A stretch of DNA of 64,000 bases from assembly GCF_904830925.1 (NCBI RefSeq), contig NZ_LR882967.1, positions 3,682,106 to 3,746,105 of the forward strand. Reading direction: 5' to 3'. The notes beneath the pieces are model-generated. The model had not been told where the DNA came from. It did no database searches and worked only from the letters and a program-made list of their open reading frames with translations. The DNA comes from Planktothrix pseudagardhii (lineage in GTDB: Bacteria; Cyanobacteriota; Cyanobacteriia; Cyanobacteriales; Microcoleaceae). Position numbers and translations under genes: made by a program. Positions 1 to 64,000 of the stretch are shown here, piece by piece. Positions within the stretch are counted from its first letter, which is position 1, and the number at the start of each line of letters is the position of its first letter.

Positions 1-3
1 TCA

Positions 4-525
4 ATGGCGGTTTTTGCCCTGGGAATTAAACCCACAGCCGAATGCTATCCCCTGTTGGTGAATCTATTAGAAACTGATCCCGATTATGGAGTCAGGGCTG
101 ATGCCGCAGGGGCTTTGGGTTATTTAGAAGATATTCGAGCATTTGAACCTTTAGTTAGAGCTTTTTATGAAGATACAGATTGGCTGGTTCGATTTAGTGC
201 GGCAGTTTCTTTAGGCAACCTGAAAGATATTCGCGCCCGTGATGTTTTATTAGCCGCATTAAATAGTAATGAAGTGATTTTACATCAAGCGGCGATCGCG
301 GCGATCGGAGAAATTAAAGATGTTGAATCTGTTGATCATATTCTGCGCTTTGCTCAAGCTGAAGATTGGTTAGTTCGGCAACGATTAGCTGAAGCATTAG
401 GTCATTTGATGACGCCCAAAAGTCTTTCGGCGTTGAACTATTTAGTCAAAGATAGTCATCCTCAAGTGGCTGAAGCTGCTAAAATTTCCCTAGAACGCTT
501 ACAAGAAGCCGGATTAAAATCTTAA
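4..525 (+). CDS. HEAT-repeat (PBS-lyase-like) protein; frame is open to the window edge so the true N-terminus may lie upstream
   Basis: 173-aa ORF made of repeated ~30-aa units with conserved A/L/VR/D positions typical of HEAT / phycobilisome-lyase repeats. Confidence 0.55.
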   Translation: MAVFALGIKPTAECYPLLVNLLETDPDYGVRADAAGALGYLEDIRAFEPLVRAFYEDTDWLVRFSAAVSLGNLKDIRARDVLLAALNSNEVILHQAAIAAIGEIKDVESVDHILRFAQAEDWLVRQRLAEALGHLMTPKSLSALNYLVKDSHPQVAEAAKISLERLQEAGLKS

Positions 526-652
526 GAATTTGATCACAGGGGAATGGAGAACACAAAGGATGATTTAATCTATCTTGACAAATGAACCTGACTATTAGAC
601 GATAGATTTTCAGTTTTTATATTTCCCTGAAAAGCTATCCTTAAATCAGCTT

Positions 653-1963
653 ATGACTTCTCCGTTCCCTTACCGTCAAAAACCTAAAATTCTCCAATTA
701 ATATTTTTTAGTTTTATTGTCTTATTGCTGGCTAGTATTTCAGCTATTTTAGGAGCAATGACAGCTTTACTTGCTCCTGAAAAATTTGATTTTAATGAAC
801 CCGAATTAAATATTTTAGATGGGCTATGGCGACATCGGTTTAAATATAATTTATCTCGTTCGGTTAATATTTTGGTGTTGGGAATTGATGGTAATCATAA
901 TCAAGATTCAGCGTCCCCTGATGTTTTTAAAGGTCGCAGTGATACGGTGTTAGTAGTGGGTTTTGAACCCCAAGATAAATCCGTGAGTTTATTATCTATT
1001 CCCCGTGATACTCAAGTTGAAATTCCGGGTTATGGAACTGGAAAAATTAATGAGGCGAATTATTGGGGGGGTGCTCAATTAGCGCAACAGGTAATTGAAA
1101 ATACTTTAAATAAAATTGAAGTTAACCGTTATGTTCGTGTAAGTAGCGGTGCATTTCGAGAATTAGTGGATTTTTTAGGAGGAGTAGAAGTTTATATTCC
1201 TCAACCGATGTCCTATCAAGATAAAACTCAGCAATTAAAAATTGATTTAGCACCCGGTTGGCAAACCATTAATGGAGAACAAGCCGATCAATTTGTGCGC
1301 TTTCGGGGTGATGGTTATGGAGATTTAGGCCGTGTTCAGCGTCAACAAGCGTTAATGGAAGCGATTTTAGTTCGACTCAAAGATCCGACAGTTTTACCGC
1401 GTGTTCCTGAAATTATTCGGATTATGCAAAAATATATTGATACTAATTTGAGTTTTGAAGAAATTTTAACCTTAGTTAATTTTGGTTTGAATCTTGACCC
1501 CCAGAATTTTAAAATGGTGATGTTACCCGGTCGTTCTAGTTCTCAGGAAGATTCTAATAGTAGTTATTGGTTCCTGGATGAACAGGGACGGGATCGAGTG
1601 ATGTATCAATATTTCCGTTTAGATTCAACAGGATACACCTTAAAAAGTTCCTATGAACCTTCGGCTTATGAAAGTTTATCCAAAGATTTAAAAATTGCGA
1701 TTCAAAATGCCTCTGGTCATCCGATTGGGTCAGAAAAAATGCTTAACTTTTTATCCAATCAAGGATTTAATCAAGTTTATTTAGCCCCAATAGAATCAAC
1801 TCCACAATTGCAAACCCAAATTATTGTTCAAGGCGGAGATTTAGGGGCGGCAAAATTGATGCAAAAAGCCCTTGGCTTAGGGGAAATTAAAGCCTCTGCC
1901 ACAGGAGAATTGGGTTCAGATTTAACCATTCGAGTCGGCGAAGATTGGATAAAAAACAAGTGA
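653..1963 (+). CDS. LytR-CpsA-Psr (LCP) family cell-envelope phosphotransferase
   Basis: N-terminal TM helix, then RSDTVLVVGF...SIPRDT motifs characteristic of the LCP domain; 436 aa. Confidence 0.7.
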   Translation: MTSPFPYRQKPKILQLIFFSFIVLLLASISAILGAMTALLAPEKFDFNEPELNILDGLWRHRFKYNLSRSVNILVLGIDGNHNQDSASPDVFKGRSDTVLVVGFEPQDKSVSLLSIPRDTQVEIPGYGTGKINEANYWGGAQLAQQVIENTLNKIEVNRYVRVSSGAFRELVDFLGGVEVYIPQPMSYQDKTQQLKIDLAPGWQTINGEQADQFVRFRGDGYGDLGRVQRQQALMEAILVRLKDPTVLPRVPEIIRIMQKYIDTNLSFEEILTLVNFGLNLDPQNFKMVMLPGRSSSQEDSNSSYWFLDEQGRDRVMYQYFRLDSTGYTLKSSYEPSAYESLSKDLKIAIQNASGHPIGSEKMLNFLSNQGFNQVYLAPIESTPQLQTQIIVQGGDLGAAKLMQKALGLGEIKASATGELGSDLTIRVGEDWIKNK

Positions 1964-2001
1964 TCAGCAACTTATTTTCAAACTTTAGTCAATAATTATT
2001 A

Positions 2002-2055
2002 ACTGATAACTGACAACTGACAACTGACAACTGACAACTGATAACTGATAACTGT
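2002..2055. repeat. heptanucleotide tandem repeat (CTGATAA/CTGACAA x ~8), STRR-like
   Basis: direct reading of the sequence; abuts the stop codon of the convergent gene at 2056. Confidence 0.9.
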
Positions 2056-3078
2056 CTATTGCAATTGATACAAGATTAAACCCAAATATTGATTTTCATC
2101 TGTCCAATTCTTTAATGAAACTAATCCTAGGGTTTGTAATTCCTCTTGAATTTGTTCAAATTGAAATTTACGAGAAATTTCCGTATGAATCGTTTCCCCT
2201 TCTGCAAATTCAAGGGTTAAATTCAGGGTTTTAAGTTCAACGATTTGCGATCGCAAACTTTTTAAGTGCATTTCAATTTGATGCTTCGTGTCATTGTAAA
2301 AGGCTAAATGTTCAAATTGCTCAATCTTAAAATTTCCTTCAAACAAACGGTTTAAATGTCGCAACATATTTAAGTTAAAAGCAGCCGTCACCCCTTGACT
2401 ATCATCATAAGCAGGTTCTAAAATCGACTTAGATTTATGTAAATCTACCCCTAATAAAAAATAATCTCCGGGCTGCAACGCTTCAACAACATGGGCAAAA
2501 AAAACATGGCATTCTTCGGGTTTTAAATTGCCTAATGTACTCCCAATAAAACCGATCATTCGTGATGGTAAAGGAGAAGAATTGAGATGCTTCAAGGCTG
2601 TTTCATAGGTACTAACAATCCCATGAATATGCAGCGTGGGATAATCTTCCAGGAGAGAATAGGCACTTTGTTCTAAAATTCCCCCACTAATATCAATGGG
2701 TAAATAATGTAAGGGATGACCTAACTCTTGATAAGCGTCTAATAGAATTCGAGTTTTTGTAGAACTCCCACTTCCTAATTCTACAACTTCACAAGGGCCT
2801 GTTAAATGGGCAATTTCCGAGGCATAATCTTGTAAAATTTTAGTTTCTGTGCGGGTTAAATAATATTCAGGTAACTCACAAATTTTCTCAAACAATAATG
2901 ATCCCTGATCATCATAAAAATATTTAGGCGGTAAGGTTTTGGGAGTTTGAGTTAGCCCTTTGATCACGTCCTCTCCAGCCGTAACCGGGCATTTTTCCCG
3001 AAAAGTTTCAATTGTTAAGCGAGGGTTAACTCGGATGTACTCCTCTGATGATACGAAGGAAGAATTTGAAATTGGCAT
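2056..3078 (-). CDS. egtD: EgtD-like SAM-dependent L-histidine N-alpha-methyltransferase (Methyltransf_33 family)
   Basis: 340 aa; VELGSGSSTKTRILL motif matches the EgtD SAM-binding signature; length fits standalone EgtD. Confidence 0.6.
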   Translation of the reverse strand: MPISNSSFVSSEEYIRVNPRLTIETFREKCPVTAGEDVIKGLTQTPKTLPPKYFYDDQGSLLFEKICELPEYYLTRTETKILQDYASEIAHLTGPCEVVELGSGSSTKTRILLDAYQELGHPLHYLPIDISGGILEQSAYSLLEDYPTLHIHGIVSTYETALKHLNSSPLPSRMIGFIGSTLGNLKPEECHVFFAHVVEALQPGDYFLLGVDLHKSKSILEPAYDDSQGVTAAFNLNMLRHLNRLFEGNFKIEQFEHLAFYNDTKHQIEMHLKSLRSQIVELKTLNLTLEFAEGETIHTEISRKFQFEQIQEELQTLGLVSLKNWTDENQYLGLILYQLQ

Positions 3079-3236
3079 TATAAAAGATAAAACTCAGCTT
3101 AAGAATAAGATTTTACCCTGTTTTGTTGATTAAAACCTATTTTTAGATAAAATTAAGCCATTATCCATCGTCTGACAGACTCAGAGCAACAAAAAAAATA
3201 TACAATAGGGAATAGCTGTTAACAAAAGTCTGATGA

Positions 3237-4727
3237 ATGTCTATGACCGCTACTGCACCTGTTACAACGAAGTATGAAGCGATTATTGGGTTAGAAACCC
3301 ATTGTCAACTGAGTACGGAAACTAAGATTTTCTCCAATTCTTCCACGAAATTTGGGGCTGATCCCAATATGAATATTGATCCCATTTGTATGGGATTACC
3401 CGGTGTCCTCCCGGTGTTAAATGAAAAAGTCTTAGAATATGCCGTAAAAGCTGGGTTAGCCCTTAATTGTGAAATTGCTGCTTACAGTAAATTTGATCGC
3501 AAACAATATTTTTATCCTGATTTGCCTAAAAATTATCAAATTTCTCAATATGATTTACCGATTGCCGCAAAGGGTCAATTAGAAATTGAAATTGTTGAGG
3601 AAGATGGCAGTTCAAGACGCAAAATTATCGGCATTACTCGCTTACACATGGAGGAAGATGCGGGGAAATTAGTTCATGGTGGAAGCGATCGCCTTTCCGG
3701 TTCAACCTATTCTATGGTTGATTATAATCGGGCGGGAATTGCTTTAGTTGAAATTGTGTCTGAACCGGATATTCGTTCTGGACAAGAAGCGGCTGAATAC
3801 GCCCAAGAATTGCGTCGAATTATGCGTTATTTAGGCGTGAGTGATGGCAATATGCAGGAAGGTTCCCTGCGCTGTGATGTGAATATTTCCGTGCGTCCCG
3901 TGGGTCAAAAAGAGTTTGGAACGAAAGTTGAAATTAAAAATATGAACTCTTTTAGTGCCATTCAACGGGCGATTGATCATGAAATAGAACGGCAAATTGC
4001 AGCCATAGAAGCGGGAGAAAAAATTATTCAAGAAACTCGCTTATGGGAAGAAGGAAGTCAACGAACTATTAGTATGAGAACGAAGGAAGGATCAAGCGAT
4101 TATCGCTATTTTCCTGAACCCGATCTTCCCCCGATTGAAGTGTCTGTTGAACAATTAAAAACTTGGCAATCGCAATTACCTGAACTCCCAGCCGCCAAAC
4201 GTCATCGCTATGAAACAGAATTAGGATTATCCCCCTATGATACTCGTGTTTTAACGGATGATCGTCCGGTTTCTGAATATTTTGAAGCAACTATTGCCGC
4301 AGGTGCTAATATTAAACAAGCGGTAAACTGGATTATGGGGGATATTACCGCCTATCTAAAAAACGAAAAATGCAGTATCACTGAAATTGCCCTCAAACCC
4401 CAAGAATTAGCGGAGTTAATTGCCTTAATTGAAGCCGGAACGATTAGTGGTAAAATTGCTAAAGATATTTTACCGGAATTATTGGCAAAAGGAGGTTCTC
4501 CTAAAGCTTTAGTGGAAGCGAAAGGATTAATTCAATTATCCGATCCTAAAGCTTTAGAAGAAATTATCGATCAAGTTTTAGCCGAAAATCCCAAAGAACT
4601 CGAACAATATCATGCGGGAAAAACTAAACTTCAAGGGTTTTTTGTGGGTCAAATTATGAAGAAAACGTCAGGAAAAGCTGATCCTAAACTCACGAATCAA
4701 CTCTTAGGGGAAAAGTTAAAAAAATAA
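3237..4727 (+). CDS. gatB: Asp-tRNA(Asn)/Glu-tRNA(Gln) amidotransferase subunit B
   Basis: 496 aa; N-terminal [13 protein letters not shown] plus GatB/YqeY C-terminal region; full-length match to GatB family. Confidence 0.9.
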
Positions 4728-4740
4728 GAAACGTCTGAAG

Positions 4741-4775
4741 GTTGGGTGATTAACTTTAACCCAACTCTTCTTAGA
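4741..4775 (+). terminator. putative rho-independent terminator after gatB
   Basis: GTTGGG...CCCAAC stem followed by a T-rich run (tcttcttagatttt). Confidence 0.4.
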
Positions 4776-4795
4776 TTTTAAGGAGATTTTAAGCC

Positions 4796-4891
4796 ATGCA
4801 AAAATACGAACGGGAGCGATTGTACTGGCGAGTTAGTTTTTTGTTGATTTTGTCTTTTCTCGCTTGGGGAATTTTCTTGATTATTCCTTAA
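4796..4891 (+). CDS. possible 31-aa hydrophobic small protein (MQKYERERLYWRVSFLLILSFLAWGIFLIIP)
   Basis: AAGGAGA Shine-Dalgarno 8 nt upstream of ATG; single predicted TM helix; below the ORF-track size cutoff. Confidence 0.3.
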   Translation: MQKYERERLYWRVSFLLILSFLAWGIFLIIP

Positions 4892-4918
4892 TCTTCAAGA
4901 AATCAGAAATTGTTTAAA

Positions 4919-4949
4919 GGGTTGGGTTTCACAATTGCTAAACCCAACC
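4919..4949. terminator. bidirectional hairpin between convergent ORFs
   Basis: GGGTTGGGTTT / AAACCCAACC perfect 10-11 bp stem, T-rich on both flanks. Confidence 0.4.
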
Positions 4950-4955
4950 TATTCT

Positions 4956-5213
4956 TCAGAATTCATCAGATTTGGGGCTAAAAAATAATTGGTTAACTTT
5001 ACTAATAGCCCAACTGAGAATCGCCCCGCCCATTAAAATTCCAATGGCGGGAGTAAACACAGGTTCCCAGAGTTTGTACCATAAATCTAAGCCTAGATTT
5101 ACTTTAAAAGAATGTCCTAAAACCGCAATTACTAGCCAAAAAAAACTGAATAATACTAAAAAGACATCCGCCACTAAAATTCGATTTAACCATTTGATCA
5201 ATTGTTCTTTCAT
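4956..5213 (-). CDS. small membrane protein (2 predicted TM helices), hypothetical
   Basis: 85-aa ORF; hydrophobic segments FLVLFSFFWLVIAVL and AIGILMGGAILSWAI. Confidence 0.4.
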   Translation of the reverse strand: MKEQLIKWLNRILVADVFLVLFSFFWLVIAVLGHSFKVNLGLDLWYKLWEPVFTPAIGILMGGAILSWAISKVNQLFFSPKSDEF

Positions 5214-5338
5214 CGTCCCAACTCAACTCAAAATTAGATTAACTCATTTAATCTTAAACCTTTATCAGTCGCTCCTAACGCTTAAAGCCCAGATTAATCA
5301 TCAACCCTAAACCGTAAAATCTAAATTTCCCTATTGCC

Positions 5339-5453
5339 TATTGCAAGAGTGTCTATTGCAAGAGTGCCTATTGCAAGAGTGCCTATTGCCTATTCTCTAT
5401 TTGCTGTTCCCTGTTCCCTGTTCCCTGTTCCCTGTTCCCTGTTCCCTATTGTC
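5339..5453. repeat. compound tandem repeats: 14-mer CTATTGCAAGAGTG x3 followed by heptamer CTGTTCC x6
   Basis: direct reading; intergenic. Confidence 0.9.
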
Positions 5454-5585
5454 TTGTATATTTTAAGCATCAAAGGGTTCTTTTTGCAAATATTAATTCA
5501 CAATTTGTAGACAAGCTTAACCTAATCTGAACCGAACCTTTGCTACAATAGAAGTCAAGAGTTATCATAGGCAGTCTGTGTCAAT

Positions 5586-6107
5586 ATGGTTCGCTACACC
5601 CTTGCTCAAAGTCCAGAAATCGTTCTCACCGTCCGAGGTAAAGATTCATCCCAAGCGCGTGAGAAAGCGATGGACAAACTGATGGAATTGATGGATGCAG
5701 GTAAACTGCCAACGGAATTAGATGAAGGCTTTAGTCCTCAACAGTTTATCGAAGTCAAAGAACCCGATGATACCCCCGTTGAAGAAGAAGATGCCATTTC
5801 TGAAGCTGTGCAGATTTTGAGTAATTTGGCTTCGTTGAAATTGAAAGTAATGGACTCACGGGAAGAAGCCTTAAAAGTACGAGAAGCCATTGATATTTTG
5901 TTTACAGATCAACCTGTAACAGTAGAAGAAGTAACCGAATTAAAAGATGGGTTTAAGGTGTTAAAAAATTTCGCGGTTTCTAATCTGCGATATCGAGAAG
6001 CTAGAGCAAAAGCCGAAGAAGCCAGAGCGATTTTAGATGAAGCTTTAAAGTCTTCTGATGCTGAAGCTAAACCCGAAAATGCTCCCGGAAAAAAAGATAA
6101 AAAATAG
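5586..6107 (+). CDS. hypothetical acidic protein
   Basis: 173-aa ORF with good codon periodicity; no recognisable domain. Confidence 0.5.
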   Translation: MVRYTLAQSPEIVLTVRGKDSSQAREKAMDKLMELMDAGKLPTELDEGFSPQQFIEVKEPDDTPVEEEDAISEAVQILSNLASLKLKVMDSREEALKVREAIDILFTDQPVTVEEVTELKDGFKVLKNFAVSNLRYREARAKAEEARAILDEALKSSDAEAKPENAPGKKDKK

Positions 6108-6250
6108 GTTTTAGGAGGCTATTATCTGTTGACAGTTTACAATTTGCTGTTAACCCTGAACTGTCAATAGATAACCCTTAAATTAAGCAGTTCTGTAAAT
6201 ACAGTGATTGACAAAAACTAATACAGCAAACTTAAAAAGTAAACTCTTCT

Positions 6251-6282
6251 TTTCTGTTCCCTGTTCCCTGTTCCCTGTTCCC
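6251..6282. repeat. heptamer tandem repeat TGTTCCC x4
   Basis: direct reading; the ORF-track start at 6208 reads through this repeat (FSVPCSLFPVPSS), so the real start is probably the ATG at 6292. Confidence 0.85.
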
Positions 6283-6291
6283 TCCTCTCTT

Positions 6292-7050
6292 ATGAAATTA
6301 CCCTCAACTTGGAATCTTCCCGCAACACTTCGCGATCGCTTTGGTCAAAAAAGTTTTGGTAAACAACGGGCGATGATAGCCGATGAGAATCTGTTATTAG
6401 TATTACATAAAGTTCCCAAACCGGGCGAGCGCCATCGAGAAGGGGTATTATTTTGGCGTAGACCCGATGGTCGTTGGGAATGCAGTAAAGGGGGTGTAGC
6501 GTTTCAACAATTAACCAATCATTTGAAAGAGTATCATTCAGCCGAAGAAGACTTAAATCAATTTTATAATATTGCTAAAACCGCAGAGGATTATTTTAAC
6601 CTTTTAGAGGCTATTACCCCCCTACAGTTAGCGACAGAAAACTTACACGCCACGTTACAAACAGCCAGAGAAGCAATTCCTCAAGATCGAGATATTCTGG
6701 ATTTAAGAGATTGGGCTTATGAAATTGAACGCACGTTAGATATTCTTTATATTAACACAAAAAATGCCCTGGATTTTAAAATCGCAACTGAAACAGAAGC
6801 CGCTGCTAAAGCTGGAAATCGGCTCAATACTTTAGCTGCAATTTTCTTTCCGCTTACGGCTATTTCCTGTGTATTTGGGATGAACTTAAAAAGCGGCTTG
6901 GAATTTCAATCTCCCCTAATGTTTTGGCTGATTTTTTTAGCCGGAATTTGGTTAGGGTTAGTTGTTAGACAATGGGTTTTTACAGGAACCTTTTCCCAAT
7001 TAAGCTTTAATAAATTAGCAATGGATTTAAAACAAGGGTTAAAAGAATAG
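6292..7050 (+). CDS. CorA-like divalent cation transporter family protein (start revised to ATG at 6292)
   Basis: C-terminal two TM helices with the GMN signature (VFGMNLK) typical of CorA/ZntB; the N-terminal domain is divergent. Confidence 0.5.
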   Translation: MKLPSTWNLPATLRDRFGQKSFGKQRAMIADENLLLVLHKVPKPGERHREGVLFWRRPDGRWECSKGGVAFQQLTNHLKEYHSAEEDLNQFYNIAKTAEDYFNLLEAITPLQLATENLHATLQTAREAIPQDRDILDLRDWAYEIERTLDILYINTKNALDFKIATETEAAAKAGNRLNTLAAIFFPLTAISCVFGMNLKSGLEFQSPLMFWLIFLAGIWLGLVVRQWVFTGTFSQLSFNKLAMDLKQGLKE

Positions 7051-7075
7051 CAATACTATTGTATTGTTAACTCCT

Positions 7076-7124
7076 GAACTGATAACTGATAACTGATAAC
7101 TGATAACTGATAACTGATAACTGA
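7076..7124. repeat. heptamer tandem repeat CTGATAA x7
   Basis: direct reading; same unit as the 2002-2055 array. Confidence 0.9.
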
Positions 7125-7125
7125 T

Positions 7126-7604
7126 TCAAGGTGTCGAAACAGTAGCAGCCGCTAGAAATTGCTCAATTTGATGGGGTTGCATAAAGGATAAATATTTCTG
7201 GGCAAATTCTGGAGGTAAAAGTTCAATTAAAAATTGATTTTCTACCCAAAATTCTATCACATCAAACGCATTTTCTCGATTACAGCGAACCGCTCGCCAT
7301 TCGTTTTCTGCTGCAATAGCTTCAATTTCCTCTTGAGTAATGGGAACAGAAAGAGCCAGATGGGTTGCACTATAGTTAGAACCCCAAGCATTATGGGTAA
7401 ATAGAACATCTTGATATCCGGTTCCCGGTGTTAATTCTGTGCCGAAGGGATAGACCTCAATGGCGGTTCCATATTCATCTAACATTAACACAAAATAACT
7501 ACCGGGGTGGGGGGAAAAGGAGCAAATTTTCCTTGAGAAATCTGGGCTAGAACTTCAGCGACTTGACGGGGATTTTTAGCTGGAATAGAAAGGTGATGAA
7601 TCAT
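7126..7604 (-). pseudogene. VOC/glyoxalase-like protein, apparently frameshifted in a poly-C tract (or homopolymer sequencing error)
   Basis: a 39-aa ORF (MIHHLSIPAKNPRQVAEVLAQISQGKFAPFPP...) starting at 7604 and the 121-aa ORF 7126-7491 are in different frames and overlap at CCCCCCACCCCGG; together they would give one ~158-aa protein. Confidence 0.4.
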
Positions 7605-7660
7605 AGGGATTTTTGAAACAATGAGTTAACATTAATGACTCAAATCTAAAACAATTAATC

Positions 7661-8050
7661 TCAGGTTTGAGTAGGATCAACAAAGGTGTAAAGATTATTC
7701 CTACAAACATTAATCTGGTAGTCTTCCAAGATTTGCCCATCAGCAAATACAGCACGAATATCGTAAAAACACCGAGCCGAGTTTGGATCAGAGAATAAAA
7801 CTTGAACACTTTGCCCTGTTGGTAACACATCGGTTTGCAAAATGTCGTATTCCCAATTATCAAGGCTCGAATCAGACAGATAGAGTTCTGTTACCATTTT
7901 ACTACTGTTATTGGCAATCACAAAATCCGACTTATCAGCGATCGCGCGCTGACTATGAAACATCACGAGGGGAAGAACTAAGAAGGCTGTAAATAATCGA
8001 CTGATGGGTAAGGTTGAGGGTAAAGGAATCTGGAACATTTCTAATTGCAC
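7661..8050 (-). CDS. secreted hypothetical protein (signal peptide)
   Basis: 129 aa; N-terminal hydrophobic h-region LFTAFLVLPLVMF; no known domain. Confidence 0.45.
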   Translation of the reverse strand: MQLEMFQIPLPSTLPISRLFTAFLVLPLVMFHSQRAIADKSDFVIANNSSKMVTELYLSDSSLDNWEYDILQTDVLPTGQSVQVLFSDPNSARCFYDIRAVFADGQILEDYQINVCRNNLYTFVDPTQT

Positions 8051-8378
8051 CTCAGCATCTGTTCAAAACTGGGAAATTCCAGTCTAGTCAAGGTTTAATG
8101 ATCGGCAATTTATCAAAATCAAGAGAGAATAATTGGAGACTAGAGGAAGATCCCGTTAAGATAAGATATAAATCGAGAAGAAGTGAGGAATTAATTTCCT
8201 TGCTTCTTCTCAATGTAGAACCCAAGATAACGCCTATCTACAGGTACGTTACACTGGAGAATAAACCGAGAAAAACCGTTTGAGTTGGAGTCAGAAGGAA
8301 TTCTCAAATCTAAAGTTAAGGTAGGATCGGGAAAAAGTCGGGAAGGTATCGCATTTCAAGGGAAAGATTAAACTCACC

Positions 8379-10748
8379 ATGAAAATTTTGTTGATCGAAG
8401 ATGATCCAATTTTTGCATCAATGTTGGTACAATCTTTAACCAACCAGCGTTATATTGTCGATCAAGCTGAAGATGGTCAAATGGGGTGGGAATATGCTCA
8501 AAGTACCACTTATAACTTAATTGTCATTGATGTAGGATTACCTAAATTAGACGGTATTACGCTGTGTCAAAAATTACGTTATCAAGGCAGTACCATCCCG
8601 ATTTTATTAATAACCGCTAAAGACGGAACAAGCGAGCGCATCCGAGGTTTAGATGCGGGTGCTGATGATTATTTGATTAAACCGATTGATATTGCCGAAT
8701 TTCAAGCGAGAGTTCGGGCATTATTACGACGAGGTGAAGTTTCCCATTCTTCCATCTTAGAAATTGGAAATTTACAACTAAATCCGGTAACTTGTCAAGT
8801 TCATTATGCCCATCAACCCATTACCTTGACCCCCAAAGAATATAGTTTATTAGAATTATTAATGCGAAACCCCGCACGGGTTTTTAGTCGGGCTGAACTG
8901 ATTGAATATTTGTGGAGTTTTGATGATCCACCCCAAGAAGAAAGCGTTAAAGCTCATATTAAAGGACTGAGACAAAAATTAAAAGCCGTTGGTGCGGCGG
9001 AGTGGATTGAAAATGTTTATGGGTTGGGTTATCGTCTCAGTGCAAAACTCCAAACAACGCCCTCTGTTTCTGCTGATTCTCCTCAGCCCACAATCGAAAT
9101 TTCCCTAGAACAACAGTTTAACCAAGCTAAAGAAAAACTCTGGAATCAATATCAAGATTTATTAATAGAACGGTTAGCGATTTTACAACATTTAGCGATC
9201 GCCTTAACCACAAACACTCTGCTTCCTTCCCTGCGTAACGCCGCCGAACAAGCCGCCCATAAATTAGCCGGAGTTCTAGCCATGTTTGACCTAGAACAAG
9301 GGACAGAAATTGCTAAAAAAATTGAACAGAATTTAGAAGGAGATCAGGCCCTAACCTTTGAGCAAATCCAACTGTTACAATCCTATATTCACGAATTAGA
9401 ACAGTTACTTCCTCACTCAATGTCTGAAACCGATCAATCTCCTCTGCCTTTCCCGACCTCAACCCCCCCAAATTTGGAAATAAATCTTTCCCCCAATGTG
9501 AGTTCCTTACCTGAATATTCAGTTTCCGAGATTTCCCCTCGCCTGTTATTAATTGATTCCGATCCCGAATTCGGAAAAGCTCTGCAATCTTTAGCAGATT
9601 CTATGGGGTTAGCTTGGCAACAAATCCCCACCTTAGCAGAAGCAAAAACTTGGTTAAACCTCAATACTCCAGAGGTTGTTGTTTTCAATGACTATCCTGA
9701 TATTAAAACCGAAGACCGATCCCAACTCATTATAGATTTAGCCAAACGCACTCCTCCCATTCCCGTCTTAGTCCTAACCTCCACAGAAGGTTTAATGGAT
9801 CGAGTCACAGTAGCTCGTGCAGGGGGTCGCAGAATCTTCATTAAACCTGTGACCCCAACCCAAATTTGGGAAGCCACCAGCCAACTCTTACAAGCCTCTC
9901 CGCACTCCAAAGTCAATGTTTTGGTTGTCGATGACGACCCCTTATTTTTAGCCACCTTGCGTCCCGTTTTAGAGCCTTGGAGGATAAGAATGACGGGACT
10001 CAGCGACCCCCTGCGGTTTTGGGAGGTTTTGAAATCTGTCTCACCGGATTTATTAATTTTAGATGTGGAAATGTCCCCGGTTAGTGGGATCGAACTTTGC
10101 CAAACCGTTCGGGCTGATCCCCATTGGCAAGGATTACCCATTGTGTTTCTCACGGCTCATTGTGATAGTAAAACCATTCAACAGGTATTTGCGGCGGGTG
10201 CGGATGATTATGTCAGCAAACCCGTCATGGGGCCAGAACTATTAACTCGCATTACTAACCGTTTAGAACGGACTCGATTATTACAAACATTATCTACAAA
10301 AGATCCGATTACAGGGTTAGCAAATTATCTCCAGTCTAGCCAAGAATTAGAACAACAAATCCAGAAGTGTCAACAATTAGAACAACCGTTTTCTTTGGGA
10401 GTATTAACTTTTAGTCAACTGCATAACATTAATCTTGAATATGGGCATTTGATTAGCTATCAAGTTTTGCAACGGTGGGGGCGTTTATTTCAAGGAATGA
10501 CTACGGTTGGAGTTGAAACGATTGGATATTGGGGAAATGGGGAATTTGTGGTGGGAATGCCGGGGTTAACTCAAGCAGAAGCTCAGGAACACCTATCTGA
10601 TGTCTTGATTTCTCTTCGACAGCAGGTGTTTACTACTTTGGAAGGACAACGGTTTCAGGTCGTTTGTGAGGTAAAAATTACAGAATTTCCTACCCAGGGA
10701 CAAACATTACAACAATTATATCAACAGGTTCATCATCGTAATGGATAG
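8379..10748 (+). CDS. multidomain response regulator: REC + OmpR-type winged helix + HPt + pseudo-REC + REC + degenerate GGDEF
   Basis: 789 aa. N-terminal REC (phospho-acceptor D in IVIDVGLP) and wHTH (trans_reg_C). An HPt-like helix with AHKLAG. A second receiver lacking the Asp (VVVFNDYPD). A third, canonical REC (LLILDVEM). A C-terminal GGDEF fold in which the active-site motif reads GNGEF. Confidence 0.8.
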   Translation: MKILLIEDDPIFASMLVQSLTNQRYIVDQAEDGQMGWEYAQSTTYNLIVIDVGLPKLDGITLCQKLRYQGSTIPILLITAKDGTSERIRGLDAGADDYLIKPIDIAEFQARVRALLRRGEVSHSSILEIGNLQLNPVTCQVHYAHQPITLTPKEYSLLELLMRNPARVFSRAELIEYLWSFDDPPQEESVKAHIKGLRQKLKAVGAAEWIENVYGLGYRLSAKLQTTPSVSADSPQPTIEISLEQQFNQAKEKLWNQYQDLLIERLAILQHLAIALTTNTLLPSLRNAAEQAAHKLAGVLAMFDLEQGTEIAKKIEQNLEGDQALTFEQIQLLQSYIHELEQLLPHSMSETDQSPLPFPTSTPPNLEINLSPNVSSLPEYSVSEISPRLLLIDSDPEFGKALQSLADSMGLAWQQIPTLAEAKTWLNLNTPEVVVFNDYPDIKTEDRSQLIIDLAKRTPPIPVLVLTSTEGLMDRVTVARAGGRRIFIKPVTPTQIWEATSQLLQASPHSKVNVLVVDDDPLFLATLRPVLEPWRIRMTGLSDPLRFWEVLKSVSPDLLILDVEMSPVSGIELCQTVRADPHWQGLPIVFLTAHCDSKTIQQVFAAGADDYVSKPVMGPELLTRITNRLERTRLLQTLSTKDPITGLANYLQSSQELEQQIQKCQQLEQPFSLGVLTFSQLHNINLEYGHLISYQVLQRWGRLFQGMTTVGVETIGYWGNGEFVVGMPGLTQAEAQEHLSDVLISLRQQVFTTLEGQRFQVVCEVKITEFPTQGQTLQQLYQQVHHRNG

Positions 10749-11475
10749 TCATTTATTGGCAACTTCATCAAATTTTCAGTTATCTTCTCAGAGTATTCAT
10801 GTTTGGCAAACAAACCTGAAGCGATCGCTTTCATCTCTGCAATTTTACCAAACTATTCTTTCTGCTGATGAAAAAAAACGGGCTGAACGCTTTAAATTTG
10901 AAAAAGATCAACAGGCCTTTATCATCGCACGGGGAACCCTAAGAATGATTTTAAGTCAGTATTTAACTTTGTCGCCAGAAGAGATTAAATTTAAGTATAG
11001 TTTCAAAGGAAAACCCTGTTTAGATCAAAATCCCTTACCGCTACATTTTAATTTATCTCATTCTTATGGAAAAGCTATTTATGCGATCGCCTTAGAAAAA
11101 AATATCGGTGTAGATATTGAATATATTCGTAAAATTGAAATCCTCTCTTTAGCAAAACGCTTTTTTTGTGATTCCGAATATCAATGGTTAAATTCTTTAC
11201 GGTTAGAAGAACAAGATGCTGCATTTTTTCAACTCTGGACGTGCAAAGAAGCTTATCTAAAATCAACAGGAGAAGGCTTAGTGGGGTTACAAGATATTGA
11301 AATTAAAACGCCTTTAAGTTCAGTCTTACAAATTTTAAAGATTTCCCAAAATTCAGAAATTGCCAAAAATTGGACATTAAAAACAATTCAAACCGCAGAA
11401 AACTATAGAGCAACTTTAGCCATTGAGGGAATAAATTATCAGTTTAAATTTTGGCAGTGGATAGATGAAGAATGA
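10741..11475 (+). CDS. Sfp/HetI-type 4'-phosphopantetheinyl transferase
   Basis: 244 aa; FNLSHS...GVDIE...W(T)xKEAxxK motifs of the PPTase superfamily; overlaps the preceding gene by 8 bp. Confidence 0.8.
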   Translation: MDSHLLATSSNFQLSSQSIHVWQTNLKRSLSSLQFYQTILSADEKKRAERFKFEKDQQAFIIARGTLRMILSQYLTLSPEEIKFKYSFKGKPCLDQNPLPLHFNLSHSYGKAIYAIALEKNIGVDIEYIRKIEILSLAKRFFCDSEYQWLNSLRLEEQDAAFFQLWTCKEAYLKSTGEGLVGLQDIEIKTPLSSVLQILKISQNSEIAKNWTLKTIQTAENYRATLAIEGINYQFKFWQWIDEE

Positions 11476-11605
11476 CTTAATCATATGATAGCAAAAGGTT
11501 GATTACAATTGATTTGAGCTATGTTAATATTACAAGGAGATATAGCAATCAAAAATTAGGTTTTAATCATTTACAACTAACATAAAACAGCCAGAAGTAT
11601 TATCT

Positions 11606-11699
11606 CTGTTCCCTATTCCCTATTCCCTATTCCCTATTCCCTATTCCCCATTCGTAATTCGTAATTCGTAATTCGTAACTCCCTGTTCCCTGTTCCCTA
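11606..11699. repeat. compound heptamer tandem repeats (TATTCCC x5, ATTCGTA x4, TGTTCCC x2)
   Basis: direct reading; intergenic. Confidence 0.9.
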
Positions 11700-11707
11700 T
11701 AAAGGAA

Positions 11708-14440
11708 TTAATTTTGATCAAGCGTAAAATTTTTGTATTGTTGAATCGGAATCTCAATCATAAACTCTGAGCCTTCTCTAACTTGAGACGAACACTTTAA
11801 TTGACCGTGATGTCTTTCCACAACAATTTGATAGCTAATAGCTAATCCTAAACCCGTCCCTTTCCCGACAGGTTTTGTTGTAAAGAAGGGATCAAATAAT
11901 TTATTTTGAACCGCTTCCGTCATTCCCATCCCATTATCAATAATACGGATAATAACCTGTTCATTTTGAAGGATTTCAGTGGTAATAGTAATCCTAGGTT
12001 GCCAAGAATTTAAGGAATTACAAGGGATCTCCTCCTGAGAAGATTGAGAAAAAAGAGCCTCATCCCGTTCTAGTCTGCGCTCATGAACCGCATCAATCGC
12101 ATTCGTTAGTAAATTCATAAAAACTTGATTAATTTGACCTGCATAACATTCAACTAAGGGTAAATCACCATAATTTTTTATCACCTGAATCATTTCTTTT
12201 CCCCCTGCTTCTGATAAGCGATTTTGGAGAATTAATAATGTATTTTCTAAACCTTCATGCAAATTCACCTTTTTCACAGAAGATTCATCTAAACGAGAAA
12301 AATTGCGTAAGGATAAAACAATTTGTTGAATGCGACTCGCCCCTGCTTTCATCGAACTTAAGAGTTTGGGTAAATCCCGTTTTAAAAAATCTAAATCAAC
12401 CGTTTCCGTCACCTCTTGAATAGCAGGAACAGGTTCAGAATGATGCTGTTGATAAAGTTCAATTAAACTTAATAAATCCTCCATGTATTGGGTGGCATAA
12501 TCCACATTTCCGTAAATAAAATTAATCGGATTATTGATTTCATGGGCCACACCCGCCACCAACTGACCTAAAGAAGACATCTTTTCCGTTTGAATTAAAT
12601 GGGCTTGAGTTTGTTGTAATTTCTTTAACGTTGTTTCTAATTCTAAGGTTTGAGCTTTTGCTAACGTCGCCGCTTCACGGGTTTGGTTATAGAGTTGGGC
12701 TTGATTAATTGCGATCGCCACTTGCGCCGTTACAGCCTGTAATAATTCCACTTCAGAATCAGTCCAGCATCGAGGTTCCTGATGATTAGCACAGACTAAA
12801 ACCCCAATTTCTCCCATTTGGGTTTGAATAGGAAGAGACAGAACAGACACAAATCCAAACTGAAGTAAACAGGATTTTTCTTGAGAATCAGGAAGATTAA
12901 CAACATGATTAATTCGTCCTATGTTTAAATCTAAATATTGCTGTGACCAAACCCCAACTTCTTCTAAAGAATAGCGACCAACAATATGGGCAAAAGCCGG
13001 ATCTTTAGCTTCCGTTACAATTTCCCAATAAGCCGGAGTAAAATAGGGTTTAGACGGATTAGAGTAAACGGAATTAAAATTCATTTCTTCCCGGCGATAC
13101 CAACAAAAATAGCAGCGATCAACCTTCATTAACTCCCAAACTTGCAAAACGGTTGTTTCTAAAATTGTTTTCAAATCTAAAGAATTACGAATTTGGTTAG
13201 CTAAATGATTAATTAATTTTTCCTGTTGAGCCAATTGTCGGAACCGAACTTCCGATTGTGCTAATAATTCTTCCGCAACTTTTCGTTCTGTAATATCTTC
13301 ATAAGTTCCTAAAATTCCCACCACATTACCCTCTGGATCATGCAGAGGAATTTTATTAGTTTCTATCCAACATTGTTCGCCATTGGCATTCAATAAAGTT
13401 TCGATAATCCGATAACGGGGGGCATTAGCTGCCATGACTTCTTGATCAATTTTTCGATAATATTCAACTTCAGCTAAAGTCCAAGGTAAATCATAATCCG
13501 TTTTTCCAATTAAGTCTTGAGGAGAATTAAACCCCGCATCTAAAGCGACCTGTAAATTGCACCCTTGATAAACTGAATTTCGATCTTTCCAAAAAATCCG
13601 TTGCGGGATCGTATTCATAATTAACTTTAACATTTGTTGGGATTGTTCTAGTGCTTCCTCTACTTTTTTGCGATCATTAATATCAGTCAGTGTACCAATA
13701 TATCCCGTTACCTTCCCGAACGGATCTTTGATCGGAACCGCTTGACCTAAGACCCAAACCCCACTTTGATCTAATGAGTTTAAACGATATTCTGAAGAAA
13801 AAGGGCGTTGATTTTGAATCGCATTTGACCATTCTTGAATTAACCGTTCTCGATCATCAACATAAATGCTATCAACCCAACCTCTATTTAACGCATCTGA
13901 AGGTTGCTGTCCCGTAATTCGACATCCATATTCATTCACATATAAACAGTGTCCCGTTACATCCGTTTCAAACAAACCCACTGGACAAGCTTGCATTAAA
14001 GATTGATAACGCTGTTGGGTTGTTGTTAACGCTTGGTTGATGGCTTCAAGCTCTTTAGGCGTGCGAAGTTGTAATAATTTGGGAACTAAAGGAATAATTG
14101 TACAAGATGTAAAAATTGAAATTAAAGCCGTGATTGCCTTCAATCCTCCTGATAACCAATATAGAGGATACCAAAGGGTAAAAATCGCCATTAAATGGTT
14201 GAGTCCACAGGCAAAAATAAAGGCACTAAATAGGATAAAAACTTGAGGGTAGGGTAAATCTTGACGCTGGCGAACAAAATAAATTAATGAAATTGGGATG
14301 GAAAAATAAGCCAACGCAATCAACAAATCTGAAACAAGATGAAGCCCCATTAATTGAGATTGCCAAAGGTAGCAGGAACCATGAGGCATCCATGAAGCCA
14401 TTGCAACCAGTTTTTGTGAAATTATCCAGGTCAAGTTCAT
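11708..14440 (-). CDS. membrane-anchored multi-sensor histidine kinase (TM region, 2 PAS, GAF, HisKA, HATPase_c)
   Basis: 910 aa; N-terminal 4-5 TM helices; PAS-like repeats with TERK linkers; GAF; H-box AHEINNP; G1/G2 boxes (DNGMGM, GTGLGL). Confidence 0.85.
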   Translation of the reverse strand: MNLTWIISQKLVAMASWMPHGSCYLWQSQLMGLHLVSDLLIALAYFSIPISLIYFVRQRQDLPYPQVFILFSAFIFACGLNHLMAIFTLWYPLYWLSGGLKAITALISIFTSCTIIPLVPKLLQLRTPKELEAINQALTTTQQRYQSLMQACPVGLFETDVTGHCLYVNEYGCRITGQQPSDALNRGWVDSIYVDDRERLIQEWSNAIQNQRPFSSEYRLNSLDQSGVWVLGQAVPIKDPFGKVTGYIGTLTDINDRKKVEEALEQSQQMLKLIMNTIPQRIFWKDRNSVYQGCNLQVALDAGFNSPQDLIGKTDYDLPWTLAEVEYYRKIDQEVMAANAPRYRIIETLLNANGEQCWIETNKIPLHDPEGNVVGILGTYEDITERKVAEELLAQSEVRFRQLAQQEKLINHLANQIRNSLDLKTILETTVLQVWELMKVDRCYFCWYRREEMNFNSVYSNPSKPYFTPAYWEIVTEAKDPAFAHIVGRYSLEEVGVWSQQYLDLNIGRINHVVNLPDSQEKSCLLQFGFVSVLSLPIQTQMGEIGVLVCANHQEPRCWTDSEVELLQAVTAQVAIAINQAQLYNQTREAATLAKAQTLELETTLKKLQQTQAHLIQTEKMSSLGQLVAGVAHEINNPINFIYGNVDYATQYMEDLLSLIELYQQHHSEPVPAIQEVTETVDLDFLKRDLPKLLSSMKAGASRIQQIVLSLRNFSRLDESSVKKVNLHEGLENTLLILQNRLSEAGGKEMIQVIKNYGDLPLVECYAGQINQVFMNLLTNAIDAVHERRLERDEALFSQSSQEEIPCNSLNSWQPRITITTEILQNEQVIIRIIDNGMGMTEAVQNKLFDPFFTTKPVGKGTGLGLAISYQIVVERHHGQLKCSSQVREGSEFMIEIPIQQYKNFTLDQN

Positions 14441-14626
14441 GACGGTTTAAAAAATTTATTTAAGGAGAAAGGCAGAATAAAATATCGATAATGACCTCAA
14501 AGAAAACGACCCTTAATAATTGATAATAACCTCAACAGTACAGGGGAATTATACTGCACAGAGCAAAAATCCCCTTTAGCCTCTATAATTATAAGTTTGA
14601 TACAAAACCCCGATTTAGGCTTTAGT

Positions 14627-16264
14627 ATGACTACAGAAATCCAAACTGAAATTCAAGCGGAGGTTGAGCGACGTCGTAACTTTGCGATTATTTCTCACCC
14701 TGATGCTGGAAAAACGACCCTGACTGAAAAATTACTCCTCTACGGAGGTGCAATCCATGAAGCAGGTGCTGTTAAAGTACGGAAGGCTCAACGTCATGCA
14801 ACATCAGACTGGATGGCAATGGAGCAACAACGGGGAATTTCGATTACCTCAACAGTTTTGCAGTTCGAGTATAACAATTGTCAGATTAATCTGCTAGATA
14901 CACCCGGACACCAAGATTTTAGTGAAGATACCTATCGGACTTTAGCAGCCGCCGATAATGCCGTGATGTTAGAAGATGCGGCGAAGGGATTAGAACCGCA
15001 AACTCGCAAACTTTTTGAAGTTTGTAAAATGCGAAGTCTGCCTATTTTTACATTTATTAATAAAATGGATCGTCCGGGTCGAGAACCCTTAGAATTACTG
15101 GATGAAATCGAAAAAGAATTAGGGTTAAAAACCTATCCGGTAAATTGGCCAATTGGCATGGGTGATCGCTTTAAAGGGGTGTATGATCGGCGTAAAAAAC
15201 AAATTCATTTATTTGAACGCAGTGCTCACGGAAGTCGAGAAGCGTTAGATACGGTTTTAGATTTAGGTGATCCCCGGATTGAGGAATTCTTAGAGCAGGA
15301 TCTATATTATCAGTTGAAAGAAGAGTTAGAACTTCTCGAAGAAGTCGGTTCAGAATTGAATTTTGATGAAATTCATTCGGGAAAAATGACCCCGGTTTTC
15401 TTCGGAAGTGCCATGACTAATTTTGGGGTTAAATTATTCTTAGATTCCTTCTTAGATTATGCCTTAAAACCGGGTTCTCACCTCAGTACCTTGGGGGATA
15501 TGCCACCGGAATATCCTGAGTTTACAGGCTTTGTGTTTAAACTCCAAGCGAATATGGATGCCAAGCATCGAGATCGAGTGGCTTTTGTGCGCGTTTGTAC
15601 CGGAAAATTTGAAAAAGATATGACGGTTAATCATGCTCGCACGGGAAAAGTGATCCGTCTTTCTCGTCCCCAAAAATTATTTGCTCAAGAACGACAATCG
15701 ATTGAAATTGCTTATCCGGGAGATGTAATTGGATTAAATAATCCAGGGGTTTTTGCCATTGGGGATACGATTTATATGGGCAAAAAATTAGAATATGAAG
15801 GAATTCCCTGTTTCAGCCCGGAATTATTTGCCTATTTAAAAAATCCGAATCCTTCTAAGTTTAAACAATTCCATAAAGGGGTTTCGGAATTGCGAGAAGA
15901 AGGGGCGGTACAAATTATGTTTTCCGCCGATGAATCGAAACGTGACCCGATTTTAGCCGCCGTAGGTCAACTGCAATTTGAAGTAGTTCAGTTTCGATTG
16001 CAAAATGAATACGGTGCTGAAACTTTATTAGATCCCTTACCTTATAGTGTGGCTCGTTGGGTAACAGGGGGTTGGGATGCTTTAAATCAAGTCGGACGGA
16101 TTTTTAATGCAGCCGTAGTTAAAGATAGTTGGAATCGTCCCGTTTTATTGTTTAAAAATGACTGGAATTGTCGTCAAGCGGAAGGGGATCATCCTGAGTT
16201 AAAACTCAGTTCTATTGCTCCGGTTGTTTCCGTTCAAAATTCTTCATCTGGGGAGGAGGAATAA
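14627..16264 (+). CDS. prfC: peptide chain release factor 3
   Basis: translational GTPase G-domain ([17 protein letters not shown]) with RF3-specific C-terminus; start chosen at MTTEIQ (ORF opens at 14597). Confidence 0.9.
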
Positions 16265-16278
16265 AGGTTAAATCAACA

Positions 16279-16308
16279 AGCGATAGGTAATGACCCATAC
16301 CTATCGCT
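16279..16308. terminator. bidirectional hairpin between convergent prfC and the CDF transporter gene
   Basis: AGCGATAGGTA...TACCTATCGCT perfect 11-bp stem. Confidence 0.5.
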
Positions 16309-16325
16309 CTTACGGGGATGTTAAG

Positions 16326-17234
16326 TTATAGGTCTCGCTCTAGTTGTTGGTCTTGCCATGAAATGGGGTCTTCCAACGGTTCTAAGTGAGTGAAAACATA
16401 AGTTCCCGGCAACGAGCGCCCAATTGCCAGTTCAATCTCTTCACAAATATTATGTCCCTGTTGAACTGTCCAAGCACCTGGTACTAACACATGAAGGGAG
16501 ACAAAACGACGAGAACCTGCTACCCGTGTTCTGAGGGCGTGGAACTGAACACCTTGAGCATCGTAACGCGCTAAAATATCTGTGATCAGGCGACGTTCTG
16601 CTACAGGCATTGCGGTGTCGAGCAGTCCCAAACCCGTCTCGTGTAGTAACCTGAAACCCGCCCAAACGATATTAGCAGCAACGATAAAAGCAATAATCGG
16701 ATCAAGAATCAACCATTGAGTAATGGGGACTAGAATTAATCCCAATACAACCCCTACGGAAGTCCAGACATCGGTAAGCAGGTGATGAGCATCCGCGCGC
16801 AATGTAATTGAACGTAATCGCTTACTCGCTCTCAACATCACCAAAGCTAATCCACCATTGATGGCAGCCGCGACCAGAGATAATCCGAGTCCAATTCCCA
16901 ATTGCTCCAAGGGTTGAGGATGAAGCAAGCGTTGCCAAGCTGCGAAGGCAATACTACCTGCGGCGACTAGAATTAATGCACCTTCAACTCCACTGGAAAA
17001 ATATTCGGCTTTGTAATGTCCGAAGGTATGTTTTTCATCGGGTGGTTTGGCTGCATAAGTAACAGCCCAGGTTGCAATAATAGCGGCGACTAAATTCACA
17101 CAGGATTCTGCCGCATCCGATAATAAGCCAACAGAACCCGTGAGTAAGTAAGCTCCCGTTTTCAGGGCGATGGTTAGGAGTGCTGCTCCAATGGACAGAA
17201 ACGTGTAGAAACGGGCAGATTTATTATTGTTCAT
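16326..17234 (-). CDS. cation diffusion facilitator family metal efflux transporter
   Basis: 302 aa; six TM helices with the HxxxD metal sites of CDF (CzcD/ZitB-like) and a cytoplasmic C-terminal domain. Confidence 0.85.
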
Positions 17235-17487
17235 AGTAAATTTTTCTGATATGACAGGCGAGTGCTCTCAATTGTTTAAGGGATTCAGTCATGTTTGATG
17301 GCGGTTTTTGGAATTATATCCGGTCATTTTTCCTGATTTTGAAGCGTTCGCTGATTGCTCATCGGGTTGCTTTATTAATTTTGTTGGTTGGAGTCTTTTT
17401 TCCGTTACAAATCTTTGGAGAATTAGCTGAGGAAGTTTGGGAAAACGAAGGGGGCTTTTCGTGGGATGTACCCACGCTTCTAGCGAT

Positions 17488-18171
17488 TCACTCTAAAATA
17501 GGTGCGACCCAAAATAACCATAATTGTTGGATTGCCCAACCGCCAATAAACAATGCAGGGCCGGTGCTACGGGCTGGATTTACAGATACATTGGTGACGG
17601 GAATTCCGATTAAGTGAATTAAGGTTAATCCTAAACCAATAGCAATGGGGGCAAAGCCTTGAGGGGCGCGGCGATCGGTTGATCCCATAATCACCATCAA
17701 GAACATAAATGTCAACACAAATTCATGCAATAGGGCTGAAAATAACCCGTAACCGCCGGGAGAATGGTCTCCATATCCATTGGTTGCAAAGGGGTTAGAG
17801 CCACTCTTAAAGGCTGCTGCATCAAATCCCGCTTTGCCACTCACGATTAGATAAAGCACTAAAGAGGCTACAATTGCACCCGCAACTTGAGAGCCAATAT
17901 AAAAGGCTAACTCTTGCCCTCCAGAGAAGCGTTTACCCGCCCATAATCCGAAGGAAACCGCAGGGTTGAGATGGCAACCGGAAATATGACCAATGGCATA
18001 GGCCATCGTTAAAACGGTTAAACCAAACGCAAAGGCAACCCCGGTAAATCCAATACCAAGCGGATTAGTTACGTCTGGAAATTGAGCCGCAAAAACAGCA
18101 GATCCACACCCTCCAAAAACGAGCCAAAATGTTCCGATAAACTCGGCAAGACATCGCTTAGTGATCGGCAT
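17488..18171 (-). CDS. aqpZ: aquaporin Z (MIP family water channel)
   Basis: 227 aa; two NPA boxes ([14 protein letters not shown]); N-terminus [18 protein letters not shown] nearly identical to AqpZ. Confidence 0.85.
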
Positions 18172-18462
18172 TATTAAACCTCTTAGAATACAACCTAGTT
18201 AAAAGATCTGCCTTTTGGCAGATAACTTTCCCCTGAAACCTACCATAAGATTGAAATATTTTGGTGCTATATGTAGCAAAATCAGAAAAAATTAATAAAA
18301 CAATAAATAAATTTTAAAGAAAATATGAAAAAATTCTTATTCTTCCAAAAAAGCGGTTATTATTACCTGTTTTATCTCCAATAAATTTTTCAAGTTTGAA
18401 GGGGAGTATAAGTCTAGCTTACACACCCCCAATAAAATTAGAGCTAAATTTTACCGAATCTC

Positions 18463-20025
18463 CTAAGCTGGAACTTGAGTTTGCAGTTGAGCTTTTTGAG
18501 CTTTATATTCAGCTAACTGTTGTTCAATTTCGGTTTTGACAATTTGCCGATATTCTAAGAAATGCTCATTATGGGCGCATAAGGTTAAATAATGATCCCA
18601 AACGGCGGGATTATGTTTGATAATACTGAACAAATATTGCCAAAATTTCCAACGGGTTTTGCGTTTAAATCCTTGTCGCCAAATCACAGTGGCTAAGGCT
18701 TTTAAATCAATAAAACTCGGTATTTTACCCGGAGGATGACATTTAGGTGCGCCTAACTTTAAGAAACAGCGATAGGTGCGTTCTAAATACCGTTCAGGAT
18801 CATAAAGTTGCCAAAAGGTTTCAATATATTCTTCAGCAATTTCTTCAACGGGACGAGTGGGAATAAAGTTAATTAAAGTGGTTTGGTTAATATCAAACTT
18901 TTTGGGATTAATTAACCGTCCTTCTTTTTCTAAACGAGTCCATAGTGCCGTATTCGGTAAGGCTTGTAACATACTAAATAAAGCCGTTGGAATGGCAGCT
19001 TGTTCCACAAAGTCAATAATTCGAGAACCAGCACCGGGTTTTTCGCCATCAAACCCTAGAATAAATCCCGCCATCGGACGTAAACCAGCCCGGATAATTT
19101 TATCAACGGCTTCTAATAAGGGACTGCGGTTATTTTGATATTTTTTAGTCAGTTCTAAGCTACTGGTATCGGGGGTTTCAATGCCTAAAAATACCGCATC
19201 AAAATTACACTCTACCATCAAATCCATTAATTCAGCATCATCCGCTAAGTCTACGGAAGCTTCTGTATTAAACCGGAAGGGATATTGATGTTCGGCTTGC
19301 CAAATTTTTAAGGCTTTTAACAATAATTTGACATTGCGTTTATTGCCAATAAAATTATCATCCACCATGAACACCCCTCGTCGCCATCCCAGTTCATAGA
19401 GATAATCTAATTCTTTTAATAATTGTTCAGGGGTTTTGGTGCGGGGTTTGCGACCATAAAGCACAATAATGTCACAAAATTCACATTGAAACGGACATCC
19501 CCGTGAAAACTGTACCGACATGGAATCATAAGCATCCAATTCTAATAAGTCGTAACGGGGAATAGGCGTTAAGGTGACACTGGGTTTTTCTGGGGTACGA
19601 AATACCCCGGATGTTTCCCCCCGTTCAATCGCTTCAACAAACATCGGAAGGGTGATTTCCCCTTCATCTAAAATCAGAAAATCTGCTCCGGCGGTTTCAA
19701 TTTCATGGGGAACAGACGTGGGGTAGGGGCCACCAACAGCCACTAATTTTCCTCGTCTTTTCGCTTCTTGAATTTGAGCGATAAAATCGGATTTTTGAAC
19801 AATCATTCCTGAAAGAATGACTAATTCTGCCCAATCCCAATCCGCTTCACTCACAGAGGTAATATTGCGATCAACCAGTTTAAATTCCCAAGTTTGAGGC
19901 AAAATTGCCGCCACTGTAATTAATCCTAAAGGAGGTAATAAGACTTTGCGATTAACTAATTCCAGAATTTTTTCATACGACCAAAAAGTAGGAGGAAATT
20001 CAGGATAAATCAATAATGTTTTCAT
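18463..20025 (-). CDS. B12-binding domain radical SAM protein
   Basis: 520 aa; N-terminal cobalamin-binding Rossmann region, CPFQCEFC (Cx3Cx2C) radical SAM cluster motif. Confidence 0.75.
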   Translation of the reverse strand: MKTLLIYPEFPPTFWSYEKILELVNRKVLLPPLGLITVAAILPQTWEFKLVDRNITSVSEADWDWAELVILSGMIVQKSDFIAQIQEAKRRGKLVAVGGPYPTSVPHEIETAGADFLILDEGEITLPMFVEAIERGETSGVFRTPEKPSVTLTPIPRYDLLELDAYDSMSVQFSRGCPFQCEFCDIIVLYGRKPRTKTPEQLLKELDYLYELGWRRGVFMVDDNFIGNKRNVKLLLKALKIWQAEHQYPFRFNTEASVDLADDAELMDLMVECNFDAVFLGIETPDTSSLELTKKYQNNRSPLLEAVDKIIRAGLRPMAGFILGFDGEKPGAGSRIIDFVEQAAIPTALFSMLQALPNTALWTRLEKEGRLINPKKFDINQTTLINFIPTRPVEEIAEEYIETFWQLYDPERYLERTYRCFLKLGAPKCHPPGKIPSFIDLKALATVIWRQGFKRKTRWKFWQYLFSIIKHNPAVWDHYLTLCAHNEHFLEYRQIVKTEIEQQLAEYKAQKAQLQTQVPA

Positions 20026-20179
20026 GGAAAAAAGGGTAATTGTGAGTTAAAATGTTAACGTAGAATCTCAATTTGTTAAATTCTCCCTGAAAAATCCTCC
20101 TTGGGTAGCCGAGTTAGTCTCTCCGCGCTATCATAACAAACGTTAACATTTCATCAAATCATACAGGGTTATCACCACT

Positions 20180-20641
20180 ATGGCCGTTAAAGTCGGAGAT
20201 ATGGCTCCTGATTTCACCTTGACTTCGCAAACGGGCGAATCAGTTAGCCTTAAGGACTTCCAAGGAAAAAAATCCGTTGTCCTCTACTTTTATCCCAAAG
20301 ATGATACTCCGGGCTGTACGGCGGAAGCCTGTGGCTTTCGAGATAGCTATCAAGTCTTTAAAGATGCGGGTGCAGAAGTGATTGGGATTAGTTCCGATAG
20401 TACCCAATCTCATCAACAGTTTGTCAAAAAATACAATCTTCCGTTTATTTTGTTGAGTGATACTGGAAATAAAGTTCGTCAACTCTATGGTGTTCCAGCC
20501 GCACTGTGGATTCTCCCCGGTCGTGTGACATACATTATTGATAAAGACGGTGTGGTGCGACATCTGTTTGATTCGATGCTAGAGTTTCAGCGTCACGTTG
20601 ACGAAGCCTTAACCACTCTCAAGACTATTGCGGTTTCTTAG
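20180..20641 (+). CDS. bcp: peroxiredoxin Bcp/PrxQ (AhpC/TSA family)
   Basis: 153 aa; [19 protein letters not shown] active-site motif. Confidence 0.85.
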
Positions 20642-21794
20642 CCTAAATCCTAATCCGAGTGATCGGTTCTCGTCGATGAATATAGACTATCAAAATACCC
20701 TGACACACTTGAGGCAAGAATTCTCTCGAACTTTGTCCCAACTTGTCCAACTTTTACCTCAGTTGATGCTGGCTGTGGGGGTCGGCTATTTATTCAACGG
20801 GTTGCACTTTCCTGTGGGATGGCTGATTGGCCCGATGGTGGCGGGCATTCTTTATGCCGTGTTTCGAGGAAAACCCCAGCCCCTACCCCCGATATTTTTT
20901 ATCGTAGGTCAGGCTATTGTTGCGATCGCTACGGCTACAGGGTTTTCCTTGCATACCCTAGGGTTAATGAAAACTTACGCTTTTCCCCTGATAATCTGTA
21001 TTGTGATCACTGGGGGAATGAGTGTCTTAAATGGCTATTTATTAGGGCGTTGGGGTAATCTTGATCGGGCGACGGGGTTCCTCAGTTGTGTTCCTGGGGC
21101 GAGTTACAGTTTAATTGCTATGAGTGAGGCAATGGGAGCCGATGCGATCGCCGTTGCCCTGTTACAATATCTACGAATTTTATTAGTAGCTGTTATTGTT
21201 CCCACCATTGTGGGTTACTGGTTTGCAGGGGATGGGACTGTTCATTCTGTTTTGTCTATCTCAACTCCCAATATATCCGTATTACCTCCCCTTTTAAACT
21301 TTTTTCTGTTAGCGAGTTGTGGTGGATTAGGGATTGTTTTAGGAGAGAAATTTCGCCTCCCCTCTTCGTTGTTTTTTGGGCCTTTTTTGGTCAGCTTAAT
21401 TCTATTTTGGATACTGCCCTATTGTATTCAAATGCCCCCTTTAATCTTTACCATTGGGCTATTGTTTGTGGGGTTTTCTATAGGGTTAAAGTTTGACTGG
21501 AACAATGCTAAAACACTTTGGAAAGCTGTTTTAATTGAAATCATTTTAGTTCTACTATTAATTTTATTTTGTTTAGGCGCGGGTTATATCTTCCATGAAA
21601 TCACCCAAGTCGATACCATGACTGCTATATTAGGTTCCACACCGGGAGGAATTACAGCTATGATTGCAACCGTAATTCAACTGGGGGGAGACTCTGGAAT
21701 TGTATTAGCGATGCAAATGACCCGAATGTTATTGATCTTATTAATTAGTCCTTGGTTTGGAAATCTATTAATTAAAAATTCAAAGCTTATCTAA
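20628..21794 (+). CDS. AbrB-duplication family membrane protein (putative transporter)
   Basis: 388 aa, ~10 TM helices with internal duplication; resembles the pfam AbrB (AmoA-like) membrane family; alternative start at 20676. Confidence 0.45.
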
Positions 21795-21844
21795 CTTCAC
21801 TCCCTGGAAAAAACCGGGTTTTGGGTTTTTATGTTAACTTTATC

Positions 21845-22160
21845 TAATAGGTTTCTAAAAATACTTTTGTTTTTTAAAAGATTGTCAGGGAATCCTGATA
21901 TTTTATTAAAAATATTTCTCAAAAAGTTGACGAGATGATCGCGGTTCTGGTATAGTGTGAAAAACACCCTCCAAGGGTTTATTGTGTCTATAGCCCAAAA
22001 TTAAGTCTGAAACCATGATTCTTTCGTAAAATCTTTTGAGTTTCGCTGCCAATTGCTACCCTGCGATGCGCGAATTTTGGACAAAAATGATTGCCTGAGA
22101 AACAGGGGGATTGACAAAAAGCAAAATTTGTGCATTGAGGAACAAGGCATGGGCTTTTTC
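21845..22160 (-). repeat. copy B of a ~300-bp dispersed repeat (inverted relative to the copy at 42330-42640)
   Basis: manual alignment: ~80-85% identity over ~300 bp to the reverse complement of 42330-42640; includes the Cys-rich 63-aa ORF 21988-22179(-). Confidence 0.7.
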
Positions 22161-22237
22161 CCAAAAACCCGATTTCCACCTCGAACAGTTCACTCTTATT
22201 AAAAACCGTTATAATTTTACCCTAAACTCAATATATT

Positions 22238-23317
22238 GTGTCTGAACTGCTACAACAAACAGAATCCTATTTAAAACAAAAGATTTACCCCCAGGCTAAT
22301 CAAATAGATGAATGTTCAAAAGCCCTGAATCAAGCCTTTAAGGAATTAGGAGAATTAGGGGTTTTAGGATTAAGAATTCCCCAGGGTTGGGGAGGACGAC
22401 AACTCGACGCAGAAACCTTTTTTAAATTTCAAGAATTAATCGCCCGTTATTCAGGTGCCTTAGCCTTTTTGCAAACTCAACATCAAAGTGTTGCTGGGAT
22501 GTTAATTCAAAGCTCTAATACTCAATTACAAGCAGATTATTTACCCCGAATAAGTCATGGAATTGCTAAAATTGGAGTCGGTTTTTCCCATTTAAGACGA
22601 TTAGGAAATCCCTCAATTATTGCTATTCCCAGACCAGGAGGATATCAACTTAATGGCTTTGTTCCTTGGATAACAGGATGGGGAATTTTTGAAGAATTTG
22701 TAGTTGCTGCAATATTACCGGATGGTCAATCTGTTTGGGGGTTAGTCCCCTTTTGCGAACAAAAAATAGGAGAAAGTACGATAGCATTAAGTCCTCCCCT
22801 GTCCCTTTGCGGCATGACTTCCACTAATACCGTAACAGCAACCTTTACCCAATGGTTTTTACCAGCAGAAAAAGTCGTTTCTATTCATCCCGTTGGCTGG
22901 ATACAAGACAATGATCAAGCCAAAGTTCTACAAGCTAGTTTTTTAGTATTAGGCTGTGCAAGAGCCGGATTAGATATTGTAGAAACAGCCTTTCAAAAAA
23001 CAAAATTTTACGTTATTCAAGATGCCTTTAATTCTTTAAATCAAGAACTCAATCAATGTCGCTCTCAAATATTTTCGGCTCAAAATCATCCTCAAACTCT
23101 GAATACTTCACAAAAATATAAACTCCGCGCCTGGGCGATAGAATTAGCCGTGCGTTGTGCCCATGCTGCGATAACAGTTTCCAGTGGTGCGGCAAATTTA
23201 AACAGCAATTCTGCCCAAAGAATCTATCGAGAAGCGTTAGTTTTTACGGTATCCGGTCAAACAACAGAATTAATGAAAGCCACCCTAGAAAAAATTAAGC
23301 ATTGTAGGGTTTTATAA
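22238..23317 (+). CDS. acyl-CoA dehydrogenase family protein (GTG start)
   Basis: 359 aa; N-terminal alpha domain, central beta-barrel and C-terminal helical domain pattern of ACADs (GLRIPQGWGG..., YSGALAFLQTQ). Confidence 0.5.
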   Translation: MSELLQQTESYLKQKIYPQANQIDECSKALNQAFKELGELGVLGLRIPQGWGGRQLDAETFFKFQELIARYSGALAFLQTQHQSVAGMLIQSSNTQLQADYLPRISHGIAKIGVGFSHLRRLGNPSIIAIPRPGGYQLNGFVPWITGWGIFEEFVVAAILPDGQSVWGLVPFCEQKIGESTIALSPPLSLCGMTSTNTVTATFTQWFLPAEKVVSIHPVGWIQDNDQAKVLQASFLVLGCARAGLDIVETAFQKTKFYVIQDAFNSLNQELNQCRSQIFSAQNHPQTLNTSQKYKLRAWAIELAVRCAHAAITVSSGAANLNSNSAQRIYREALVFTVSGQTTELMKATLEKIKHCRVL

Positions 23318-23407
23318 TCTGTGTTGTAACTTGAATGGTTAGTCCACTTACCATTATGGTAGATTGCTATGATAGAATATCTCTAAAATCATTAATCTAT
23401 TGATTAA

Positions 23408-24235
23408 TTGAGAGCTATGTCACCACCCCAAGAAACACTCCTAAATGGGATAATATTACCGCCCACGCAAGATGAACTACCTTGTGACGATGGAGTCCCG
23501 ATGGAAACTCAACGCCATAAACTGCAAATGGATTTACTGATTGATCAGTTAATTCCTTGGTTAGAACAACGAGAAGATGGTTATGTTGGGGGAAATATGT
23601 TCCTCTATTTTAGTTTAGCCCAAGTGCGGAACCAAGACTTCAAAGGCCCTGATTTTTTTGCCGTATTAGGCGTTCCCAAAAAAGAACGAAAAAGTTGGGT
23701 CGTTTGGGAAGAAGGAAAAGCCCCCGATGTGATTATTGAATTATTATCACAAAGTACCGCATCAGAAGATAAAACCAACAAAAAATTGATCTATCAAAAT
23801 CAAGTTCGGGTTCCTGAATATTTTTGGTATGATCCCTTTAATCCCGATGATTGGGCAGGATTTACGTTAATTAATGGCAGTTATGAACCTATTTTTCCTG
23901 ATCACTTTAATCAATTATTCAGTCAACAATTAGGGTTATCCTTAGTGCGATGGTCAGGTGTTTACAAGACAGTTGAAACGGTCTGGTTAAGATGGGCAAC
24001 TTCAGAAGGTGAAATTCTGCCTACACCCGATGAATTATCCGCCCACAAAGCCGAACAAGCCCAACGTCAAGCCGAGGAAGCTCAACGCCAAGCCGAGGAA
24101 GCTCAACGCCAAGCCGAAGAAGCTCAACGCCAAACCGAAGAAGCTCAACAGCGTTCCCAAGAGTTAGAAACGTTGCTAAACCGTTACCGTCAACAGTTCG
24201 GCGAATTACCCGAATCTAGTTCTGATCAATTTTGA
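23408..24235 (+). CDS. Uma2-family (DUF820) putative restriction-endonuclease-like protein with C-terminal EEAQRQA repeats
   Basis: 275 aa; core PD-(D/E)xK-like Uma2 region (DVIIELLS); C-terminus carries four tandem heptad repeats encoded by a 21-nt DNA tandem repeat at ~24055-24150. Confidence 0.75.
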   Translation: MRAMSPPQETLLNGIILPPTQDELPCDDGVPMETQRHKLQMDLLIDQLIPWLEQREDGYVGGNMFLYFSLAQVRNQDFKGPDFFAVLGVPKKERKSWVVWEEGKAPDVIIELLSQSTASEDKTNKKLIYQNQVRVPEYFWYDPFNPDDWAGFTLINGSYEPIFPDHFNQLFSQQLGLSLVRWSGVYKTVETVWLRWATSEGEILPTPDELSAHKAEQAQRQAEEAQRQAEEAQRQAEEAQRQTEEAQQRSQELETLLNRYRQQFGELPESSSDQF

Positions 24236-24307
24236 GAACAAACAGGGTATTCTCAAAATAGGTGCTATTCAAGCCAACTAATCAAGAATCTGAGGAAGGT
24301 ATTAGCC

Positions 24308-24733
24308 ATGAATCCCGTTGAGAAGGAATCCTTAGAAAGGCAATATGGGGCAGATCGTATGCGCCGAATGGAACGCTCTAAGCAGGTACAAAAAGTCATT
24401 ATGATCTTATCAATGCTTGCTTTTTTTGGTTCTACCATATTTGGATTAGGAAAAGTGTTTAAAGGTGTATTTGAACCTGAACCCCAACCAACTCAAACCA
24501 CAGAAGAACAATCTGCAACCGCTTTATTACAAAAGCAAGAAAACGGTTATGAAACTGTACTCAAACGAGAACCGAATAACCCAACAGCTTTGGAAGGTTT
24601 AGTGAAGGTTAGACTAGAAAAAAATAATATTCAAGGAGCAATTGAACCATTAGAAACCTTGATAAAATTATATCCTGATCGGCAAGATTATCAACAGTTG
24701 TTAACTCAATTAAAACAGGGAAATCAAAAATAA
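24308..24733 (+). CDS. membrane-anchored TPR-like protein
   Basis: 141 aa; one TM helix then a TPR-like segment; paralogous to the N-terminal region of the protein at 48372-49313. Confidence 0.5.
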   Translation: MNPVEKESLERQYGADRMRRMERSKQVQKVIMILSMLAFFGSTIFGLGKVFKGVFEPEPQPTQTTEEQSATALLQKQENGYETVLKREPNNPTALEGLVKVRLEKNNIQGAIEPLETLIKLYPDRQDYQQLLTQLKQGNQK

Positions 24734-24741
24734 ATCCCGTC

Positions 24742-25101
24742 ATGAAACATTTAGATTACTGGAGAAAACAGCAAAAACAGCAACAGTTAGAAGATCAAAT
24801 TAGAACGGAACAAGCCAGAACAGAAGTTCAAGGGATTGTTAAAGTATTAATAGAACAATTTTCTATTAAAAAAGTTATTTTGTTTGGTTCTTTAGTTCGA
24901 GGAAAATTTCATGAAAACTCTGATATTGATTTAGCGGTAGAAGGAGTGCCAAAAAAGGATTATTTTACAGCCGTTGCGATCGCTAATAATTTAACATCCC
25001 GATGGGTAGATTTAAAACCCCTAGAAGACTTAGAACCTCACTTTCGAGAAAGGGTTTTAACAACAGGAGAATGTGTTTATGAAGCCAATGTCAGCGAGTA
25101 A
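24742..25101 (+). CDS. MNT-type nucleotidyltransferase (MntA-like antitoxin family)
   Basis: 119 aa; GSLVRGKFHENSDIDLAV motif (GS...DxD) of the Pol-beta nucleotidyltransferase fold. Confidence 0.7.
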   Translation: MKHLDYWRKQQKQQQLEDQIRTEQARTEVQGIVKVLIEQFSIKKVILFGSLVRGKFHENSDIDLAVEGVPKKDYFTAVAIANNLTSRWVDLKPLEDLEPHFRERVLTTGECVYEANVSE

Positions 25102-25218
25102 AATTCGGGAACTAGCGACGGATATTGAAATTGAGTTAGAACGTTTAGGACAGTTGGAATTAACAATCGCTCAAGTCCATAATGAAATTCAACGAAATTC
25201 AGAAAGAACACCAATTTT

Positions 25219-28200
25219 TTATGAAAGTCTAGCCTTAATGACAGCTTGATAAAATTCTTCTAAAGCCGTCACACAAACTTGATCATCAAACAGAAGATGT
25301 TGGCGTTCACTCATCTGTTGAGAAATTGTTTCACGTCCTATACAATCTAACCCTAATTTGACCGCAATTTCAAGATATTCTGCTTCATTTTTGGCAATAG
25401 TTTCTGTTAAACCTATCATTTTTAGAAAACTATCCGCATGGCGACCTCGCATAAATTCCCCAGGACAGGTTACAATGGGTAAATAACAAGCGATCGCTTC
25501 TAAAGAGGTATTTCCTCCCGACCAAGTAAAGGTATCTAAAAACACATCCGAAAGTTGGTTTAACATTAAATAATCAAAGCGTTCGTCAACTTTTCGATGT
25601 AAACAATAATCCTGATAATTTAAGCCATAGTTGGAAAAAGTTTGATTTAAGCGTTCATTAAGTAATGTTCCTCGGAAAAATAAAAACTTAGCGTTCGGAA
25701 CTTTGAGTGCTATTTTAGGTAAAATATAATCATATTGGGGAAGATATTTAAAGGGAGCTTGACAACATAAATAAATCACCGCATCTTCGGGTAGATTATA
25801 GTCTGATCGAGTTTTAACTAACGGTGGAATATCTTGAGGTTTTGGATAAGCAACCCCAATATTAGGTAATAAAATTAAGGTTTCTGAATAATGTTCCTGT
25901 GCATTTTCCGGTTCCATTAATTGACTTGATAGGAAATAATCAATGGTTGGGAGTCCTGATGTGACGGGATGACCCCAAGCGGTGCATTGAATGGGTGCTA
26001 AACGTAAGGTGGCGAGTTCCATTGTTGGGGGGTTCATCCCAATTTCGGGATAAACTAAAATATGCAGTTGATCCTTAATAATTTGTTCACAAACGGCTTC
26101 AAAATTGTTAGGAATATGATAAAATTGATGGCTATATTGTCTAAATTGTTCCGTAACAGGATCAGGAGAATTCCCGGTATAATAAGCGTAAATTTCAAAC
26201 TGATTCCGGTTAGCATAGCGTAACCAACCAATTAACCACAGTGAACCACTATAACAATGCAAATAACTAGAAACATATCCCACTCGAATTTTATCCTTAA
26301 CTGTTGGTAGGGTTAGCGGTTGAACCCACTGAGGATATTTTAAGCACATAATTTGATGCAGAAAATTGCCATAAATTTTTTGTTCTTCAATCACATTTCT
26401 CGCTTGATACCCTAAATAAAAGTTGGTAAATCGTCCCATTCCTAAAAATGCTTGATCTACCGTTTCAGGATTAGTTAAATCTGTGGTTGCAATTAAATTT
26501 TGTAATCCTTGATTAAACCGATCTCGATAATTGTTGATTTCCTCAATAGAGTGGTACAACATCGGTACTATGAGATTTTTAAGCAGGGTAAAGGTATAAT
26601 CTTTGGGTAAGCATTCTGAGGCGATTTCCGCTTGTTTAACAGCTTCTTCTGTTCTTCCTTGATAAAGAAGGTTCATAATTAATGTAAAGTGAAGGGGAGC
26701 AAAATCAGGATATATTTTTGTTCCAATTTTCAAGATATCTATGGCATCATTCGGTTGATTGAGTTGCCAGTAACAGTGATTGAGTTTTTCATAAAGATCA
26801 ACATCTCCTACTTGCAAATTTAGGATTTTTTGATATTCTGTGATCGCTGCTTCATAATTGCCTAATTGGTACAAGCGATCGCCAAAACTACGATAATAAG
26901 AAATCGGATTTTTTTCAATTTCATCCGTTAGAGCTAAGTTATGCAGAATATCAGGCTGATCTGGAATAATCCTTAAACCTTTTTGATAGGTTGCTTTAGC
27001 GAATTGAAATTGATTTTGCAATAAAAATAAATTGCCTAAATTCAGGTAACTACAAAAATGATTAGGGTTAATCTCTATGGCTTGACGATAAATTGTTTCT
27101 GCTTCTGCAAATTGCCCTTGTTGCGTTAAGAGATTTCCTAAGTTATTATAAGCATCAATATGATCGGGTTTTAATTCGATTGTTTTTTGGTAAGCTGCGA
27201 TCGCTTGTTCAACTTGATTCAATTTTTCATAACTCATTCCTAAATAATAATAAGCTAAATTATTAGTTTGATCTTGGTTTAAAACATGAGATAATATTAA
27301 GATAGATTGAAAATAATTTTCTTTTTGGTAATATAAAATTCCTAAATTAACCCAAACTTCGGTGTTTTCTTCTTGCCATCTAAGCAATAATTTATAGTGA
27401 TTTTCAGCTAAATCCAACTGTTGGTTTTGATGAGCAGTTATCCCTTGTTGATAAATTTGTTGTAACTGTTCGTTTGTGGGTTTTTGTTCTGCTAATTCAA
27501 GAATTCCTTGGATGACAGAATCTTGACGTTGTGCTTGAAATATTTGCACTGAATAATTAAACGTTCTTTTCTGATTCCAACTTAAGACTTGAATTTGATC
27601 AGGGAGATGACAATTTACTAAAATAGACAATTCTGGAAACAGTTTTGCTTGTGGAAAAGAGGCTAGAAAATCCCAGATTGCTTGCTGAACAAAACTAATA
27701 TTTCCATGATCAACAATAATTAAAGCTGAATCCGATAAAAGGGGTTTAGCTAATAATAAAGCTAATAAAGTAGAACGATAATCGGTCGAACTCTGGACAA
27801 CATAAACTCCTATTTTAATCTCCGTTTCCAGTTGTCGCAGTTCTAATAAAAATTCTTCTACATCTTGGTTATAAAAACAAACCTGTTCCTCCAGGTTAAA
27901 CTGATGTAAATTTTTAAATAACTGTTCTAAACCTTCACCTTTTGGTGTAAAATCAGGATTGTCATTAATAGCATAGGCAATAGCTTCTGGTTGATTCAAA
28001 AGCGCACCAATCAATGTTAAACCCTGTTGTGTTCCAATCTCACAATAAATTTCATTGGGTTCCAGACTAGCAACCGCACAGTTGAGTAACGGGAGCAAAT
28101 TCTGGGGAAACTGCTCTGAAGCGAGGTTAAGCAACTGCTGAAACCGTTTATATTGCGGGTGGACAAAGACAGTTCCCCATTGTTCATATAAACGGGGTAG

Positions 28201-28233
28201 TTCTTGAATAAAGCGTTGATCATCCATAGTCAA
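25219..28233 (-). CDS. methyltransferase-like domain + TPR array + GT41 (O-GlcNAc-transferase-like) glycosyltransferase
   Basis: 1004 aa; ~12 TPR units in the middle; C-terminal GT41 catalytic halves (RVGYVSSYLH..., PIQCTAWGHPVTSG...); the N-terminal ~230 aa resemble a class I SAM methyltransferase. Confidence 0.75.
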   Translation of the reverse strand: MTMDDQRFIQELPRLYEQWGTVFVHPQYKRFQQLLNLASEQFPQNLLPLLNCAVASLEPNEIYCEIGTQQGLTLIGALLNQPEAIAYAINDNPDFTPKGEGLEQLFKNLHQFNLEEQVCFYNQDVEEFLLELRQLETEIKIGVYVVQSSTDYRSTLLALLLAKPLLSDSALIIVDHGNISFVQQAIWDFLASFPQAKLFPELSILVNCHLPDQIQVLSWNQKRTFNYSVQIFQAQRQDSVIQGILELAEQKPTNEQLQQIYQQGITAHQNQQLDLAENHYKLLLRWQEENTEVWVNLGILYYQKENYFQSILILSHVLNQDQTNNLAYYYLGMSYEKLNQVEQAIAAYQKTIELKPDHIDAYNNLGNLLTQQGQFAEAETIYRQAIEINPNHFCSYLNLGNLFLLQNQFQFAKATYQKGLRIIPDQPDILHNLALTDEIEKNPISYYRSFGDRLYQLGNYEAAITEYQKILNLQVGDVDLYEKLNHCYWQLNQPNDAIDILKIGTKIYPDFAPLHFTLIMNLLYQGRTEEAVKQAEIASECLPKDYTFTLLKNLIVPMLYHSIEEINNYRDRFNQGLQNLIATTDLTNPETVDQAFLGMGRFTNFYLGYQARNVIEEQKIYGNFLHQIMCLKYPQWVQPLTLPTVKDKIRVGYVSSYLHCYSGSLWLIGWLRYANRNQFEIYAYYTGNSPDPVTEQFRQYSHQFYHIPNNFEAVCEQIIKDQLHILVYPEIGMNPPTMELATLRLAPIQCTAWGHPVTSGLPTIDYFLSSQLMEPENAQEHYSETLILLPNIGVAYPKPQDIPPLVKTRSDYNLPEDAVIYLCCQAPFKYLPQYDYILPKIALKVPNAKFLFFRGTLLNERLNQTFSNYGLNYQDYCLHRKVDERFDYLMLNQLSDVFLDTFTWSGGNTSLEAIACYLPIVTCPGEFMRGRHADSFLKMIGLTETIAKNEAEYLEIAVKLGLDCIGRETISQQMSERQHLLFDDQVCVTALEEFYQAVIKARLS

Positions 28234-28485
28234 ACTTAGGAGCGTTGAATAGAGCCTATATAATATAGTACAAGCTTGTCATAGGCAATGAGTTGAATTT
28301 GCATTAAAAGAAACCTGATCGTTTATGGGATTATATCGGGTATTATAGGAGTACAGTAACTTTCACTGAATCTAAGCATTAACTTAGTAGTATTTAGACT
28401 AAGAAAGCTCAATTTTTTCTGATTATCTTAAGCCAATTAATCTACATAAAATTAGTAATATTAATAGATTCATTAGTATTACTAA

Positions 28486-31400
28486 TTGAAAAAGATAACT
28501 TATTTTAGTTTCGAGGATCAAATAATGTCTGAGCAGAGTTCGAGTTTAAATTCCATAATTTCTCCTGAAATTAAAAATGATGAATTTTATGATTATATTC
28601 AAAGAATTGCTCAAGAAGAAAATATAAAATATATTTTAGAAATCGGTTCATCATCGGGAGAAGGCAGCACAGAAGCCTTTGTTAAAGGAATTCGGAATAA
28701 CCCAAGCCGACCGAATTTATTTTGTATGGAAGTTTCTCAAATACGGTTTGAACAATTAAAGAATAGATATGAAAAAGACGAGTTTGTTAAATGTTATAAT
28801 GTATCTTCTGTTTCACTAGAGAAATTTCCTGATCAGACAGATGTTATTGAATTTTATAATCAACAACAATCTGGGTTAAATTATTATCCTTTAGAGCAAG
28901 TTTTGGGTTGGCTTCAACAAGATATCGAATATATTAAAGCTTCTCAGGTGGAAACGAATGGGATAGCAAAAATTAAACAAACTAATAATATTGATTTTTT
29001 TGATGTTGTTTTAATTGATGGTTCAGAATTTACAGGAGTTAGTGAATTACAAGAAGTATACGGTGCTAAATTAATTTTATTAGATGATATTAATACTTTT
29101 AAAAATTATACTAATTATCATAGGCTTCTTTCTGATCCCCAATATACATTAGTTAATCAAAATATTAACCTTCGTAATGGATACGCTATTTTTAGAAAAA
29201 ACACATTTTCTTTTGAAACTGAGCAATCTGAACAAAAGCTCGTTAAAAACCTAGTAACTTCAGGAATGACTGTTTTTGATGTTGGAGCTAATATTGGAGA
29301 TTATTCTATATTATTGAGTCAACTTGTAGGGAATTCAGGAAAAGTTTATTCATTTGAACCCACTTCTAACACTTTTCAAACCTTGCAAAACCGATTACAA
29401 GAAAATAAATGTGATAATGCTTCTGTTTACCAAAAAGTAATATTTTCTAATAATCAACCTATTGAGTTTAATGAATTTTCTGATGAATATTCAGTATGGA
29501 ATAGCATTGGATCTCCTCAAATGCCTGATCCCAATAAAAGTACAGAATATGTTCCTATTGTTAAAACAGAAATTTTAGAAGCTATTACTCTCGACTCTTT
29601 CTGTGAAGAAAATAATATCCAATCTATAGATTATTTAAAAATTGATGTAGAAGGTGCAGAAAGTGATGTTCTGCTGGGTGCTACTGAATTATTAAAAAAT
29701 CAGTCGATTCAATTTATCCAATTTGAAATTTCTCAAAAAATGCTCGAAGGATTAAATCGTAATGCTCAAACAACTTTTGATCTGTTGATTCAAAATGGTT
29801 ACGAGTGTCATCGCATCCAAGTCAACGGGGATATTGGTGAACAGGTTACTGGCTCTAACTCTTTCTATGAAAATTATATTGCTTTCCCACAACTACCGAT
29901 TCATTTCTTTACCATTGTTCTAAATGGGCAACCGTTTATCCGATACCATATTGATATTTTTAATAAATTAAGTTGTCAATGGCACTGGCATATTATTGAA
30001 GGAGTTGCTGACTTAAAACATGATACTTCTTGGAGCTTAAAACTGGGAGGTAAACTAACAGATCAGTTTCATGATCATGGACGAAGTAAAGATGGAACGT
30101 CAGAGTATTTAGATCAACTCGCTCAACAATATCCAGAAAATATCACGATTTACCGCCAACCTAAAGATATTGTTTGGGATGGCAAGCGAGAAATGGTGAA
30201 TGCTCCTCTTTCTAATATCCAAGAAGAATGTTTATTGTGGCAAATTGATGTAGATGAACTCTGGACAGTAGAACAAATCCATGCCGCTCGTCAAACCTTT
30301 GTTAATCATCCTGAAAAAACCGCAGCGTTTTACTGGTGTTGGTATTTTGTGGGAGAAAATTTACTGATCAGCACTCGTAATTGCTATACACAAAATCCTC
30401 AACAAGATTGGTTAAGAACTTGGCGATTTAAACCAGGAATGGTTTGGGCTGCCCATGAACCGCCGATTTTAGTAGAAACTTTACCCGATGGTCAACAGCA
30501 AAATGTAGCAGGTATTAATCCCTTTTTACATCATGAAACTGAACAAAAAGGCTTAGTCTTTCAACATTTTGCCTATATTATGCCAGAACAATTGCAATTT
30601 AAAGAAGAATATTATGGCTATCAAAATGCACTAGCACAATGGCAGAATTTACAATCCGCCACTCAATTTCCTGTATTTCTGCGGGAGTATTTTGCTTGGG
30701 TACAAGATCAAACTCAAGTCAATACTGCAACAGCCTATGGTATAACTCCGATTGTTTATAGAGACCGTCAGACAGAAACTTGGAAATTTCGGAAGCTTGA
30801 AGGTTCAAAAATTTTACCTTCACATTACGAACAATTATCACCTAAAATCTTGATTGATGGTGTGTTTTTCCAAATGTATAATACCGGAATTGCCCGGGTT
30901 TGGCGTTCCTTATTTGAGGAATGGGCCAATAACGGTTTTGGTCGTCATCTCGTAATTTTAGATCGCAACGGAACTATCCCCAAAATACCTGGGCTTTGGT
31001 ATCGGACAATCCCTGCTTATGACTATGCAAACACCGCTAATGATCGGCAAATTCTTCAGCAGGTTTGTGATGAAGAAGGAGCAGACTTATTTATCTCAAC
31101 TTACTACACGACTCCCATTTCAACCCCCTCAGTATTTATGGCTTATGACATGATTCCTGAAGTTTTGGGTGGAAATCTTAACGAGCCGATGTGGCGAGAA
31201 AAACATCATGGCATCCGTCATGGGTCAGCTTATATAGCGATTTCAGAAAATACAGCAACTGATTTGGTCAAATATTTTCCAGAGATTAATGCACCTGTAA
31301 CTGTTGCTTACTGCGGTATTTCAAGTCTTTTTTCTCCAGCAACAGCCGAAGAAATTCATCAATTTAAAATTAAGTATGGAATTCAAAAACCTTACTTTCT

Positions 31401-32325
31401 CCTAGTGGGAGCAGGCAGTAACTATAAAAATGCCATTTTATTTTTTCAAGCTTTTTCCCAACTCCAAAGTAAACAAGGCTTTGACATTGTGACAACAGGT
31501 AGTGGCTATCTACTGGCTGAAGAGTACCGAGCTTTTACTTCAGGTTGTGTTGTTCATCCCCTACAACTCTCCGATGATGAACTCAGACTCGCTTATTCAG
31601 GAGCAACGGCACTGGTTTACCCCTCCAAATACGAAGGGTTTGGAATGCCTGTAGCAGAAGCTTTAGCTTGCGGTTGTCCAGTAATTACTTGTCCCAATGC
31701 TTCACTTCCAGAAGTTGCTGGAGAAGCTGCAATTTACGTCAATGACGATGATATTAATGAACTCGCTAATGCTCTTTGTGAGGTGCAAAAACCCCTAGTT
31801 CGTCAGAAATTAATTCAGGCTGGGCTACAACAATCGAAAAAGTTTTCATGGTCAAATATGGGGAATGTTGTGAGTCAGGCGTTAATCAATGCAACGTTGC
31901 TGCGTTTACCCTTAAAAACAACAAATCTTATTATTTTTCCAGATTGGAATCAGCCTGAAGAAATACTATATGCTGAATTAGCAGATGTGATTCGAGAAAT
32001 TGCCTCTCATCCGAACAAGCATCAGATTACATTACTGATTGATCATCACCCTCTAACAGATGAAGAGGCGGATTTAACCTTATCTAGTGTGATTATGAAT
32101 CTACTGATGGAAGAAAATGTAGAGCTTGATGAAAGTTTAACTATTGCTTTCATCGGGAACATCAGTTCAGTCCAGTGGTCAGCTTTACATTCTCGTCTGC
32201 AAGGTCGAATTATCTTAGAACATGAAAATCAAGAAGCTTTGCTCCAAGTTCAGGGAGAAAAGCTCAGTTCTTATTCTTTAACCCAAGTCAGAAATTTATC
32301 CTTGCCATTGAAAACTGATGATTGA
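28486..32325 (+). CDS. giant multi-domain sugar-modifying enzyme: class I MTase + FkbM-family MTase + GT-A-like region + GT4 glycosyltransferase + conserved C-terminal domain
   Basis: 1279 aa; FkbM motif [12 protein letters not shown]; GT4 motif [18 protein letters not shown]; the C-terminal ~150 aa ([10 protein letters not shown]...) is homologous to the C-terminus of 34141-35133. Confidence 0.7.
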
Positions 32326-32873
32326 TCATAATCAACCTTAAAATTTATTCATCAATGAGGAGTTTTCTGATGAACATCAATCAACACTTGATTTTAAAGC
32401 GACCTGTATTTTTTTACCTTTATGAAGACAGCTTTTCCCATTTAAGTATTTGTTTAGCAGAAGGATTTAAAGAACTAGGAATACCTTTTTATTCTAATAT
32501 TAATTATTGGAAACTTTCTGAGCATCCTGATGAATATTTGTTTGAGCATAACCCTGAGATCACTGCTGATGACTGCTCTATTGTTGTCTTAGATACAAAA
32601 TGGCTCAATAGTAAAGGTGATTTTCCTGAAAACTTTTTTCAGCCAGGTAGACAATACATAACAGTTTACCTAGATGAGATGGATGGTTTAACCATTTGGA
32701 ATCCACCATTAGAACAGTTTGACCTACGATTTAGAACTCACTATAATCAAAGGTCAAAACATCCTGAAAACTGCGTTTCTTGGGTTTTTGGTTTGTCAAA
32801 CCGCATCATTGAACAAACTCAAGACTACCCTCAATTTCAAGAACGACAGTCTTCTAAGCTGTTAAGCATCTAA
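32322..32873 (+). CDS. hypothetical protein; possibly the N-terminal part of a glycosyltransferase gene interrupted by IS630
   Basis: 183 aa; start overlaps the upstream stop (ATGA); ends 7 bp before the IS630 left end. Confidence 0.4.
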   Translation: MIIINLKIYSSMRSFLMNINQHLILKRPVFFYLYEDSFSHLSICLAEGFKELGIPFYSNINYWKLSEHPDEYLFEHNPEITADDCSIVVLDTKWLNSKGDFPENFFQPGRQYITVYLDEMDGLTIWNPPLEQFDLRFRTHYNQRSKHPENCVSWVFGLSNRIIEQTQDYPQFQERQSSKLLSI

Positions 32874-32879
32874 ATAGGG

Positions 32880-34130
32880 TATAATGAAAAACCAAGTTTA
32901 GAAAAATCAATCAAAAGATGCCTGCTAAAAATCATTTAAATGAAAAGCAAGTAGAGAAACTACAGAAAAGATTGAAAGAGGAAGAAAATGGACAAATCCG
33001 AGAAAGAATCTTGATTTTATTATTGCTAAATGATGGTAAAAAGCAAAGTGAAATTGCCAAGTTTTTGGGCTGCTCATTAAACAAAGTATGTTATTGGTGT
33101 GTACATGGAGACCCTGACAAATTAGAAAGCCTAAAAGATGAAAGAATGAAAGGAAATTATAGAAAAGCCACAGACAAATATATAGAGATATTATTAGAAA
33201 CAGTAGAAAAAGAACCGGAAGAATTAGGATATGAATTTGGGAGATGGACAGGAGAAAGATTGGCAACTTATTTAGAACAAATCACAGGAATCAAATTAAG
33301 TAGTTCACAAGTGAGAAAGATATTAAAGGAAAAAAAGTATGTTTATTTGTGGGCAAAGTATAGCTTAGAAGAGAAAAGAGATCCAGAAAAAAGAAAATTA
33401 TTTAAAGATAAAATAGAAGAATATTTGAAAATAGCAAAAGAAAGTCCAGAACAATTACAGGTATGGTTTTGGGATGAAAGTGGATTTAATTTAAGAGTGA
33501 TAAAAAGAAAGAATTGGTGTAAAAAAGGGAAGAGGAAACAGATTAGAGGAGACAGGAGGAAAGGAAGAGTTAATGTGATGGGAGGATTGAGGTACTCGGA
33601 TAAAAAAAGATTTGTAGAATTTCTGGATAAAGGAAATGCAGATAATTTTTATCAAGTGTTAAAAAGTTTTTATCAAGAGCTAATTTATGAATGGGTATTA
33701 GCGGGAAATCAAGCAGAAGAATTTGTAGAAAAAGGAGCTAAGATCCTGATTATTCTTGACAATGCAAGTTTTCACAAAAAAGAAGAGTACCTAGAAAAAA
33801 TTAAAGCAGAAATGCCGAATGTCTATTTAGAATTTCTTCCAGCATATAGTCCAGATTATAATTTAATTGAATTAGTCTGGCATTCAGCTAAAGAATATAT
33901 AGCTCATCGACTCTTTAAATCAGTTGATGAGCTAGAGTGTTTATTACATCAGCTTTTAAATGAAGGACAGTTATCTATTAAATGGGGACGTAAACTTAAA
34001 AACAAAGGTAATGCTATAATCACAGTTTAAATACACAACAGCTTATCATCTTTAACTTTAGAGTAGAGCAAGATCAGATAATAACAACGAGAAGTTGGTT
34101 CAAATTTGAAGCTGGGTTTTCATTTTTAAA
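32880..34130 (+). mobile_element. IS630-family insertion sequence (~1.25 kb); ends approximate
   Basis: single DDE transposase ORF; imperfect terminal inverted repeats ATAATGAAAAACC / GGGTTTTCATTTTT; TA dinucleotides at both flanks consistent with IS630 TA target duplication. Confidence 0.65.
32918..34030 (+). CDS. IS630/Tc1-mariner family DDE transposase
   Basis: 370 aa; N-terminal HTH (KQSEIAKFLGCSLNKV); DDE region WFWDESGF...ILDNASFHK...YSPDYNLIE. Confidence 0.85.
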   Translation: MPAKNHLNEKQVEKLQKRLKEEENGQIRERILILLLLNDGKKQSEIAKFLGCSLNKVCYWCVHGDPDKLESLKDERMKGNYRKATDKYIEILLETVEKEPEELGYEFGRWTGERLATYLEQITGIKLSSSQVRKILKEKKYVYLWAKYSLEEKRDPEKRKLFKDKIEEYLKIAKESPEQLQVWFWDESGFNLRVIKRKNWCKKGKRKQIRGDRRKGRVNVMGGLRYSDKKRFVEFLDKGNADNFYQVLKSFYQELIYEWVLAGNQAEEFVEKGAKILIILDNASFHKKEEYLEKIKAEMPNVYLEFLPAYSPDYNLIELVWHSAKEYIAHRLFKSVDELECLLHQLLNEGQLSIKWGRKLKNKGNAIITV

Positions 34131-34140
34131 TAGCGGATTA

Positions 34141-35133
34141 TTGGTTTTTGAAAATCCCGTCCGACGGATCTCAAAACAACAGATTCTTCCTCTCTTTCAA
34201 GGAATTCTTAATATTGATGATCGGATTGATCAATTTGATCAACCGCCTTCTGATAGCTACCATGCCTTGCAGTGGGAACAAACAGGAAAAAGGCATCATC
34301 CTCAATATTACAAGCGATTAAAAGAATCAGTGGCTTGTGCTGGTTTTGCAGGCTGTGTTATTCCCTATAATAACTCAGGAGAATTCTTAGTAGAATGGTG
34401 GGATAGTTGGAGATTTTGGGAATCTTTGGCTGCTGGATGTGTTACTTTCCATGTAGACTTTGATAAATATGGTATTGATCTGCCTGTGATCCCCGAAAAT
34501 TGGCGACATTATATTGGGATTGATTTAGAACATCCACAAGACACGATTGATCGAATTATCAGTGAACCCAATATTTTAGAGCAAATTTCTACTGAAGGAC
34601 GCCAGTGGGCTATCAATCATTACAGCCCAGTTCCGACAGCATTACGATTTTTAGAAACGATTTCTGCATATCAAAACGCCAAAAATGGTTTTTTTGAAAC
34701 TTCTCAGCAGTCCTTAGAGCAAACGATTAATTTACCTTTAAGGAAAATTAATCTTGTTATTTTCCCCGATTGGTCTCAACCTGAACTCTCTTTAAGTTTA
34801 GAGCTAAAACCGATACTTCAAACCCTCGCCAATCACCCGGATGCTCTGGACATCACATTATTACTGGATAATCGAAATAAAACGGATGAAGAAGCTAATT
34901 TAATTTTATCGAGTGTGGTAATGGATCTTTTAATGGAGGGGGAAGTTTCTCTTGGATCGGAACACTTAGAAATTACGTTGATTGGTCAAGGAAATTCTAA
35001 CCAATGGCCAGTTTTACTTCCTAGACTTTTGGGTCGGATTCAATTAGAAAATGAAGACCAAACAGCGATCGCAGAAAGTAAAGCTGACCAACTCCCCTGC
35101 TATTCTCTGGATTGTTTAAACTGGCAATTTTAG
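34141..35133 (+). pseudogene. C-terminal fragment of a glycosyltransferase (GT1 C-terminal-like) carrying the shared ~150-aa C-terminal domain; no ATG for >250 codons
   Basis: ORF opens at TTG immediately after the IS630 right end; RFWESLAAGCVTF resembles the Glyco_trans_1_2 motif; the C-terminus aligns with the C-terminus of 28486-32325. Confidence 0.45.
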
Positions 35134-35168
35134 ATGAATAGATCTAAGTATAGCAGGGTTTTTGTCCA

Positions 35169-37424
35169 CTAATGGCTGTCTAAATATCGTTGCCACATTT
35201 GTTCATAAGCTTTTTCCATTTCAAGTGTAAATTGTTTAGCATTCCACAAAGGTGCAGTTTGCCGATTTTTTTTCAATTTCCAGGAAATATTTTGCCGCAA
35301 ATGTTCATCAGTTCCTAACTTAATACCCCAATCTAAATATTCTTCATCTGTCCAGGCAATCCCTTCGGTAATCCCGGCATTGATCATCATTCCGTAGCTA
35401 TTGCGACTCGAAAACTGTTCACCCACTCGTGCAACTAAAGGAATTCCCATCCACAAGGTTTCCATTGTTGTTGTTGCACCATTATAAGGATAAGTATCCA
35501 AGACAACATCTACAATACCTAAATTAGCACGATGGATTTCTTCTGTTGCCACTCCGGGTAAAAATCGCAAGCGATCTGGATTCACACCTTCCTGTTCTGC
35601 AATATCAATGAAGAATCTGTTTAATGATTCCTCAGAGCCCCAACCTTTAATAATAAAGTAGCTATTGGGTACTTCCTTAATAATTTTCATGTGTAAATGT
35701 GCGGTTTGAGGATTATGTTTAAATCCCCGTTGACCACTATAAAAAACCACTGCATCCGTTGGAATATTTAATTGATCCCGTCTCAGAGTAGGAACCCCTA
35801 CATCAAATCCATCAATAGCAATATAGGTTTGAGGAAGACGCCAAATTGTTTCTTGATAGTATTCCTGTGCAGACTCTGGTAAAACATAAGGATCAGCAAT
35901 AAAATAATCTATAGCAGGTACTCCTGATGCGTCCCAACCCAGCCAAGTCACTTGAATGGGAGCAGGCTTGAGAGACATAAATCCACACGTGCTATTTAAG
36001 GTGATACTATCAAGATCAACTAAAATATCAATCTCATCTTTATAGATTTGTTCTGCAACTTCTAAACCTCCTAGTCCTACTTTATACGCCTTTGAAACCT
36101 GATTAATATACCAACCTTCTAAGGAATCCGATGTTTCTTTTGGCCCAATAATATAAGCATAAAGCTCAAAATTTTCTCGATTATGATATTGAAATAATCC
36201 TCGTGCTAACCAGCCAACCGAATGTTTTCTTAAGCAATGGGAAATATATCCAATTTTTAGCTTTTTAGATGCGTGTTGTCGAGAAGTTGATCTGACTCCC
36301 TGACGATATCGCTCCACTTCTTCAGCGCAGTCAATTTCAATATTAGTTTGGCAGAATCGTGACAAACGGTTACGAAGTTGGGCATTTTCTTTAGGCTTAT
36401 CCTGAATATAATTGAAAAAGAATGTTGCATTATATAAACGAAGAATGTGAGCACCTGAACCCAGATTAGTTGGATATTCTTCAAGTAACTTTTCAATGAG
36501 ATGTTTATGCTCTTTAATTCTTGAAGCTGCTTCCTCCCAATAGCCACCTGCACTCATCAAGCCTCGTAAAATCATGTGATTATCAAAGATTTTTTCGGGC
36601 AAGTGCGTAACTAAAGAATAAGCTAATTTAGCGGATTCAATTGCTTTAGTATGTTCACTAATCTCTGCATAGAATGAAGAAATAGCTCGTAAAAGTTCAG
36701 GTTCTAAGGGAGCAATGCGTAATCCTAACTCAATAAACTTAATTGCCCATCTTTGTTGACCCCTAAGATAGGCTGTGTCATAAACAAATTTGAGCAAAAT
36801 CGGAATTAAATCATTGGGGTTGGGGATATGGGCTAAACAAGCCTCAGTCAATGTTAATGTTGCCGGATGTAGAGGAATATAATCGAGAATTTTAGGCAAT
36901 AGTTCAAGTAACTGCTGAGTATCTACTTCACTCGCTGGTTCTTCATTTAAAAGATCAATCAACCCTAAAGAAGTTAGTTCTTCGCCAACATCCATCTTCA
37001 AATGAATCGAAAGTTCAATCAGATGAAAGAGATTGATAATATCGGAAGGGTTAAGCTCTCGAATATGTTGCCGAATTGCCCAAGCTACAGAATAGTCCTC
37101 TAAGGTTTCTCTTCGTTGTGCTTCATTCTCTAAAACTTGATTTAATTCAACTGTCCAAATTTCTATATCTTCTGCTTCTCCATCTCCCATCCCGATCAGC
37201 CAAGTGGTTTGAGCTTCGGTTTCTTGTCCCTGTAACAGAAAAACTAAACCTAGATACCAATAGTTAGTTTTAATGTCAGGTTCTGTAGTAATCTTCTGTT
37301 CATAGAAATTAGCTGCTTTACTATAATCTCCCTTGACCAGAGATTCATAGCCTAAATTTTTAACCCTGAAACTTTCCACGTTGCACTCTTCTAACATAAG
37401 CCCATTGTAATGCGAAAATTTCAA
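35169..37424 (-). CDS. TPR + GT41 (O-GlcNAc-transferase-like) glycosyltransferase
   Basis: 751 aa; N-terminal TPR region; C-terminal GT41 halves (KIGYISHCLRKHSVGWL, APIQVTWLGWDASGVPAIDYF). Confidence 0.8.
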   Translation of the reverse strand: MKFSHYNGLMLEECNVESFRVKNLGYESLVKGDYSKAANFYEQKITTEPDIKTNYWYLGLVFLLQGQETEAQTTWLIGMGDGEAEDIEIWTVELNQVLENEAQRRETLEDYSVAWAIRQHIRELNPSDIINLFHLIELSIHLKMDVGEELTSLGLIDLLNEEPASEVDTQQLLELLPKILDYIPLHPATLTLTEACLAHIPNPNDLIPILLKFVYDTAYLRGQQRWAIKFIELGLRIAPLEPELLRAISSFYAEISEHTKAIESAKLAYSLVTHLPEKIFDNHMILRGLMSAGGYWEEAASRIKEHKHLIEKLLEEYPTNLGSGAHILRLYNATFFFNYIQDKPKENAQLRNRLSRFCQTNIEIDCAEEVERYRQGVRSTSRQHASKKLKIGYISHCLRKHSVGWLARGLFQYHNRENFELYAYIIGPKETSDSLEGWYINQVSKAYKVGLGGLEVAEQIYKDEIDILVDLDSITLNSTCGFMSLKPAPIQVTWLGWDASGVPAIDYFIADPYVLPESAQEYYQETIWRLPQTYIAIDGFDVGVPTLRRDQLNIPTDAVVFYSGQRGFKHNPQTAHLHMKIIKEVPNSYFIIKGWGSEESLNRFFIDIAEQEGVNPDRLRFLPGVATEEIHRANLGIVDVVLDTYPYNGATTTMETLWMGIPLVARVGEQFSSRNSYGMMINAGITEGIAWTDEEYLDWGIKLGTDEHLRQNISWKLKKNRQTAPLWNAKQFTLEMEKAYEQMWQRYLDSH

Positions 37425-37529
37425 AAAGATCGAGGAACAAAATAGGTAGCGTTTTTGACGCTACCTAATCTGAGTTGACGAATATAATGGTACTAAACAC
37501 CAGTTTTCAAACCATATTAGAGTTATCAA

Positions 37530-38032
37530 CTATTTAACAAATGTCCAGTTGATACCATCACAAATTGATACACTATCAAAGGCAGTAATAGAGGTTGTTT
37601 TACTTTCACACAACACCGTGCTAGTTGTATTCGCTTCACCAGCAGAAATCAAGAAGACTGAACCAGCATAGGCTTTCAGACCGCTAACGGGAGTGGCTTG
37701 AGCCGTTGCAGGGGCAGCAGTAGTGTTACTAACAGTGTAAGTGTAATTATTAGTTGCTGTTTTTAGACCTAAACCTAATTGATCAACACTGGTTCCAAAC
37801 TGGCTCGTTTCTGCATAAACAGCTTGCTGGCCTTTGTTAATCGAAGAAATGTATTGTTTTCCTTCAGATTGTTTAGCTTTGTTGGCTTGGCTGAGGAAGG
37901 AAGGCAGAGCGATCGCAGCCAAAATACCGATAATGATAATAACAACTAACAATTCAATTAAGGTGAAACCTTCTTCTTTTTTTCTATTAGCAACGTATTG
38001 CAGGAATTTTGCTTTAAATTCGGTCTTCATAG
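37530..38032 (-). CDS. pilA: type IV pilin (PilA-like) with Ser/Thr-rich C-terminal half
   Basis: class III signal GFTLIELLVVIIIIGILAAIALPSF; AAGAGGAGA RBS before the ATG at 38032 (ORF track opens further upstream at 38090); two C-terminal Cys for the disulfide loop. Confidence 0.75.
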
Positions 38033-38133
38033 GTTTTTCTCCTCTTGGGGGGATGTTTAACTTTTTATCTGGTAGTTCTAACTTACCCACTCTCTCAACC
38101 TTTCATATCACCCCTACAAAAATTTTTTTTATT

Positions 38134-39456
38134 TCACCCGGAATGCTCCAGAAGCAAATACAGAAAGGCATCCAGGGTGATAAGGACTTCTTTGATCTGT
38201 TGCAGTGCCCTCTGGACAGTAATCGGTTCTAGGGTAATAGGATCAATAGGATAAATTTGTTGCCACCGTTCTGCCAGAGAGATTACCGTTTGTTCTCCAT
38301 CCCATAACGGCAGTAAACAGGCGGCTCGACTGCTTTCAAGGGTGATGGGTATGCGAGTGGGTAGCTTCACATATTGGCTAATTTCATAAGGTCTATGGGT
38401 CTGAATACATTCAATTAAGTCTGCTTTAGCTTGAGTCATTCTGAGTTGGGGATGTAAATGAACCCGTGCCGTTTGCCAATCAACTTCAGCCCATTCAGAC
38501 ACCGGGAGAATCAATTCTTGCTCACAATGACCACACCAAAAATCTAATAACCGATGCACGGGGTTAATTAACTCAAATAAATGTAGCTGTTCCTCGATAG
38601 AAATTTCGGATAAACTCAAGGCTAGAAACGCAGGTAAGTTATCAGGATCTTTAAATAAATCTAGTAACTGCCATTGTCGCCATTTTACCATACTGATCAA
38701 TTGTAAATCAGTTGCCTTCAAAACCGCAAAAACCTCTGGGATTGTATAGCCTTTATCCCCTTGAAGTAAATAATTAACCAGCAACCATTCGTCATTTTTA
38801 TAATCTGGACTATTCCAAGTTTGTGTCTTGAGTACCACTTCATCTTTGATGGATTCTATTGTTTCTCTAGCGATCTCAACCTTCAATTCTTGAGAAGTTT
38901 CATCCATGACTCCCATGAGTTTAAACAGAGATTGCGCCCTAAAATAACCGACCCTTTGATATAAACTATGTACATTAGCCCGAATAATACCTTGGGGTTT
39001 TAAAACTTGTTTGATCCCTTGCATTGCATTGAATAAATTTGGGCATAGATAAAGCACCTCATCTGCATTAATATAATCAAACTCATACCCAATTTCTGGT
39101 AAGTTTTCTATCGGTAAAACATAAAATTCTGTATTATCAAACCCATGAAATTTTAAACGTTGACGAGCCAGTTCAATAGATTGTTCAGAAATATCAATCC
39201 CTACAATTTTAGCCCCTGGATTGGCTTCTGCTAACATTAAGGATTTATATCCGCTTCCACAGCCTGCATCTAAAATAACTTTTCCTTCTGTATTAATAAC
39301 TTTCTGATATTTTAAATAATAAGGCGTGACTAAATTGTGGATAAATAGCAACTCATAATCGGTTTTAGGGGAGTGTTCTAAGGGAATTCTAGGATAGGGG
39401 GCTGAGTCAAACTGTTGACGAATTTTTTCTAATAATTTTGGATCTTGGTTTTGCAT
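38134..39456 (-). CDS. class I SAM-dependent methyltransferase with a large C-terminal extension
   Basis: 440 aa; motif I ILDAGCGSGYKS; co-directional and immediately upstream of the pilin gene. Confidence 0.7.
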   Translation of the reverse strand: MQNQDPKLLEKIRQQFDSAPYPRIPLEHSPKTDYELLFIHNLVTPYYLKYQKVINTEGKVILDAGCGSGYKSLMLAEANPGAKIVGIDISEQSIELARQRLKFHGFDNTEFYVLPIENLPEIGYEFDYINADEVLYLCPNLFNAMQGIKQVLKPQGIIRANVHSLYQRVGYFRAQSLFKLMGVMDETSQELKVEIARETIESIKDEVVLKTQTWNSPDYKNDEWLLVNYLLQGDKGYTIPEVFAVLKATDLQLISMVKWRQWQLLDLFKDPDNLPAFLALSLSEISIEEQLHLFELINPVHRLLDFWCGHCEQELILPVSEWAEVDWQTARVHLHPQLRMTQAKADLIECIQTHRPYEISQYVKLPTRIPITLESSRAACLLPLWDGEQTVISLAERWQQIYPIDPITLEPITVQRALQQIKEVLITLDAFLYLLLEHSG

Positions 39457-39628
39457 TGGTATTTCTCAAGTAAACTATGAATTGGCGATCGCACAAAACC
39501 CAAGACACCGAGTTTCTCACCCAGATTTTAGTAATTCTATCCAGATTTTTTGTTGAGAAACCGGGTTTCTGCCTAGTTGCGATGCCGACAGGCGGCGGCT
39601 ACGCCATCGCACCCTCACCCTTTATAAA

Positions 39629-39835
39629 ATGCCCTGTATGGATAACAAAATAACATTTCTACTCAAAGTTCTACTTTTGTCCCTGGGACTATCGGTTGTG
39701 ATCAAATTCGTTGGCCCCTTGCTTTCGATTCCTGAATCCTCAATTCTTGCAGCTATTGCGGTTTGCTTACCTTCGGTTATTCTAGCCGTTTTATTTAGTT
39801 GGCGGATGAGACAACATTCTCAACAACCGGAATAG
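39629..39835 (+). CDS. possible small 2-TM membrane protein
   Basis: 68-aa ORF with two hydrophobic helices; no homology call possible. Confidence 0.3.
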   Translation: MPCMDNKITFLLKVLLLSLGLSVVIKFVGPLLSIPESSILAAIAVCLPSVILAVLFSWRMRQHSQQPE

Positions 39836-39997
39836 AAGGGTAAAGAATCGCAAAAGGGAACGTCGGGAAACGGATTGAAAATTTACTGACTGTTCCCTTC
39901 AGAATGAGCGATCGCTTAATTTTAACAGATAATTGATATTCTTAAGACTTAAATCGATCATAATAGATCAGAATTTCATCTCATCGGTGTTTATCCT

Positions 39998-41044
39998 GTG
40001 ACACTAGGGCAATGGTTCGGTTTTAGCGCAATTCTCTGTGCCATCTATATCCTTTGGCAAGTTCGACAAGCTTTATTACTTGTTTTTGCTGCGATTGTTT
40101 TAGCAACCGCCCTGAATAAATTAGCTCGATGGATACAACGCTTTGGAATTAAACGCTCTTGGGCGGTATTCTTCTCAATTAGTTTACTAATTTTAGGGTT
40201 TATAACGATATTCTTGTTAGTTGTTCCGCCTTTATTTGACCAATTACAAGAACTCGCTACACGGGTTCCTAGAGGGTTAGAACGAGGATTACAACGGCTA
40301 AATCTTTGGATTAATTACCTAGAAACCCAACTTCCAGGGGAATTTTGGCAAAATTTATTTCAAGTCGATTTACAAATTAATGCCCTGATTCAACAGTTAC
40401 AACGCATCGGAAATCCTTTAATAGGAGGCGTTGGGGCTTTCGTGGGAAATACATTAGGAGGACTTCTCGGCTTTTTATTAATTCTAGTTTTAACAATCAT
40501 GCTATTAGCTGATCCTGTAGCTTATCGCAGAGCATTTATTCAACTCATCCCTTCCTTTTACCGTCAACGCCTGAATGGGATTTTAGATCAATGTGAAATA
40601 GCGTTAGGACTATGGGTTGTTGGAGCTTTAATTGATATGAGTGTTGTGGCGGTTTGTAGTTTAGCAGGGCTTTTAGTCTTACAAGTTCCGTTAGCCTTTG
40701 CCAATGCCATATTAGCAGGATTGCTCAACTTAATTCCCAATATTGGGCCGACTTTGAGTGTGATTCCTCCGATGGCGATTGCTTTATTAGAAGATCCTTG
40801 GAAAGCCGGGTTTGTTTTTATTTTATATTTTCTGATTCAACAAGCGGAAAGCAATTTTTTAATGCCCTATCTTATGGCGCAACAAGTTTCCCTCTTACCT
40901 GCAATTACGTTACTCTCCCAAGGCTTTTTTCTTACCTTTTTTGGCTTTCTGGGTTTACTTTTAGCCTTACCGTTAACGGTTGTGGGACAAGTTTTAGTGC
41001 AAGAAATCCTAATTCGAGATATTCTGGATCACTGGAAACAATAA
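39998..41044 (+). CDS. AI-2E family transporter (PerM/UPF0118 permease), GTG start
   Basis: 348 aa, ~8 TM helices, conserved NxIPxIGP motif (LLNLIPNIGPTL). Confidence 0.75.
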   Translation: MTLGQWFGFSAILCAIYILWQVRQALLLVFAAIVLATALNKLARWIQRFGIKRSWAVFFSISLLILGFITIFLLVVPPLFDQLQELATRVPRGLERGLQRLNLWINYLETQLPGEFWQNLFQVDLQINALIQQLQRIGNPLIGGVGAFVGNTLGGLLGFLLILVLTIMLLADPVAYRRAFIQLIPSFYRQRLNGILDQCEIALGLWVVGALIDMSVVAVCSLAGLLVLQVPLAFANAILAGLLNLIPNIGPTLSVIPPMAIALLEDPWKAGFVFILYFLIQQAESNFLMPYLMAQQVSLLPAITLLSQGFFLTFFGFLGLLLALPLTVVGQVLVQEILIRDILDHWKQ

Positions 41045-41104
41045 TTTCCGACAATTGAAAACGACGAAACATAAACAATAGAATTAAAGGGGTGTCAAAA
41101 TTTA

Positions 41105-42280
41105 ATGAAAACTATAGCTGAAATTAACGATAAAATTCTTCAAAATCGTGCTGTTGTTTGGACTGTGGAGGAATTGAAAGCCAAAGTCACCCCCGATACT
41201 ATTCCCCAAATTGCTCAAGAGGTTGATGTCATTACCACAGGAACTTTTGAACCGATGGAAGCCTCTGGCGCGGTGATTAATTTAGGTCATACCGATCCCC
41301 CGATTAATATTAAAACCTGTTGGTTAAATGGGGTTCTTGCCTATAGTGGATTTGGTTCCGTTGATTTATATCTGGGCGCGAGTCAAATGATGGAAGATGG
41401 GGAAGAGGGAAATGAACAAGGGGGGGGTCATGTGATTGAAGATTTAATTGGGGGAAAATCGGTGCATCTCAGAGCATCAGGAGTGGTTTCTGATTGTTAT
41501 CCCCGGAGTTCTTTTGAAACTACAATTACCCGTGATACCATTAACCAATTTTATTTATTCAATCCTCGCAATCTCTATCAAAATTTTATTGTCGGAGTTA
41601 ATGGTGGCGATCGCCCCCTTTATACTTATTTAGGCCCCCTCCAACCCTATTTAGGAAATGCAGTTTATTCTAATCCGGGTGCAATTTCTCCCTTAATTAA
41701 TGATCCTGATTTACAAGTAATTGGAATTGGGACTCGGATTTTTTTAGGAGGCGGAATTGGCTATATTACTTGGGAAGGAACCCAACATTTTCCCCTGCAA
41801 AAACGCCTAGACAATCGCACCCCCATCGGCCCTGCTGCAACGTTAGCGTTAATTGGAGATGCAAAACAAATGAATCCTTATTGGGTTAGGGGTTGCTATT
41901 TTAAAAATTATGGCCCTTCATTAATGTTAGGTGTGGGGATTCCTTTACCCGTTTTGAATGAAGATGTGATTGCTCGTTGTGCAGTTTCTGATCAAGATAT
42001 TGTTGCACCCGTAGTGGATTTTGCCATCCCTCGACGGGTTCGTCCCACCTTTGGTTTAGTTTCCTATAGTCAACTGAAAAAAGGCAAAATTTCTATTGAG
42101 GGAAAAATGGTCAGAACTGCACCTGTAGCGAGTATTTCCCGTTCTCGTGAAATTGCCCAAGAGTTAAAAAAATGGATTGAATCAGGAACCTTTACCCTCA
42201 CAGAACCCGTTGCTTCTATTCCCTTAGATCGATCATTTCTTCCTCAGAATATTTGGGGTTCTCAAATTAGTTTAGATTAA
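41105..42280 (+). CDS. DUF39/COG1900 protein (homocysteine-biosynthesis sulfur-incorporation enzyme family)
   Basis: 391 aa; N-terminus MKTIAEINDKI...AVVWTVEELK resembles COG1900 proteins. Confidence 0.5.
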   Translation: MKTIAEINDKILQNRAVVWTVEELKAKVTPDTIPQIAQEVDVITTGTFEPMEASGAVINLGHTDPPINIKTCWLNGVLAYSGFGSVDLYLGASQMMEDGEEGNEQGGGHVIEDLIGGKSVHLRASGVVSDCYPRSSFETTITRDTINQFYLFNPRNLYQNFIVGVNGGDRPLYTYLGPLQPYLGNAVYSNPGAISPLINDPDLQVIGIGTRIFLGGGIGYITWEGTQHFPLQKRLDNRTPIGPAATLALIGDAKQMNPYWVRGCYFKNYGPSLMLGVGIPLPVLNEDVIARCAVSDQDIVAPVVDFAIPRRVRPTFGLVSYSQLKKGKISIEGKMVRTAPVASISRSREIAQELKKWIESGTFTLTEPVASIPLDRSFLPQNIWGSQISLD

Positions 42281-42329
42281 ATGAAACTTCACCCTAGTTA
42301 AACCCGGAAACACCCAGTTATTTTAAAAT

Positions 42330-42640
42330 CACCTCTTCCATTCCTCTCTAATTGCATAAATTAGTAATTTTGTCAATACCCCTCTCCGTCGCTTAAGGAT
42401 TTACCCCCAAAATTGATGAATCGTAGAGCAGAAATTGAGTCAGGAAATCCAGATATTTTACGAAATAATAAGGGTTTTAGCCTCTGTTTTAGCAAATAGA
42501 CACAATAAACCCTTGAGCGGTATTTTCTAAATATACCAGAACCCCCATGCTGTCGTCAACTATTTGATAATTATTTTCAATAAAATATCAAGATTCCCTG
42601 ACAATCTTTTAAAAAACAAAATGATTTGAGAAAAATGATT
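42330..42640 (+). repeat. copy A of the ~300-bp dispersed repeat (see 21845-22160)
   Basis: manual alignment to the reverse complement of 21845-22160; contains a related but stop-interrupted short ORF (MNRRAEIESGNPDILRNNKGFSLCFSK). Confidence 0.7.
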
Positions 42641-42933
42641 ATAATAACTTAATAATAATTCCAAAATGAATTCAATTAAGGTTTAACAAGTTAAGCCATT
42701 CAGCATTTAACCGGATTTTAAGTTAAGGTTTTGTTAAATGGCGATCGCTAATCTTGTAGAAATTCAAGAAATGGTTAAACAAGGATCAAATACGTTGATG
42801 GGATGGGACAAGTAGATCATTAGTTTTGACAAAACGCTTTAATTGTAATGAATCAGATATACTTGTTTTGATCAAGTTAAACTGATCCAACCTTGAACCC
42901 ATTAGTCCGAAAACCTTTAGAATAAATTCTATT

Positions 42934-44031
42934 ATGAAGCCCAAAATTGCGATCGCTTGTCAGGGAGGAGGAAGCCAAACCGCTTTCACGGCGGGTGTCT
43001 TCAAAGCCCTATTTGAAAACAAGATTCAGGATTATTTTAATATTGTCAGCTTAAGTGGAACTTCTGGAGGCGCGATCTGTGCTTTTCTGATTTGGTACGC
43101 CCTGAAAAAAGAAGATGATATTATTTGGAAACGACTGATCGACTTTTGGGACGATAATACAGCCCAAACCGCTCAAGAAAAGTTTTTCAACGATTCTGCA
43201 ATTAAAACTCTGGAATGGGTCAGCAAAGGGAAAATTCCTCAGTACAATTTAAGTCCTTATTCACCGATTGTTAAAGCTTGGTTTTCCTTTGCGACCCAAG
43301 GTTTACGCAGTCGATTTACTGATTTTGAGGAATTACTCGCAGCCCATATTGATTTCTCGGAATTAGCGACTTGGGGTATGCAACCCGAACCCCCAATTTT
43401 ACTGATTGGCGCTTGTAATATCCTCACAGGGAGATTACATAAATTCAACTCCTATCGCGAAGCCATTAAACTCGAACATATCTTGGCTTCTGCTTGCGTA
43501 CCGAACCTTTTCCCGGCTGTTTCTATTGAAGAAATGGCTTATTGGGACGGACTTTTTTCCGATAATCCACCGATTGATTCTTTGATTAAAAGCAATTTTG
43601 TGGGAATTGCCAATCTTCCCCAGGAAATTTGGGTGATTAAAATCAATCCCACAACTAGGGATAAGATTCCTACAGAACCCGATGATATTGCTGATCGTCG
43701 TAATGAATTAGAGGGAAACCTCTCTTTATTTCAAAGCCTTGGTGAAATCGAAAATCTCAATAATCTCTTTTTAAGGGGGGCATTTAACGAGGAATTTCTC
43801 GCTAAAATTGATGTGAAAGAACCGATGAAAATTCCTAAATCTTTTCCTGATGATCCTGACCGAGATTACCATATTCCTATGATTGAAATGTCTGAAGATT
43901 TAGCTAAAATATTGAATTATGAAAGTAAATTAGATCGCTCTCCAGAGATGATTAATCGGTTGATTCAAGATGGGGAAAAACAAGGGAAAAAGTTTGTTGA
44001 AACCCGATTAAAACAGATGGGTTTGAAGTGA
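42934..44031 (+). CDS. patatin-like phospholipase family protein
   Basis: 365 aa; oxyanion GGGSQTAF, nucleophile elbow GTSGG, catalytic DGL(F)SDN. Confidence 0.8.
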   Translation: MKPKIAIACQGGGSQTAFTAGVFKALFENKIQDYFNIVSLSGTSGGAICAFLIWYALKKEDDIIWKRLIDFWDDNTAQTAQEKFFNDSAIKTLEWVSKGKIPQYNLSPYSPIVKAWFSFATQGLRSRFTDFEELLAAHIDFSELATWGMQPEPPILLIGACNILTGRLHKFNSYREAIKLEHILASACVPNLFPAVSIEEMAYWDGLFSDNPPIDSLIKSNFVGIANLPQEIWVIKINPTTRDKIPTEPDDIADRRNELEGNLSLFQSLGEIENLNNLFLRGAFNEEFLAKIDVKEPMKIPKSFPDDPDRDYHIPMIEMSEDLAKILNYESKLDRSPEMINRLIQDGEKQGKKFVETRLKQMGLK

Positions 44032-44250
44032 GAATAGGGAGAGAAATCAATGTTTTAAGTAGGTGGGCATAAATAAACACAAGATGTGATCTAGGTCGAG
44101 CCAGCTTTTGAGGCCCGTCTATTTTACGTTGAATTTAGCCTACCTACTTAATATTGATTAAATGCTCTGTTGGTTTAATTGAAACTCCCCTAGCTTGTAG
44201 CTCTGGGGAATTTCAATTCATATTAATTGTTAAAAAAACGACTAATAGCT

Positions 44251-45417
44251 TTAACTTTCTTCTGATGCAGCTTTCCGTTTTAACGGTTTAGCAAGGGGTT
44301 CTCGACGGGGAGGAGGCGGAGGCGCATCCGATTGGAATTTAGGCTTATAGGGAGGACGAGAGCCCGTATTGGAGTAACCCTGACCGGGTTGTCTTCTGGG
44401 GCCACCTTTTTGAAAGGGAGGTTTGCGCTTTTTAGTAGGAAGAAAGCCGATATCATGACTTTCTTGGATGACCAAATAATCTTCCTGTAACTGAACGTGT
44501 AAATCCCAGAAATGACCAACGGCTCTCATTCCAGCAATTCCCATCAGTTTCAGTTTGAAAAACTTGGGTTTATCATTATCTTTACGAGGAGCTTGGCGAA
44601 TTTTAACAATGACATATTTCTCAACTTCTTGAGATTGATAAACAACCTCACCTCGAATGGAAAAATAGCCTTGTTGAACGTCCGGTAAGGCTTCAGTTTT
44701 ATTCCCAGATTCTGCTAATTTTGATTCCTCAGAAACCGATGCAGAATCTTTTATTTCGGGTGAAGATTCATCAGAAATTTCAGATTCATCAGATCGGAGG
44801 GTTTCAGGTTCCCAAACCCCCATAATTTGAACGTGTAAATTCCCTTCTTGTTGACGTGTCCGAGGATAAACCACCCAAAGATGATCTTGATCTAAGTCAA
44901 TATGTTTTTTCACTAAACTCATGACTCGACCTAATAACACCGCATCCAGAAGTTTTCCTTCACTGGTGAGTAAGGTTCCTTGGGTAAACTGATCCGCAGA
45001 AGCAATATATCGGCCATGAACTAATCCAATAGCACGATACTGGCGAGCTTCGCTAGGTGGTGGAATTGGATGTTGCCAGAGACGTTCTACAGAGTCAGAG
45101 GACTCAGAAGATTCAGAAGATTCTTCCTCTGTTTCTTCTTCGGATTCAATCATTTCAGGCTGATCCAATGCACCATCTTGGGGTGTTGGGTCAGGACTCT
45201 CTGGTTCTGGTGGTATTTCTTTTAACGCTTCAGGGATGACACGTTCACTCTCGTGAGGGGCATCCAAATGGATATCTTTAGACATATTCACGGCTGGCTC
45301 ATTAACTGGACTTGAGCGGGAAGAACGTTTAGATTGAGAGGATCGATTGGGAGAAGGACTCATAAAACCTCTTAGCGGAGACACATCCCTTGTGGGATCG
45401 AGGACATGGCAAACCAA
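44251..45417 (-). CDS. hypothetical protein with acidic Ser/Glu-rich linker and basic Pro-rich C-terminus
   Basis: 388-aa ORF (the true start may be an internal Met); two ~60-aa related segments; no known domain recognised. Confidence 0.45.
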   Translation of the reverse strand: MVCHVLDPTRDVSPLRGFMSPSPNRSSQSKRSSRSSPVNEPAVNMSKDIHLDAPHESERVIPEALKEIPPEPESPDPTPQDGALDQPEMIESEEETEEESSESSESSDSVERLWQHPIPPPSEARQYRAIGLVHGRYIASADQFTQGTLLTSEGKLLDAVLLGRVMSLVKKHIDLDQDHLWVVYPRTRQQEGNLHVQIMGVWEPETLRSDESEISDESSPEIKDSASVSEESKLAESGNKTEALPDVQQGYFSIRGEVVYQSQEVEKYVIVKIRQAPRKDNDKPKFFKLKLMGIAGMRAVGHFWDLHVQLQEDYLVIQESHDIGFLPTKKRKPPFQKGGPRRQPGQGYSNTGSRPPYKPKFQSDAPPPPPRREPLAKPLKRKAASEES

Positions 45418-45685
45418 CCTATCTTTCCTAATGATTTGAGGAAAGGTAAAAGTTTGACACTAAACTTAAGTCACGGATCAACACTATCAGGACATTTCAA
45501 CATTTGCACCCCTTCTTGAGGAATAGGAAGCAGTAAAGATACTTTGACCTAGATCGTTGTTGTTAACAAACAACCTAGGTTGATTTGTGCCTACCCTAAA
45601 GCCGTAGCCTATTGTTTATCCTGTCAGAAAATGTTGTCATCTCAAGTTAAGTGCTTGAAGGCTGCCATCACAATTGATCTTGAGT

Positions 45686-48208
45686 ATTAGGGGTCGAGGG
45701 GGGCTTTCCAACCCCCAACTCCCATTCAGAACCGTGCTTGCGACTTTCACCGCACACGGCTCCTAGTCTAGTTGACTGTTATCATCAGAGCATCCGGTTT
45801 CTTTTGGGTTATAAGACCCATCTGTTGCCGTTTTAATATCGTGACAATGGCGATGTAATAATTGCAGATTTTTATATTCATCTTTTCCGCCTAATGACGT
45901 TGAGATGATATGGTCGATTTCTGTAATATCTTCTGGGGTAAAGTATTGCCCACAGAAGTTACATTTGCATTTCTGCTTTTTAAGCAAAAATGCTACTCGT
46001 TTGGGAACATCATAAGATGTTCCTTTTCTTGTACTCCAATAAGTCCAGTTTCCGTCATAAGGTGATGCTTCAGGTTTTACGGTTACATGACGGGTAATAG
46101 GTGTTTCTGCATGGGTTAATAATTTAAAACCATCTTTGGTTTCAAAACTCCATGTTTTCTTACCATTATTTCTGAAGTAATTTTTCAGTTTCCCGTAACT
46201 TGCTTTACCGCATCTGCTGACTGTCCATGCTCTTAATCTTTGCCATGTGATGTGGTCTAAAGAGGAGAATGTTTCTTTGGAAACAACTTTGGAGTGATAA
46301 TTACACCATCCTCTTATAACAGGATTTAGGTTTTTGATTAGTGCGTATTGAGGTGCAGTTTTGTGTGTTTTAATCACTTCCTTCATCTTGTCCGCGTGAG
46401 CTTTGATTGCCTTCTTGCTGGGTTTTATTAAGGTTTTGAATCCTAATAATTTTCTTCCTCCACTTGATTTACCAGAATGGTGTTTGCCAACTGGATATTG
46501 TCGAAAGTTCCAACCCAGAAAGTCGAATCCTGGTTTTACCTTTTCATCATTTATTTCGATTTCTCTTAATGTATGACATATCCGAGTTTTAGCTGGTTTC
46601 AGTTCTAACCCGATGGGTTTTAGCCATTCTTCTATGGCAATTTGGCATTGTTGAATGACTTCTAATTGTGGGCTTACCACAATGAAATCATCGGCATATC
46701 TAATAACTTTGGCTTGAACAGTGCTTTTCTTTTTAGGGAATTTCTGTTCAACAGACCTAATCATTCCATCCAGTGCGATGTTGGCAAGTAAAGGACTGAT
46801 GACTCCTCCTTGCGGAGTGCCTGCCTCTGTTGCTTCAAATATGCCGTTATCCATCACTCCAGCTTTTAACCATTGTCTGATTTGTGCTTTTATAGTTGAT
46901 GGACAATCAATTTTGGACAGTAGGTATTCAGGGTTAATCTGGTCAAAACATTTCGAGATGTCAGCATCTAGGATGTAATATTCACCTTGATTGATACTTT
47001 GGAAAATTCGTGACATTGCGTCATGGGCTGAACGTCCGGGTCTAAACCCGTAGCTTTCACCCTCGAATCTGGCTTCCCATTGTGGTTCTAATGCAGATTT
47101 CACCAAGGCTTGCCTAACCCTATCGTTTATAGTTGGGATTCCTAAAGGTCTTTCCTCACCGTTGGGTTTGGGTATCCATTTCCTACGGAGTGGTTTTGCC
47201 TTTTGGTATTTACTCAGGTTTTGGGCAAGTTCTAGTCGTTGTTTGGGTGTGATAGATTTGATTCCATCAACCCCGGCTGTTTTCTTGCCTTGATTGTCTT
47301 GAGTTACCCTTCTAACTGCTAAGAGTTTGGCGTAGTATGACTTAACTAGAAGTTTTTGGAGCTTCCGAGCTTTCGCATTTTGTCCCGATAATGATGCCTG
47401 GTAAATTCGCTTTTGCAGCTTAAATACTTTTCTTTGGACTTTCGCCCAATTTACAGTATTCCATGCTTCCGTAGTCTTAAAACTCGTTTTCACCGTTTGT
47501 ACTGCTAATAACAACCTTACCTAACAACCAAACCGGAATCTATCGGCATATCCTAAACATTACATTTAGGCTTTAGCTTCTGACTCCATCTCTGGCCCTC
47601 ATAACATACGCCTTGGATTTGTGGCTACCTGACAGTATTCGACCACTGTAGGAGTATATGAGGGGTTTTAACGTTCCTTGAAAATGGGTTTATTGCCTTT
47701 AGATGTGTCCTATCCGCCGGGGTACTTTGGAAGTCTTTGTAAGTATTAGGTTAAGATACTTACCTTTTATAGATGGAAAGTTGATTCCTCTATCTTTTCC
47801 CCTTGTTCTTTTGAACGCAGTGTAACAAGTCAATTTCACTACTTAATAGTCACGACGGTTCAAGACGGACATTTACTTTCGTTCATCATGGGCAATTGGC
47901 TAGAGAAATTATCAAGTATTGACTTTACCCGATTTTCCCGTTATTCCCAGCTTCAGCGTTTTGATAATCAGTCTGACACTGTGGGAATTGCCTTATCTCT
48001 TTGGAATTGGATACCGTACTTTGAGGGTTCGGTAATCTGTACCATTGACTTCGAGATTGACCTTCCATTAAGGTCACATTTTCAAAGTTAAAATAGGCTT
48101 GATTGGATTTATTGGTGGGTTTAACTTTCCGTTTTACCAATTGTCTACACCTATTTCCCTGCTTACGTTTCGAGTTTGACCCTAGACTTTAGCAGGAACG
48201 TTTCGCAC
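45686..48208 (-). mobile_element. group II intron (~2.5 kb) with intron-encoded protein in domain IV
   Basis: 5' GTGCG on the minus strand at 48208; domain V GAGCCGTGTGCGGTGAAAGTCGCAAGCACGGTTC at 45729-45762 (minus); domain VI hairpin with bulged A ~8 nt before the predicted 3' end; the 3' boundary is +/- a few nt. Confidence 0.8.
45763..47514 (-). CDS. group II intron reverse transcriptase/maturase with HNH endonuclease domain
   Basis: 583 aa; RT blocks incl. YADD (IRYADDFIVV), X/maturase domain, C-terminal CxxC...HxxxH HNH motif. Confidence 0.9.
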   Translation of the reverse strand: MLLAVQTVKTSFKTTEAWNTVNWAKVQRKVFKLQKRIYQASLSGQNAKARKLQKLLVKSYYAKLLAVRRVTQDNQGKKTAGVDGIKSITPKQRLELAQNLSKYQKAKPLRRKWIPKPNGEERPLGIPTINDRVRQALVKSALEPQWEARFEGESYGFRPGRSAHDAMSRIFQSINQGEYYILDADISKCFDQINPEYLLSKIDCPSTIKAQIRQWLKAGVMDNGIFEATEAGTPQGGVISPLLANIALDGMIRSVEQKFPKKKSTVQAKVIRYADDFIVVSPQLEVIQQCQIAIEEWLKPIGLELKPAKTRICHTLREIEINDEKVKPGFDFLGWNFRQYPVGKHHSGKSSGGRKLLGFKTLIKPSKKAIKAHADKMKEVIKTHKTAPQYALIKNLNPVIRGWCNYHSKVVSKETFSSLDHITWQRLRAWTVSRCGKASYGKLKNYFRNNGKKTWSFETKDGFKLLTHAETPITRHVTVKPEASPYDGNWTYWSTRKGTSYDVPKRVAFLLKKQKCKCNFCGQYFTPEDITEIDHIISTSLGGKDEYKNLQLLHRHCHDIKTATDGSYNPKETGCSDDNSQLD

Positions 48209-48371
48209 TAACCTACCTATTGTACTGAATCCACAGGCTGATCGGACAAATCCGTAGGCTTTGTGCCTGAACGACTGAGTTTGTAGAAAATAAAGTTAAG
48301 TGGGAATCTCTGGCTTCTGTTACGATATTAGCTGCAAGGAAGTTGGCCTAATCAGTTCAGGATTGAGTTTC

Positions 48372-49313
48372 ATGGTAGATAAACGTCGTGGGTTTATTGG
48401 TGTAGTTTTAGTGTTAGCTGTAATCGCCTTTGTGGGATTTTCTATGGGGCCACTGATTAGTGGGATTGTGGAAAACAATCAGTCCAAACGACAACCTGCT
48501 CCAACACCCACGCAATCAACTCCAACGGGTAAACAATCCGATTTACAAGCACAAGCTCGTGGTTATGAGTTAGTATTGCAGCGAGAGCCAGATAACGAAA
48601 CGGCTTTGAAAGGTTTATTGCAAGCTAAATTAGAGCTTATTCGCTTTAAGCAAGCCGAGATTAAAGATGTGATTGAACCTTTAGAGAAACTGTCAAAAAA
48701 ACACCCGGAAGATACACGTTACAGTGTTCTTTTAGCACAGGCTAAAGCCTATACTGGAGATCAAGAAGGCGCGGCTCAAACCTATCGCACGATTTTAGCG
48801 AGTCAACCTGGAGATATTCAAGCATTACAAGGGTTAGTGAACCTTTTCTTAGAACAAAAACGTCCTGAAGCGGCAATTGGATTATTACAAGATACGCTTA
48901 AATCTGCCGCAAATGTCAATCAAACTGCACCGGGTACGATTGATGAAATGTCGGTACAATTAATTTTAGGGCAGGTTTATGCTGAAGATAAACGCTATGA
49001 TGAAGCCCTAGCAATTTACGATGAAGCCATTAAAAATAACGACCAAGATTTTCGCCCCGTTTATGCAAAAGCATTGGTTTTAAAAGAACAAGGAAATACC
49101 GAAGAAGCTGAACCTTTATTTGCTAAAGCAGTTGATTTAGCTCCGGCGGTTTATAAAGATCAAATTCAAAAACAAGCCGGAGGAAATCTTGCTCCTGCCA
49201 AGTCGGGTGAACCCCCTGAGCCGAAAGCGTTAGAAACCCAACCTTCAACCAAATCAGCACCCGCAACGGAGGTTCCTGAACCCCGACCTTCGGCTCCAGC
49301 ATCCAGTAACTAA
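48372..49313 (+). CDS. membrane-anchored TPR-repeat protein (paralog of 24308-24733)
   Basis: TM helix then TPR units; QREPDNETALKGLLQAKLE parallels LKREPNNPTALEGLVKVRLE in the paralog; start chosen at MVDKRRG (ORF opens at 48300). Confidence 0.55.
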   Translation: MVDKRRGFIGVVLVLAVIAFVGFSMGPLISGIVENNQSKRQPAPTPTQSTPTGKQSDLQAQARGYELVLQREPDNETALKGLLQAKLELIRFKQAEIKDVIEPLEKLSKKHPEDTRYSVLLAQAKAYTGDQEGAAQTYRTILASQPGDIQALQGLVNLFLEQKRPEAAIGLLQDTLKSAANVNQTAPGTIDEMSVQLILGQVYAEDKRYDEALAIYDEAIKNNDQDFRPVYAKALVLKEQGNTEEAEPLFAKAVDLAPAVYKDQIQKQAGGNLAPAKSGEPPEPKALETQPSTKSAPATEVPEPRPSAPASSN

Positions 49314-49353
49314 TTCCCTACAATAGAAAGTCGTAGAGACGTTAATTGTACCC

Positions 49354-49707
49354 ATGATGAACCTGAAACGTTTAGGCCATGTTGCTATTTGTGTCAACGA
49401 TATTGACTCATCCGCTCAGTTTTATCAAAACTTAGGCATGGATCTGGTTTGGAAAGATGCGGACTGGGCTTATTTAAAAGCAGGTGAAGATGGATTAGCA
49501 TTACTGAGTCCTGGTTATGATCAAGCCGGCCCCCATTTTGGCTTTGTGTTTAATGAACGCAGTGAGATGGAAAACGCCTATCAAGCGTTAAAAGCCCAAG
49601 GAATTCCGGTGACGGCGATTCATGAACATCGAGATGGTACAGCCTCTTTTTATGGTCGTGATCCTGACGGAAATGGCTTTGAATACCTGTATGAACCCAA
49701 TAAATGA
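49354..49707 (+). CDS. VOC/glyoxalase family protein
   Basis: 117 aa; N-terminal LGHVAICVNDIDSSAQFY beta-alpha-beta-beta-beta module signature. Confidence 0.7.
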   Translation: MMNLKRLGHVAICVNDIDSSAQFYQNLGMDLVWKDADWAYLKAGEDGLALLSPGYDQAGPHFGFVFNERSEMENAYQALKAQGIPVTAIHEHRDGTASFYGRDPDGNGFEYLYEPNK

Positions 49708-49733
49708 GTTAAGAAAAGTTGCACTAAAAAACT

Positions 49734-50987
49734 ATGTTTCAAAAAATCCGAGTGGGAAGTCGCCGGAGTTCACGATTTTATGCTTGGGCTGAAGTCGATT
49801 GGTTGTTAATGGCGAGTTGCATTGCTCTCACCTTGTTTGCGGGAATTATGATCCGCAGTGTGGAATTAAACCAAGGGTTAACGGATTGGTGGCAACATTG
49901 GGTAACTGGAGGGGTGGGTTTAATCTTAGCTCTCATTTTTTCTCGATGTCGTTATGAACGTCTGATTAAGTGGAGATGGGTGATTTATGGCGTTACCAAT
50001 TTGTCTTTGATTGCGGTACAAATCATTGGAACAACGGCATTAGGAGCGCAACGCTGGATTAATATTGCGGGGTTTCATGTCCAACCCTCAGAATTTGCCA
50101 AAGTCGGAATTATTATTACCTTGGCGGCTTTACTTCAAGAGTTAAAAACGCCAAATTTAGGGGATATGGTTCGGATTTTAGGAATTGCTGCGGTTCCTTG
50201 GGGATTGGTTTTTATTGAACCGAACTTAGGAACTTCCTTAGTGTTTGGTGCGATTACCGTTGGCATGATGTATTGGGGCAATATTCATCCGGGGTGGTTA
50301 ATTTTGCTGGTGTCTCCAGTGATTACAGCCATTGTATTTAATGTTTCTCTCCCGGTGGGAATTGTTTGGGCGATCTTGATGGGTTTTGTGGGGTGGTGGA
50401 GTCTTCCCTTGAGATGGTTGACAGGCCCTCTGGCTTTATTAGCGAATTTAGGAGCGGGACAGTTAAGCCATATTTTATGGAATGTCCTGCAAGACTATCA
50501 AAAAATGCGGCTGATTGGATTTTTAAATCCTGAGCAAGATCCGTTAGGAAGTGGTTATCATTTAATTCAGTCTCGAATTGCAATTGGTGCAGGACAATTG
50601 TATGGTCGGGGACTGTATCAAGGGACTCAAACTCAATTGAATTTTATTCCTGAACAACATACAGACTTTATTTTTTCAGCCGTTGGGGAAGAATTGGGTT
50701 TTATTGGTTGTATTGCTGTATTAGCTCTATTTTGGTTTGTCTGTTTACGTTTAGTCATTATTGCTCAAACGGCTAAAGATTCCTTCGGGTCTTTAATTAC
50801 GATTGGAGTGCTATGTATGCTGTTGTTTCAGGTGTTTGTTAATATTGGCATGAATATTGGTATCGCACCTGTCACTGGAATTCCCTTACCGTTTTTAAGT
50901 TATGGTCGGTCTTCCTTACTGAGTAATTGGATTGCCATTGGCATTGTCCAATCCGTTGCCAACCACCGACAGCGTATTAAGTTTTAA
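49734..50987 (+). CDS. SEDS-family peptidoglycan glycosyltransferase (FtsW/RodA/SpoVE)
   Basis: 417 aa, 10 TM helices, conserved FIPEQHTDFIFS and GxxPxTGxPLPFxSYGG(S)S motifs. Confidence 0.85.
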   Translation: MFQKIRVGSRRSSRFYAWAEVDWLLMASCIALTLFAGIMIRSVELNQGLTDWWQHWVTGGVGLILALIFSRCRYERLIKWRWVIYGVTNLSLIAVQIIGTTALGAQRWINIAGFHVQPSEFAKVGIIITLAALLQELKTPNLGDMVRILGIAAVPWGLVFIEPNLGTSLVFGAITVGMMYWGNIHPGWLILLVSPVITAIVFNVSLPVGIVWAILMGFVGWWSLPLRWLTGPLALLANLGAGQLSHILWNVLQDYQKMRLIGFLNPEQDPLGSGYHLIQSRIAIGAGQLYGRGLYQGTQTQLNFIPEQHTDFIFSAVGEELGFIGCIAVLALFWFVCLRLVIIAQTAKDSFGSLITIGVLCMLLFQVFVNIGMNIGIAPVTGIPLPFLSYGRSSLLSNWIAIGIVQSVANHRQRIKF

Positions 50988-51061
50988 GGGATTTAAACCG
51001 GAAGGGATTGTTGAATAGATCTAATGTTCTTTGTCCTTAAATCAGAGTTTATTAAAAAAAT

Positions 51062-51472
51062 ATGCGACGATTATTACCCGGTTTTTTTCTATTGCTTTTA
51101 ATGGTGAATTTTTTGTTTGGTGTCGATCCAAGTTGGGCAACAGTCCCAATTGTGATTGCTCAAAATATTCAGTGTAATCCGAATGGAACAAATTTAGAAA
51201 TGAAAAAGTGTGCATCCGATCAATATGTATTAGCGGATAAAAAGCTCAATCAAAATTACCAAACCCTAATCGGTCAACTGTCACCTGAACGAAAACAACG
51301 CTTAATTGAAGCTCAACGAGCTTGGATTTCATTCCGAGACAAAACCTGCCGTTTTGAATCTAGTGAAGTTTTAGGAGGTTCGGCAGAATCTTTATTCCTA
51401 ACCACTTGCTTAACAAAAGTAACTCAGCAACGGGTTCAAGACTTCCAAAACTATTTAGCCCAAATTAAGTAA
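51062..51472 (+). CDS. DUF1311 (LprI-like lysozyme-inhibitor family) secreted protein
   Basis: 136 aa; signal peptide; CASDQY...LNQNYQTL...AQRAWISFRDKTC pattern of DUF1311. Confidence 0.6.
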   Translation: MRRLLPGFFLLLLMVNFLFGVDPSWATVPIVIAQNIQCNPNGTNLEMKKCASDQYVLADKKLNQNYQTLIGQLSPERKQRLIEAQRAWISFRDKTCRFESSEVLGGSAESLFLTTCLTKVTQQRVQDFQNYLAQIK

Positions 51473-51650
51473 TCTTTTGGTTTTCATTCCCTCCCTAGAG
51501 CAAAACTATCTATTGATCTCTAGGGCATTCAAAAATGGCAACCCAAAAACCGAACTGTATGAAACGTTAGTATTAGGTATTTCACCTCCTGATCTACAAA
51601 AGGCATCGCCATATTAACCCTTAACTATTACTCCCCCCCTCTCCCATTCT

Positions 51651-51749
51651 CCCGTCCCCTTGTCCCCCCGTCCCCTTGTCCCCTTGTCCCCCCGTCCCCT
51701 TGTCCCCCCGTCCCCTTGTCCCCTTGTCCCCTTGTCCCCAGCATGAGGT
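51651..51749. repeat. heptamer/octamer tandem repeats (CCCCTTGT / CCCCCCGT x ~12)
   Basis: direct reading; immediately upstream of the 51759 gene. Confidence 0.9.
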
Positions 51750-51758
51750 TAAGAATCA

Positions 51759-52721
51759 ATGTCCACCAGTTCATGGTTAAATTCAGAGATGAATCGACTG
51801 CGTAAGATTTGGCCTTCTCTTCTTGGCTTTCTTCTATTTGCTCTTTCCATCTGGGCCATTAGTCAAAAGCTAGAACGATATTCTCTTCAAGATGTTTTAA
51901 GCAGTTTATCGAATATTCCTAAAACTCATCAATCAGGTGCAATTTTCCTGATGTTAATTAGTTATTTAATGACAACAGGTTATGATGTTTTAGCATTTAG
52001 TTATATCGGTTTCCCCCTGCATTATAGCAAAATTGCCTACGGTGCATTTATTAGTTATGCTATTAGTAATAATATTGGATTATCCATATTAACAGGCAGT
52101 GCTCTTCGATATCGAATCTATTCAGGATGGCGTGTTCCTGCGGGTGTGATTGCTCAAGTGATTGCTTTCGCTAACTTAACATTTTGGTTGGGATTATTTG
52201 GTGTTTGTGGGTTTGTTTTTCTAATCACCCCTTTACAAATTCCTAGTATTTTAGATTTACCTTTTGTCTCTGTTCGTCCCATCGGAATGATCTTTCTCCT
52301 CACTATTAGTCTTTATTTATTATGGAGTAGTTTCAATCATCAACCCTTGAAACTGGGAGACTGGGAATTAAATTTTCCAACTGTTAGCCTTTCCTTAGCC
52401 TTAATCGCTTTTGCATTATTCGATTGGGGGGCTGCGGGTGGTGTTTTATATTTATTATTACCAGCAGGGAGCACTTCCTCCTATCTCAGTTGTTTTAGTA
52501 TCTATTTATTGGCAATGACTGCTAGTATGATTAGTAGTATTCCAGGGGGCTTAGGTGTCTTTGAAACCGTTGTTCTCACCTTGGTTTCCGCAGAAGCAAA
52601 TCCAGCAGAGGTTTTAGGAGCTTTATTGGCTTATCGCGCAATTTACTATCTTCTTCCTTTAATTGTAGCGACCTTATTACTGGGAATTCATGAAATTAAA
52701 AAACAGCGTTCATTTTATTGA
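51759..52721 (+). CDS. UPF0104 / lysylphosphatidylglycerol-synthase-TM-domain (flippase-like) membrane protein
   Basis: 320 aa, 8 TM helices; pattern resembles the MprF N-terminal flippase-like domain family. Confidence 0.45.
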   Translation: MSTSSWLNSEMNRLRKIWPSLLGFLLFALSIWAISQKLERYSLQDVLSSLSNIPKTHQSGAIFLMLISYLMTTGYDVLAFSYIGFPLHYSKIAYGAFISYAISNNIGLSILTGSALRYRIYSGWRVPAGVIAQVIAFANLTFWLGLFGVCGFVFLITPLQIPSILDLPFVSVRPIGMIFLLTISLYLLWSSFNHQPLKLGDWELNFPTVSLSLALIAFALFDWGAAGGVLYLLLPAGSTSSYLSCFSIYLLAMTASMISSIPGGLGVFETVVLTLVSAEANPAEVLGALLAYRAIYYLLPLIVATLLLGIHEIKKQRSFY

Positions 52722-52739
52722 TTCTAGGCGATTCTAATA

Positions 52740-54623
52740 ATGCGATTGTCATCTTCTCCATCCAGTGGTTTATCCCTACTCACGGCTCGAATTCTAGCTC
52801 TAGTTGTCACTGCTAATTTCTGTTTAGTTATTTTTGATTTAAGCTACATAAAATTTCGGGAATATTATTTAAAAATAGATCAACATCAACAACAATCTGA
52901 AAATACGCCTCAAAATCAATATTTACAACAAATTGATCAACTTGAAAAAACGATTAATCAATTTGGGATTGAATCTCAACAAGTTAAACTAGCCTTAGAG
53001 CAGATTCAGACATCCAGTGTAGAACTATTCATTAAAAATCCTCCCTTTCCGGTTCTTAATTCATCTGGAACCTTAGCTGAAATTCAAAAACGTTTTCAAA
53101 ATCAGGTCAAGGCTAATAATTTTCAGCAAGCCTTAGAATTGTTTTGGAGTCCTGTTTATTTTAATCAGAAAACCTGGAAAAAGCAATTACTTTTTTTTAA
53201 TCAAAATATTCGATTTTTAATTATTTTTTATGAACCTAGTTTAACCTATGACCTGATTAAAGGGGTTGAACCGGATCGACTTAGCCAAAACTATTTAAGA
53301 AAAGTTTCTGAATTAAAGGTTAATTTAAAATACAACGGATTAAATCACCCTAAATCTCAGAGTTTATTGAAAGAAATTCGTCAAATTAGCATAGAACTGA
53401 TTGACCGTAATTATCCCTTACAATTACAACCTAATTTAGGGAAATTAACGGAAATTAAATATCGAATTATTGATCATATTTATGGTCGAGATCCCCAATT
53501 TACAACTCGACTGACACCCACCTTAAAATTTTTATATCAAATTAAACTCTTAAATTTTTTAGCCCCAGAGTTAATTTGGTCAGATCGATCCGCTAAACAA
53601 GCGTTTAACACTTTTTGGAGCCTTGAAAACTTAGAACAATATGGATGGGAAACTGAACTTCAATTTTTTGAAGCTGAAATGCAAGAGTTAATGCAGTTAT
53701 TTTATTTTCGACATTTAGGAATAGATGGTGAATTTGTTAACCGATTTTGGTTGATTGATTTACCTTGGATTACCTTATTCTTTTTAACATTTTTAATGGA
53801 GATCTATGCCCTTCGTCGTCGTCAACCGGAGTTGACATTAAGGGAAGCTATTTTAAAATTATGGTATTATTTGTTTTTATTAATTCCTAAATTATTGTTC
53901 TTGCGGTTTATTTCAGCCGTTTATCACTTGAATCGAGCTAATTTTCCTAGATTACAGCCTACTATTGATTATCTAAAATTAAAATTTATCTATAGTTTTG
54001 CTCAAGAATTAATTCAAGTTTTGGTCAATCAAGGCGTTAATCAAGTTCAATCTTTTGTGAAAAAAGGAGCGATTAAAAATTTAATCGGTAATCCTGCTTC
54101 CTCCTATCAAGCCCTCGATTTTGTAGACCTGACTCAACAAGTTCCCCCAGGAATTCCTAATCGGATTGTTGAACTTACAATTACTCAGGTTTTACCCAGT
54201 ATTCATCCTGAATTAGAAGCTTATGTACATTATCAAGTTTCTCAATCCATCCAAAAATCCCCCATTTATAAAGGGTTAAATAAAATTCCAGGTGTTCGTC
54301 ATCTTCCCCAACAAGTTGCTAATAATGTAGCCCAAAAAATTGCGATCGCTATTTCAGAAAACCCTAAAAAATCTCTGGAGGAAGGTAAAAATAAACCCCC
54401 TGATTTTATAGCTATGCAGTTACAAAAACAATTAACTCAAAAGTTTGTAGATCAGTTACGCATAGAATTAAATAAAGAACAGATTATTGATGATGTCGAA
54501 ACGATTTTAGTGAATTGGCTAGACAAACTAAAATCCAATCAAGTTAAAGATTTAGAAGCAAAATCAAGTATTAAGCCAGCTAATATTGAAGTCATGAAAC
54601 AGATTTCTCCGACTCCAGATTAA
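52740..54623 (+). CDS. large hypothetical membrane-anchored protein
   Basis: 627-aa ORF with N-terminal TM helix and internal TM pair; no recognisable domain; probably co-transcribed with 51759-52721 (18-bp gap). Confidence 0.5.
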   Translation: MRLSSSPSSGLSLLTARILALVVTANFCLVIFDLSYIKFREYYLKIDQHQQQSENTPQNQYLQQIDQLEKTINQFGIESQQVKLALEQIQTSSVELFIKNPPFPVLNSSGTLAEIQKRFQNQVKANNFQQALELFWSPVYFNQKTWKKQLLFFNQNIRFLIIFYEPSLTYDLIKGVEPDRLSQNYLRKVSELKVNLKYNGLNHPKSQSLLKEIRQISIELIDRNYPLQLQPNLGKLTEIKYRIIDHIYGRDPQFTTRLTPTLKFLYQIKLLNFLAPELIWSDRSAKQAFNTFWSLENLEQYGWETELQFFEAEMQELMQLFYFRHLGIDGEFVNRFWLIDLPWITLFFLTFLMEIYALRRRQPELTLREAILKLWYYLFLLIPKLLFLRFISAVYHLNRANFPRLQPTIDYLKLKFIYSFAQELIQVLVNQGVNQVQSFVKKGAIKNLIGNPASSYQALDFVDLTQQVPPGIPNRIVELTITQVLPSIHPELEAYVHYQVSQSIQKSPIYKGLNKIPGVRHLPQQVANNVAQKIAIAISENPKKSLEEGKNKPPDFIAMQLQKQLTQKFVDQLRIELNKEQIIDDVETILVNWLDKLKSNQVKDLEAKSSIKPANIEVMKQISPTPD

Positions 54624-54708
54624 GCGATTTGATTAATAATTTTTAATATTTATTTGTGCCGTAGTATGCAGCTTACACAGCCTAGATGTAAACGGTTTTA
54701 AATTGGAA

Positions 54709-54733
54709 GTTTGACAGCCTGTCTTTTGACAAC
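54709..54733. promoter_or_regulatory. operator-like motif AGTTTGACAGCCTGTCTTTTGACAA upstream of petJ (candidate BlaI/PetR-type repressor site)
   Basis: contains the dyad GACAGCCTGTC and a direct repeat TTTGACA; an almost identical 25-mer occurs at 56691-56715. Confidence 0.55.
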
Positions 54734-54788
54734 CAGAAATCTGTTTTGCACGATAGAAGGATTGATTTAATTTCCTCAGAGGAGAATA

Positions 54789-55130
54789 GTGATGAAAAAG
54801 AAGTTAATCTCAGCCTTGTTAATGATTGCAGTGGCTGTTTTAATTGTTGTTCCTAGTGCATTGGCTGGAGATGTAGCAAATGGAGGTAAAGTATTTTCAG
54901 CAAATTGTGCATCTTGTCATGCTGGTGGAAAAAATCTAGTCAATGCTAAATATACCTTACAAAAAGCAGATCTCGAAAAATATGGAATGTATAGTATTGA
55001 GGCAATCACAGCCCAAGTTACAAACGGGAAAAATGCCATGCCAGCTTTCAAAGGTCGTTTAAAACCAGAACAAATTGCTGATGTTGCGACTTATGTGTTG
55101 TCTCAAGCCGATCAAGGTTGGCCAAAGTAA
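54789..55130 (+). CDS. petJ: cytochrome c6
   Basis: 113 aa; signal peptide; heme motif CASCH; conserved c6 signature GKNAMPAF. Confidence 0.85.
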
Positions 55131-55162
55131 TATCAATTAATCCCAAATTTTAATACCCTTAA

Positions 55163-55210
55163 ACCTCTCAAACCCTTGGATCAATTAAAGGGTGAGAGGT
55201 GTATCTTTAT
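55163..55210 (+). terminator. rho-independent terminator after petJ
   Basis: ACCTCTCAAACCCTT...AAGGGTGAGAGGT extended stem followed by a T-rich tail. Confidence 0.5.
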
Positions 55211-55301
55211 TAGATCTTCATGTCGAAACATCACCAATCCTTGATTTCTGTTCAAATCATCCACTAAACTAACGAATTAGTTGTATTTCTCTTAATTCCT
55301 T

Positions 55302-55724
55302 ATGGCCCCTTTGCCAGATTATCGTCCTCGCCAACTGTCTCTCGGCCCATTAGAAACGGAAATCCTAGAAATCGTTTGGGACTTGGGTATTGCCACGGTT
55401 AAAGATGTTCATGAACGAATTTTAGCTGACCCTAATCGAGAATTAGCTTATACTTCAGTCACAACAGTTTTACGCCGTTTAACCGATAAAGGTTGGTTAA
55501 CCTGTAATAAACAGGAACGTGCTTTTTATTGGCAATCTTTAGTCACCCGTGAACAAGCGCAGGCTATTTTGGCTTATGATCGTTTAAATCGATTTTTAGC
55601 GATTGGTAATCCTGATGTAGTGGCTTCTTTTGCCGATAGCTTGGATACAGCAAGTTTAGAACAAATTGATGCCATTGCCTCACGTCTGGATGCCATTCGT
55701 CGTCAACGGGAGGGACAACAATAA
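55302..55724 (+). CDS. petR: BlaI/MecI/CopY-family transcriptional repressor (PetR-like)
   Basis: 140 aa; winged-helix penicillinase-repressor fold (LGPLETEILEIVWDLG...YTSVTTVLRRLTDKGWL); adjacent to petJ and to an M56 protease gene. Confidence 0.7.
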   Translation: MAPLPDYRPRQLSLGPLETEILEIVWDLGIATVKDVHERILADPNRELAYTSVTTVLRRLTDKGWLTCNKQERAFYWQSLVTREQAQAILAYDRLNRFLAIGNPDVVASFADSLDTASLEQIDAIASRLDAIRRQREGQQ

Positions 55725-56569
55725 TGCACTTAATGATTATTTTATTAGCACTCTTAGTGGCGCTGGGTTTACGAGTGATGCCTTTACCTCAAGGAAGAAG
55801 TTGGCATCAACGTTGGCAAAAATCTCTATTTTTATTTGTTTGTCCTCCGTTAGTATTGTTGATGACGGCGTTGGCGGTGTTGTCGATGGGGACAAAAGGG
55901 GAAATGTTAGGACTCCAAGCGAGTTGGTTTAGTTATTTACTAGCTGTGGGGTTTGTCGCTTGGGGACTGTTCACAGGGGTTCAGTTACTGAGTCAATTGT
56001 GTCAGTCTCAACACCGAATTGATTGTCTGTCTCAACAGGTGGTGATGGGAAAAACAGCCCGAATTTTACAAGATGATTTTCCCTACAGTGCTCAAGTTGG
56101 GTTTTGGCAACCGGAATTAGTGGTGAGTCGAGGATTATTAGAAACCTTAGATGACCTCCATTTAGAAGCCGTTATTGCCCATGAACAAGCTCATTTAAAC
56201 TATCGAGATACCTTTTGGTTTTGTATTTTAGGTTGGTTAAAAACTTTCACAGTTTGGCTACCCAATACAGAGAATCTATGGCAAGAATTACTGTTATTAA
56301 GAGAAATGCGGGCTGACCGTTACGCAACCCAAAAAGTCGATCCGTTAGTGTTAGCAGAATCTTTATTATATCTTGCCAAAGCTCCGTTTAAATCTCCAAC
56401 TTATTGCAATTTATCGTTTAGTTGTTCGATTCGGAGTAGTCGTTTAGGAGAGCGAATCGATGCTATTTTAGCGGAAGATTCTGATACTTTAACCTGGGGA
56501 TGGTGGATGTGGATGTTACTGTTCTGGGTTTGTTTACCTTGGATTACAGTTCCTTTTCATTATTCTTAA
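55724..56569 (+). CDS. petP: BlaR1-type M56 family membrane metalloprotease (PetP-like)
   Basis: 281 aa; 4 TM helices with HEQAH zinc motif; start overlaps the petR stop (ATGA). Confidence 0.7.
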   Translation: MHLMIILLALLVALGLRVMPLPQGRSWHQRWQKSLFLFVCPPLVLLMTALAVLSMGTKGEMLGLQASWFSYLLAVGFVAWGLFTGVQLLSQLCQSQHRIDCLSQQVVMGKTARILQDDFPYSAQVGFWQPELVVSRGLLETLDDLHLEAVIAHEQAHLNYRDTFWFCILGWLKTFTVWLPNTENLWQELLLLREMRADRYATQKVDPLVLAESLLYLAKAPFKSPTYCNLSFSCSIRSSRLGERIDAILAEDSDTLTWGWWMWMLLFWVCLPWITVPFHYS

Positions 56570-56577
56570 ATTTAGGA

Positions 56578-56616
56578 AAGAGGGAACAGGGAACAGGGAA
56601 CAGGGAACAGGGAACA
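56578..56616. repeat. heptamer tandem repeat AGGGAAC x5 (reverse complement of the TGTTCCC family)
   Basis: direct reading. Confidence 0.9.
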
Positions 56617-56690
56617 GAAAATAGAGGATAGTAAAAAGTGATTAGCTACCCGATAAAGGATTTTTAGCTAACATTTTTGAATTTCCTATA

Positions 56691-56715
56691 AGTTTGACAA
56701 ACTGTCTTTTGACAA
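56691..56715. promoter_or_regulatory. second copy of the operator-like motif AGTTTGACAAACTGTCTTTTGACAA
   Basis: 22/25 identical to 54709-54733; ~73 bp upstream of the ATG at 56788. Confidence 0.55.
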
Positions 56716-56787
56716 GAATAACATGAGGGTGAGAAATCAAGACCAGAACAAAGGAAAAACACTTTCTTGATATAGGGTCTTGATTTC

Positions 56788-57276
56788 ATGAACTGGCAAT
56801 TTAATCTGAGAAAAGACAAAAACGTTGTGCTGGGATTTTCTCTACTATTGGGAATGGTTTTGAGTCATTTTACAGGATTGGGTCTATTATCTGTCCAAGC
56901 CGATGAACAACAGCACCATTCCTCTTCTGGTCATCATAAAACCGTGACGATTCCTCCGGGTCAACCCATTCCAACCGTTGATTTAATTGTCCATCCTGAT
57001 GCCCGTCAAGGATGGAATTTAGAGTTAAAATTAACGAATTTTAAATTAACACCTGAAAATGTCAATCAAGCCATGAGTTCCTATCAAGAAGGACACGCTC
57101 ATCTTTATATTAATGGCAAAAAAGTAACCCGAATTTATGGAAATTGGTATTATCTCCCCGAATTGCCACCAGGACGCCATGAAATTCGAGTGGGTTTAAC
57201 AGGAAATGGTCATGAAATGTTAATGGTTCATGATCAAGAAATTGGAGATACAGAAATTATCGAAGTTCAAAAATAA
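56788..57276 (+). CDS. secreted His-rich protein, putative metal-binding; candidate member of the same regulon as petJ
   Basis: 162 aa; signal peptide; HHSSSGHH stretch and further His pairs (HAHLY, NGHE). Confidence 0.5.
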   Translation: MNWQFNLRKDKNVVLGFSLLLGMVLSHFTGLGLLSVQADEQQHHSSSGHHKTVTIPPGQPIPTVDLIVHPDARQGWNLELKLTNFKLTPENVNQAMSSYQEGHAHLYINGKKVTRIYGNWYYLPELPPGRHEIRVGLTGNGHEMLMVHDQEIGDTEIIEVQK

Positions 57277-57405
57277 GAGGGGTGTAGGGACACAGGAAGA
57301 GAGGATAACATCATTGATACTCTCTACTTCACTTTGTTCCCCCCACACCCTAGCCTCTAACCCTTAGAGGCGATTTCAACGCTGAGTTTGTTGGAAAAGG
57401 ACAGC

Positions 57406-59667
57406 TTACTCTGTAACCGCAGAAGACCGACGGCGACGGCGACGAATAATGGGTTCACCCGGTTCATGGTCTGAGTCAGAAGACTCTTCTGAGAAATCCT
57501 CATTATCGGTTTCCAAAATAGAAAATTCTGGGGTGGGTTCCGGTTCTTCAACTTCTGGTGTTTCTCGTTCCAGAATAATCCGCTCAGAAATCGACCGTTC
57601 GGGGATAATCCGTTCAGAAATCGTCCGTTCGGGAATAATCCGCTCAGAAATCGACCGTTCGGGGATAATCCGTTCAGAAATCGACCGTTCGGGGATAATC
57701 CGTTCAGAAATCGTCCGTTCAGGAATAATCCGTTCAGAAATCGTCCGTTCAGGAATAATCCGGTCTGTGACCCCTATGGAAATCCCAGGAATGTCGGGTT
57801 CGTCATAGTCTTCATCGATGAGGGTTGAGGGAGACACGGGGGCTTCCCCAGGGGAACGAACGGTAACAATCACCGAACGAGGGTTTTTCACCTGTTGATG
57901 GGAGAGCATCAAGGGAGAAATCCCCATCAACGCATACATTTCCTGCTCTTCTGGGGTCATTTCCACCGAAACAACTTCCGGGGGTTCCACAGGCGGTTTA
58001 ATAATTTCGGATTTTGTGGGACGACTGCGTTCACTGAATCCGCTTCGGGCGGAGAACCCTTCACTGAATCCCCCCATATCCGAACGAGACTCGCCATATT
58101 GAACCGGAGGAGACATCCGCAGGGAAGTCCGGGGGGTTTCTTCATCTCGCGTTAACGAATCCATATCCCGAATTCGACGACGGCGGCGACGGGCGTTACT
58201 GGTTCCAATATCTTGATAACTGGGATGGTTGAGCAGTTCTAACTCTTGGAAATTATTAGACGCATCAAATTCAACGACTTCGGGTTCTTCCCGAGAAGTG
58301 GGTTCATAGGGGGAAATCGGAGTGCGTAAACTAGGTCGTTCTGGGGATTCACTACTGGCTGGTGGCGGAACAATCCGATTATTGGTGAGGACAACTCGTT
58401 CGGCGGGGGGTTCTCCGATTTCGAGTTCAATTTCTCCCGGTAGATGAACGGTATGACCTAAACCGCCACAGGTGGCACAGGTTCGCCCAAACAACTCATA
58501 AATATTTTGGCCTTGGCGTTTACGGGTTAATTCTACTAACCCTAATTCCGATAATTGAGCAATTTGGGGTCGGGCTTTATCGGCTTTGAGAACTTTATTA
58601 AAATGTTCCAAGACTTGTAATTGATCTCGCCGGGAATCCATATCAATGAAGTCCACAATAATCACCCCAGCAATATTGCGTAACCTCAATTGACGGGCAA
58701 TTTCCGTGGCGGCTTCACAATTTGTCCATAACACGGTTTCTCGTGATGTCGCCGAACGGGTAAAGGAGCCAGAGTTAACATCAATCACCGTTAAAGCTTC
58801 CGTCGGTTCAATGATAATATAACCGCCTGATGGTAAATCAACTCTGGGTCTTAAGGCTTCTCGAATGGCTGCATTAACTCGGAAATACTCTAAAATCGGA
58901 ATTCGTTCCCGGTGGTGATCAATTAAGACCCCTTGAGGCGCTTTTCCGACGCTCCAATTCATCAAATGTTGTTTGACCCGCTTAACCGCCGGGCTGTTAT
59001 CCACCACAATTCGGTTAACTTCGGTGCTGTACATATCTCGCAGCACCCGTTGAATAAAGTCATTATCTCGATTTAACAAAGCCGGAGGGCGGGAAGATTG
59101 AGCTTCTTGTTGAATCACTTCCCATTGTTTTTGCAGACTTTCTAAATCTTCTAAAATCGCATCTTCAGCCATGCCTTCGGCTTCTGTCCGCACCAATAAC
59201 CCCATTCCAGAGGGTTTAATTAAAATTGCTAAAGCCCTTAAACGGTTGCGTTCTGTTTCTGAACGAATGCGCCGAGATAAATTTACCCCCCTGCCATAAG
59301 GCATTAACACTAAATACCGTCCGGGTAAGGAAATATTTCCAGTTAACCGGGGGCCTTTAGTTCCCGTCGGTTCCTTCATCACCTGTACCAGCACTTTTTG
59401 CTGGGGGGTTAATAATTCGGTGATGGAACCAGACGTTCGTTTTAATCGTAATGGCCCTAAATCGGAAACATGGATAAATCCATTGCGCTCAGGATCTCCA
59501 ATATTGACAAATGCTGCATCAATCCCTGGTAGGACATTTTCAACGATACCCAGATAAATATCACTGACTTGGTGATTTCCGGTCGCTACAACCAGTTCTT
59601 GAATTTGATCTTCTGAAAAAACCGCCGCGATGCGTTGTTGTTCTGCGATAATAATTTGTTTTGACAT
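57406..59667 (-). CDS. rne: ribonuclease E
   Basis: 753 aa; N-terminal S1 + RNase E/G catalytic core (DNaseI-like, Zn-link CxxC); C-terminal noncatalytic region ends in RRRRRSSAVTE (cyanobacterial Arg-rich nonapeptide) and contains seven or eight ERIIPERTIS decapeptide repeats. Confidence 0.85.
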   Translation of the reverse strand: MSKQIIIAEQQRIAAVFSEDQIQELVVATGNHQVSDIYLGIVENVLPGIDAAFVNIGDPERNGFIHVSDLGPLRLKRTSGSITELLTPQQKVLVQVMKEPTGTKGPRLTGNISLPGRYLVLMPYGRGVNLSRRIRSETERNRLRALAILIKPSGMGLLVRTEAEGMAEDAILEDLESLQKQWEVIQQEAQSSRPPALLNRDNDFIQRVLRDMYSTEVNRIVVDNSPAVKRVKQHLMNWSVGKAPQGVLIDHHRERIPILEYFRVNAAIREALRPRVDLPSGGYIIIEPTEALTVIDVNSGSFTRSATSRETVLWTNCEAATEIARQLRLRNIAGVIIVDFIDMDSRRDQLQVLEHFNKVLKADKARPQIAQLSELGLVELTRKRQGQNIYELFGRTCATCGGLGHTVHLPGEIELEIGEPPAERVVLTNNRIVPPPASSESPERPSLRTPISPYEPTSREEPEVVEFDASNNFQELELLNHPSYQDIGTSNARRRRRRIRDMDSLTRDEETPRTSLRMSPPVQYGESRSDMGGFSEGFSARSGFSERSRPTKSEIIKPPVEPPEVVSVEMTPEEQEMYALMGISPLMLSHQQVKNPRSVIVTVRSPGEAPVSPSTLIDEDYDEPDIPGISIGVTDRIIPERTISERIIPERTISERIIPERSISERIIPERSISERIIPERTISERIIPERSISERIILERETPEVEEPEPTPEFSILETDNEDFSEESSDSDHEPGEPIIRRRRRRSSAVTE

Positions 59668-60906
59668 TCAATTCCCTCAAAACTGAGTCATATTGAAGGC
59701 ACCTACGTTGCGTGTACCTCGCAATATTGACGTGATTAGTAAATCTATTAATGCGAATTGTCGCCCTTTAGGAAGACTAAAAACTGAAGACAGGAAGCCG
59801 GAGGAAATTAGGTGAGTGATTGTTTAAAAATAACAGTTAATACCTAACCTAATCCCATCGCAAAAATCCATCAACCGTCAGCCTTAAACCGTTATGGGCA
59901 ACTGAAATGAAAGCAGGTTATTTGTTATCCGTTAGCCTTCATCATTTTCTGTCTAAAACGATACTTGGGTTTGACAGGGGTTTCCCTCTTGACAGACTCA
60001 GCACACCGTATCCGCCTTCTCAAAAGTTTTTTAGAGCGTACAGCTTAGATCGCACGGTCTAAGCTACACAATATCCCCTAATCCTCACTGAACTGGACTT
60101 AAACCTAGGCCCTTCAGGTAAGTTTGTTTTGTTCTGGTCTTAAGACATATACCAGAGAAAGTTTTATTGTCAAATACTGGCACAAACAGATGCCACATTG
60201 CAAATCAAATGAATTGAATTTGAGCTACTGCAACCCTAGGATAATTTTGGATATTGACCCAATTTTTTCCTGTATTAAGATCCTTCTCAGTCGGTATTCC
60301 CATCAAAGATGATTCTCTACAGGCTTAACCTTGGAACAACCTTCCCCCTAGTTCTATTCAAGAAAGCGAATGTTCCCACACGAGACTCCGCTACTTTCTT
60401 CCTGATTTCCCTAACTTTCAGCAACATTAAGGTTTCTGGATTTCTCAACCGCCCAAGGGACAGGTACGCTACTCCTAAAAGTAGGTTGGGGTTTCAAAGC
60501 TCAACCTTTCTAAACCCTTGATTCTTGACTATCTATTGATTATCAATTGACAAAGAGTTGTCCAATGTTTTCCCATCCTTTCTAAATGAGGATCGGGTTT
60601 TATACAACTGTCGTCAGCCATCAAGGTGACTTTGGCGTAAGTCGATAACCCTTCGGTCTACTTCTTCCTCAGCGTTGAGAGATAGCAGTAGCTTTTGTTC
60701 AATGAACACTTTTGATTGAGTTTATTTTAGCGTCAGCCTGCATTTTTTGATTCTGACAACCCTAGCTGAATCCAGGTGGGTTTAGCAATATTGTCGGTTT
60801 GTAGCCTAGATCTGGACGAACCCGCCTCTACGCCACAAAACTTGGCTTACCGAATTGTATTATAACACTGGATAAAATGCAAATTTTCTCAGTCCGTAGA
60901 ACTTTG

Positions 60907-63579
60907 TTAGTCGTGGGTTAAAAGCTGCTGACGGTGGATGTGCAACAATTGAAACTCTTGGTGAGTCACTTGTTCTAACATCTCAATAATATGTTCCGGT
61001 CGCAGTTGTGTCCCATCATTGAGACAAGTTCCGACATAACGCAGCACTGTCCCTTCGGGGGAAATTATGTCTAGTTCCTGTAATTGTTCTCGTAAATTGA
61101 TTAATTTCTTTTTCCCTGATTTTGTGGTTTTTTCCCATAGAATTTCTGATGTAGATTTAACACTATTAATCCACTCTAACCATTGGGGTGAATTTCCGGT
61201 TTCGGATTTCCACTGCACGGTTAAATGATATTCTGCTTGTTTAACAACATCCGTTAAGGAAGGAGCATTGACCGGAATATCTTGGATAGAATATAAGGGT
61301 ATTGTTTCGGGTAAACCCTCGGCTAATTTTTGGCGAAATTCTTCTAAATCAATAAATTCTGTTAATTCAAAATCAACAATTTCTCCGCTACTGGTTGCCC
61401 CTAATGGTAAGGCATAAGCAATAGAAATTCGCGGACTAGGGCGATATCCTGCGGTAAAAGCCAGGGGAAGTGAAGCACGACGAACCGCCCGATCTAATAA
61501 TTTTAATAAATCCAAATGTCCGACTAAAGCCATATCCCCTAATTTTCCAAACCAAACTCTTAACCGTTGGACTTTTTGAGAATTGGGAATAAATTCACCA
61601 GAAAATTTAGGAATAGCTGGAGGTTCTATGACAATATTATGACCAAAATCAGTTCCACAAACGCCACAATGGGAACAACTCTCAAAAGAACAATCAGGAA
61701 CAGTCGCCGCTTCTAACGCCCGTTTTAAATCTGCTTTTAACCAATCTTTTTCAATCCCACTATTAATATGATCCCAAGGTAACGGCTGATCTAATAAAGT
61801 TTGATCCATCTGTAGAGACGCGCCATGGCGCGTCTCTACGGGGTTTTCATGGGTTTCTACAGATTGGATTAAACTCCATTCTCCGCTTTCAACTTGACGA
61901 TATTTCCAACTTAAACCCGCTTCTTCTATCGCTTGTGTCCAAGCACCAAACGCCCGATCTAAACTTTCCCACCAGGAGTCCATTCCCGCGCCGAGTTCCC
62001 AAGCTCTACGAACAACTGATCCTAAACGGCGATCGCCTCGACCGACAAAATCCTCCATTGCTGATATTCTAACATCAGTAAAATTCGCTTTCACCCCTTT
62101 CATCCGGCGAAATTCATGCCTTAATAATTTTTGTTTCCGTTCAAATTCTGTGGTTGAAACGGAATGCCATTGAAACGGGGTGTGAGGTTTGGGGGTAAAG
62201 TTAGAAATCGTTAAATTAAAGCTTAATTTTCTGCGATCTTGAGCCGAACATTCTCGTTGTAACCAAGCAACGGTTTCGGCTATTCCTAATATATCGGCAT
62301 CGGTTTCTCCGGGTAAACCGATCATAAAATAGAGTTTAATTTTATCCCACCCTTGCTCAAAGGCGGTTTTAACTCCCTTTAATAATTCTTCATTAGTTAA
62401 CCCTTTATTAATAATATCTCGCATCCGTTGAGTTCCGGCTTCAGGCGCAAAGGTTAACCCACTTTGTCGAGTTCCCCCAATAATATTAGCAATATTTTCA
62501 TCAAAGCGATCCACCCGTTGACTCGGTAAAGCTAAATTAACATTGTAATCTTTGAGGCGGTTTTTAATTTCCATTCCCACCGAGGGTAAGGATAAATAAT
62601 CGGAACAACTCAAAGATAATAAAGAAAATTCATTGTAACCCGTTTCTTTCATGCCTTTTTCAACGGTTTGAATCACCGCTTCCGGTTCCACATCTCGCGC
62701 CGGACGGGTTAACATTCCGGGTTGACAAAAGCGACATCCCCTTGTACAACCCCGTCGAACTTCAATCACTAATCGATCATGAACTGTTTGGACATAGGGG
62801 ACAAATTTAATTGAATAAGCGGGCATTGGTGCCGCAACCCGTCTTAAAATTTGAGTTGGAACATCAGCCCGTAAGGGATGAACAGAACCATCTTCTGCCA
62901 TCTGATAAAATTGGGGAACATAGACCCCTGGAATTTGCGCTAAATCTAATAAAACTTCTTCTCGATTTAAGTTATTTTTATTGCCTTCTTCAATAATTAA
63001 TCCGATTTCGGGTAATAATTCTTCGCCATCTCCTAAAGCAATAAAATCAAAAAAATCAGCGTAGGGTTCAGGGTTAGAAGTTGCCGTTTGTCCTCCCGCA
63101 AAAATTAACGGATAATGGCGTTGAGTAGCTTCGTTTTCATTAGCCCAAACCGAATAATTTTGTCGCTCTTTCCAGGTTAAAGGAATTTCAGCCAAATCTA
63201 ACATTTCTAGGATATTGGTTGCCCCTAATTCGTAGCTGAGGCTAAATCCTAAGATATCAAAATCAATTAAAGAGCGACGGGACTCAACAGCAAATAGAGG
63301 GGTTTGGGTGTCGCGTAATTTTTTAGCAAAGTCCGGTGCCGGGAGATAGGCGCGATCGCATAATTGCCGAGGTTGAGTGTTTAAAATATTGTAGAGAATA
63401 ACATGGCCCAAATTAGAGACTCCCACCTCATAAACTTCAGGATAGGTCAACGACCAACGCACAATGGCGGACTCCCAAGGTTTGCGTTTCGCGCCTAACT
63501 CCTGACCCAAATAACGTGCAGGTTGGTGAATTTCCGGTGTAATCAGTTGTTCTACTGCGACTGCCAAAGTCAACCTCAC
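60907..63579 (-). CDS. fused B12-binding radical SAM (TIGR03960-like) + DUF2344 (TIGR03936-like) protein
   Basis: 890 aa; radical SAM motif CTRGCRFC; C-terminal ~230-aa domain that is a separate ORF in many bacteria. Confidence 0.75.
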   Translation of the reverse strand: MRLTLAVAVEQLITPEIHQPARYLGQELGAKRKPWESAIVRWSLTYPEVYEVGVSNLGHVILYNILNTQPRQLCDRAYLPAPDFAKKLRDTQTPLFAVESRRSLIDFDILGFSLSYELGATNILEMLDLAEIPLTWKERQNYSVWANENEATQRHYPLIFAGGQTATSNPEPYADFFDFIALGDGEELLPEIGLIIEEGNKNNLNREEVLLDLAQIPGVYVPQFYQMAEDGSVHPLRADVPTQILRRVAAPMPAYSIKFVPYVQTVHDRLVIEVRRGCTRGCRFCQPGMLTRPARDVEPEAVIQTVEKGMKETGYNEFSLLSLSCSDYLSLPSVGMEIKNRLKDYNVNLALPSQRVDRFDENIANIIGGTRQSGLTFAPEAGTQRMRDIINKGLTNEELLKGVKTAFEQGWDKIKLYFMIGLPGETDADILGIAETVAWLQRECSAQDRRKLSFNLTISNFTPKPHTPFQWHSVSTTEFERKQKLLRHEFRRMKGVKANFTDVRISAMEDFVGRGDRRLGSVVRRAWELGAGMDSWWESLDRAFGAWTQAIEEAGLSWKYRQVESGEWSLIQSVETHENPVETRHGASLQMDQTLLDQPLPWDHINSGIEKDWLKADLKRALEAATVPDCSFESCSHCGVCGTDFGHNIVIEPPAIPKFSGEFIPNSQKVQRLRVWFGKLGDMALVGHLDLLKLLDRAVRRASLPLAFTAGYRPSPRISIAYALPLGATSSGEIVDFELTEFIDLEEFRQKLAEGLPETIPLYSIQDIPVNAPSLTDVVKQAEYHLTVQWKSETGNSPQWLEWINSVKSTSEILWEKTTKSGKKKLINLREQLQELDIISPEGTVLRYVGTCLNDGTQLRPEHIIEMLEQVTHQEFQLLHIHRQQLLTHD
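61812..61839. repeat. 28-nt perfect palindrome GTAGAGACGCGCCATGGCGCGTCTCTAC inside the radical SAM CDS
   Basis: direct reading; translated in frame as VETRHGASLQ next to a duplicated VET tripeptide. Confidence 0.8.
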
Positions 63580-64000
63580 CTGTATAAAAGGACAATCTTT
63601 AAGGTTTTAATCGATAATTCTACTGGCTCATTGTAGCAGAAACTGAGGGGTTAACCTAGACCAGAAAGTATAAATGTTACCGAAATCAGGATGTTATTGT
63701 TTTCAGTAGGAGTTGTGATCAGACTGATTGGGTAATAAGACTAGGCTAGAGTACCGTTTTTCTTTTCCCGAAAAGAGTAACAATTAATACAGGAATTTCG
63801 AGCCTCAAGTGTCATAAAATAGTTGTTACCGAAACAAAAGACCGATTAATTTTTGAAGCTAGATTTTAAGTAAAATGTATCCAATGACACTAAAAAATAT
63901 TCCTTAAGAAGGATGGATTGGGGACAGAATAACTATCAATAAAGTTCCTGAAAATTAAGTGATAGGGATCACGCAGAATCAAAGGATGTGATCACAAGTC

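Follow-up and report, generated by a model that had tools for sequence, protein, structure and literature searches.

The window (the whole 64-kb stretch of DNA that was analysed) carries at 8379..10748 on the + strand an intact reading frame for a 789-aa complex response regulator, in which an N-terminal receiver (REC) and an OmpR winged helix are followed by an HPt domain, a REC without acceptor Asp, a canonical REC and a degenerate GGDEF domain (GGDEF*). Judged by its sequence, with the REC-winged helix-HPt-REC architecture and the conserved phosphorelay residues, the protein is an RcaC-type complex response regulator. The account considered probable here is that the regulator is functional, that a relay within it leads to the winged helix, that GGDEF* is not a cyclase, and that the protein autoregulates a two-gene operon whose link to a phosphopantetheinyl transferase (PPTase) belongs to this lineage only. 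The domain arrangement and the overlap with the PPTase gene are real but fairly ordinary, the type being common in cyanobacteria.

Domain architecture and phosphorelay residues

Residue conservation was counted in an alignment of 58 family members. The first receiver (REC1, aa 1-118; 8379..8732, + strand) contains the acidic pair Asp8/9, the acceptor Asp51 (codon 8529-8531), Thr79 and Lys101, as in receivers of the OmpR/PhoB family. Asp8, Asp51, Thr79 and Lys101 are invariant in 58 of 58 members, position 9 holds Asp (52 members) or Glu (6), and Asp51 is retained in 142 of the best 150 of 5,908 superfamily representatives. An OmpR/PhoB-type winged-helix DNA-binding domain (aa 127-220; 8757..9038, + strand) was assigned from the structural model and from a Trans_reg_C match (PF00486, 83 bits) at residues 146-220, directly after the receiver. 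Together, REC1 and the winged helix align end-to-end with the solved OmpR-family regulators 1kgs, BasR and RpaA. In the full-length structure model (pTM 0.36) the relative placement of domains is unreliable.

The winged helix is followed by the HPt domain (aa 239-343; 9093..9407, + strand), a four-helix bundle structurally similar to known HPt domains, with a solvent-exposed histidine on its second helix (His294, codon 9258-9260, in the motif AAHKLAGVL). The region scores 30.2 bits against Pfam Hpt, above the cut-off of 24.6 bits, and His294 is invariant in all 58 members and present in 141 of the best 150 of the 5,908 representatives. The next domain (aa 389-506; 9543..9896, + strand) is a pseudo-receiver: Asn437 (9687-9689) aligns with the acceptor Asp of 4q7e, so that no acceptor Asp ends beta-3. 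Across the 58 members this position is Asn in 24, Ser in 23, Gly in 4, Ala in 3 and Asp in 2, and the Thr of the domain is Ala in 46 of 58. P0003 and P0007, the nearest relatives outside Planktothrix, have no middle receiver, and in many more distant relatives it is canonical, with hhhLD kept. The last receiver (REC3, aa 512-613), which with a long connecting helix (aa 618-640) spans 9912..10298 on the + strand, is canonical: Asp562 (10062-10064) and Lys614 are invariant in 58 of 58 members and Thr592 is Thr in 57 and Ser in one, and Asp562 is retained by 135 of the best 150 of the 5,908 representatives. The sequence-only reading had thus been right in its description of the N-terminal OmpR-type unit, the HPt with an AHKLAG histidine, the receiver lacking a phospho-acceptor and the canonical receiver after it; the Pfam annotation that it had proposed was run and placed the HPt match above its gathering score and the C-terminal domain in the GGDEF fold, with a degenerate signature.

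The degenerate GGDEF domain

The C-terminal domain (aa 641-786; 10299..10736, + strand) keeps the GGDEF fold, with 54.7 bits on Pfam and agreement in the structural model. Its signature reads GNGEF (aa 719-723, nt 10533-10547), and among the 58 members the five positions are Gly in 58, Asn in 50, Gly in 58, Glu in 56 and Phe in 58, so that YWG-x-GEF is conserved family-wide. On alignment to active cyclases, the metal Asp, the Lys and the guanine Asp are replaced by Thr677, His682 and Tyr694 (S/N/T, R/H and N, respectively, in the family), and only Asn685 is retained among the active-site residues upstream of the signature. The I-site, RxxD five residues before the signature in cyclases, reads VGVE in the window protein, and RxxE in 34 and CxxE in 16 of the 58 members. 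Both the degeneracy claimed for this domain, with loss of its catalytic residues, and the suspected I-site loss were accordingly confirmed. The domain most probably does not synthesise c-di-GMP but serves in phosphorylation-dependent dimerisation or regulation, or possibly as a sensor of nucleotides.

The sensor role, in which GTP or c-di-GMP held at the remnant active site or the I-site region would modulate phosphotransfer or DNA binding, is doubtful. Degenerate GGDEF domains that bind nucleotides have precedents in PopA, PelD and the GGDEF* domain of Caulobacter PdeA, and these favour a sensor, as do the near invariance of YWG-N-GEF, Asn685, His690 and Glu713 across the 58 members despite lost catalysis, the low dN/dS of the domain (0.056) and the presence of RxxE at the exact I-site position in 34 of 58. 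Against it, Val (window protein) or Cys (Nostoc) takes the place of the I-site Arg, Tyr or Asn that of the Asp that contacts guanine, and no metal Asp remains, which makes the canonical mode of nucleotide binding unlikely; a structural or dimerisation role would moreover account equally well for the conservation.

The PPTase gene, the upstream region and selection

The second gene of the proposed operon (10741..11475, + strand) encodes a 244-aa Sfp/HetI-like 4'-phosphopantetheinyl transferase with the domains ACPS and AASDHPPT_N (PF01648, 71 bits; PF22624, 45 bits) and, as in Sfp-type enzymes, the motifs IGVDIE and WTCKEAYLK in its translation. Its best NCBIfam match was the HetI equivalog (NF042922), at 238 bits and below the 370-bit cut-off, and an exact look-up of the window PPTase returned no database record. 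It thus resembles the Sfp/HetI-type PPTases of cyanobacteria in both Pfam domains and in its motifs but, unlike HetI, it does not lie beside hetM/hetN-type or other carrier-protein genes within the window. The regulator stop and the PPTase start overlap by 8 bp (ATGGATAG; 10741..10748, + strand), as had been read from the sequence, and the overlap is also found in Planktothrix sp. FACHB-1365 and P. serta PCC 8927. On three contigs of a close relative (L084-L086) the two genes are separated instead by a 1-nt spacer, TAAnATG. A terminator scan found none between the regulator and PPTase genes.

The comparison of synteny that the sequence-only reading had called for showed that its proposed regulator-PPTase link stands as tight coupling at this locus and fails as a family feature. 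By tblastn with 7-kb flanks the PPTase was absent at 80 of 80 homologous loci, and PPTase synteny as a family trait was rejected on this result. The pair was seen only in a few Planktothrix and in the three contigs of the close relative, and even within Planktothrix it has been lost: in two other lineages of the genus the regulator is absent and the PPTase is kept, with entirely different DNA upstream. In P. serta an in-frame deletion of the winged helix, HPt and pseudo-receiver leaves a REC-REC-GGDEF protein. The linkage goes back to the ancestor of a small clade, made up of some Planktothrix and a sister group, and has been eroded since, and it is not part of how the regulator family works; the comparative evidence suggests a lineage-specific operon and no general design.

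The neighbouring ETR1-like histidine kinase, which had been put forward as the likely partner of the regulator, fared no better. Its gene is convergent with the regulator-PPTase pair, it adjoins the PPTase in the Planktothrix lineages that have no regulator, and in the sister clade that has the pair other genes stand in its place. A tblastn search with this ETR1_N kinase gave matches in 47 homologous loci, all to generic PAS or kinase sequences. As a conserved partner it was rejected.

A direct repeat, TCGGGAA-AAAG-TCGGGAA, with an 11-bp period lies at 8327..8344 (+ strand), 35-52 bp before the start codon of the regulator gene, and has this single exact match in the window. The repeat was found at -50 to -52 in 5 of 5 orthologous upstream regions, and in L084-L086 both half-sites change together to TCGAGAA. 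A strict search pattern, TCGGGAA-N4-TCGGGAA, matched in the 450 nt before the regulator at 20 of 79 distant family loci, 4.8-fold more than in the remaining intergenic DNA (Poisson P about 2e-8). Another 20 copies of the motif lie in intergenic DNA elsewhere at these loci, so that it could be a dispersed intergenic repeat, not the regulator's operator. Its short distance from the ATG, 35 bp, and the limited share of distant loci that fit the strict pattern also count against an operator. On sequence grounds, the repeat is a candidate OmpR-type, autoregulatory binding site. Further upstream in the divergent intergenic region there is an imperfect inverted repeat (hairpin) at 8154..8232, of which the 5' arm (8173-8190), like a conserved block at 8255-8272, is a 2-mismatch copy of the direct-repeat motif. 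The hairpin is conserved in L084 and L085, and P. serta has a deletion corresponding to window positions 8170-8307. Rfam gave no RNA family for the conserved 5' sequence, its generic hairpin matches falling far below their gathering scores, and a promoter scan gave 17 promoter-like sites against 12 expected, none above chance.

It is unlikely that the two gene products are functionally coupled in the sense that the phosphorelay, through autoregulation of the operon, sets the level of PPTase and so gates holo-carrier-protein and NRPS/PKS peptide output in Planktothrix. In favour of such coupling, the overlap or 1-nt spacer has been kept while the regulators are only 69% and the PPTases 55-58% identical, and the flanks on both sides differ around the kept pair. 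P. serta, which lost the middle of the regulator, retains the 5' part of the gene, the proximal repeat and, on the 3' side, the overlap with the PPTase gene, the pattern expected if PPTase expression depends on read-through of the regulator gene. Against this stand the missing PPTase at all 80 loci of the wider family, the two Planktothrix lineages that hold a PPTase behind different upstream DNA and without the regulator, a 46%-identical Microcoleaceae PPTase that has no such neighbour, and the 64-kb window, where no carrier-protein, PKS or NRPS genes were found; adjacency in a narrow clade can also persist through inheritance alone. The fullest form of the idea is less likely still, namely that an RcaC-type factor, with its dead GGDEF acting as a nucleotide or dimerisation sensor, binds TCGGGAA-N4-TCGGGAA and autoregulates an operon including an Sfp-type PPTase of the cell, which would place NRPS/PKS carrier-protein activation under two-component control.

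The regulator protein is 97% identical to that of Planktothrix sp. FACHB-1365, and comparison with this orthologue gave a dN/dS of 0.07 (23 non-synonymous and 85 synonymous differences), which shows the gene to be functional. Purifying selection acts on every domain, at 0.14 for the pseudo-receiver and 0.056 for GGDEF*. It is therefore very improbable that the regulator is a decaying relic in Planktothrix, heading for loss and without current function, as might be read from its internal deletion in P. serta, its absence from two other Planktothrix lineages and the sister clade without a pseudo-receiver. The window gene has an intact frame with every phosphorelay residue present, and even the remnant left by the deletion in P. 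serta shows a dN/dS of 0.06-0.13; the relic or pseudogene reading was rejected on dN/dS.

Relation to known regulators and proposed mechanism

The architecture had been thought unusual from sequence, a view that did not survive comparison: homologues of 46-58% identity over the full length are present in at least 80 cyanobacterial genomes across many orders (80 genomic loci), and the REC-wHTH-HPt-REC-REC core agrees with the published description of RcaC. There were at least 120 full-length homologues among the matches listed, 4,067 matches overall, and 5,908 cluster representatives at E<=1e-30. Of the best 150 of these representatives, 72 have the size of RcaC (about 600-680 aa), end after REC3 and align with no more than residues 1-636, and about 20 carry a canonical RWGG(E/D)EF and still have the metal Asp, the Lys and the second Asp; in some relatives the GGEEF motif and the middle receiver are both intact. 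By sequence comparison, the window protein is in a distinct subfamily in which YWGNGEF is conserved and the other cyclase residues and the middle-receiver acceptor are lost. That its GGDEF domain has kept diguanylate cyclase activity in a non-canonical form is exceedingly improbable: the fold, Glu722, Phe723 and Asn685 are kept and related superfamily members have fully canonical sites, but GNGEF in place of GG(D/E)EF and Thr, His and Tyr at the metal Asp, Lys and guanine Asp are fixed in the subfamily.

Searches by accession, by the name 'multi-component transcriptional regulator' and for GGDEF/OmpR/Hpt in cyanobacteria found no literature on the GGDEF* regulator family, and no experimental work on the YWGNGEF subfamily was found. 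The last of these searches turned up the unrelated CdgK/CdgS system.

For a phosphorelay inside a cyanobacterial transcription factor, RcaC-type complex regulators are the textbook example. In work by Kehoe and Grossman in 1997 and Li and Kehoe in 2005, the HPt of RcaC reportedly carries a phosphorylatable His, within a four-step relay that ends at the N-terminal Asp. Fremyella diplosiphon (Tolypothrix sp. PCC 7601), in which RcaC acts in type III chromatic acclimation, encodes a 761-aa member of the GGDEF* subfamily (P0077, EKF02542.1) and an RcaC whose length we take to be about 650 aa; for this reason, and judging by architecture and published descriptions, paralogy with RcaC is more likely than orthology for the window protein. 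The two share the N-terminal receiver, the OmpR-class winged helix and further CheY-like receivers, but the window protein adds a C-terminal degenerate GGDEF domain of ~150 aa and has a middle receiver without acceptor Asp. RcaC itself is described with three CheY-like receivers and a winged helix (PMC4390838), and the relay that runs from RcaE through RcaF ends with it (PMC13492139, PMC5737509). No rcaE- or rcaF-like genes were found in the 64-kb window.

RfpB, the regulator of far-red light photoacclimation, is likewise a DNA-binding response regulator; its receivers flank the winged helix, and it is fed by the kinase RfpA via the single-domain receiver RfpC (PMC4390838, PMC5737509). The natural loss of its C-terminal receiver in some lineages parallels the domain deletions in the window family. 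No GGDEF domain is described for RfpB, however, and RfpB is linked to a photosystem gene cluster, of which there is none at the window locus. The unit formed by REC3, the long helix and GGDEF aligns with DgcR (6zxb/6zxc) and PleD (1w25), and is built like the REC-GGDEF cyclases PleD, WspR and DgcR; the P. serta deletion variant is itself a REC-REC-GGDEF protein. Unlike those proteins, the window protein has lost both its catalytic residues and the RxxD I-site. The order of receivers differs as well: PleD starts with the phosphorylated receiver, followed by the adaptor receiver, whereas the pseudo-receiver of the window protein stands before the canonical one. PleD and its relatives lack the DNA-binding and HPt domains that the window protein has. 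The model of the OmpR-family regulator RppA (NCBIfam NF041734; Synechocystis sll0797-type) scores 286 bits against a cut-off of 250 bits on residues 1-221 of 789. Its 229 positions correspond to the first 28% of the window protein, and the remaining 570 residues (HPt, two receivers and GGDEF*) have no counterpart in RppA, so that the name is an over-annotation. At least one homologue (P0087) is named 'RppA' by NCBI.

In the mechanism proposed for the functional RcaC-type regulator, an unlinked kinase, a hybrid kinase or a stand-alone receiver would supply the phosphoryl group, which would reach His294 of the HPt and/or Asp562 of the C-terminal receiver before passing to Asp51 of the N-terminal receiver; phosphorylation there would activate the OmpR-type winged helix for DNA binding. 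We infer this direction of phosphotransfer by analogy with the four-step RcaE-RcaF-RcaC phosphorelay. The 64-kb window holds no receiver or kinase gene besides the ETR1-like kinase and the regulator. Among Nostocales, the regulator usually has next to it a hybrid kinase on the same strand (PAS-GAF-HisKA-HATPase-REC-REC-Hpt) together with single receivers, which fits a multi-step relay. The regulator would probably bind TCGGGAA-N4-TCGGGAA just upstream of its own gene, and such binding would bring about autoregulation of the two-gene operon, which includes the Sfp-type PPTase in this lineage only. We infer binding to the repeat, co-transcription of regulator and PPTase, and the role of GGDEF* alike.

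The RcaC-type superfamily is very large and its domains have been repeatedly gained, inactivated and lost, as seen in a GGDEF domain that is intact or dead, a middle receiver that is intact, dead or deleted, and the removal of the winged helix and HPt in P. serta. Within it the YWGNGEF subfamily, being widespread and under purifying selection, offers a test case for a conserved dead GGDEF domain on a transcription factor, and the upstream direct repeat is a concrete candidate operator. The PPTase link matters only if the regulator controls the PPTase; if that were true, the toxin and peptide output of a bloom-forming Planktothrix lineage would be under two-component control.

Domain architecture and conserved residues of the regulator

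The regulator gene (8379-10748, + strand) lies in a window with a G+C content of 31-45% (2-kb windows) and encodes a 789-aa protein 97% identical to one of Planktothrix sp. FACHB-1365. Pfam returned three Response_reg stretches, Trans_reg_C (residues 146-220), Hpt (residues 267-342; 30.2 bits against a cut-off of 24.6) and GGDEF (residues 641-785). An AlphaFold model generated from a 58-sequence alignment (mean pLDDT 80) consisted of a first receiver, REC1 (residues 1-118), a winged helix (127-220), a disordered linker (224-240), a four-helix bundle whose second helix bears His294 (239-343), a further disordered linker (349-385), a second receiver fold (389-506), a third receiver, REC3 (512-613), a long helix (618-640) and a GGDEF fold (641-786); at a pTM of 0.36, the placement of these domains relative to each other is unreliable. 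Comparison of an HPt-region profile to PDB sequences gave the YojN/RcsD HPt and CheA P1 domains as top matches at weak E-values (0.02-0.13), with the phospho-His aligned.

Asp51, Thr79 and Lys101 of REC1, the HPt motif His294-Lys-Leu-Ala-Gly, and Asp562 and Lys614 of REC3 were invariant among 58 family members; REC3 Thr592 was Thr in 57 and Ser in one. The second receiver fold is a pseudo-receiver, with Asn aligned to the acceptor Asp of 4q7e; N, S, G or A occupies this position across the family, and the Thr of this domain is Ala in 46 of 58 members. The GGDEF domain was aligned with the solved cyclases DgcR and 5m3c. Its own signature is GNGEF, the metal-binding Asp is replaced by Thr677, the Lys by His682 and the guanine-binding Asp by Tyr694 (Asn in most family members), and VGVE stands in place of the RxxD I-site. 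The degenerate YWG-N-GEF signature is nearly invariant in the 58-member family. A sequence-only reading had described this same order of domains, with an HPt domain, a receiver lacking its acceptor Asp and a degenerate GGDEF fold; the strings it quoted are all present, and its domain description proved correct in every particular by Pfam, the AlphaFold model, residue conservation and the cyclase alignment.

The regulator genes of the window and FACHB-1365 are under purifying selection, with 23 non-synonymous and 85 synonymous differences (dN/dS 0.07) and constraint on all domains (pseudo-receiver 0.14, degenerate GGDEF 0.056). This pattern indicates a functional gene.

Homologues and relationship to RcaC

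The architecture had been thought unusual, a view that did not survive database searching: at least 120 full-length homologues (46-58% identity, 99% coverage) filled the first 120 matches, from Nostoc, Calothrix, Tolypothrix, Chlorogloeopsis, Scytonema, Leptolyngbya-like genera, Pleurocapsales and Chroococcus, many annotated [quoted passage not shown]. Searching the representatives of 50%-identity clusters gave 5,908 proteins at E<=1e-30. Among the best 150 of these, 72 stop after the third receiver (590-680 aa, cyanobacterial names), ~20 have a fully canonical RWGG(E/D)EF and retain the metal Asp, the Lys and the guanine Asp, and the remainder are degenerate in various ways; the hhhLD acceptor of the middle receiver is canonical in most of the 150. 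A match to the RppA equivalog (286 bits, cut-off 250) covered residues 1-221 only and is probably artefactual, reflecting just the two domains at the N-terminus.

The REC-winged helix-HPt-REC-REC core matches the published description of RcaC (PMC4390838), with which the RcaE-RcaF-RcaC chromatic-acclimation relay of Fremyella diplosiphon ends. The window protein is an uncharacterised RcaC-type regulator to which, in contrast to RcaC, a conserved dead GGDEF domain is added, and not an unusual one-off. Fremyella encodes its own member of the degenerate-GGDEF subfamily (EKF02542.1, 761 aa). RcaC is ~650 aa long, and its signalling reportedly depends on a His in an HPt domain. Given the difference in length between RcaC and the Fremyella subfamily member, paralogy of the window protein with RcaC is more likely than orthology.

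Linkage to the PPTase gene and the neighbouring kinase

The regulator is followed by an Sfp-type PPTase gene (10741-11475, + strand; 244 aa, ACPS and AASDHPPT_N domains; dN/dS 0.24) whose best NCBIfam match was HetI, at 238 bits below the 370-bit equivalog cut-off. The two ORFs overlap by 8 bp (ATGGATAG), as they do in FACHB-1365, where gene order is that of the window over the ~18 kb compared. The pair is also present in Planktothrix serta PCC 8927 and on three contigs of a related organism of the sister clade (L084-L086), in which the regulators (69% identical) are without the pseudo-receiver, the PPTases are 55-58% identical and a 1-nt spacer, TAAnATG, takes the place of the overlap. Two small ORFs without Pfam matches lie divergently upstream (7126-7491, - strand, 121 aa; 7661-8050, - strand, 129 aa, with a signal-peptide-like N-terminus) and are conserved in FACHB-1365 and L084-L086 (60-71% identity); P. 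serta, the one exception among the pair-bearing loci, has only a 62-aa remnant of one of them. Because the pair and these ORFs are shared while the outer flanks differ, the block goes back to the ancestor of this small clade. In two Nostoc loci (L017, L041), too, the 121-aa ORF has a homologue close to the regulator.

A PPTase gene was found in 0 of 80 homologous regulator loci (7-kb flanks). Two other Planktothrix lineages are entirely without the regulator: in one, homology to the window starts at 10764, just within the PPTase, and in the other the PPTase is preceded by an unrelated gene of 311 aa. A Microcoleaceae relative has a PPTase 46% identical, with unrelated neighbours. The coupling of PPTase to regulator, from which co-expression had been suggested, is real but confined to a small clade and not shared by the wider family; it is also dispensable within the genus, where the pair is undergoing erosion.

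The P. serta regulator gene (L087 5806-7008) corresponds to window positions 8379-8727 plus 9884-10748, a clean in-frame loss of codons ~115-502 (388 codons; window nt 8728-9883) that removed the winged helix, HPt and pseudo-receiver. The junction falls between ...RVRALL... and ...SQLLQA..., where the C-terminal helices of REC1 and the pseudo-receiver resemble each other. The product is a 400-aa REC-REC-degenerate GGDEF protein; its gene has kept the 8-bp overlap with the PPTase start, and the remnant has a dN/dS of 0.06-0.13.

Convergent to the PPTase is an ETR1-like histidine kinase gene (11708-14440, - strand; 910 aa; PF25487 at 134 bits, two PAS, GAF, HisKA/HATPase). Its N-terminal domain is of the ethylene-binding type, with the motif ACGLNH, whose Cys and His are spaced like Cys65 and His69, which bind copper/ethylene in plant ETR1. 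The order PPTase, kinase, prfC, aquaporin, radical-SAM was found in every Planktothrix locus examined, and the sister clade keeps the regulator with other genes in the kinase's place. Because its position is kept in Planktothrix loci with or without the regulator, the kinase does not depend on it, and the suggestion that it is the regulator's partner is not supported. The usual neighbour in the 80 homologous loci is a same-strand PAS-GAF-HisKA-HATPase-REC-REC-Hpt hybrid kinase (27 loci). Other kinases are also present, as are single-domain receivers.

Downstream of the pair, L084 (6807-13922) has a DUF4118-PAS kinase and two single receivers, as well as a DUF1830 gene and another, more distant regulator paralogue (36-43% identical over the 480 aa visible before the contig end). 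A Uma2-family endonuclease gene lies between PPTase and kinase in other Planktothrix (L083 11186-11761, L087 7948-8523, L088 7738-8103); the window is without it, the gap being 232 bp. In Planktothrix sp. GU0601_MAG3 (L088/L089 8084-10842, 11027-12665), the kinase and prfC are each in two or three ORFs, probably through assembly frameshift errors and not as true pseudogenes. Elsewhere in the window are a group II intron reverse transcriptase/maturase with an HNH endonuclease domain (45763-47514, - strand; RVT_1, RVT_N, GIIM, HNH) and a set of clustered, large glycosyltransferase genes (25219-37424; G+C locally low, 31-33%) encoding two GT41/TPR proteins and a 1,279-aa FkbM-methyltransferase and GT1 fusion.

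Upstream repeat and proposed phosphorelay

Comparison of Planktothrix with L084/L085 brought out conserved blocks in the divergent intergenic region, the clearest being a direct repeat, TCGGGAA-AAAG-TCGGGAA (8327-8344, 11-bp period), with a single exact copy in the 64-kb window. Direct repeats of this period are the typical operator geometry of OmpR/PhoB proteins. The repeat is located at -50 to -52 from the regulator ATG in 5/5 orthologous loci, and in L084-L086 both half-sites are altered together to TCGAGAA. Upstream of it are two weaker copies, at 8173-8190 and 8255-8272, together with a hairpin whose arms span 8154-8190 and 8196-8232; P. serta, which has lost the DNA-binding domain, is also without nt 8170-8307. 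An Rfam search of the upstream region gave no family match.

Of 79 distant family loci, 20 carry the pattern T[CA]G[AG]GAA-N4-T[CA]G[AG]GAA, on one strand or the other, in the 450 nt preceding the regulator. This exceeds the rest of the same loci 30-fold and the other intergenic DNA in them 4.8-fold (Poisson P ~2e-8). Twenty more copies, some tandem, lie in other intergenic regions of these loci, and the motif may be a local-regulon marker or a dispersed intergenic repeat. Several intergenic copies per locus were seen in L079 (5724-5763, - strand), L023, L024 and L054; those of L079 form a run of consecutive half-sites with an 11-bp period, and the arrangement represents a multi-site operator or, alternatively, a short repeat of the dispersed kind.

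By analogy with RcaC, the protein would be the terminus of a multi-step phosphorelay, in which either an external receiver or Asp562 would donate a phosphoryl group to His294; its onward passage to Asp51 would switch on DNA binding by the winged helix, probably at the upstream repeat. The operon, which in the Planktothrix lineage of the window also carries the PPTase, would then be autoregulated. The REC3-helix-degenerate GGDEF unit resembles a REC-GGDEF cyclase with the chemistry removed, and would most plausibly act as a phosphorylation-dependent dimerisation or sensing module. The natural domain-deletion series and the candidate operator make the system experimentally tractable, and both slightly raise an overall significance that is otherwise modest.

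Follow-up and report, generated by a model that had tools for sequence, protein, structure and literature searches.

What is the repeat that occurs twice, in inverted orientation, in a 64-kb stretch of Planktothrix pseudagardhii DNA (here called the window; GC content, 38.8%; 25 GCGATCGC sites)? An initial annotation of the stretch described a dispersed unit of about 300 bp and offered several candidates: a small gene family with a conserved 3' untranslated region, a mobile element of the miniature inverted-repeat (MITE) type, and a regulatory leader or small RNA (sRNA). Here, we compare the two copies with their relatives in other genomes. The explanation that we favor, with slightly less than even confidence, is that the repeat is a transcription unit that is noncoding, bears a promoter, is specific to the genus, and has not been described previously; it would be either a family of sRNAs or a leader. 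Thus, the leader-or-sRNA candidate survives, but on the strand opposite to the one first proposed.

The repeat and its relatives in Planktothrix

The inverted repeat is present where it had been placed. MAFFT aligned positions 22160 to 21845 of the minus strand with 42330 to 42640 of the plus strand almost without gaps, and a repeat search of the window returned inverted arms at 21820 to 21979 and 42507 to 42666. Moreover, BLASTN within the 64-kb window matched 22149 to 21821 (minus) to 42338 to 42664 (plus) with 76.0% identity over 263 nt (E value, 6e-47). A profile HMM set the limits of copy B at 21821 to 22149 (E value, 1e-95) and those of copy A at 42338 to 42664 (E value, 2.5e-93), and it found no third copy in the 64-kb window. 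These limits were obtained with copy B on the minus strand and copy A on the plus strand, as in the initial annotation; the promoter described below is on the other strand, and we read copy B on the plus strand and copy A on the minus strand.

Overall, the two copies are 73 to 76% identical, short of the 80 to 85% that had been claimed. In the initial orientation, the 3' half is 80% identical and the 5' half is 68% identical, and the 3' half is indeed the well-conserved part. Four of the five blocks quoted as shared are exact in both copies, and the fifth, TTTTGTCAATCCCCCT, has one mismatch in copy A, where it reads TTTTGTCAATACCCCT. Both copies are intergenic, as had been stated. Copy B is flanked by an AbrB-family (PF05145) membrane-protein gene that ends at 21794 and an acyl-CoA-dehydrogenase-like (ACAD-like) gene at 22238 to 23317 on the plus strand, and the genes around it are all on the plus strand. 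Copy A lies between a homocysteine-biosynthesis gene (PF01837, HcyBio) that ends at 42280 and a patatin-like gene that starts at 42934. We note that the HcyBio protein of the window is approximately 100% identical to its P. pseudagardhii and P. tepida counterparts.

The two copies belong to a family. A scan of 185,579 species genomes, one genome per species, for an exact 18-mer taken from the most conserved block found two real loci (L005 and L008), both in one Planktothrix metagenome-assembled genome (MAG); the remaining nine matches had no other similarity to the element. A three-block pattern scan of a metagenome collection returned the L005 locus only, again. Orthologs of copy A occupy the same site in P. 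tepida (L014, 5233 to 5562) and Planktothrix sp. FACHB-1365 (L019, 4233 to 4561), with 89 to 92% identity. The copy B site is occupied in five Planktothrix sources, window included, and in each the element lies between the same two genes: the ortholog is 96% identical in a 99%-related strain (L022), approximately 77 to 78% identical in two further Planktothrix sources (L024 and L026), and 74% identical in P. serta PCC 8927 (L023). Divergence of copy B from the near-identical strain L022 is elevated, and the elevation reflects a strain-level recombination mosaic spanning 19414 to 22016 rather than anything specific to the element. In a more distant relative with an ACAD protein that is 72% identical (L027), the element is absent, and the 175-nt spacer is full of heptamer repeats. 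Finally, the HcyBio gene of P. agardhii and P. serta is in another neighborhood, and the element is absent there.

How many copies a genome carries can be given as a lower bound. At least four paralogous loci exist across the genus. L024 and L013, the latter identical to L005, are found in the same assembly, and thus that genome has at least two copies, one B-type and one L005-type; should the ME2000 MAG with L008 belong to the same species, the number rises to at least three. The 10 copies available, from four paralog lineages, align over approximately 330 nt with one 1-nt indel. Low copy number and syntenic sites are features of the family.

The family is old. Paralogs within one species (L024B, L005, and L008) are 66 to 68% identical and are more diverged than the B orthologs of different species, including that of P. 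serta. Thus, the duplications predate the species, the copies have not undergone concerted evolution, and all have been retained since. The element is 74 to 78% identical between B orthologs in which the 4-fold sites of the ACAD gene are 65 to 67% identical, and the spacer on either side of copy B is unalignable among orthologs and contains large indels. A recent segmental duplication, with only two copies flanking a rearrangement, had been raised as a possibility. It is rejected, as further paralogs and syntenic orthologs exist, similarity stops at the ends of the element, and copies A and B are 73% identical while the B orthologs are 74 to 96% identical. As judged from sequence and as far as sampled, the family is one of low-copy, noncoding cassettes of approximately 330 bp that are confined to Planktothrix.

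A candidate promoter and its predicted transcript

Conservation within the family has the shape of a promoter. A consensus scan found the same sigma-70-type site, TTGACG-18 nt-TGgTAnnnT, in both copies, on the opposite strand from that of the initial annotation, with TG and 10 of 12 matches. The candidate promoter of copy B occupies 21927 to 21956 on the plus strand, with the −35 element TTGACG at 21927 to 21932, an 18-nt spacer, and the extended −10 element TGgTATAGT at 21948 to 21956. That of copy A occupies 42530 to 42559 on the minus strand, with TTGACG at 42559 to 42554, an 18-nt spacer, and TGgTATATT at 42538 to 42530. The −35 element and the TG are invariant in all 10 copies, as are positions 1, 2, 4, and 6 of the −10 element, whereas changes are seen at positions 3 and 5 and just past the hexamer (hexamers, TATATT, TAAATT, TATAGT, TACAAT, TATACT, and TACACT). 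Such a distribution of invariant and variable positions is what a working −10 element would show. Moreover, a promoter of its own, conserved in position and in critical bases, is what is expected of a promoter-driven sRNA gene, and it was found in 10 of 10 copies. In AT-rich spacers, one promoter-like match is no more than chance would give (2 found versus 2.7 expected), and thus the argument for a promoter rests on the pattern of conservation in some four to six independent lineages. Candidate promoters in the initial orientation (TAGACA-18-TATTTT and CTGACA-16-AATGAT) were rejected, as their −10 elements are not conserved among copies.

A promoter on the other strand changes how the repeat is read. 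Because it is the only functional signature, the stretch first called a noncoding 3' tail corresponds to the promoter and its upstream region, and the stretch first called a coding 5' half corresponds to the part that would be transcribed. The conservation pattern suggests that the promoter fires, and transcription would then start near 21963 (plus) in copy B and near 42523 (minus) in copy A, approximately 7 nt downstream of the −10 element.

Approximately 130 nt of AT-rich DNA is conserved upstream of the candidate promoter. In copy B, the upstream region at 21865 to 21926 (plus) consists of an A/T block, TTTTGTTTTTTAAAAGATT, at 21865 to 21883, a palindrome, TGTCAGG-GAAT-CCTGATA, at 21883 to 21900, and an AT-rich block that extends up to the −35 element. 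The palindrome is centered near −70, and the same site was flagged as a hairpin. In copy A, the region at 42560 to 42621 (minus) contains a palindrome-like site, TGTCAGGGAATCTTGATA, at 42586 to 42603 and an A/T block at 42603 to 42621. The family form of the 18-bp palindrome-like site is TGTCAGG-N4-CCTGAYA near −70, and a second, AT-rich palindrome is found near −55. We infer that the upstream palindrome binds a common regulator. As a signal for a wider regulon within the window, however, the palindrome was rejected: there were 8 other matches versus 3.6 ± 2.2 expected, which is not significant once the element's own sites are left out.

Downstream of the candidate promoter, the copies share a 19-mer. 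The sequence, CAAGGGTTTATTGTGTCTA, is at 21972 to 21990 (plus) in copy B, or about +9 to +27 of the predicted transcript, and the 10-copy alignment places the same sequence at 42497 to 42515 (minus) in copy A. It is invariant in 6 of the 10 copies, and each of the other four differs at one position. The 19-mer may be a pairing or recognition segment. A 15-of-16 match to it at 4631 to 4646, within a coding gene, is no better than chance. The 19-mer is followed by approximately 120 nt of paralog-specific sequence and then by the shared motifs AATTTTGG, TTGACAAAA, and AATTTRTGCA. Accordingly placed in copy B, the body of the putative transcript runs from 21991 to 22134 (plus) and has islands of shared sequence at 22022 to 22032 (TTTCGTAAAAT), 22073 to 22080 (AATTTTGG), 22111 to 22119 (TTGACAAAA), and 22125 to 22134 (AATTTGTGCA). 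In copy A, the body runs from 42353 to 42496 (minus), with islands at 42368 to 42376 (TTGACAAAA) and 42353 to 42362 (AATTTATGCA). The 3' end of the transcript is a putative position. No intrinsic terminator (hairpin and U-tract) was found at a shared position within +330, and terminator candidates are lineage specific only, such as one at +52 in copy A.

The family lacks conserved RNA structure. Search of the window with Rfam 15 at gathering thresholds returned only a group II intron at 45686 to 45764 and nothing in the repeats, and the best hits to the two repeats at an E value of ≤10 (0.75 to 8.5) were far below gathering scores. RNAalifold of six sequences gave covariation terms of +3.4 and +4.8 kcal/mol for the two strands. 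With 10 sequences, the consensus energy was −2.2 kcal/mol for the predicted transcript of approximately 180 nt and −1.1 kcal/mol for its first 72 nt, and covariation terms were positive or zero. A search of all column pairs for covarying helices returned only A/U-rich runs of 4 to 7 bp, with a power limited by the four to six independent lineages available. Folding energies were ordinary relative to shuffled sequences (z scores for the two strands of −1.45 and −1.25 in copy A and of −0.28 and +0.76 in copy B). Four individual helices, AAGGGTTT/AAACCCTT, TCGTA/TGCGA, a GC hairpin before TTGACAAAA, and AAUU/AAUU plus flanks, were rejected because each is broken in several lineages. Thus, in the conserved tail, for which structure and covariation had been suggested as a check, no conserved helices were found on either strand. 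Finally, the literature searched on Planktothrix sRNA and noncoding RNA contained nothing on the element, and fragments of the 19-mer were found in none of the papers searched.

What lies downstream differs between the copies. In copies A, L005, and L008, the promoter aims at the 3' end of a convergent gene 240 to 270 nt away. Only copy B has a codirectional gene downstream of the promoter, and the distance from the promoter to that ACAD-like gene is 275 nt in the window, approximately 200 nt in L024 and L026, and approximately 600 nt in P. serta.

How the cassette might work as a transcription unit can be outlined. The conserved AT-rich upstream DNA, with its palindrome near −70, would bind a common regulator, and the sigma-70-type promoter with its extended −10 element would drive transcription of a segment of approximately 190 nt. 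That segment would begin with the near-invariant 19-mer, continue with a paralog-specific middle, and end with the shared short motifs, and the product would be a mostly unstructured noncoding RNA. In copies A, L005, and L008, the RNA would be a free-standing sRNA that runs toward the 3' end of the convergent gene. In copy B, the RNA would instead, or in addition, form the 5' leader of the ACAD-like gene at 22238. We speculate further that the cassettes form a genus-specific regulon, in which paralogous noncoding RNAs with a 19-nt 5' recognition segment are coinduced through one regulator at the −70 palindrome and in which the rigid 330-bp spacing reflects a nucleoprotein complex that wraps the promoter. 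The regulon as a whole is somewhat unlikely.

Alternative explanations

Several observations speak against a transcription unit: there is no terminator at a shared position, there are no covarying helices, and the folding energies are ordinary. Moreover, the near absence of indels across a weakly conserved body fits a constraint on spacing at the level of DNA better than it fits an unstructured RNA. The main rival explanation, which we consider unlikely, is therefore that the approximately 330 bp is a DNA-level nucleoprotein module of rigidly spaced protein-binding sites for which any RNA is incidental. The sites would include the palindrome near −70, the AT palindrome near −55, TGACAAT and TGTCAAT 228 bp apart, and a block at the left end, TGCATAAATT, and the module might serve in looping, as a regulated promoter region, or as an accessory site for recombination. 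Indeed, the single 1-nt indel in the 10 copies is set against a substitution divergence of 25 to 35%, the comparison with P. serta puts conservation of the body level with that of 4-fold sites (0.68 versus 0.67), neither strand gives an RNA structure signal, and conserved palindromic sites lie upstream of the promoter. In the A lineage, the palindrome region is also duplicated in inverted orientation approximately 140 bp away, such that the two flank the promoter; in copy A, the duplicate is at 42439 to 42456 (versus 42586 to 42603), and the repeated stretch is approximately 23 to 29 nt long. The inverted duplicate, however, is significant in the A lineage only; the B, L005, and L008 lineages have a degenerate version of it or none. 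Moreover, no known binding protein is at hand, none is encoded beside any copy, and the palindrome is not clearly enriched elsewhere in the window. A nucleoprotein module overlaps with a transcription unit and does not exclude it.

Alternatively, the element might be a plain promoter with a long 5' leader for the ACAD-like gene of copy B, and the other copies might be old, functionless duplicates. The copy B promoter does aim at the ACAD-like gene in the window and at all four orthologous loci, and in L024 and L026, approximately 20 to 30 nt separate the end of the element from the start codon. However, the gap between the element and the ACAD start ranges from approximately 30 to approximately 400 nt. 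Moreover, copies A, L005, and L008 face convergent 3' ends and yet retain the promoter, the 19-mer, and the spacing, and they have done so over a divergence older than the species split. We regard a leader of the ACAD-like gene as the sole function as quite improbable.

That the cassette is the relic of a mobile element (a MITE, or an insertion sequence end carrying an outward promoter) that spread in the ancestor of Planktothrix before becoming fixed is very unlikely. The unit is dispersed, multicopy, and noncoding, it has the size of a MITE and an internal promoter, the A-lineage copies contain an inverted repeat, and the same spacer is without the element in the more distant L027. Comparison of both ends in four paralogs and two orthologs, however, revealed no terminal inverted repeats, as the initial annotation had itself remarked, and no direct repeats that would indicate a target-site duplication were found across the boundaries of six copies. 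Moreover, there are two copies in 64 kb, the sites are syntenic across species with no empty site seen within the genus, the paralogs are older than the species, and plasmid, phage, and viral collections contained no related sequence. We conclude that the element is not MITE-like. Nezha, a MITE of the Nostocales, illustrates the difference: like cyanobacterial MITEs, the element is a short, dispersed, noncoding, AT-rich intergenic repeat, but MITEs reach tens or hundreds of copies and the element has two to a few, without terminal inverted repeats or target-site duplications, and these occupy fixed, syntenic sites and predate the species.

The A locus does contain a mobile gene. An IS605-family tnpB adjoins copy A: FACHB-1365 has it intact, P. 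tepida keeps a C-terminal fragment, and the window retains an end stub. A link of the repeat to TnpB or IS605 was rejected, as the tnpB insertion is a separate, later event that starts approximately 170 nt beyond, and downstream of, the repeat. In a comparison with IS200/IS605-family end remnants and TnpB omega-RNA regions, the adjoining tnpB is the point in common, but that insertion has no sequence in common with the repeat, and there is no tnpB close to copies B, L005, and L008.

Finally, a family of small Cys-rich proteins with a conserved 3' untranslated region is scarcely credible: the 63-aa open reading frame with a GTG start occurs only in copy B (21988 to 22179, minus strand) and, still intact, in the L022 copy, which is 96% identical, and the frame that had been called conserved has two stops in copy A, one in L024B, and two in P. 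serta, differences among B orthologs fall evenly on codon positions 1, 2, and 3 (15/14/16, 14/15/16, and 19/23/24), no frame on either strand is open for more than 36 codons in all 10 copies (the longest crosses the 1-nt indel), and there is no Pfam match. The family is noncoding, and the reading frame is a chance one outside the functional element. Both the small-protein call and the mobile-element call are false and can be removed from annotation.

Comparison with known systems

Promoters flanked by inverted repeats are found in invertons, and fimS of Escherichia coli and the capsule promoters of Bacteroides are examples of promoters that invert. The A-lineage promoter likewise lies between inverted repeats of approximately 23 to 29 nt that are approximately 140 bp apart. 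In contrast to invertons, however, the 10 copies here are collinear with no orientation variant seen, the repeat is at best degenerate in the B, L005, and L008 lineages, and there is no recombinase gene near the copies of the element. An inverton was rejected, as the internal inverted repeat is significant in one lineage only and no flipped copy was found.

Why the family matters depends on which explanation holds. Planktothrix forms toxic freshwater blooms, and to our knowledge, very little is known about its regulatory RNAs. A conserved, multicopy, promoter-bearing cassette with a shared 5' block thus gives a concrete candidate both for an sRNA family specific to this lineage and for its regulator, and the coordinates given here suffice for the design of Northern probes, 5'-RACE primers, and reporter fusions. 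If the cassettes are a regulon, a cyanobacterium that is a major bloom former and produces toxins would have a regulatory circuit that is as yet uncharacterized. The biology would be of a new kind only if the rigid spacing proves to be a property of the DNA.

As a transcription unit, the cassette invites comparison with paralogous sRNA families. Qrr1 to Qrr5 of Vibrio, OmrA and OmrB of enterobacteria, and the Yfr2 family of cyanobacteria are sets of sRNAs in which the paralogs have a common promoter architecture and 5' segment. The element differs from them in that it has neither a Rho-independent terminator at a shared position nor conserved stem-loops, and it matches no family in Rfam 15, the cyanobacterial families included. 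Moreover, its predicted RNA of approximately 190 nt and conserved upstream region of approximately 130 nt are unusually long. Like those families, however, the element is found as several dispersed intergenic copies per genome, and each copy is kept across species. Conservation is likewise highest in the promoter and upstream region and in a short block at the 5' end of the RNA, which here is a predicted one, and the middle is likewise paralog specific. Thus, while the element is a member of no described family, its architecture appears to resemble that of Qrr or OmrA/B.

Surroundings of copy A

Copy A of the noncoding repeat (42338-42664) is followed, about 170 nt downstream when read on the plus strand, by an inserted tnpB element of the IS200/IS605 family, and the extent of that insertion differs in each of the three genomes compared. 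In Planktothrix sp. FACHB-1365, the tnpB element is apparently intact (L019:4700-5226, in that strain's copy A locus), with the HTH_OrfB_IS605 N-terminus lying at the contig end. In P. tepida, all that is left of it is the right end and a C-terminal fragment, Cas12f1-like_TNB (L014:5690-6075, in the corresponding locus), and in the window, a stub of ~90 nt made up of the left and right ends (42813-42905). Between copy A and the stub lies an open reading frame of 26 codons (MAIANLVEIQEMVKQGSNTLMGWDK) on the plus strand (42729-42809), which may not be a gene. P. tepida and FACHB-1365 share this stretch of DNA with good conservation, and in the latter the stop codon of the frame is the exact point of IS insertion.

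We note that one Logan contig from SRR21620670 (1627 nt) carries the HcyBio gene that adjoins copy A and ends within copy A itself. The end is equivalent to window position ~42500, ~23 nt from the start site inferred on the minus strand. If SRR21620670 is RNA-seq, the contig end could be a transcript boundary.

Strain and species differences at copy B

The window and a Logan contig from a closely related strain (SRR32020625) form a strain-level recombination mosaic over positions 19414-23719. The two differ at 155 sites in 19414-22016 but at only 6 in 22017-23719, and the switch point, near 22016, falls within copy B (21821-22149). At the same locus in P. serta, the spacer between the repeat and the start of the acyl-CoA-dehydrogenase-like gene is longer by ~300 nt (L023:2700-3000). 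The extra DNA is missing from the other species, contains a GC-rich palindrome (GTAGGGGCGAGGCGCGCCTCGCCCCTAC), and is probably another small repeat family.

Other mobile and repeated DNA in the window

An IS630-like transposase gene with DDE_3 and HTH domains (32918-34030, plus strand) sits in the 20 kb that separates copies A and B. The other genes of that interval are ordinary and encode FkbM methyltransferase/GT4, GT41-TPR proteins, a pilin-like protein, and a SAM methyltransferase. A group II intron occupies 45686-47514, possibly to ~48100, on the minus strand; it was recognized by an Rfam domain V/VI match (45686-45764, 57.9 bits) and by an intron-encoded protein of 583 aa (45763-47514) with RVT_N, RVT_1, GIIM, and HNH domains.

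Tandem repeats are also present. One is C rich with an 8-nt period (CCCGTCCC/CTTGTCCC; 51635-51746), and another has a period of 15/30 nt (CGTTCGGGGATAATCCGTTCAGAAATCGAC; 57536-57775). Heptamer arrays, of the types AACTGAT/AACTGAC and CTGTTCC/CTATTCC, lie in spacers at 1987-2077, 5372-5468, 6236-6304, 7063-7139, 11588-11712, and 56573-56646, some of them mutually inverted. The heptamer arrays are short tandemly repeated repetitive sequences of the kind usual in filamentous cyanobacteria.

Follow-up and report, generated by a model that had tools for sequence, protein, structure and literature searches.

Gene Content and Conservation of the pilA Locus

The window is the whole 64,000-nucleotide stretch of DNA that was analyzed, and the features of the pilA locus within it are listed in Table 1. 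The coordinates given for all ORFs in the sequence-only reading hold, except that its pilA start at 38032 is out of frame and the ATG is at 38030. Most of its domain labels are supported by Pfam and NCBIfam; those that are not are the TPR label of the 751-aa protein and the N-terminal methyltransferase and GT-A labels of the 1279-aa protein.

Table 1. Coordinates of features at the pilA locus, numbered within the window
Feature	Position	Strand	Description
TPR141	24308..24733	+	141 aa; TPR_19 3.2e-7; one predicted TM helix; syntenic cassette boundary
GT41_1004	25219..28233	-	TPR 2e-30 and GT41 1e-35; no shared C-terminal domain
1279-aa multidomain enzyme	28486..32325	+	FkbM 262-440; GT2-like (weak) about 534-612; GT4 800-1125; shared domain 1140-1269
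Shared domain copy in 1279-aa enzyme	31903-32292	+	residues 1140-1269
5' part of split transferase-like gene	32322..32856	+	reconstructed by alignment to intact 527-545-aa homologs
IS630-family insertion sequence	32857..34043	+	TA duplication on flanks; transposase 32918-34030
3' part of split gene	34046..35133	+	ends in shared-domain copy 2 (34726-35130)
GT41_751	35169..37424	-	OGT-like, 751 aa; Glyco_transf_41 8.9e-50
Terminator-like hairpin between pilA and GT41 gene	37443..37467	-	10-bp stem then TTTTGTT; consensus scan, pattern match only
pilA	37530..38030	-	166-aa prepilin; N_methyl 1.7e-9; Pilin_GH 4.9e-22
Shine-Dalgarno-like GAGGAGAAA	38044-38036	-	after promoter-like boxes
Promoter-like boxes, MT440-pilA spacer	38077..38113	-	GGGTGATAT 38113-38105; TGGGTAAGTTAGA 38089-38077
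MT440	38134..39456	-	440-aa class I methyltransferase; Methyltransf_31 1.6e-28

The pilA product carries the sole prepilin motif within the window, with the leader MKTEFKAKFLQYVANRKKEEG followed by FTLIELLVV; it also has an invariant Cys pair and ends in Lys. A set of 75 pilin homologs conserves T70/T72/T73 (in K-T-x-T-T-N-Y), K30/K32/K37/K69 and C120/C136. The C-terminal half of the pilin had been described as rich in Ser and Thr, and the globular part of the protein does contain 29% Ser+Thr versus a mean of 22% for these homologs.

When the upstream regions of 74 loci, drawn from several genera, are aligned, the boxes ahead of pilA are conserved at no less than 70% of columns; they may act as a promoter. 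From these boxes and the hairpin, pilA would be transcribed from a strong promoter of its own. In N. punctiforme, pilA is strictly dependent on sigF, and different sigma factors are needed for pilA and ogtA. A single MT440-pilA-GT41 operon is probably not present, because pilA has its own promoter-like boxes and terminator-like hairpin.

Synteny was assessed in 78 related loci. MT440 is followed by pilA in 71 of the 72 loci with room, pilA by the GT41 ortholog in 63 of 65, and enzymes with a shared C-terminal domain lie beyond the GT41 gene in 44 of 48. The same gene order is found on an independent metagenome contig, and a partial version of it in Anabaena. Chance does not account for the linkage to pilA, which is kept in nearly every related locus examined. 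The ~14-kb island is not strain-specific: its synteny extends across genera and it is not private, despite a lower G+C in the cassette (0.31-0.34, versus about 0.39 in the surroundings). Homologs of TPR141, which has a hydropathy maximum of 2.08 at residues 30-48, bound 17 cassettes.

GT41 Enzymes and the Accessory Cassette

GT41_751 was compared with PDB entries, and the matches include human OGT (1.4e-48), SPINDLY (2.4e-43), TtOGT (4.9e-42) and XcOGT (6e-36). GT41_751 retains the counterparts of two human OGT residues, the lysine of KIDP and the histidine of HPTSH, and no TM segment is predicted in the protein. The GT41 half of its TPR-GT41 label stands; the TPR half is sub-threshold (TPR_2, E 0.0052). 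The donor sugar is not readable from this sequence, and SPINDLY, an O-fucosyltransferase, almost equals OGT as a match.

GT41_751, a predicted OGT-like protein glycosyltransferase, is the positional counterpart of cyanobacterial Ogt/OgtA. In S. elongatus (Synpcc7942_0048/0049 and 0051) and N. punctiforme (Npun_F0676 and F0677), a major pilin gene likewise lies directly beside a soluble GT41 that keeps the catalytic lysine. OgtA is Npun_F0677, and Npun_F0676 we take to be pilA. Unlike these enzymes, GT41_751 has an N-terminal region of 380 aa with sub-threshold TPR matches only. The pilA-OGT linkage previously noted for Synechococcus elongatus is real, and the pilA-adjacent GT41 fits the experimentally supported PilA-Ogt system (PMC9306852). 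It had been understated, as publications already cover both Ogt-dependent glycosylation and a survey of synteny: Ogt/OgtA is needed for PilA glycosylation or accumulation in the model organisms, and pilin-GT41 adjacency occurs in 38% of 201 genomes. The S. elongatus neighbors are annotated merely as 'hypothetical', and the PilA-Ogt literature searched makes no mention of a conserved gene for a PKMT-like methyltransferase ahead of pilA, of another TPR-GT41 or of a variable shared-domain cassette of glycosyltransferases and methyltransferases. The pilin-glycosyltransferase link is established knowledge, and MT440 and the shared tag domain on sugar enzymes are new testable leads.

The shared C-terminal domain, recognized before as novel, was borne out. 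The two copies in the window are 48-49% identical, with E values of 1e-49 to 1e-53 against the domain profile, and the domain matches no Pfam family. It is a single Rossmann lobe of ~135 aa, and its model (pLDDT 89.8) resembles one lobe of a GT-B fold. It comprises 550 clusters at 50% identity and terminates hundreds of GT4, GT2, GT41 and methyltransferase proteins; 128 of 161 copies are at the extreme C-terminus, and deacetylase modules also carry copies. We infer that this half-GT-B-like domain would be a docking or assembly module common to the cassette enzymes. The accessory-Sec glycosylation proteins Asp1/Gap1 have degenerate GT-B folds, whereas the shared domain consists of a single Rossmann lobe; the likeness is generic, with no sequence relationship.

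In the 1279-aa enzyme, the FkbM domain (Pfam 6.7e-23; TIGR01444 at 112 bits vs a cutoff of 37.7) and the GT4 domain (Glyco_trans_1_4, 3.4e-19) of the proposed fusion were recovered. Its N-terminal 245 aa match no methyltransferase family, and the supposed GT-A-like middle gives three sub-threshold GT2-family matches only (E 0.0017-0.098). An ortholog of 1249 aa in a related locus (L061) is 66% identical. For GT41_1004, the TPR and GT41 assignments were retained, and the N-terminal methyltransferase-like part is reduced to a sub-threshold Methyltransf_24 match (2.2e-4). Its homologs, 51-67% identical over the catalytic part, are found in ~20 loci in the same neighborhood on either side of pilA.

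The proposed splitting of a gene by IS630 is correct. Excision of 32857-34045 (the insertion sequence and one TA copy) gives one ORF of 540 codons, which aligns collinearly with the intact homologs of four relatives, and relatives' homologs of this class have Glyco_trans_1_2 matches. The transposase contains DDE_3 (7.6e-36) and HTH domains, and the terminal inverted repeats are 20 nt long and 80% complementary. The insertion is recent.

The 17 bounded cassettes contain GT4 (13 ORFs), Methyltransf_23 (8), Glyco_trans_1_2 (8), GT2 (5) and FkbM (4) domains. A methylated pilin glycan, as proposed earlier, is plausible because FkbM, Methyltransf_23/11 and TylF domains are fused to cassette transferases; the part of the proposal that lacks support concerns MT440, which does not resemble the sugar type. 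No TM segments are predicted in the cassette enzymes, which appear soluble. Flippase, polymerase, initiating phosphoglycosyl transferase and oligosaccharyltransferase genes are absent from the window and from the 34 cassette ORFs of relatives, and the neighbors of pilA are not a polysaccharide-export locus. Direct cytoplasmic glycosylation is favored because the enzymes are predicted to be soluble and a flippase and an oligosaccharyltransferase are absent. The glycosylated domain of a membrane-inserted pilin lies outside, and access by a cytoplasmic GT41 is a difficulty for this reading, as it is in the model organisms.

GT41_751 alone might act on the pilin, with the variable cassette making another glycoconjugate (a different glycoprotein, a polysaccharide of the sheath or slime, or a glycolipid) and lying beside pilA by co-regulation or ancestry. 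The ties of the cassette to the pilin are indirect, the cassette has its own divergent promoter region (28233-28486), from which its transcription runs convergently, and pili are coupled to polysaccharide secretion in cyanobacterial motility. The hormogonium-polysaccharide transferases HpsP and HpsO are matched weakly, however (27.6 and 20.1 bits vs NCBIfam cutoffs of 550 and 575). The cassette adjoins pilA-GT41 across genera even though its content varies, it has no export or polymerization genes, and it includes further GT41 protein glycosyltransferases. We consider this separation unlikely.

MT440 and Protein-Lysine Methyltransferases

The gene upstream of pilA does encode a class I methyltransferase, but by no test run is it a sugar methyltransferase, and that candidate function found no support. 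The profile of MT440 matches Rv2067c in the PDB with 2.6e-21 over residues 61-299 (catalytic and dimerization domains), PKMT1 with 1.5e-12 and PKMT2 with 1.9e-11. In Foldseek, PKMT2, Rv2067c and PKMT1 account for all ten top matches, aligned over the full length, with TM-scores of only 0.44-0.51; confidence of the model is low in the middle third, and the helical domain is poorly predicted. Sequence profiles and the predicted fold place MT440 in the family of PKMT1/2-Rv2067c-type protein-lysine methyltransferases. Rickettsial PKMT1/PKMT2 and M. tuberculosis Rv2067c are 7-beta-strand enzymes whose layout of catalytic, helical dimerization and C-terminal domains is common with MT440, although identity is only about 15-28% and the substrate of MT440 would be the pilin. 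PKMT1/2 methylate many lysines of the surface protein OmpB.

That all methyltransferases of the locus, MT440 included, act on sugars and the cluster builds one methylated pilin O-glycan is quite unlikely. MT440 is a generic class I enzyme by Pfam, and cassette enzymes do contain sugar methyltransferase domains of the FkbM and TylF types. The glucose O-methyltransferase AtmM (6uv6) is also among the PDB matches, but it covers the Rossmann core alone (residues 61-158, 1.8e-9). Moreover, MT440 lacks the shared domain that marks sugar-handling enzymes and is located across pilA from the cassette, in the conserved core.

Because protein-lysine methyltransferases match it best in both sequence and fold, MT440 is a candidate pilin methyltransferase, with the substrate suggested by gene position. 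As a protein N-methyltransferase, it would act on either the C-terminal Lys of the pilin or the conserved lysines K30/K32/K37/K69. The C-terminal residue cannot be the sole or universal target, because 26 of 75 loci keep MT440 with a pilin that has no C-terminal Lys.

A non-pilin protein substrate for MT440, such as the Asn of a phycobiliprotein in a CpcM-like reaction or another pilus-machinery or surface protein, with adjacency due to shared regulation only, is very improbable. CpcM, the phycobiliprotein Asn methyltransferase, is similar to MT440 in size and domain position and has likewise been called PKMT-like and modeled on PKMT2 in the literature, and the loci without a C-terminal Lys would suit such a substrate. 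Against this, the adjacency to pilA is nearly invariant with a spacer of typically 100-115 nt, and the pilin keeps four near-invariant lysines. In 11 loci MT440 is present as a tandem array of 2-3 copies, which is odd for a housekeeping phycobiliprotein enzyme, and no source calls any of its 120 closest homologs CpcM.

Proposed Modification of the Pilin

The reading we favor, with fair but not high confidence, is a locus for post-translational modification of the major pilin in an oscillatorialean (Planktothrix-like) cyanobacterium, with a conserved core of MT440, pilA and GT41_751 and a fast-evolving accessory cassette, operating by the full mechanism proposed here. GT41_751 would start the glycan on Ser/Thr of the pilin, with a nucleotide sugar as donor, a role taken from the genetics of S. 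elongatus and N. punctiforme. The GT4, GT2-like, second TPR-GT41 and IS-split transferases and the fused FkbM-type methyltransferases would then extend and O-methylate the glycan on the protein with no lipid carrier, to judge from the gene content and the lack of TM segments. That the GT41 enzymes are HMW1C/NGT-type cytoplasmic N-glycosyltransferases acting on the four N-X-S/T sequons of the pilin is hardly credible: GT41 includes NGT enzymes and GT41_1004 has a weak NCBIfam NGTferase match, but at 41.8 bits vs a cutoff of 1000, while 21 of 75 homologous pilins have no sequons (mean 1.3) and OGT, SPINDLY and bacterial OGTs rank highest in the PDB.

The likeliest site of O-glycosylation would be the invariant K-T-x-T-T-N-Y at mature residues 69-75. 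This Thr-rich stretch overlaps peptide 67-75 of Synechocystis PilA1, which is reported to be O-glycosylated, and here too the pilin ends in Lys. PilA1 of Synechocystis PCC 6803 carries trimethyl-lysine and an O-glycan (Kim et al. 2009, 2011, cited in PMC7076178). The literature searched assigns no enzymes to these PilA1 modifications, and no description of one for the trimethyl-lysine was found there.

Glycosylation islands are known for flagellins and pilins, and the gene for the flagellin lysine methylase FliB adjoins fliC. In proteobacteria, O-glycosylation of pilins (PglL/TfpO) depends on a lipid carrier and on an oligosaccharyltransferase in the periplasm, in contrast to the present locus, which has no gene for such a transferase. 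Like the islands, the locus has a filament-subunit gene flanked by variable glycosyltransferase and methyltransferase genes, strain diversity and lower G+C. Diversity of the cassette and of GT41_751 among close relatives would diversify the pilus surface. In comparison with Planktothrix relatives, the flanking HcyBio gene is 88-93% identical, versus 53-59% for GT41_751.

Gene content and conservation of the pilA locus

All of the genes named in the sequence-only reading were recovered in the ORF list and translations, and their domains were assigned using Pfam and NCBIfam. The start of pilA had been placed at 38032, which is out of frame; the true ATG is at 38030. The coordinates are collected in the table. 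The locus is flanked on one side by genes for an AI-2E transporter and HcyBio and on the other by those for a small TPR protein, a Pol-beta nucleotidyltransferase, and a Uma2 protein. These flanking genes are unrelated housekeeping genes. The nucleotidyltransferase is MNT-like and possibly half of a toxin-antitoxin pair, and many relatives also have Uma2 here, often in multiple copies.

Features of the pilA locus, of its surroundings and of related loci (window coordinates unless a locus is named)
Feature	Location	Strand	Matches and remarks
MT440, 440-aa class I methyltransferase	38134-39456	-	Methyltransf_31, 1.6e-28
Conserved boxes, MT440-pilA spacer	38077-38113
Prepilin (pilA), 166 aa	37530-38030	-	N_methyl and Pilin_GH; leader ...KEEG, then FTLIELLVV
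GT41_751, OGT-like enzyme, 751 aa	35169-37424	-	GT41, 8.9e-50
ORFs on either side of the transposase gene	32322-32873 and 34141-35133	+	no family match
IS630 element	32857-34043
IS630-type transposase	32918-34030	+	DDE_3, 7.6e-36
1279-aa protein	28486-32325	+	FkbM; GT4
GT41_1004, OGT-like enzyme, 1004 aa	25219-28233	-	strong TPRs; GT41, 1e-35; Methyltransf_24 sub-threshold (2.2e-4)
Pol-beta-type nucleotidyltransferase	24742-25101	+
TPR141, small TPR protein, 141 aa	24308-24733	+	one predicted TM helix, TPR motif
Uma2-family endonuclease	23408-24235	+
Group II intron	45686-47514	-
Group II intron ORF	45763-47514		RVT_N, RVT_1, GIIM maturase, HNH
Group II intron domain V/VI	45686-45764		Rfam Intron_gpII, 57.9 bits
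388-aa ORF adjoining the intron	44251-45417		no Pfam match
LPG_synthase_TM-like membrane protein	51759-52721
627-aa ORF	52740-54623	+	no Pfam match
Three MT440 paralogs in tandem	L001 182-4318; L002 7183-11329		upstream of pilA
Long pilA-adjacent methyltransferase	L065 7317-9560; L067 9086-11323; L068 5058-7310

The 1279-aa protein was resolved in part. Its FkbM domain (residues 262-440) scored 112 bits with TIGR01444 (cutoff 37.7) and 82.1 bits with PF05050 (cutoff 22.7), and the C-terminal GT-B lobe of a GT4 enzyme (residues 967-1100) scored 69.9 bits with PF13692 and 63.5 bits with PF00534, above cutoff. The first 245 residues had been assigned to a methyltransferase, and they match no methyltransferase family. 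The "GT-A-like" middle region retains three weak GT2-family matches only. Searches of PDB sequences with the N-terminal 245 and the middle 320 residues returned no match, and pairwise comparison of the two N-terminal regions described as methyltransferase-like revealed no similarity.

The element that splits a glycosyltransferase gene in the earlier description belongs to the IS630 family, with a DDE_3 transposase, 20-nt terminal inverted repeats, and a TA target duplication. When the element and one TA copy are removed in silico, the flanking ORFs join as one 540-codon frame, which is collinear end to end with intact homologs of 527-545 aa in four relatives. One enzyme of the cassette, the variable set of glycosyltransferase and methyltransferase genes beyond GT41_751, was therefore inactivated recently. 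A group II intron is also found in the window, adjoined by a 388-aa ORF.

The conservation of the locus was analyzed by scanning one genome per species. Relatives of MT440 were obtained from 502 genomes, and 78 loci were taken with 10-kb flanks; the window proteins were run by BLASTP against every ORF of these loci. Close homologs of MT440 (58-92% identity) occur in Planktothrix, Microcoleus, Okeania, Lyngbya, Tychonema, Kamptonema, Limnospira, and some Chroococcales. Of the loci with 1 kb or more of sequence available, 71 of 72 have a pilA homolog immediately 3' of MT440, typically after a spacer of 100-115 nt. With 4 kb or more, 63 of 65 show an ortholog of GT41_751 after pilA, and with 9 kb or more, 44 of 48 continue with proteins that bear the shared C-terminal domain of the cassette enzymes (~135 aa). 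The markers at the outer edges recur too, HcyBio and AI-2E on one side and the small TPR protein and Uma2 on the other. The same gene order is present on an independent metagenome contig, and the cassette adjoins a GT41 gene on an Anabaena contig. The link of the locus to pilA is robust. The refuting outcome, that these genes would be unlinked to pilA in relatives and adjacent here by coincidence, is not seen because the synteny is kept across the loci. The description as an island applies to the variable part; the locus as such is conserved. One locus of typical Microcoleus-like MT440-pilA-GT41-cassette order was found on a contig labelled Actinomycetota bacterium MAG69 (JBLNEP010000226.1), which is probably a mis-binned cyanobacterial contig.

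The pilin and the Ogt-type glycosyltransferase

The pilA product is a type IV prepilin with a leader ending in Gly, the motif F-T-L-I-E with Glu5, and a hydrophobic alpha1-N helix (N_methyl, 1.7e-9; TIGR02532, 31.1 bits with a cutoff of 16.3). The processing region, ...KEEG followed by FTLIELLVVIIIIGILAAIALP, is invariant in 75 homologs. When the 75 mature pilins were aligned for residue conservation, the N-terminal helix was invariant, as was the cysteine pair C120/C136 of the C-terminal globular domain (Pilin_GH, 4.9e-22). The NCBIfam model PilA_Myxo gave 67.7 bits, under its 400-bit cutoff. From the conservation, the promoter-like boxes, and the position beside an Ogt counterpart, we infer that PilA forms the filament as its major subunit.

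In S. elongatus, Ogt (Synpcc7942_0051) is encoded next to pilA, and ogt-pilin adjacency was found in 77 of 201 cyanobacterial genomes (PMC9306852). The requirement of Ogt or OgtA for PilA glycosylation is known for S. elongatus and N. punctiforme only. In the latter, OgtA is Npun_F0677 and its loss abolishes PilA accumulation; pilA is presumably the adjacent Npun_F0676, supported by an indexing hit. Literature searches on the neighbors Npun_F0675 and F0678 returned nothing.

The catalytic domain of GT41_751 matches PF13844 with 169.9 bits (cutoff 25). Matches in the PDB include human OGT (1.4e-48), SPINDLY (2.4e-43), TtOGT from Thermobaculum (4.9e-42), and Xanthomonas OGT. In the alignment to human OGT, GQRGFKHNP falls on NQLYKIDP and LRKHSVG on FGKHPTS, and GT41_751 retains the residues aligned with the catalytic lysine and the conserved histidine. 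These we take to be K842, equivalent to K445 of SeOgt, and H498 of human OGT. The catalytic lysine of SeOgt is given as K445 (PMC9306852). The enzyme had been called a TPR-GT41 protein; the GT41 part stands, and the N-terminal TPR part is represented by sub-threshold matches only (TPR_2, E 0.0052; TPR_7, 0.011; a designed TPR in the PDB, 0.0068). No TM segment is present and the maximum hydropathy is 1.10, as for a soluble protein. Judged by its sequence, GT41_751 fits the cyanobacterial Ogt/OgtA system, and the core of pilA and an OGT-like GT41 gene is a member of that published system. The donor sugar is unreadable from the sequence because SPINDLY, an O-fucosyltransferase, matches nearly as well as OGT.

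The Thr-rich stretch K69-T70-x-T72-T73-N74-Y75 of the pilin has an invariant T72, and position 70 is Ser or Thr in 97% of the 75 pilins. It overlaps the O-glycan peptide (residues 67-75) reported for the Synechocystis pilin. Residues 114-117 form a second conserved Ser/Thr patch. N-glycosylation of the NGT type is disfavored because N-X-S/T sequons are not conserved, with 21 of the 75 pilins having none; the HMW1C/NGT model NF049992 gave 41.8 bits with a cutoff of 1000.

The spacer between MT440 and pilA contains two G-rich boxes, GGGTGATAT and TGGGTAAGTTAGA, ~16 nt apart. Comparison of 74 upstream regions from several genera shows both to be conserved, with a Shine-Dalgarno-like GAGGAGAAA after them. 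A terminator-like hairpin (37443-37467) lies 3' of pilA. In N. punctiforme, expression of pilA, one of the most strongly expressed genes, depends strictly on sigF, and that of ogtA on sigJ. A single MT440-pilA-GT41 operon is thus unlikely, given the boxes, the hairpin, and the differing sigma dependence; pilA probably forms a transcription unit by itself, flanked by the modifier genes. A consensus sigma-70 scan gave 10 promoter-like sites versus 14.7 in shuffled sequence and is uninformative for cyanobacterial group 3 sigma promoters. No sigF motif was found in the N. punctiforme study because the regulon was too small, and the boxes upstream of pilA could help toward a consensus of the sigF-type pilA promoter.

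The methyltransferase encoded upstream of pilA

MT440 has the class I SAM-binding core, with D63-x-G65-C-G67-x-G69 invariant. A profile of 12 homologs was searched against all PDB sequences, and the best match was M. tuberculosis Rv2067c (2.6e-21), aligned from residue 61 to residue 299-301. Rv2067c is a protein-lysine trimethyltransferase, and the aligned region comprises its described catalytic and dimerization domains. The rickettsial enzymes PKMT1 (1.5e-12) and PKMT2 (1.9e-11), which methylate lysines of the surface protein OmpB, were also matched. The AlphaFold model of MT440 has a pLDDT of 69, with the Rossmann core (85-96) and the C-terminal domain modelled confidently. The top ten Foldseek matches to this model are PKMT2, Rv2067c, and PKMT1, with alignments that each span 437-471 columns; model residues 162-303 have a pLDDT below 50. 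The gene had been placed in a pathway for a methylated glycan, but the sugar O-methyltransferase AtmM matches at 1.8e-9 over the Rossmann core only. Because of the sequence and fold matches, MT440 is best described as a predicted protein N-methyltransferase of the PKMT1/2-Rv2067c type.

Since MT440 is near-universally beside pilA, the pilin is the obvious candidate substrate. The C-terminal lysine of Synechocystis PilA1 is trimethylated (Kim et al. 2009, 2011, as cited in PMC7076178). Among the 75 adjacent pilins, 49 end in K and 26 in L, V, E, or another residue. MT440 is therefore kept beside pilins without a C-terminal lysine, and this residue would not suffice as its target. Pilin lysines in general are the preferred candidate, with K30 and K32 (conserved at 100%) and K37 and K69 (89%) as alternatives. 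The literature describes CpcM, which methylates Asn in phycobiliproteins, as PKMT-like too, and by analogy Asn may be a target residue of MT440. A housekeeping role like that of CpcM is argued against by the tandem MT440 copies found in 11 loci. Three copies (67-82% identity to MT440 of the window) occur in Planktothrix paucivesiculata and a related MAG, and two in nine other loci. Two tandem paralogs of GT41_751 follow pilA in many loci. As with PKMT1 and PKMT2, the paralogs of both enzymes may differ in site or degree specificity. Literature searches returned no paper naming a cyanobacterial pilin methyltransferase or the enzyme for PilA1 trimethylation in Synechocystis.

The methyltransferase beside pilA is 745-750 aa long in some genomes of Kamptonema, Microcoleus, and Oscillatoriales. 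Two such homologs, P0054 and P0082 (747 and 748 aa), carry an extra PF05721 domain (PhyH, Fe/2-oxoglutarate dioxygenase), a fusion that hints at one substrate being both hydroxylated and methylated.

The variable cassette and its shared C-terminal domain

The proposed shared C-terminal domain was confirmed; the two copies in the window are 48-49% identical, and no further copy is present there. A word-indexed search gave just 7 matches, and an exhaustive profile search was used, which provided 550 clusters at 50% identity; for 456, E was <= 1e-10. The domain ends within 20 residues of the C-terminus in 128 of 161 full copies. Two copies, in a module-domain-module-domain pattern, are found in 15 proteins. 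In Pfam scans of 53 representatives, the attached modules were GT4 (20 proteins), GT2 (19), GT41 (11), Glyco_trans_1_2 (10), Methyltransf_24 (6), Methyltransf_23 (4), Methyltransf_11 (4), TylF (2), and a polysaccharide deacetylase (at least 1).

Both boundaries of the cassette are present in 17 loci, where it spans 2.4-6.7 kb with 1-4 ORFs and differs in content from genome to genome; 34 of its 37 ORFs are convergent with pilA-GT41. The most frequent families listed for 34 cassette ORFs include GT4 (13), Methyltransf_23 (8), Glyco_trans_1_2 (8), GT2 (5), FkbM (4), and TPR proteins. A methylated glycan, as suggested earlier, is plausible for the cassette through the fused FkbM, TylF, and Methyltransf_23 domains.

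The hormogonium polysaccharide transferases HpsP and HpsO gave 27.6 and 20.1 bits with cutoffs of 550 and 575 and were rejected. Lipid-carrier O-glycosylation of the PglL/TfpO type would require a Wzy_C-type oligosaccharyltransferase, a flippase, and an initiating phosphoglycosyl transferase. None of these was found in the window ORFs at ~16.3-54.6 kb or among the most frequent families listed for the 34 cassette ORFs of the 17 relatives, nor was a polymerase or an ABC exporter. The enzymes of the window are without TM segments. Together these results favor stepwise cytoplasmic glycosylation directly on the protein over a lipid-linked pathway. TPR141, with its TM helix at residues 30-48 ahead of the TPR motif, is syntenic in many loci; as the locus encodes no other membrane protein, TPR141 could tether the soluble enzymes to the membrane that holds the prepilin.

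Type IV pili drive motility, DNA uptake, flocculation, and biofilm behavior in cyanobacteria, bloom-forming Planktothrix and mat-forming Microcoleus among them. Their pilin is known to carry glycans and, in Synechocystis, a trimethylated lysine. Ogt is, to our knowledge, the only enzyme genetically tied to pilin glycosylation. For the methylation, the locus points to MT440, conserved beside pilA, as a candidate enzyme; for glycan construction after the first sugar, it offers a set of candidate enzymes. Three elements appear to be new in the literature searchable here: the PKMT-type methyltransferase that is conserved next to pilA, the hypervariable cassette of soluble glycosyltransferases and methyltransferases, and the uncatalogued half-GT-B C-terminal domain common to the cassette enzymes. 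A 13-residue signature of this domain can be used to find such enzymes in any genome. It is possible, although we consider both parts holding jointly rather unlikely, that MT440 is a dedicated cyanobacterial pilin lysine methyltransferase and that the half-GT-B domain (~135 aa) is an undescribed docking module. Such a module would recruit interchangeable glycosyltransferase, methyltransferase, and deacetylase modules to a cytoplasmic, lipid-carrier-independent assembly line that would be seeded by the Ogt-type GT41 enzyme and decorate the pilin. If so, module swapping would generate pilus-surface diversity much like that of O-antigen clusters.

Identities to Planktothrix relatives are 88-93% for HcyBio and 91% for AI-2E in the flank, compared with 68-82% for MT440, 63-78% for PilA, and 53-59% for GT41_751; the last range is no higher than that to the Microcoleus or Tychonema orthologs (57-60%). 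Divergence of the pilin and its modifying enzymes thus far exceeds that of their surroundings, a pattern that suggests diversifying pressure on the chemistry of the pilus surface, with a bearing on phage and grazer interactions in blooms. The G+C content is 0.31-0.34 in the cassette and ~0.39 in the surroundings. The combination of divergence, cassette turnover, and low G+C resembles surface-antigen loci. A second low-G+C stretch (0.325-0.335) lies at 52-55 kb of the window and contains the 627-aa ORF, which adjoins the gene for the LPG_synthase_TM-like membrane protein.

Follow-up and report, generated by a model that had tools for sequence, protein, structure and literature searches.

The 64-kb stretch of Planktothrix DNA analysed here (the window) almost certainly contains the PetR/PetP copper switch together with its known DNA box, and a second copy of that box lies ahead of a gene for an exported His-rich protein of 162 residues (X162), which is very probably a PetR-activated, low-copper gene. 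Regulator, protease, petJ and box have been textbook material since 2021; the second target is the new part. Sequence comparison shows the PetR box conserved ahead of X162-family genes in most cyanobacterial lineages, and suggests that the set of copper-starvation genes is larger than the one described. The features of the locus are as follows.

54708..54732, + strand: PetR box 1, activator (petJ) type, AGTTTGACAGCCTGTCTTTTGACAA, in the petJ promoter
54749..54754, + strand: predicted -10 of the petJ promoter, CACGAT, 17 nt past TTGACA, fitting xAxxAT
54789..55130, + strand: petJ, cytochrome c6 with signal peptide (NCBIfam NF045930 Cytc6PetJCyano)
55163..55199, + strand: stable hairpin followed by a U-rich tract, probable petJ terminator from RNA folding
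55302..55724, + strand: petR, BlaI/CopY-family winged-helix regulator (Penicillinase_R, PF03965)
55724..56569, + strand: petP, membrane metalloprotease of the M48/M56 type, no C-terminal sensor domain
56691..56715, + strand: PetR box 2, type and orientation as box 1, AGTTTGACAAACTGTCTTTTGACAA, within the 218 bp that separate petP from the X162 gene
56732..56737, + strand: predicted -10 of the X162 promoter, AGAAAT, 17 nt past TTGACA 56709-56714
56788..57276, + strand: X162 gene, 162-residue exported His-rich protein
57279..57371, + strand: two stable hairpins between the X162 gene and the convergent minus-strand gene 57406-59667

The preliminary description had read petJ, a BlaI-like regulator gene and an M56 protease gene with overlapping start and stop as a Synechocystis-type PetR/PetP arrangement, and these points held up. 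The petJ product scores 159.4 bits on the NF045930 equivalog model (cut-off 135), has a hydrophobic N-terminus (residues 1-32) and carries CASCH as its CxxCH motif; its start is likelier to be ATG 54792, behind a GAGGAG ribosome-binding site, than GTG 54789. The hairpin downstream of petJ folds at -21.5 kcal/mol (z -3.3), with none of 200 shuffles equally stable, so petJ is probably monocistronic. PetR matches PF03965 at E 3.8e-28 (98.6 bits; cut-off 22.6) and is 65% identical to Synechocystis Slr0240, with 85% positives over 137/140 residues (Slr0240 sequence from Fig S7 of the PetR paper). On the CopY/TcrY equivalog model it reaches 44 bits, far under the cut-off of 122, and so it is not a CopY.

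PetP, of 281 residues, scores 27.4 bits on PF01435 (cut-off 20.3) and 25.6 bits on PF05569, under that model's cut-off of 31. Its HEXXH motif is HEQAH (residues 153-157), and the loop between TM2 and TM3, SMGTKGEMLGL, holds a Met pair. Hydrophobic segments span residues 1-24, 32-57 and 71-90, and the aromatic C-terminal stretch WGWWMWMLLFWVCLPWITVPF reads by eye as a fourth TM helix that lies under the hydropathy threshold used. Families, topology, HEXXH and Met pair are those published for the M48/M56 protease Slr0241. The petP start and petR stop share one base in TAATG (55722-55726); the two also overlap in slr0240/slr0241, PetR has been described as being without the CopY C-terminal Cys motif, and petJ is linked to petRP in 13/169 genomes (bioRxiv 10.1101/2020.07.31.226407). 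The earlier statement that no plastocyanin gene is present in the window also stands: a plastocyanin probe gave nothing below E=2.6 there, and the probe works, since it found petE in 17 other loci.

The 25-mer AGTTTGACA(G/A)(C/A)CTGTCTTTTGACAA matches the 64-kb window at two sites, both on the + strand, with no further match at up to 3 mismatches and 0 expected from 100 shuffles; its almost identical double occurrence had been noted before and is confirmed. Of the positions and distances given then, those of the second copy and the 56 bp between box 1 and the petJ start (GTG 54789) are right, whereas the first copy, placed at 54709-54733, was one base off, and the gap to the X162 start (ATG 56788) is 72 bp, not 73. 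Box 1 shows both elements recognised earlier, the TTTGAC(A) direct repeats, at 54710 and 54725, and the dyad GACA-N3-TGTC, and its downstream TTGACA (54726-54731) occupies the position of a -35 hexamer. Searching with the degenerate box TTTGACN5GTCNTTTGAC returned two perfect matches in the window, the same two sites. The two additional window matches that appear at 3 mismatches are at chance level, as are the extra matches to petE-type dyad-only sites (TGACANNNTGTCA, 1 mismatch) elsewhere in the window.

This operator is not new. The fully conserved core of PetR sites is GAC-N5-GTC (Garcia-Canas et al., bioRxiv 10.1101/2020.07.31.226407; PNAS 2021). petJ promoters carry the direct repeat TTTGAC-N9-TTTGAC, and PetR is an activator at such petJ-type sites, where the box lies over the -35; the slr0601 promoter carries AAGTTTGACGGGCTGTCTTTTGACCC and is bound by PetR in EMSA; and petE is repressed by PetR through the same core, repressor-type sites lying between -35 and -10 without TTTGAC direct repeats (Garcia-Canas et al., bioRxiv 10.1101/2020.07.31.226407). 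Both window boxes read TTTGAC-N5-GTC-N-TTTGAC, the pattern of the activator (petJ) type, and fit the published petJ-type box exactly; the GAC core begins 76-79 bp before the petJ start, close to the published ~75 bp. Thus, of the candidate operator proposed earlier, the sharing between two genes survives and the newness does not. The accompanying view of a BlaI-like repressor at these sites has to be given up: PetR activates at petJ-type boxes, and the window architecture matches.

The X162 -10 is weak because it has G at position 2. A promoter scan called no canonical sigma-70 promoter near the two boxes, which is expected at petJ because that promoter is activator-dependent, and no Rfam element was found in the region at E<=0.1. 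Column conservation shows the box position before petJ kept in 22 distinct promoters, and the box-to--10 spacing in the window equals that of 22 petJ and 43 X162 promoters. Conservation covers the box and a -10 at constant distance from it but not the flanks, and X162 and petJ promoters show one and the same pattern.

These promoters bear on whether box 2 might instead repress in the classical BlaI manner, X162 being made when copper is available, as a store or buffer. BlaI/CopY proteins are mostly repressors, PetR itself represses petE through a common core, and the poor -10 predicted for X162 makes the promoter assignment uncertain. However, sites of the petE type differ in position and have no repeats, whereas the activator sites of petJ and slr0601 have repeats over the -35; the X162 and petJ promoters agree in box sequence, orientation, -10 spacing and start-codon distance; and in ~20 species X162 and petJ stand in one co-directional cluster behind a single box. 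We consider repression at box 2 very unlikely.

We favour activation. In the proposed mechanism, transferred to Planktothrix by orthology from its demonstration in Synechocystis, the membrane protease PetP would degrade PetR when copper is present. When copper is scarce, PetR would accumulate, bind the box of two TTTGAC repeats around a GAC-N5-GTC dyad and, with the box overlapping the -35, activate transcription. Box 1 would drive petJ, and box 2 a monocistronic X162 gene. The hairpins behind X162 (-45.7 kcal/mol, z -4.1 in RNA folding) lie between convergent genes, so X162 is taken to be monocistronic here; a strict search called no intrinsic terminators near the boxes, and the hairpins after petJ and X162 both come from folding. 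X162 would be an extracytoplasmic copper binder, located in the periplasm or thylakoid lumen, and would aid copper acquisition or allocation when the metal is limiting; its partner in other cyanobacteria would be a DsbD_2-ferric-reductase membrane protein or cytochrome b561. Taken whole, this explanation, a PetR/PetP switch with petJ and a copper-handling X162 as its targets, is probably correct. Taken separately, a copper-binding or copper-handling role for X162 is plausible, though we stop short of calling it probable.

The second regulon member that the preliminary description had proposed is borne out by comparison across species. We scored boxes (at most 2 mismatches, coding strand) in the best 80 of at least 581 X162 matches, loci from different cyanobacterial species. 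A PetR box lies ahead of the X162 gene or operon in 65 of these 80. The locus counts are not independent events, since the sample is made up of top-ranking matches and there is some redundancy among the metagenome contigs. X162 is the next gene after the box in 45 of the 80, and in 20 more the box precedes petJ or a TPR gene leading co-directionally into X162; no box was found in 15, some of these loci being incomplete. The box is kept before X162 orthologues of Oscillatoriales, Nostocales, Pleurocapsales, Leptolyngbya-like cyanobacteria and Acaryochloris while the flanks diverge, and only 3 of 75 boxes were stray in 865 kb searched on both strands (~1.7 Mb).

This conservation weighs heavily on whether the second copy could be functionless, a duplicated promoter fragment or dispersed repeat beside an unrelated gene. 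A local duplication could account for two copies that agree at 23/25 positions and lie within ~2 kb of each other. Yet their similarity stops exactly at the borders of A-AGTTTGACA..CTGTCTTTTGACAA, the flanks being unlike, no further copies lie in the 64 kb, the box is retained before orthologues across lineages, and almost none occurs elsewhere in the 1.7 Mb. The comparative data already contradict a functionless copy, and we give it next to no credence. A generic repeat, which the preliminary description had said would show as copies at many unrelated intergenic sites, was likewise dismissed: the window holds two copies only, and across 200 loci the box is nearly confined to the promoters of a coherent gene set and nearly absent outside them.

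Frequent neighbours of X162 are petJ, petRP, the gene of a DsbD_2-ferric-reductase membrane protein and that of a further periplasmic protein. petJ and/or petRP lie within 6 kb of X162 in ~27 of the best 80 of at least 581 loci. Transmembrane electron carriers adjoin it repeatedly, a DsbD_2+Ferric_reduct fusion in 20 loci and cytochrome b561 in 10, and the DsbD_2-ferric-reductase fusions are themselves among the genes preceded by the box. The window holds no homologues of the DsbD_2-ferric-reductase, P174/P222 or TPR proteins, so Planktothrix X162 stands alone at this locus. An unbiased scan of metagenomes for the exact box, on partly redundant contigs, found X162 behind it in 6 loci and the same box before genes for TonB receptors, ExbB, PepSY_TM, an HMA protein and MbnP-family copper-binding proteins (TIGR04052, 296 bits). 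Small His-rich GLTT-repeat membrane proteins stand behind PetR boxes in 8 metagenome loci, and these fit the description of Slr0601 better than X162 does.

The petJ/TPR/DsbD_2 neighbourhood of X162 could point to cytochrome c maturation instead. X162 would then serve cytochrome c6, as an accessory to its maturation or function concerned with haem, iron or reducing power and not copper, with the TPR and DsbD_2-ferric-reductase proteins as partners. The operon order box-petJ-TPR-X162-DsbD_2/Ferric_reduct recurs in ~20 loci, Pfam lists DsbD_2 under the name 'cytochrome c biogenesis protein transmembrane region', and a ferric-reductase domain could hold haem iron reduced. The TPR proteins do match the CcmH/CycH TPR domain, but weakly and under the cut-off. 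Moreover, X162 has its own box and no petJ operon in 45 of the best 80 of at least 581 loci, including the window; the box also precedes MbnP, HMA, TonB-receptor and ExbB genes, which are unconnected with cytochrome c maturation; and in a high-GC bacterium that is not photosynthetic, a homologue of X162 lies within a CopC/CopCD/multicopper-oxidase cluster. We regard service to cytochrome c6 as unlikely. That homologue has two domains, each 41% identical to X162 with the His residues kept, and follows three multicopper oxidases, CopC and CopC-CopD. Among 8 contexts of distant multi-domain relatives examined, it is the one clear copper cluster, the rest being short contigs or uninformative; about 4 contexts among the distant relatives were informative, one of them copper-related. 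A single copper cluster in 8 contexts is therefore treated as anecdotal.

The product of the X162 gene had been described as secreted and His-rich, and its sequence agrees: a Sec-type signal (residues 1-38), with a basic N-terminus, a single hydrophobic segment (13-36) and a ..SVQA|DE site, is followed by a linker that is disordered and rich in His (39-50) and then by a beta-sandwich of the Ig/FN3 kind (51-162), and 11 of the 162 residues are His. The model of the beta-sandwich has pLDDT >95 for residues 50-162. Across the family, D71, H103, H105 and H142 are invariant, H50 and E101 nearly so, and the 30 residues ahead of the domain hold a median of 5 His (79 members). With the signal peptide and the confident model, these features speak for a putative extracytoplasmic metal site, in line with the earlier suggestion that the protein may bind metal. 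The predicted mature N-terminus is Asp in the window protein and His in many relatives.

Fold searches matched generic FN3/PKD domains and nothing more specific, and comparison with CopC, PCuAC, YcnI, CusF and MbnP gave no sequence-family or specific fold match. DUF4399 (PF14347), a name borne by some UniRef relatives, was rejected for the window protein, which has no match even at E<=1. Matches occur in 8 of 20 family members (best E 1e-3; gathering threshold 28 bits), and in an 801-residue relative with four domains the scores add up to 32.8 bits although none of the stretches passes by itself; by sequence, any relationship to DUF4399 is distant at best. DUF2846 (PF11008) was rejected as well, at 18.5 bits over 33 residues against a gathering threshold of 34.3. 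Its sub-threshold matches recur in all 20 members tested, and the signal is that of a common beta-hairpin motif, not of membership. The X162 family is large and is without description in the literature searched; in the accessible literature, which included few subscription journals, we found no earlier report of it as a PetR or copper-starvation gene.

Reviews up to 2026 name petE and petJ (plus slr0601/0602) and no others as PetR targets, and CtaA as the sole well-characterised copper importer of cyanobacteria. If the box genes are truly PetR-activated, cyanobacteria would have a copper-starvation regulon like that of CRR1 in Chlamydomonas, and low-copper acquisition could be tested with named genes. 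A further-reaching reading, possible but rather doubtful, makes PetR the master activator of a copper-acquisition regulon and X162 a new periplasmic Cu(II)-binding protein feeding a reductive importer. The importer would join a ferric/cupric-reductase haem domain to a UreH-like DsbD_2 channel (HCxxMCGP motif), cytochrome b561 would be an alternative X162 partner, and other front ends would be provided by TonB receptors, ExbB, PepSY and MbnP modules. If true, this would give candidates for the high-affinity route of copper import that has long been missing in cyanobacteria. Planktothrix forms blooms against which copper algaecides are often applied, which lends the matter practical interest.

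The closest known system is PetR/PetP (Slr0240/Slr0241) of Synechocystis sp. PCC 6803, which shares the 65%-identical regulator, the protease families, topology and overlapping start, petJ as a target and the same box sequence in the same position over the -35 of petJ. The Planktothrix locus differs in having petJ immediately next to the switch genes, in the absence of petE from the window, and in X162, which matches neither of the two additional Synechocystis targets as these are described. The Synechocystis RNA-seq regulon comprises petE, petJ, slr0601 and slr0602 (bioRxiv 10.1101/2020.07.31.226407). A member beyond petJ and petE, as the preliminary description had envisaged, is therefore not in itself new, and it is X162 that differs from those already known. 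Like X162, slr0601-slr0602 are genes without an assigned function behind a petJ-type PetR box (AAGTTTGACGGGCTGTCTTTTGAC), and they are copper-repressed and PetR-bound in vitro. By the published account, Slr0601 is small and has two TM helices with both termini in the cytoplasm, and Slr0602 is a coiled coil of low conservation, whereas X162 has a cleavable signal, a single conserved beta-sandwich and high conservation, a distinction drawn from descriptions only.

ZepA (All3515), an exoprotein that handles zinc under Zur control in Anabaena PCC 7120, resembles X162 in being exported and in combining a flexible N-terminal tail rich in His with a folded domain that bears a conserved cluster of three His; it is induced by metal starvation and acts in acquisition of a scarce metal (PMC10957091). 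Unlike X162, it has an H-X2-9-H-F/Y-H motif, a PEP-CTERM anchor, Zur repression and zinc as its metal (PMC10957091). Homology between the two was rejected, with an hhalign probability of 0.1% and both the His motif and PEP-CTERM absent from X162.

More distantly, BlaI/BlaR1 and MecI/MecR1 of Staphylococcus and Bacillus and CopY of Enterococcus share the winged-helix BlaI-family regulator and operators that are dyads with TGTC/GACA-like half-sites. In BlaI/BlaR1 and MecI/MecR1, as in PetRP, a membrane M56-type protease encoded by the adjacent gene removes the regulator. PetP differs from BlaR1/MecR1 in having no beta-lactam sensor domain and copper as its signal, and PetR from BlaI/MecI in activating as well as repressing. 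Low-copper uptake modules are known from the B. subtilis ycnK-ycnJ(CopC-CopD)-ycnI genes, MbnP/MbnH and the Chlamydomonas CRR1 regulon. Their logic matches the one proposed here: scarcity brings replacement by cytochrome c6, extracytoplasmic His-containing copper-binding proteins and a membrane importer, to which the low-copper response of yeast and algae adds a cupric/ferric reductase. The PetR-box set, whose part in copper transport would be putative, differs from them in its protein families and in its regulator.

Cytochrome c6 is followed in the window by a BlaI-type regulator and an M56 protease, an arrangement that the preliminary description had likened to the PetR/PetP switch of Synechocystis (slr0240/slr0241). 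Both the gene order and the assignment held up. The features concerned are as follows.

54708-54732, + strand: PetR box 1, match to AGTTTGACA(G/A)(C/A)CTGTCTTTTGACAA
54789-55130, + strand: petJ, cytochrome c6 (NCBIfam equivalog Cytc6PetJCyano, 159 bits, cut-off 135)
55163-55199: stable hairpin with a U-rich tail, 3' of petJ (folding)
55302-55724, + strand: petR, BlaI-family regulator (PF03965, E 4e-28)
55724-56569, + strand: petP, M48/M56 peptidase match, starting inside the petR stop codon (TAATG)
56691-56715, + strand: PetR box 2, match to AGTTTGACA(G/A)(C/A)CTGTCTTTTGACAA
56788-57276, + strand: gene for X162, an exported His-rich protein of 162 aa

Across its whole length, the petR product shares 65% identity with Synechocystis PetR (Slr0240; reference sequence from Fig S7 of Garcia-Canas et al., bioRxiv version). 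The petP product carries HEQAH at 153-157, the loop SMGTKGEMLGL, and three clear N-terminal transmembrane segments plus an aromatic C-terminal one, in agreement with PetP as described by Garcia-Canas et al. Judged by sequence, the switch, protease, petJ and box belong to the PetRP system on all features tested. The window had also been said to lack plastocyanin, and a plastocyanin probe indeed found no such gene there; the probe is valid because it detects petE in 17 other fetched loci. Upstream of petJ lies a 627-aa ORF (52740-54623, +) without a Pfam or NCBIfam family, found in the same place beside petJ in two related Oscillatoriales/Planktothrix loci (L001, L004).

Both claimed copies of the 25-mer, before petJ and before the His-rich gene, are present, and no third occurs in the 64-kb window at up to three mismatches, where shuffles expect none. 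Similarity between the two copies ends at the borders of the box. Each copy combines the dyad GACA-N3-TGTC with two direct TTTGACA repeats, as originally noted. The position of box 2 was exact, but box 1 had been placed one base too high; similarly, the 56-bp gap from box 1 to the petJ start (GTG 54789) stands, whereas box 2 lies 72 bp, not 73, before the X162 start (ATG 56788). The likelier petJ start is ATG 54792, preceded by GAGGAG, rather than GTG 54789. Directly 3' of the petP stop, 74 bp before box 2, is a perfect tandem heptamer (AGGGAAC x5.3, 56581-56617).

A GAC-N5-GTC core is completely conserved in petE and petJ promoters, and the extended direct repeat TTTGAC-N9-TTTGAC is found in petJ promoters only; PetR activates from the petJ site, over the -35 region, and represses from the petE site, between -35 and -10 (Garcia-Canas et al., bioRxiv 10.1101/2020.07.31.226407). 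In EMSA, PetR bound the slr0601 promoter, which has the sequence AAGTTTGACGGGCTGTCTTTTGACCC (same source). Both window boxes are TTTGAC-N5-GTC-N-TTTGAC and so fit the published PetR site; the shared "candidate operator" was therefore rightly identified but is not new, and the regulator acts at such sites as an activator, not a repressor. We then aligned promoters from other species, 43 distinct ones of X162 and 22 of petJ. The sole conserved feature outside the box was a -10-like xAxxAT exactly 17 nt past the downstream TTGACA, and the pattern was identical in both promoter classes. The window equivalents are CACGAT before petJ and AGAAAT before the X162 gene. No canonical sigma-70 promoter was called at either window box, which fits activator dependence.

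The preliminary description had proposed the His-rich gene as a second regulon member, and comparison across species bears this out. We examined X162 loci from 80 cyanobacterial species, the best 80 of at least 581 matches (Planktothrix, Okeania, Trichodesmium, Lyngbya, Dapis, Anabaena, Fischerella, Scytonema, Hyella, Stanieria-like, Gomphosphaeria, Prochloron, Leptolyngbya JSC-1, Elainella, Thermosynechococcaceae, Acaryochloris and others), scanning 865 kb on both strands for TTTGACN5GTCNTTTGAC with up to two mismatches; ORF starts are mechanical and related species share ancestry. A box was immediately followed by X162 in 45 of the 80 loci, mostly 50-80 nt away (measured to the longest-ORF start), and in 20 more the box preceded a petJ or TPR gene heading a co-directional cluster that contains X162. 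No box was found in the remaining 15, some of which are truncated upstream. In ~27 of the best 80 loci, X162 lay no more than 6 kb from petJ and/or petRP. Nearly all boxes (72 of 75) were coding-strand matches a short way 5' of X162, petJ, the TPR gene, a DsbD_2-ferric-reductase fusion or the fusion's partner gene; the three strays all had two mismatches. X162 is thus, by comparison, a well-supported candidate for a new PetR regulon member. An Okeania/Trichodesmium/Dapis variant has the upstream half-site TATGAC instead of TTTGAC (AAGTATGACA...TGTCTTTTGACATT; L011, L012, L014, L016, L017, L028, L029, L042, L064, L067, L069, L076).

Recurrent neighbours of X162 in these best 80 loci were petJ (22), a secreted TPR protein gene (22), the DsbD_2-ferric-reductase fusion (20), petR (17), petP (15), an exported 170-220-aa protein of no family with mature N-terminus AH[KT]VE (15) and, in Okeania/Trichodesmium/Dapis, a divergent prokaryotic cytochrome b561 gene (PF01292) with the box between it and X162 (10). 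The fusion is a membrane protein of ~410 aa joining PF13386 (N-terminal GSFGHCAGMCGP) to a PF01794 haem domain, the latter ferric-reductase-like and resembling MsrQ and MamZ. The AH[KT]VE protein usually comes next, and in many cyanobacteria the two make up a PetR-box operon of their own (fusion loci L010, L015, L031, L034, L036, L046, L048, L049, L053, L054, L058, L059, L071-L075, L079; metagenome L091-L197).

Metagenome contigs were scanned without gene bias for the exact box AGTTTGACN5GTCTTTTGAC, giving at least 136 boxes on at least 120 partly redundant contigs. Among the boxes listed, the next gene was petJ (at least 42), the fusion (at least 19), a TonB-dependent receptor (at least 12), a small His-rich GLTT-repeat membrane protein (at least 8), ExbB or PepSY_TM (at least 7 each), X162 or ABC components (at least 6 each), the AH[KT]VE protein (at least 5), an outer-membrane MetA-like porin (at least 4), an MbnP-family copper-binding protein (at least 3; TIGR04052, 296 bits, cut-off 140), a DsrE-like protein (at least 2) or an HMA protein (at least 1). 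Modules mix freely: box-X162, box-DsbD_2/FRD-partner, box-X162-DsbD_2/FRD-partner and box-petJ-TPR-X162-DsbD_2/FRD-partner. This wider, undescribed gene set looks like a copper-acquisition regulon.

In several loci a receptor gene and exbB are divergent, with boxes in both orientations between them (receptor/ExbB/PepSY_TM/porin/ABC/MbnP/HMA loci: L092, L098, L107, L119, L130, L135, L141, L152, L153, L165, L172, L178, L181, L182, L187, L193, others). The GLTT-repeat proteins span ~110-130 aa, with GxxSIG repeats and His-rich ends (L105, L131, L136, L144, L145, L161, L183, L200). At least nine times, a Microcystis-like locus with petE divergent from petJ carries two tandem, same-orientation boxes 73 bp apart upstream of petJ (L082, L086, L087, L095, L122, L151, L166, L167, L186).

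X162 begins with a basic N-terminus, one hydrophobic segment, ..SVQA|DE and a His-rich stretch, with 11 His in 162 aa; its closest homologue, in Planktothrix mougeotii, is 95% identical, which marks the window as Planktothrix DNA. No Pfam or NCBIfam family scored above threshold, similarity to DUF2846, and in some family members to DUF4399, being sub-threshold. Folding predicts hairpins closing the X162 transcription unit, and none of the recurrent partner genes is in the window. A convergent 753-aa ORF (57406-59667, -), which we take from its N-terminal sequence to resemble RNase E/G, has a 30-nt tandem repeat (x6.6, 57566-57762) near its 3' end, encoding reiterated ERIIPERSIS/ERTIS decapeptides.

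By orthology with the Synechocystis logic, copper scarcity would be predicted to switch on X162. Four observations suggest that X162 acts extracytoplasmically, on a redox-active metal. The protein is predicted to be exported and has a flexible tail rich in His as well as a conserved cluster of His, Asp and Glu. Transmembrane haem electron carriers of two unrelated classes, the ferric-reductase domain and cytochrome b561, recur beside it. Among the other genes behind PetR boxes are those for MbnP, a genuine copper-binding family, for an HMA protein and for TonB uptake machinery. Finally, in L204, a non-cyanobacterial 1.08-Mb contig of 64% GC without a PetR box, the gene for a two-domain homologue (8001-9029; 41% identity per domain, His residues kept) stands directly behind those for three multicopper oxidases, CopC and a CopC-CopD fusion. 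Other distant-relative contexts looked up were uninformative; many relatives have 2 to 10 tandem domain copies. The metal role is our inference, and copper would be the most likely metal. The main rival, that X162 serves cytochrome c6 maturation, is raised by its petJ/TPR/DsbD_2 neighbours; we rate it lower because X162 mostly lies apart from petJ and its company is copper-specific. The DsbD_2-ferric-reductase fusion would be a plausible reductive copper importer: PF13386 also goes by the name UreH-like transmembrane domain, from a nickel permease, and in fungi copper uptake involves reduction of Cu(II) by Fre-type reductases.

The 25-mer finding is real and was correctly interpreted, and most of it was already known. 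We found the X162 family reported nowhere in the literature searchable up to 2026, which still lists petE and petJ (with slr0601/0602) as the PetR regulon; in one genomic-context study, comB and petJ were the only moderately conserved neighbours reported for petRP, and a 2025 review calls CtaA the only well-characterised copper importer. X162 as a second target opens onto a broader, undescribed PetR-box gene set. Its closest functional analogue is ZepA, the Zur-regulated zinc exoprotein of Anabaena (PMC10957091); actual relatedness was rejected (hhalign probability 0.1%). X162 also does not fit the published descriptions of Slr0601, a small two-TM protein, and Slr0602, a coiled-coil protein (Garcia-Canas et al., bioRxiv 10.1101/2020.07.31.226407), and by that description (small, two TM helices) the GLTT-repeat His-rich membrane proteins fit Slr0601 better than X162 does.
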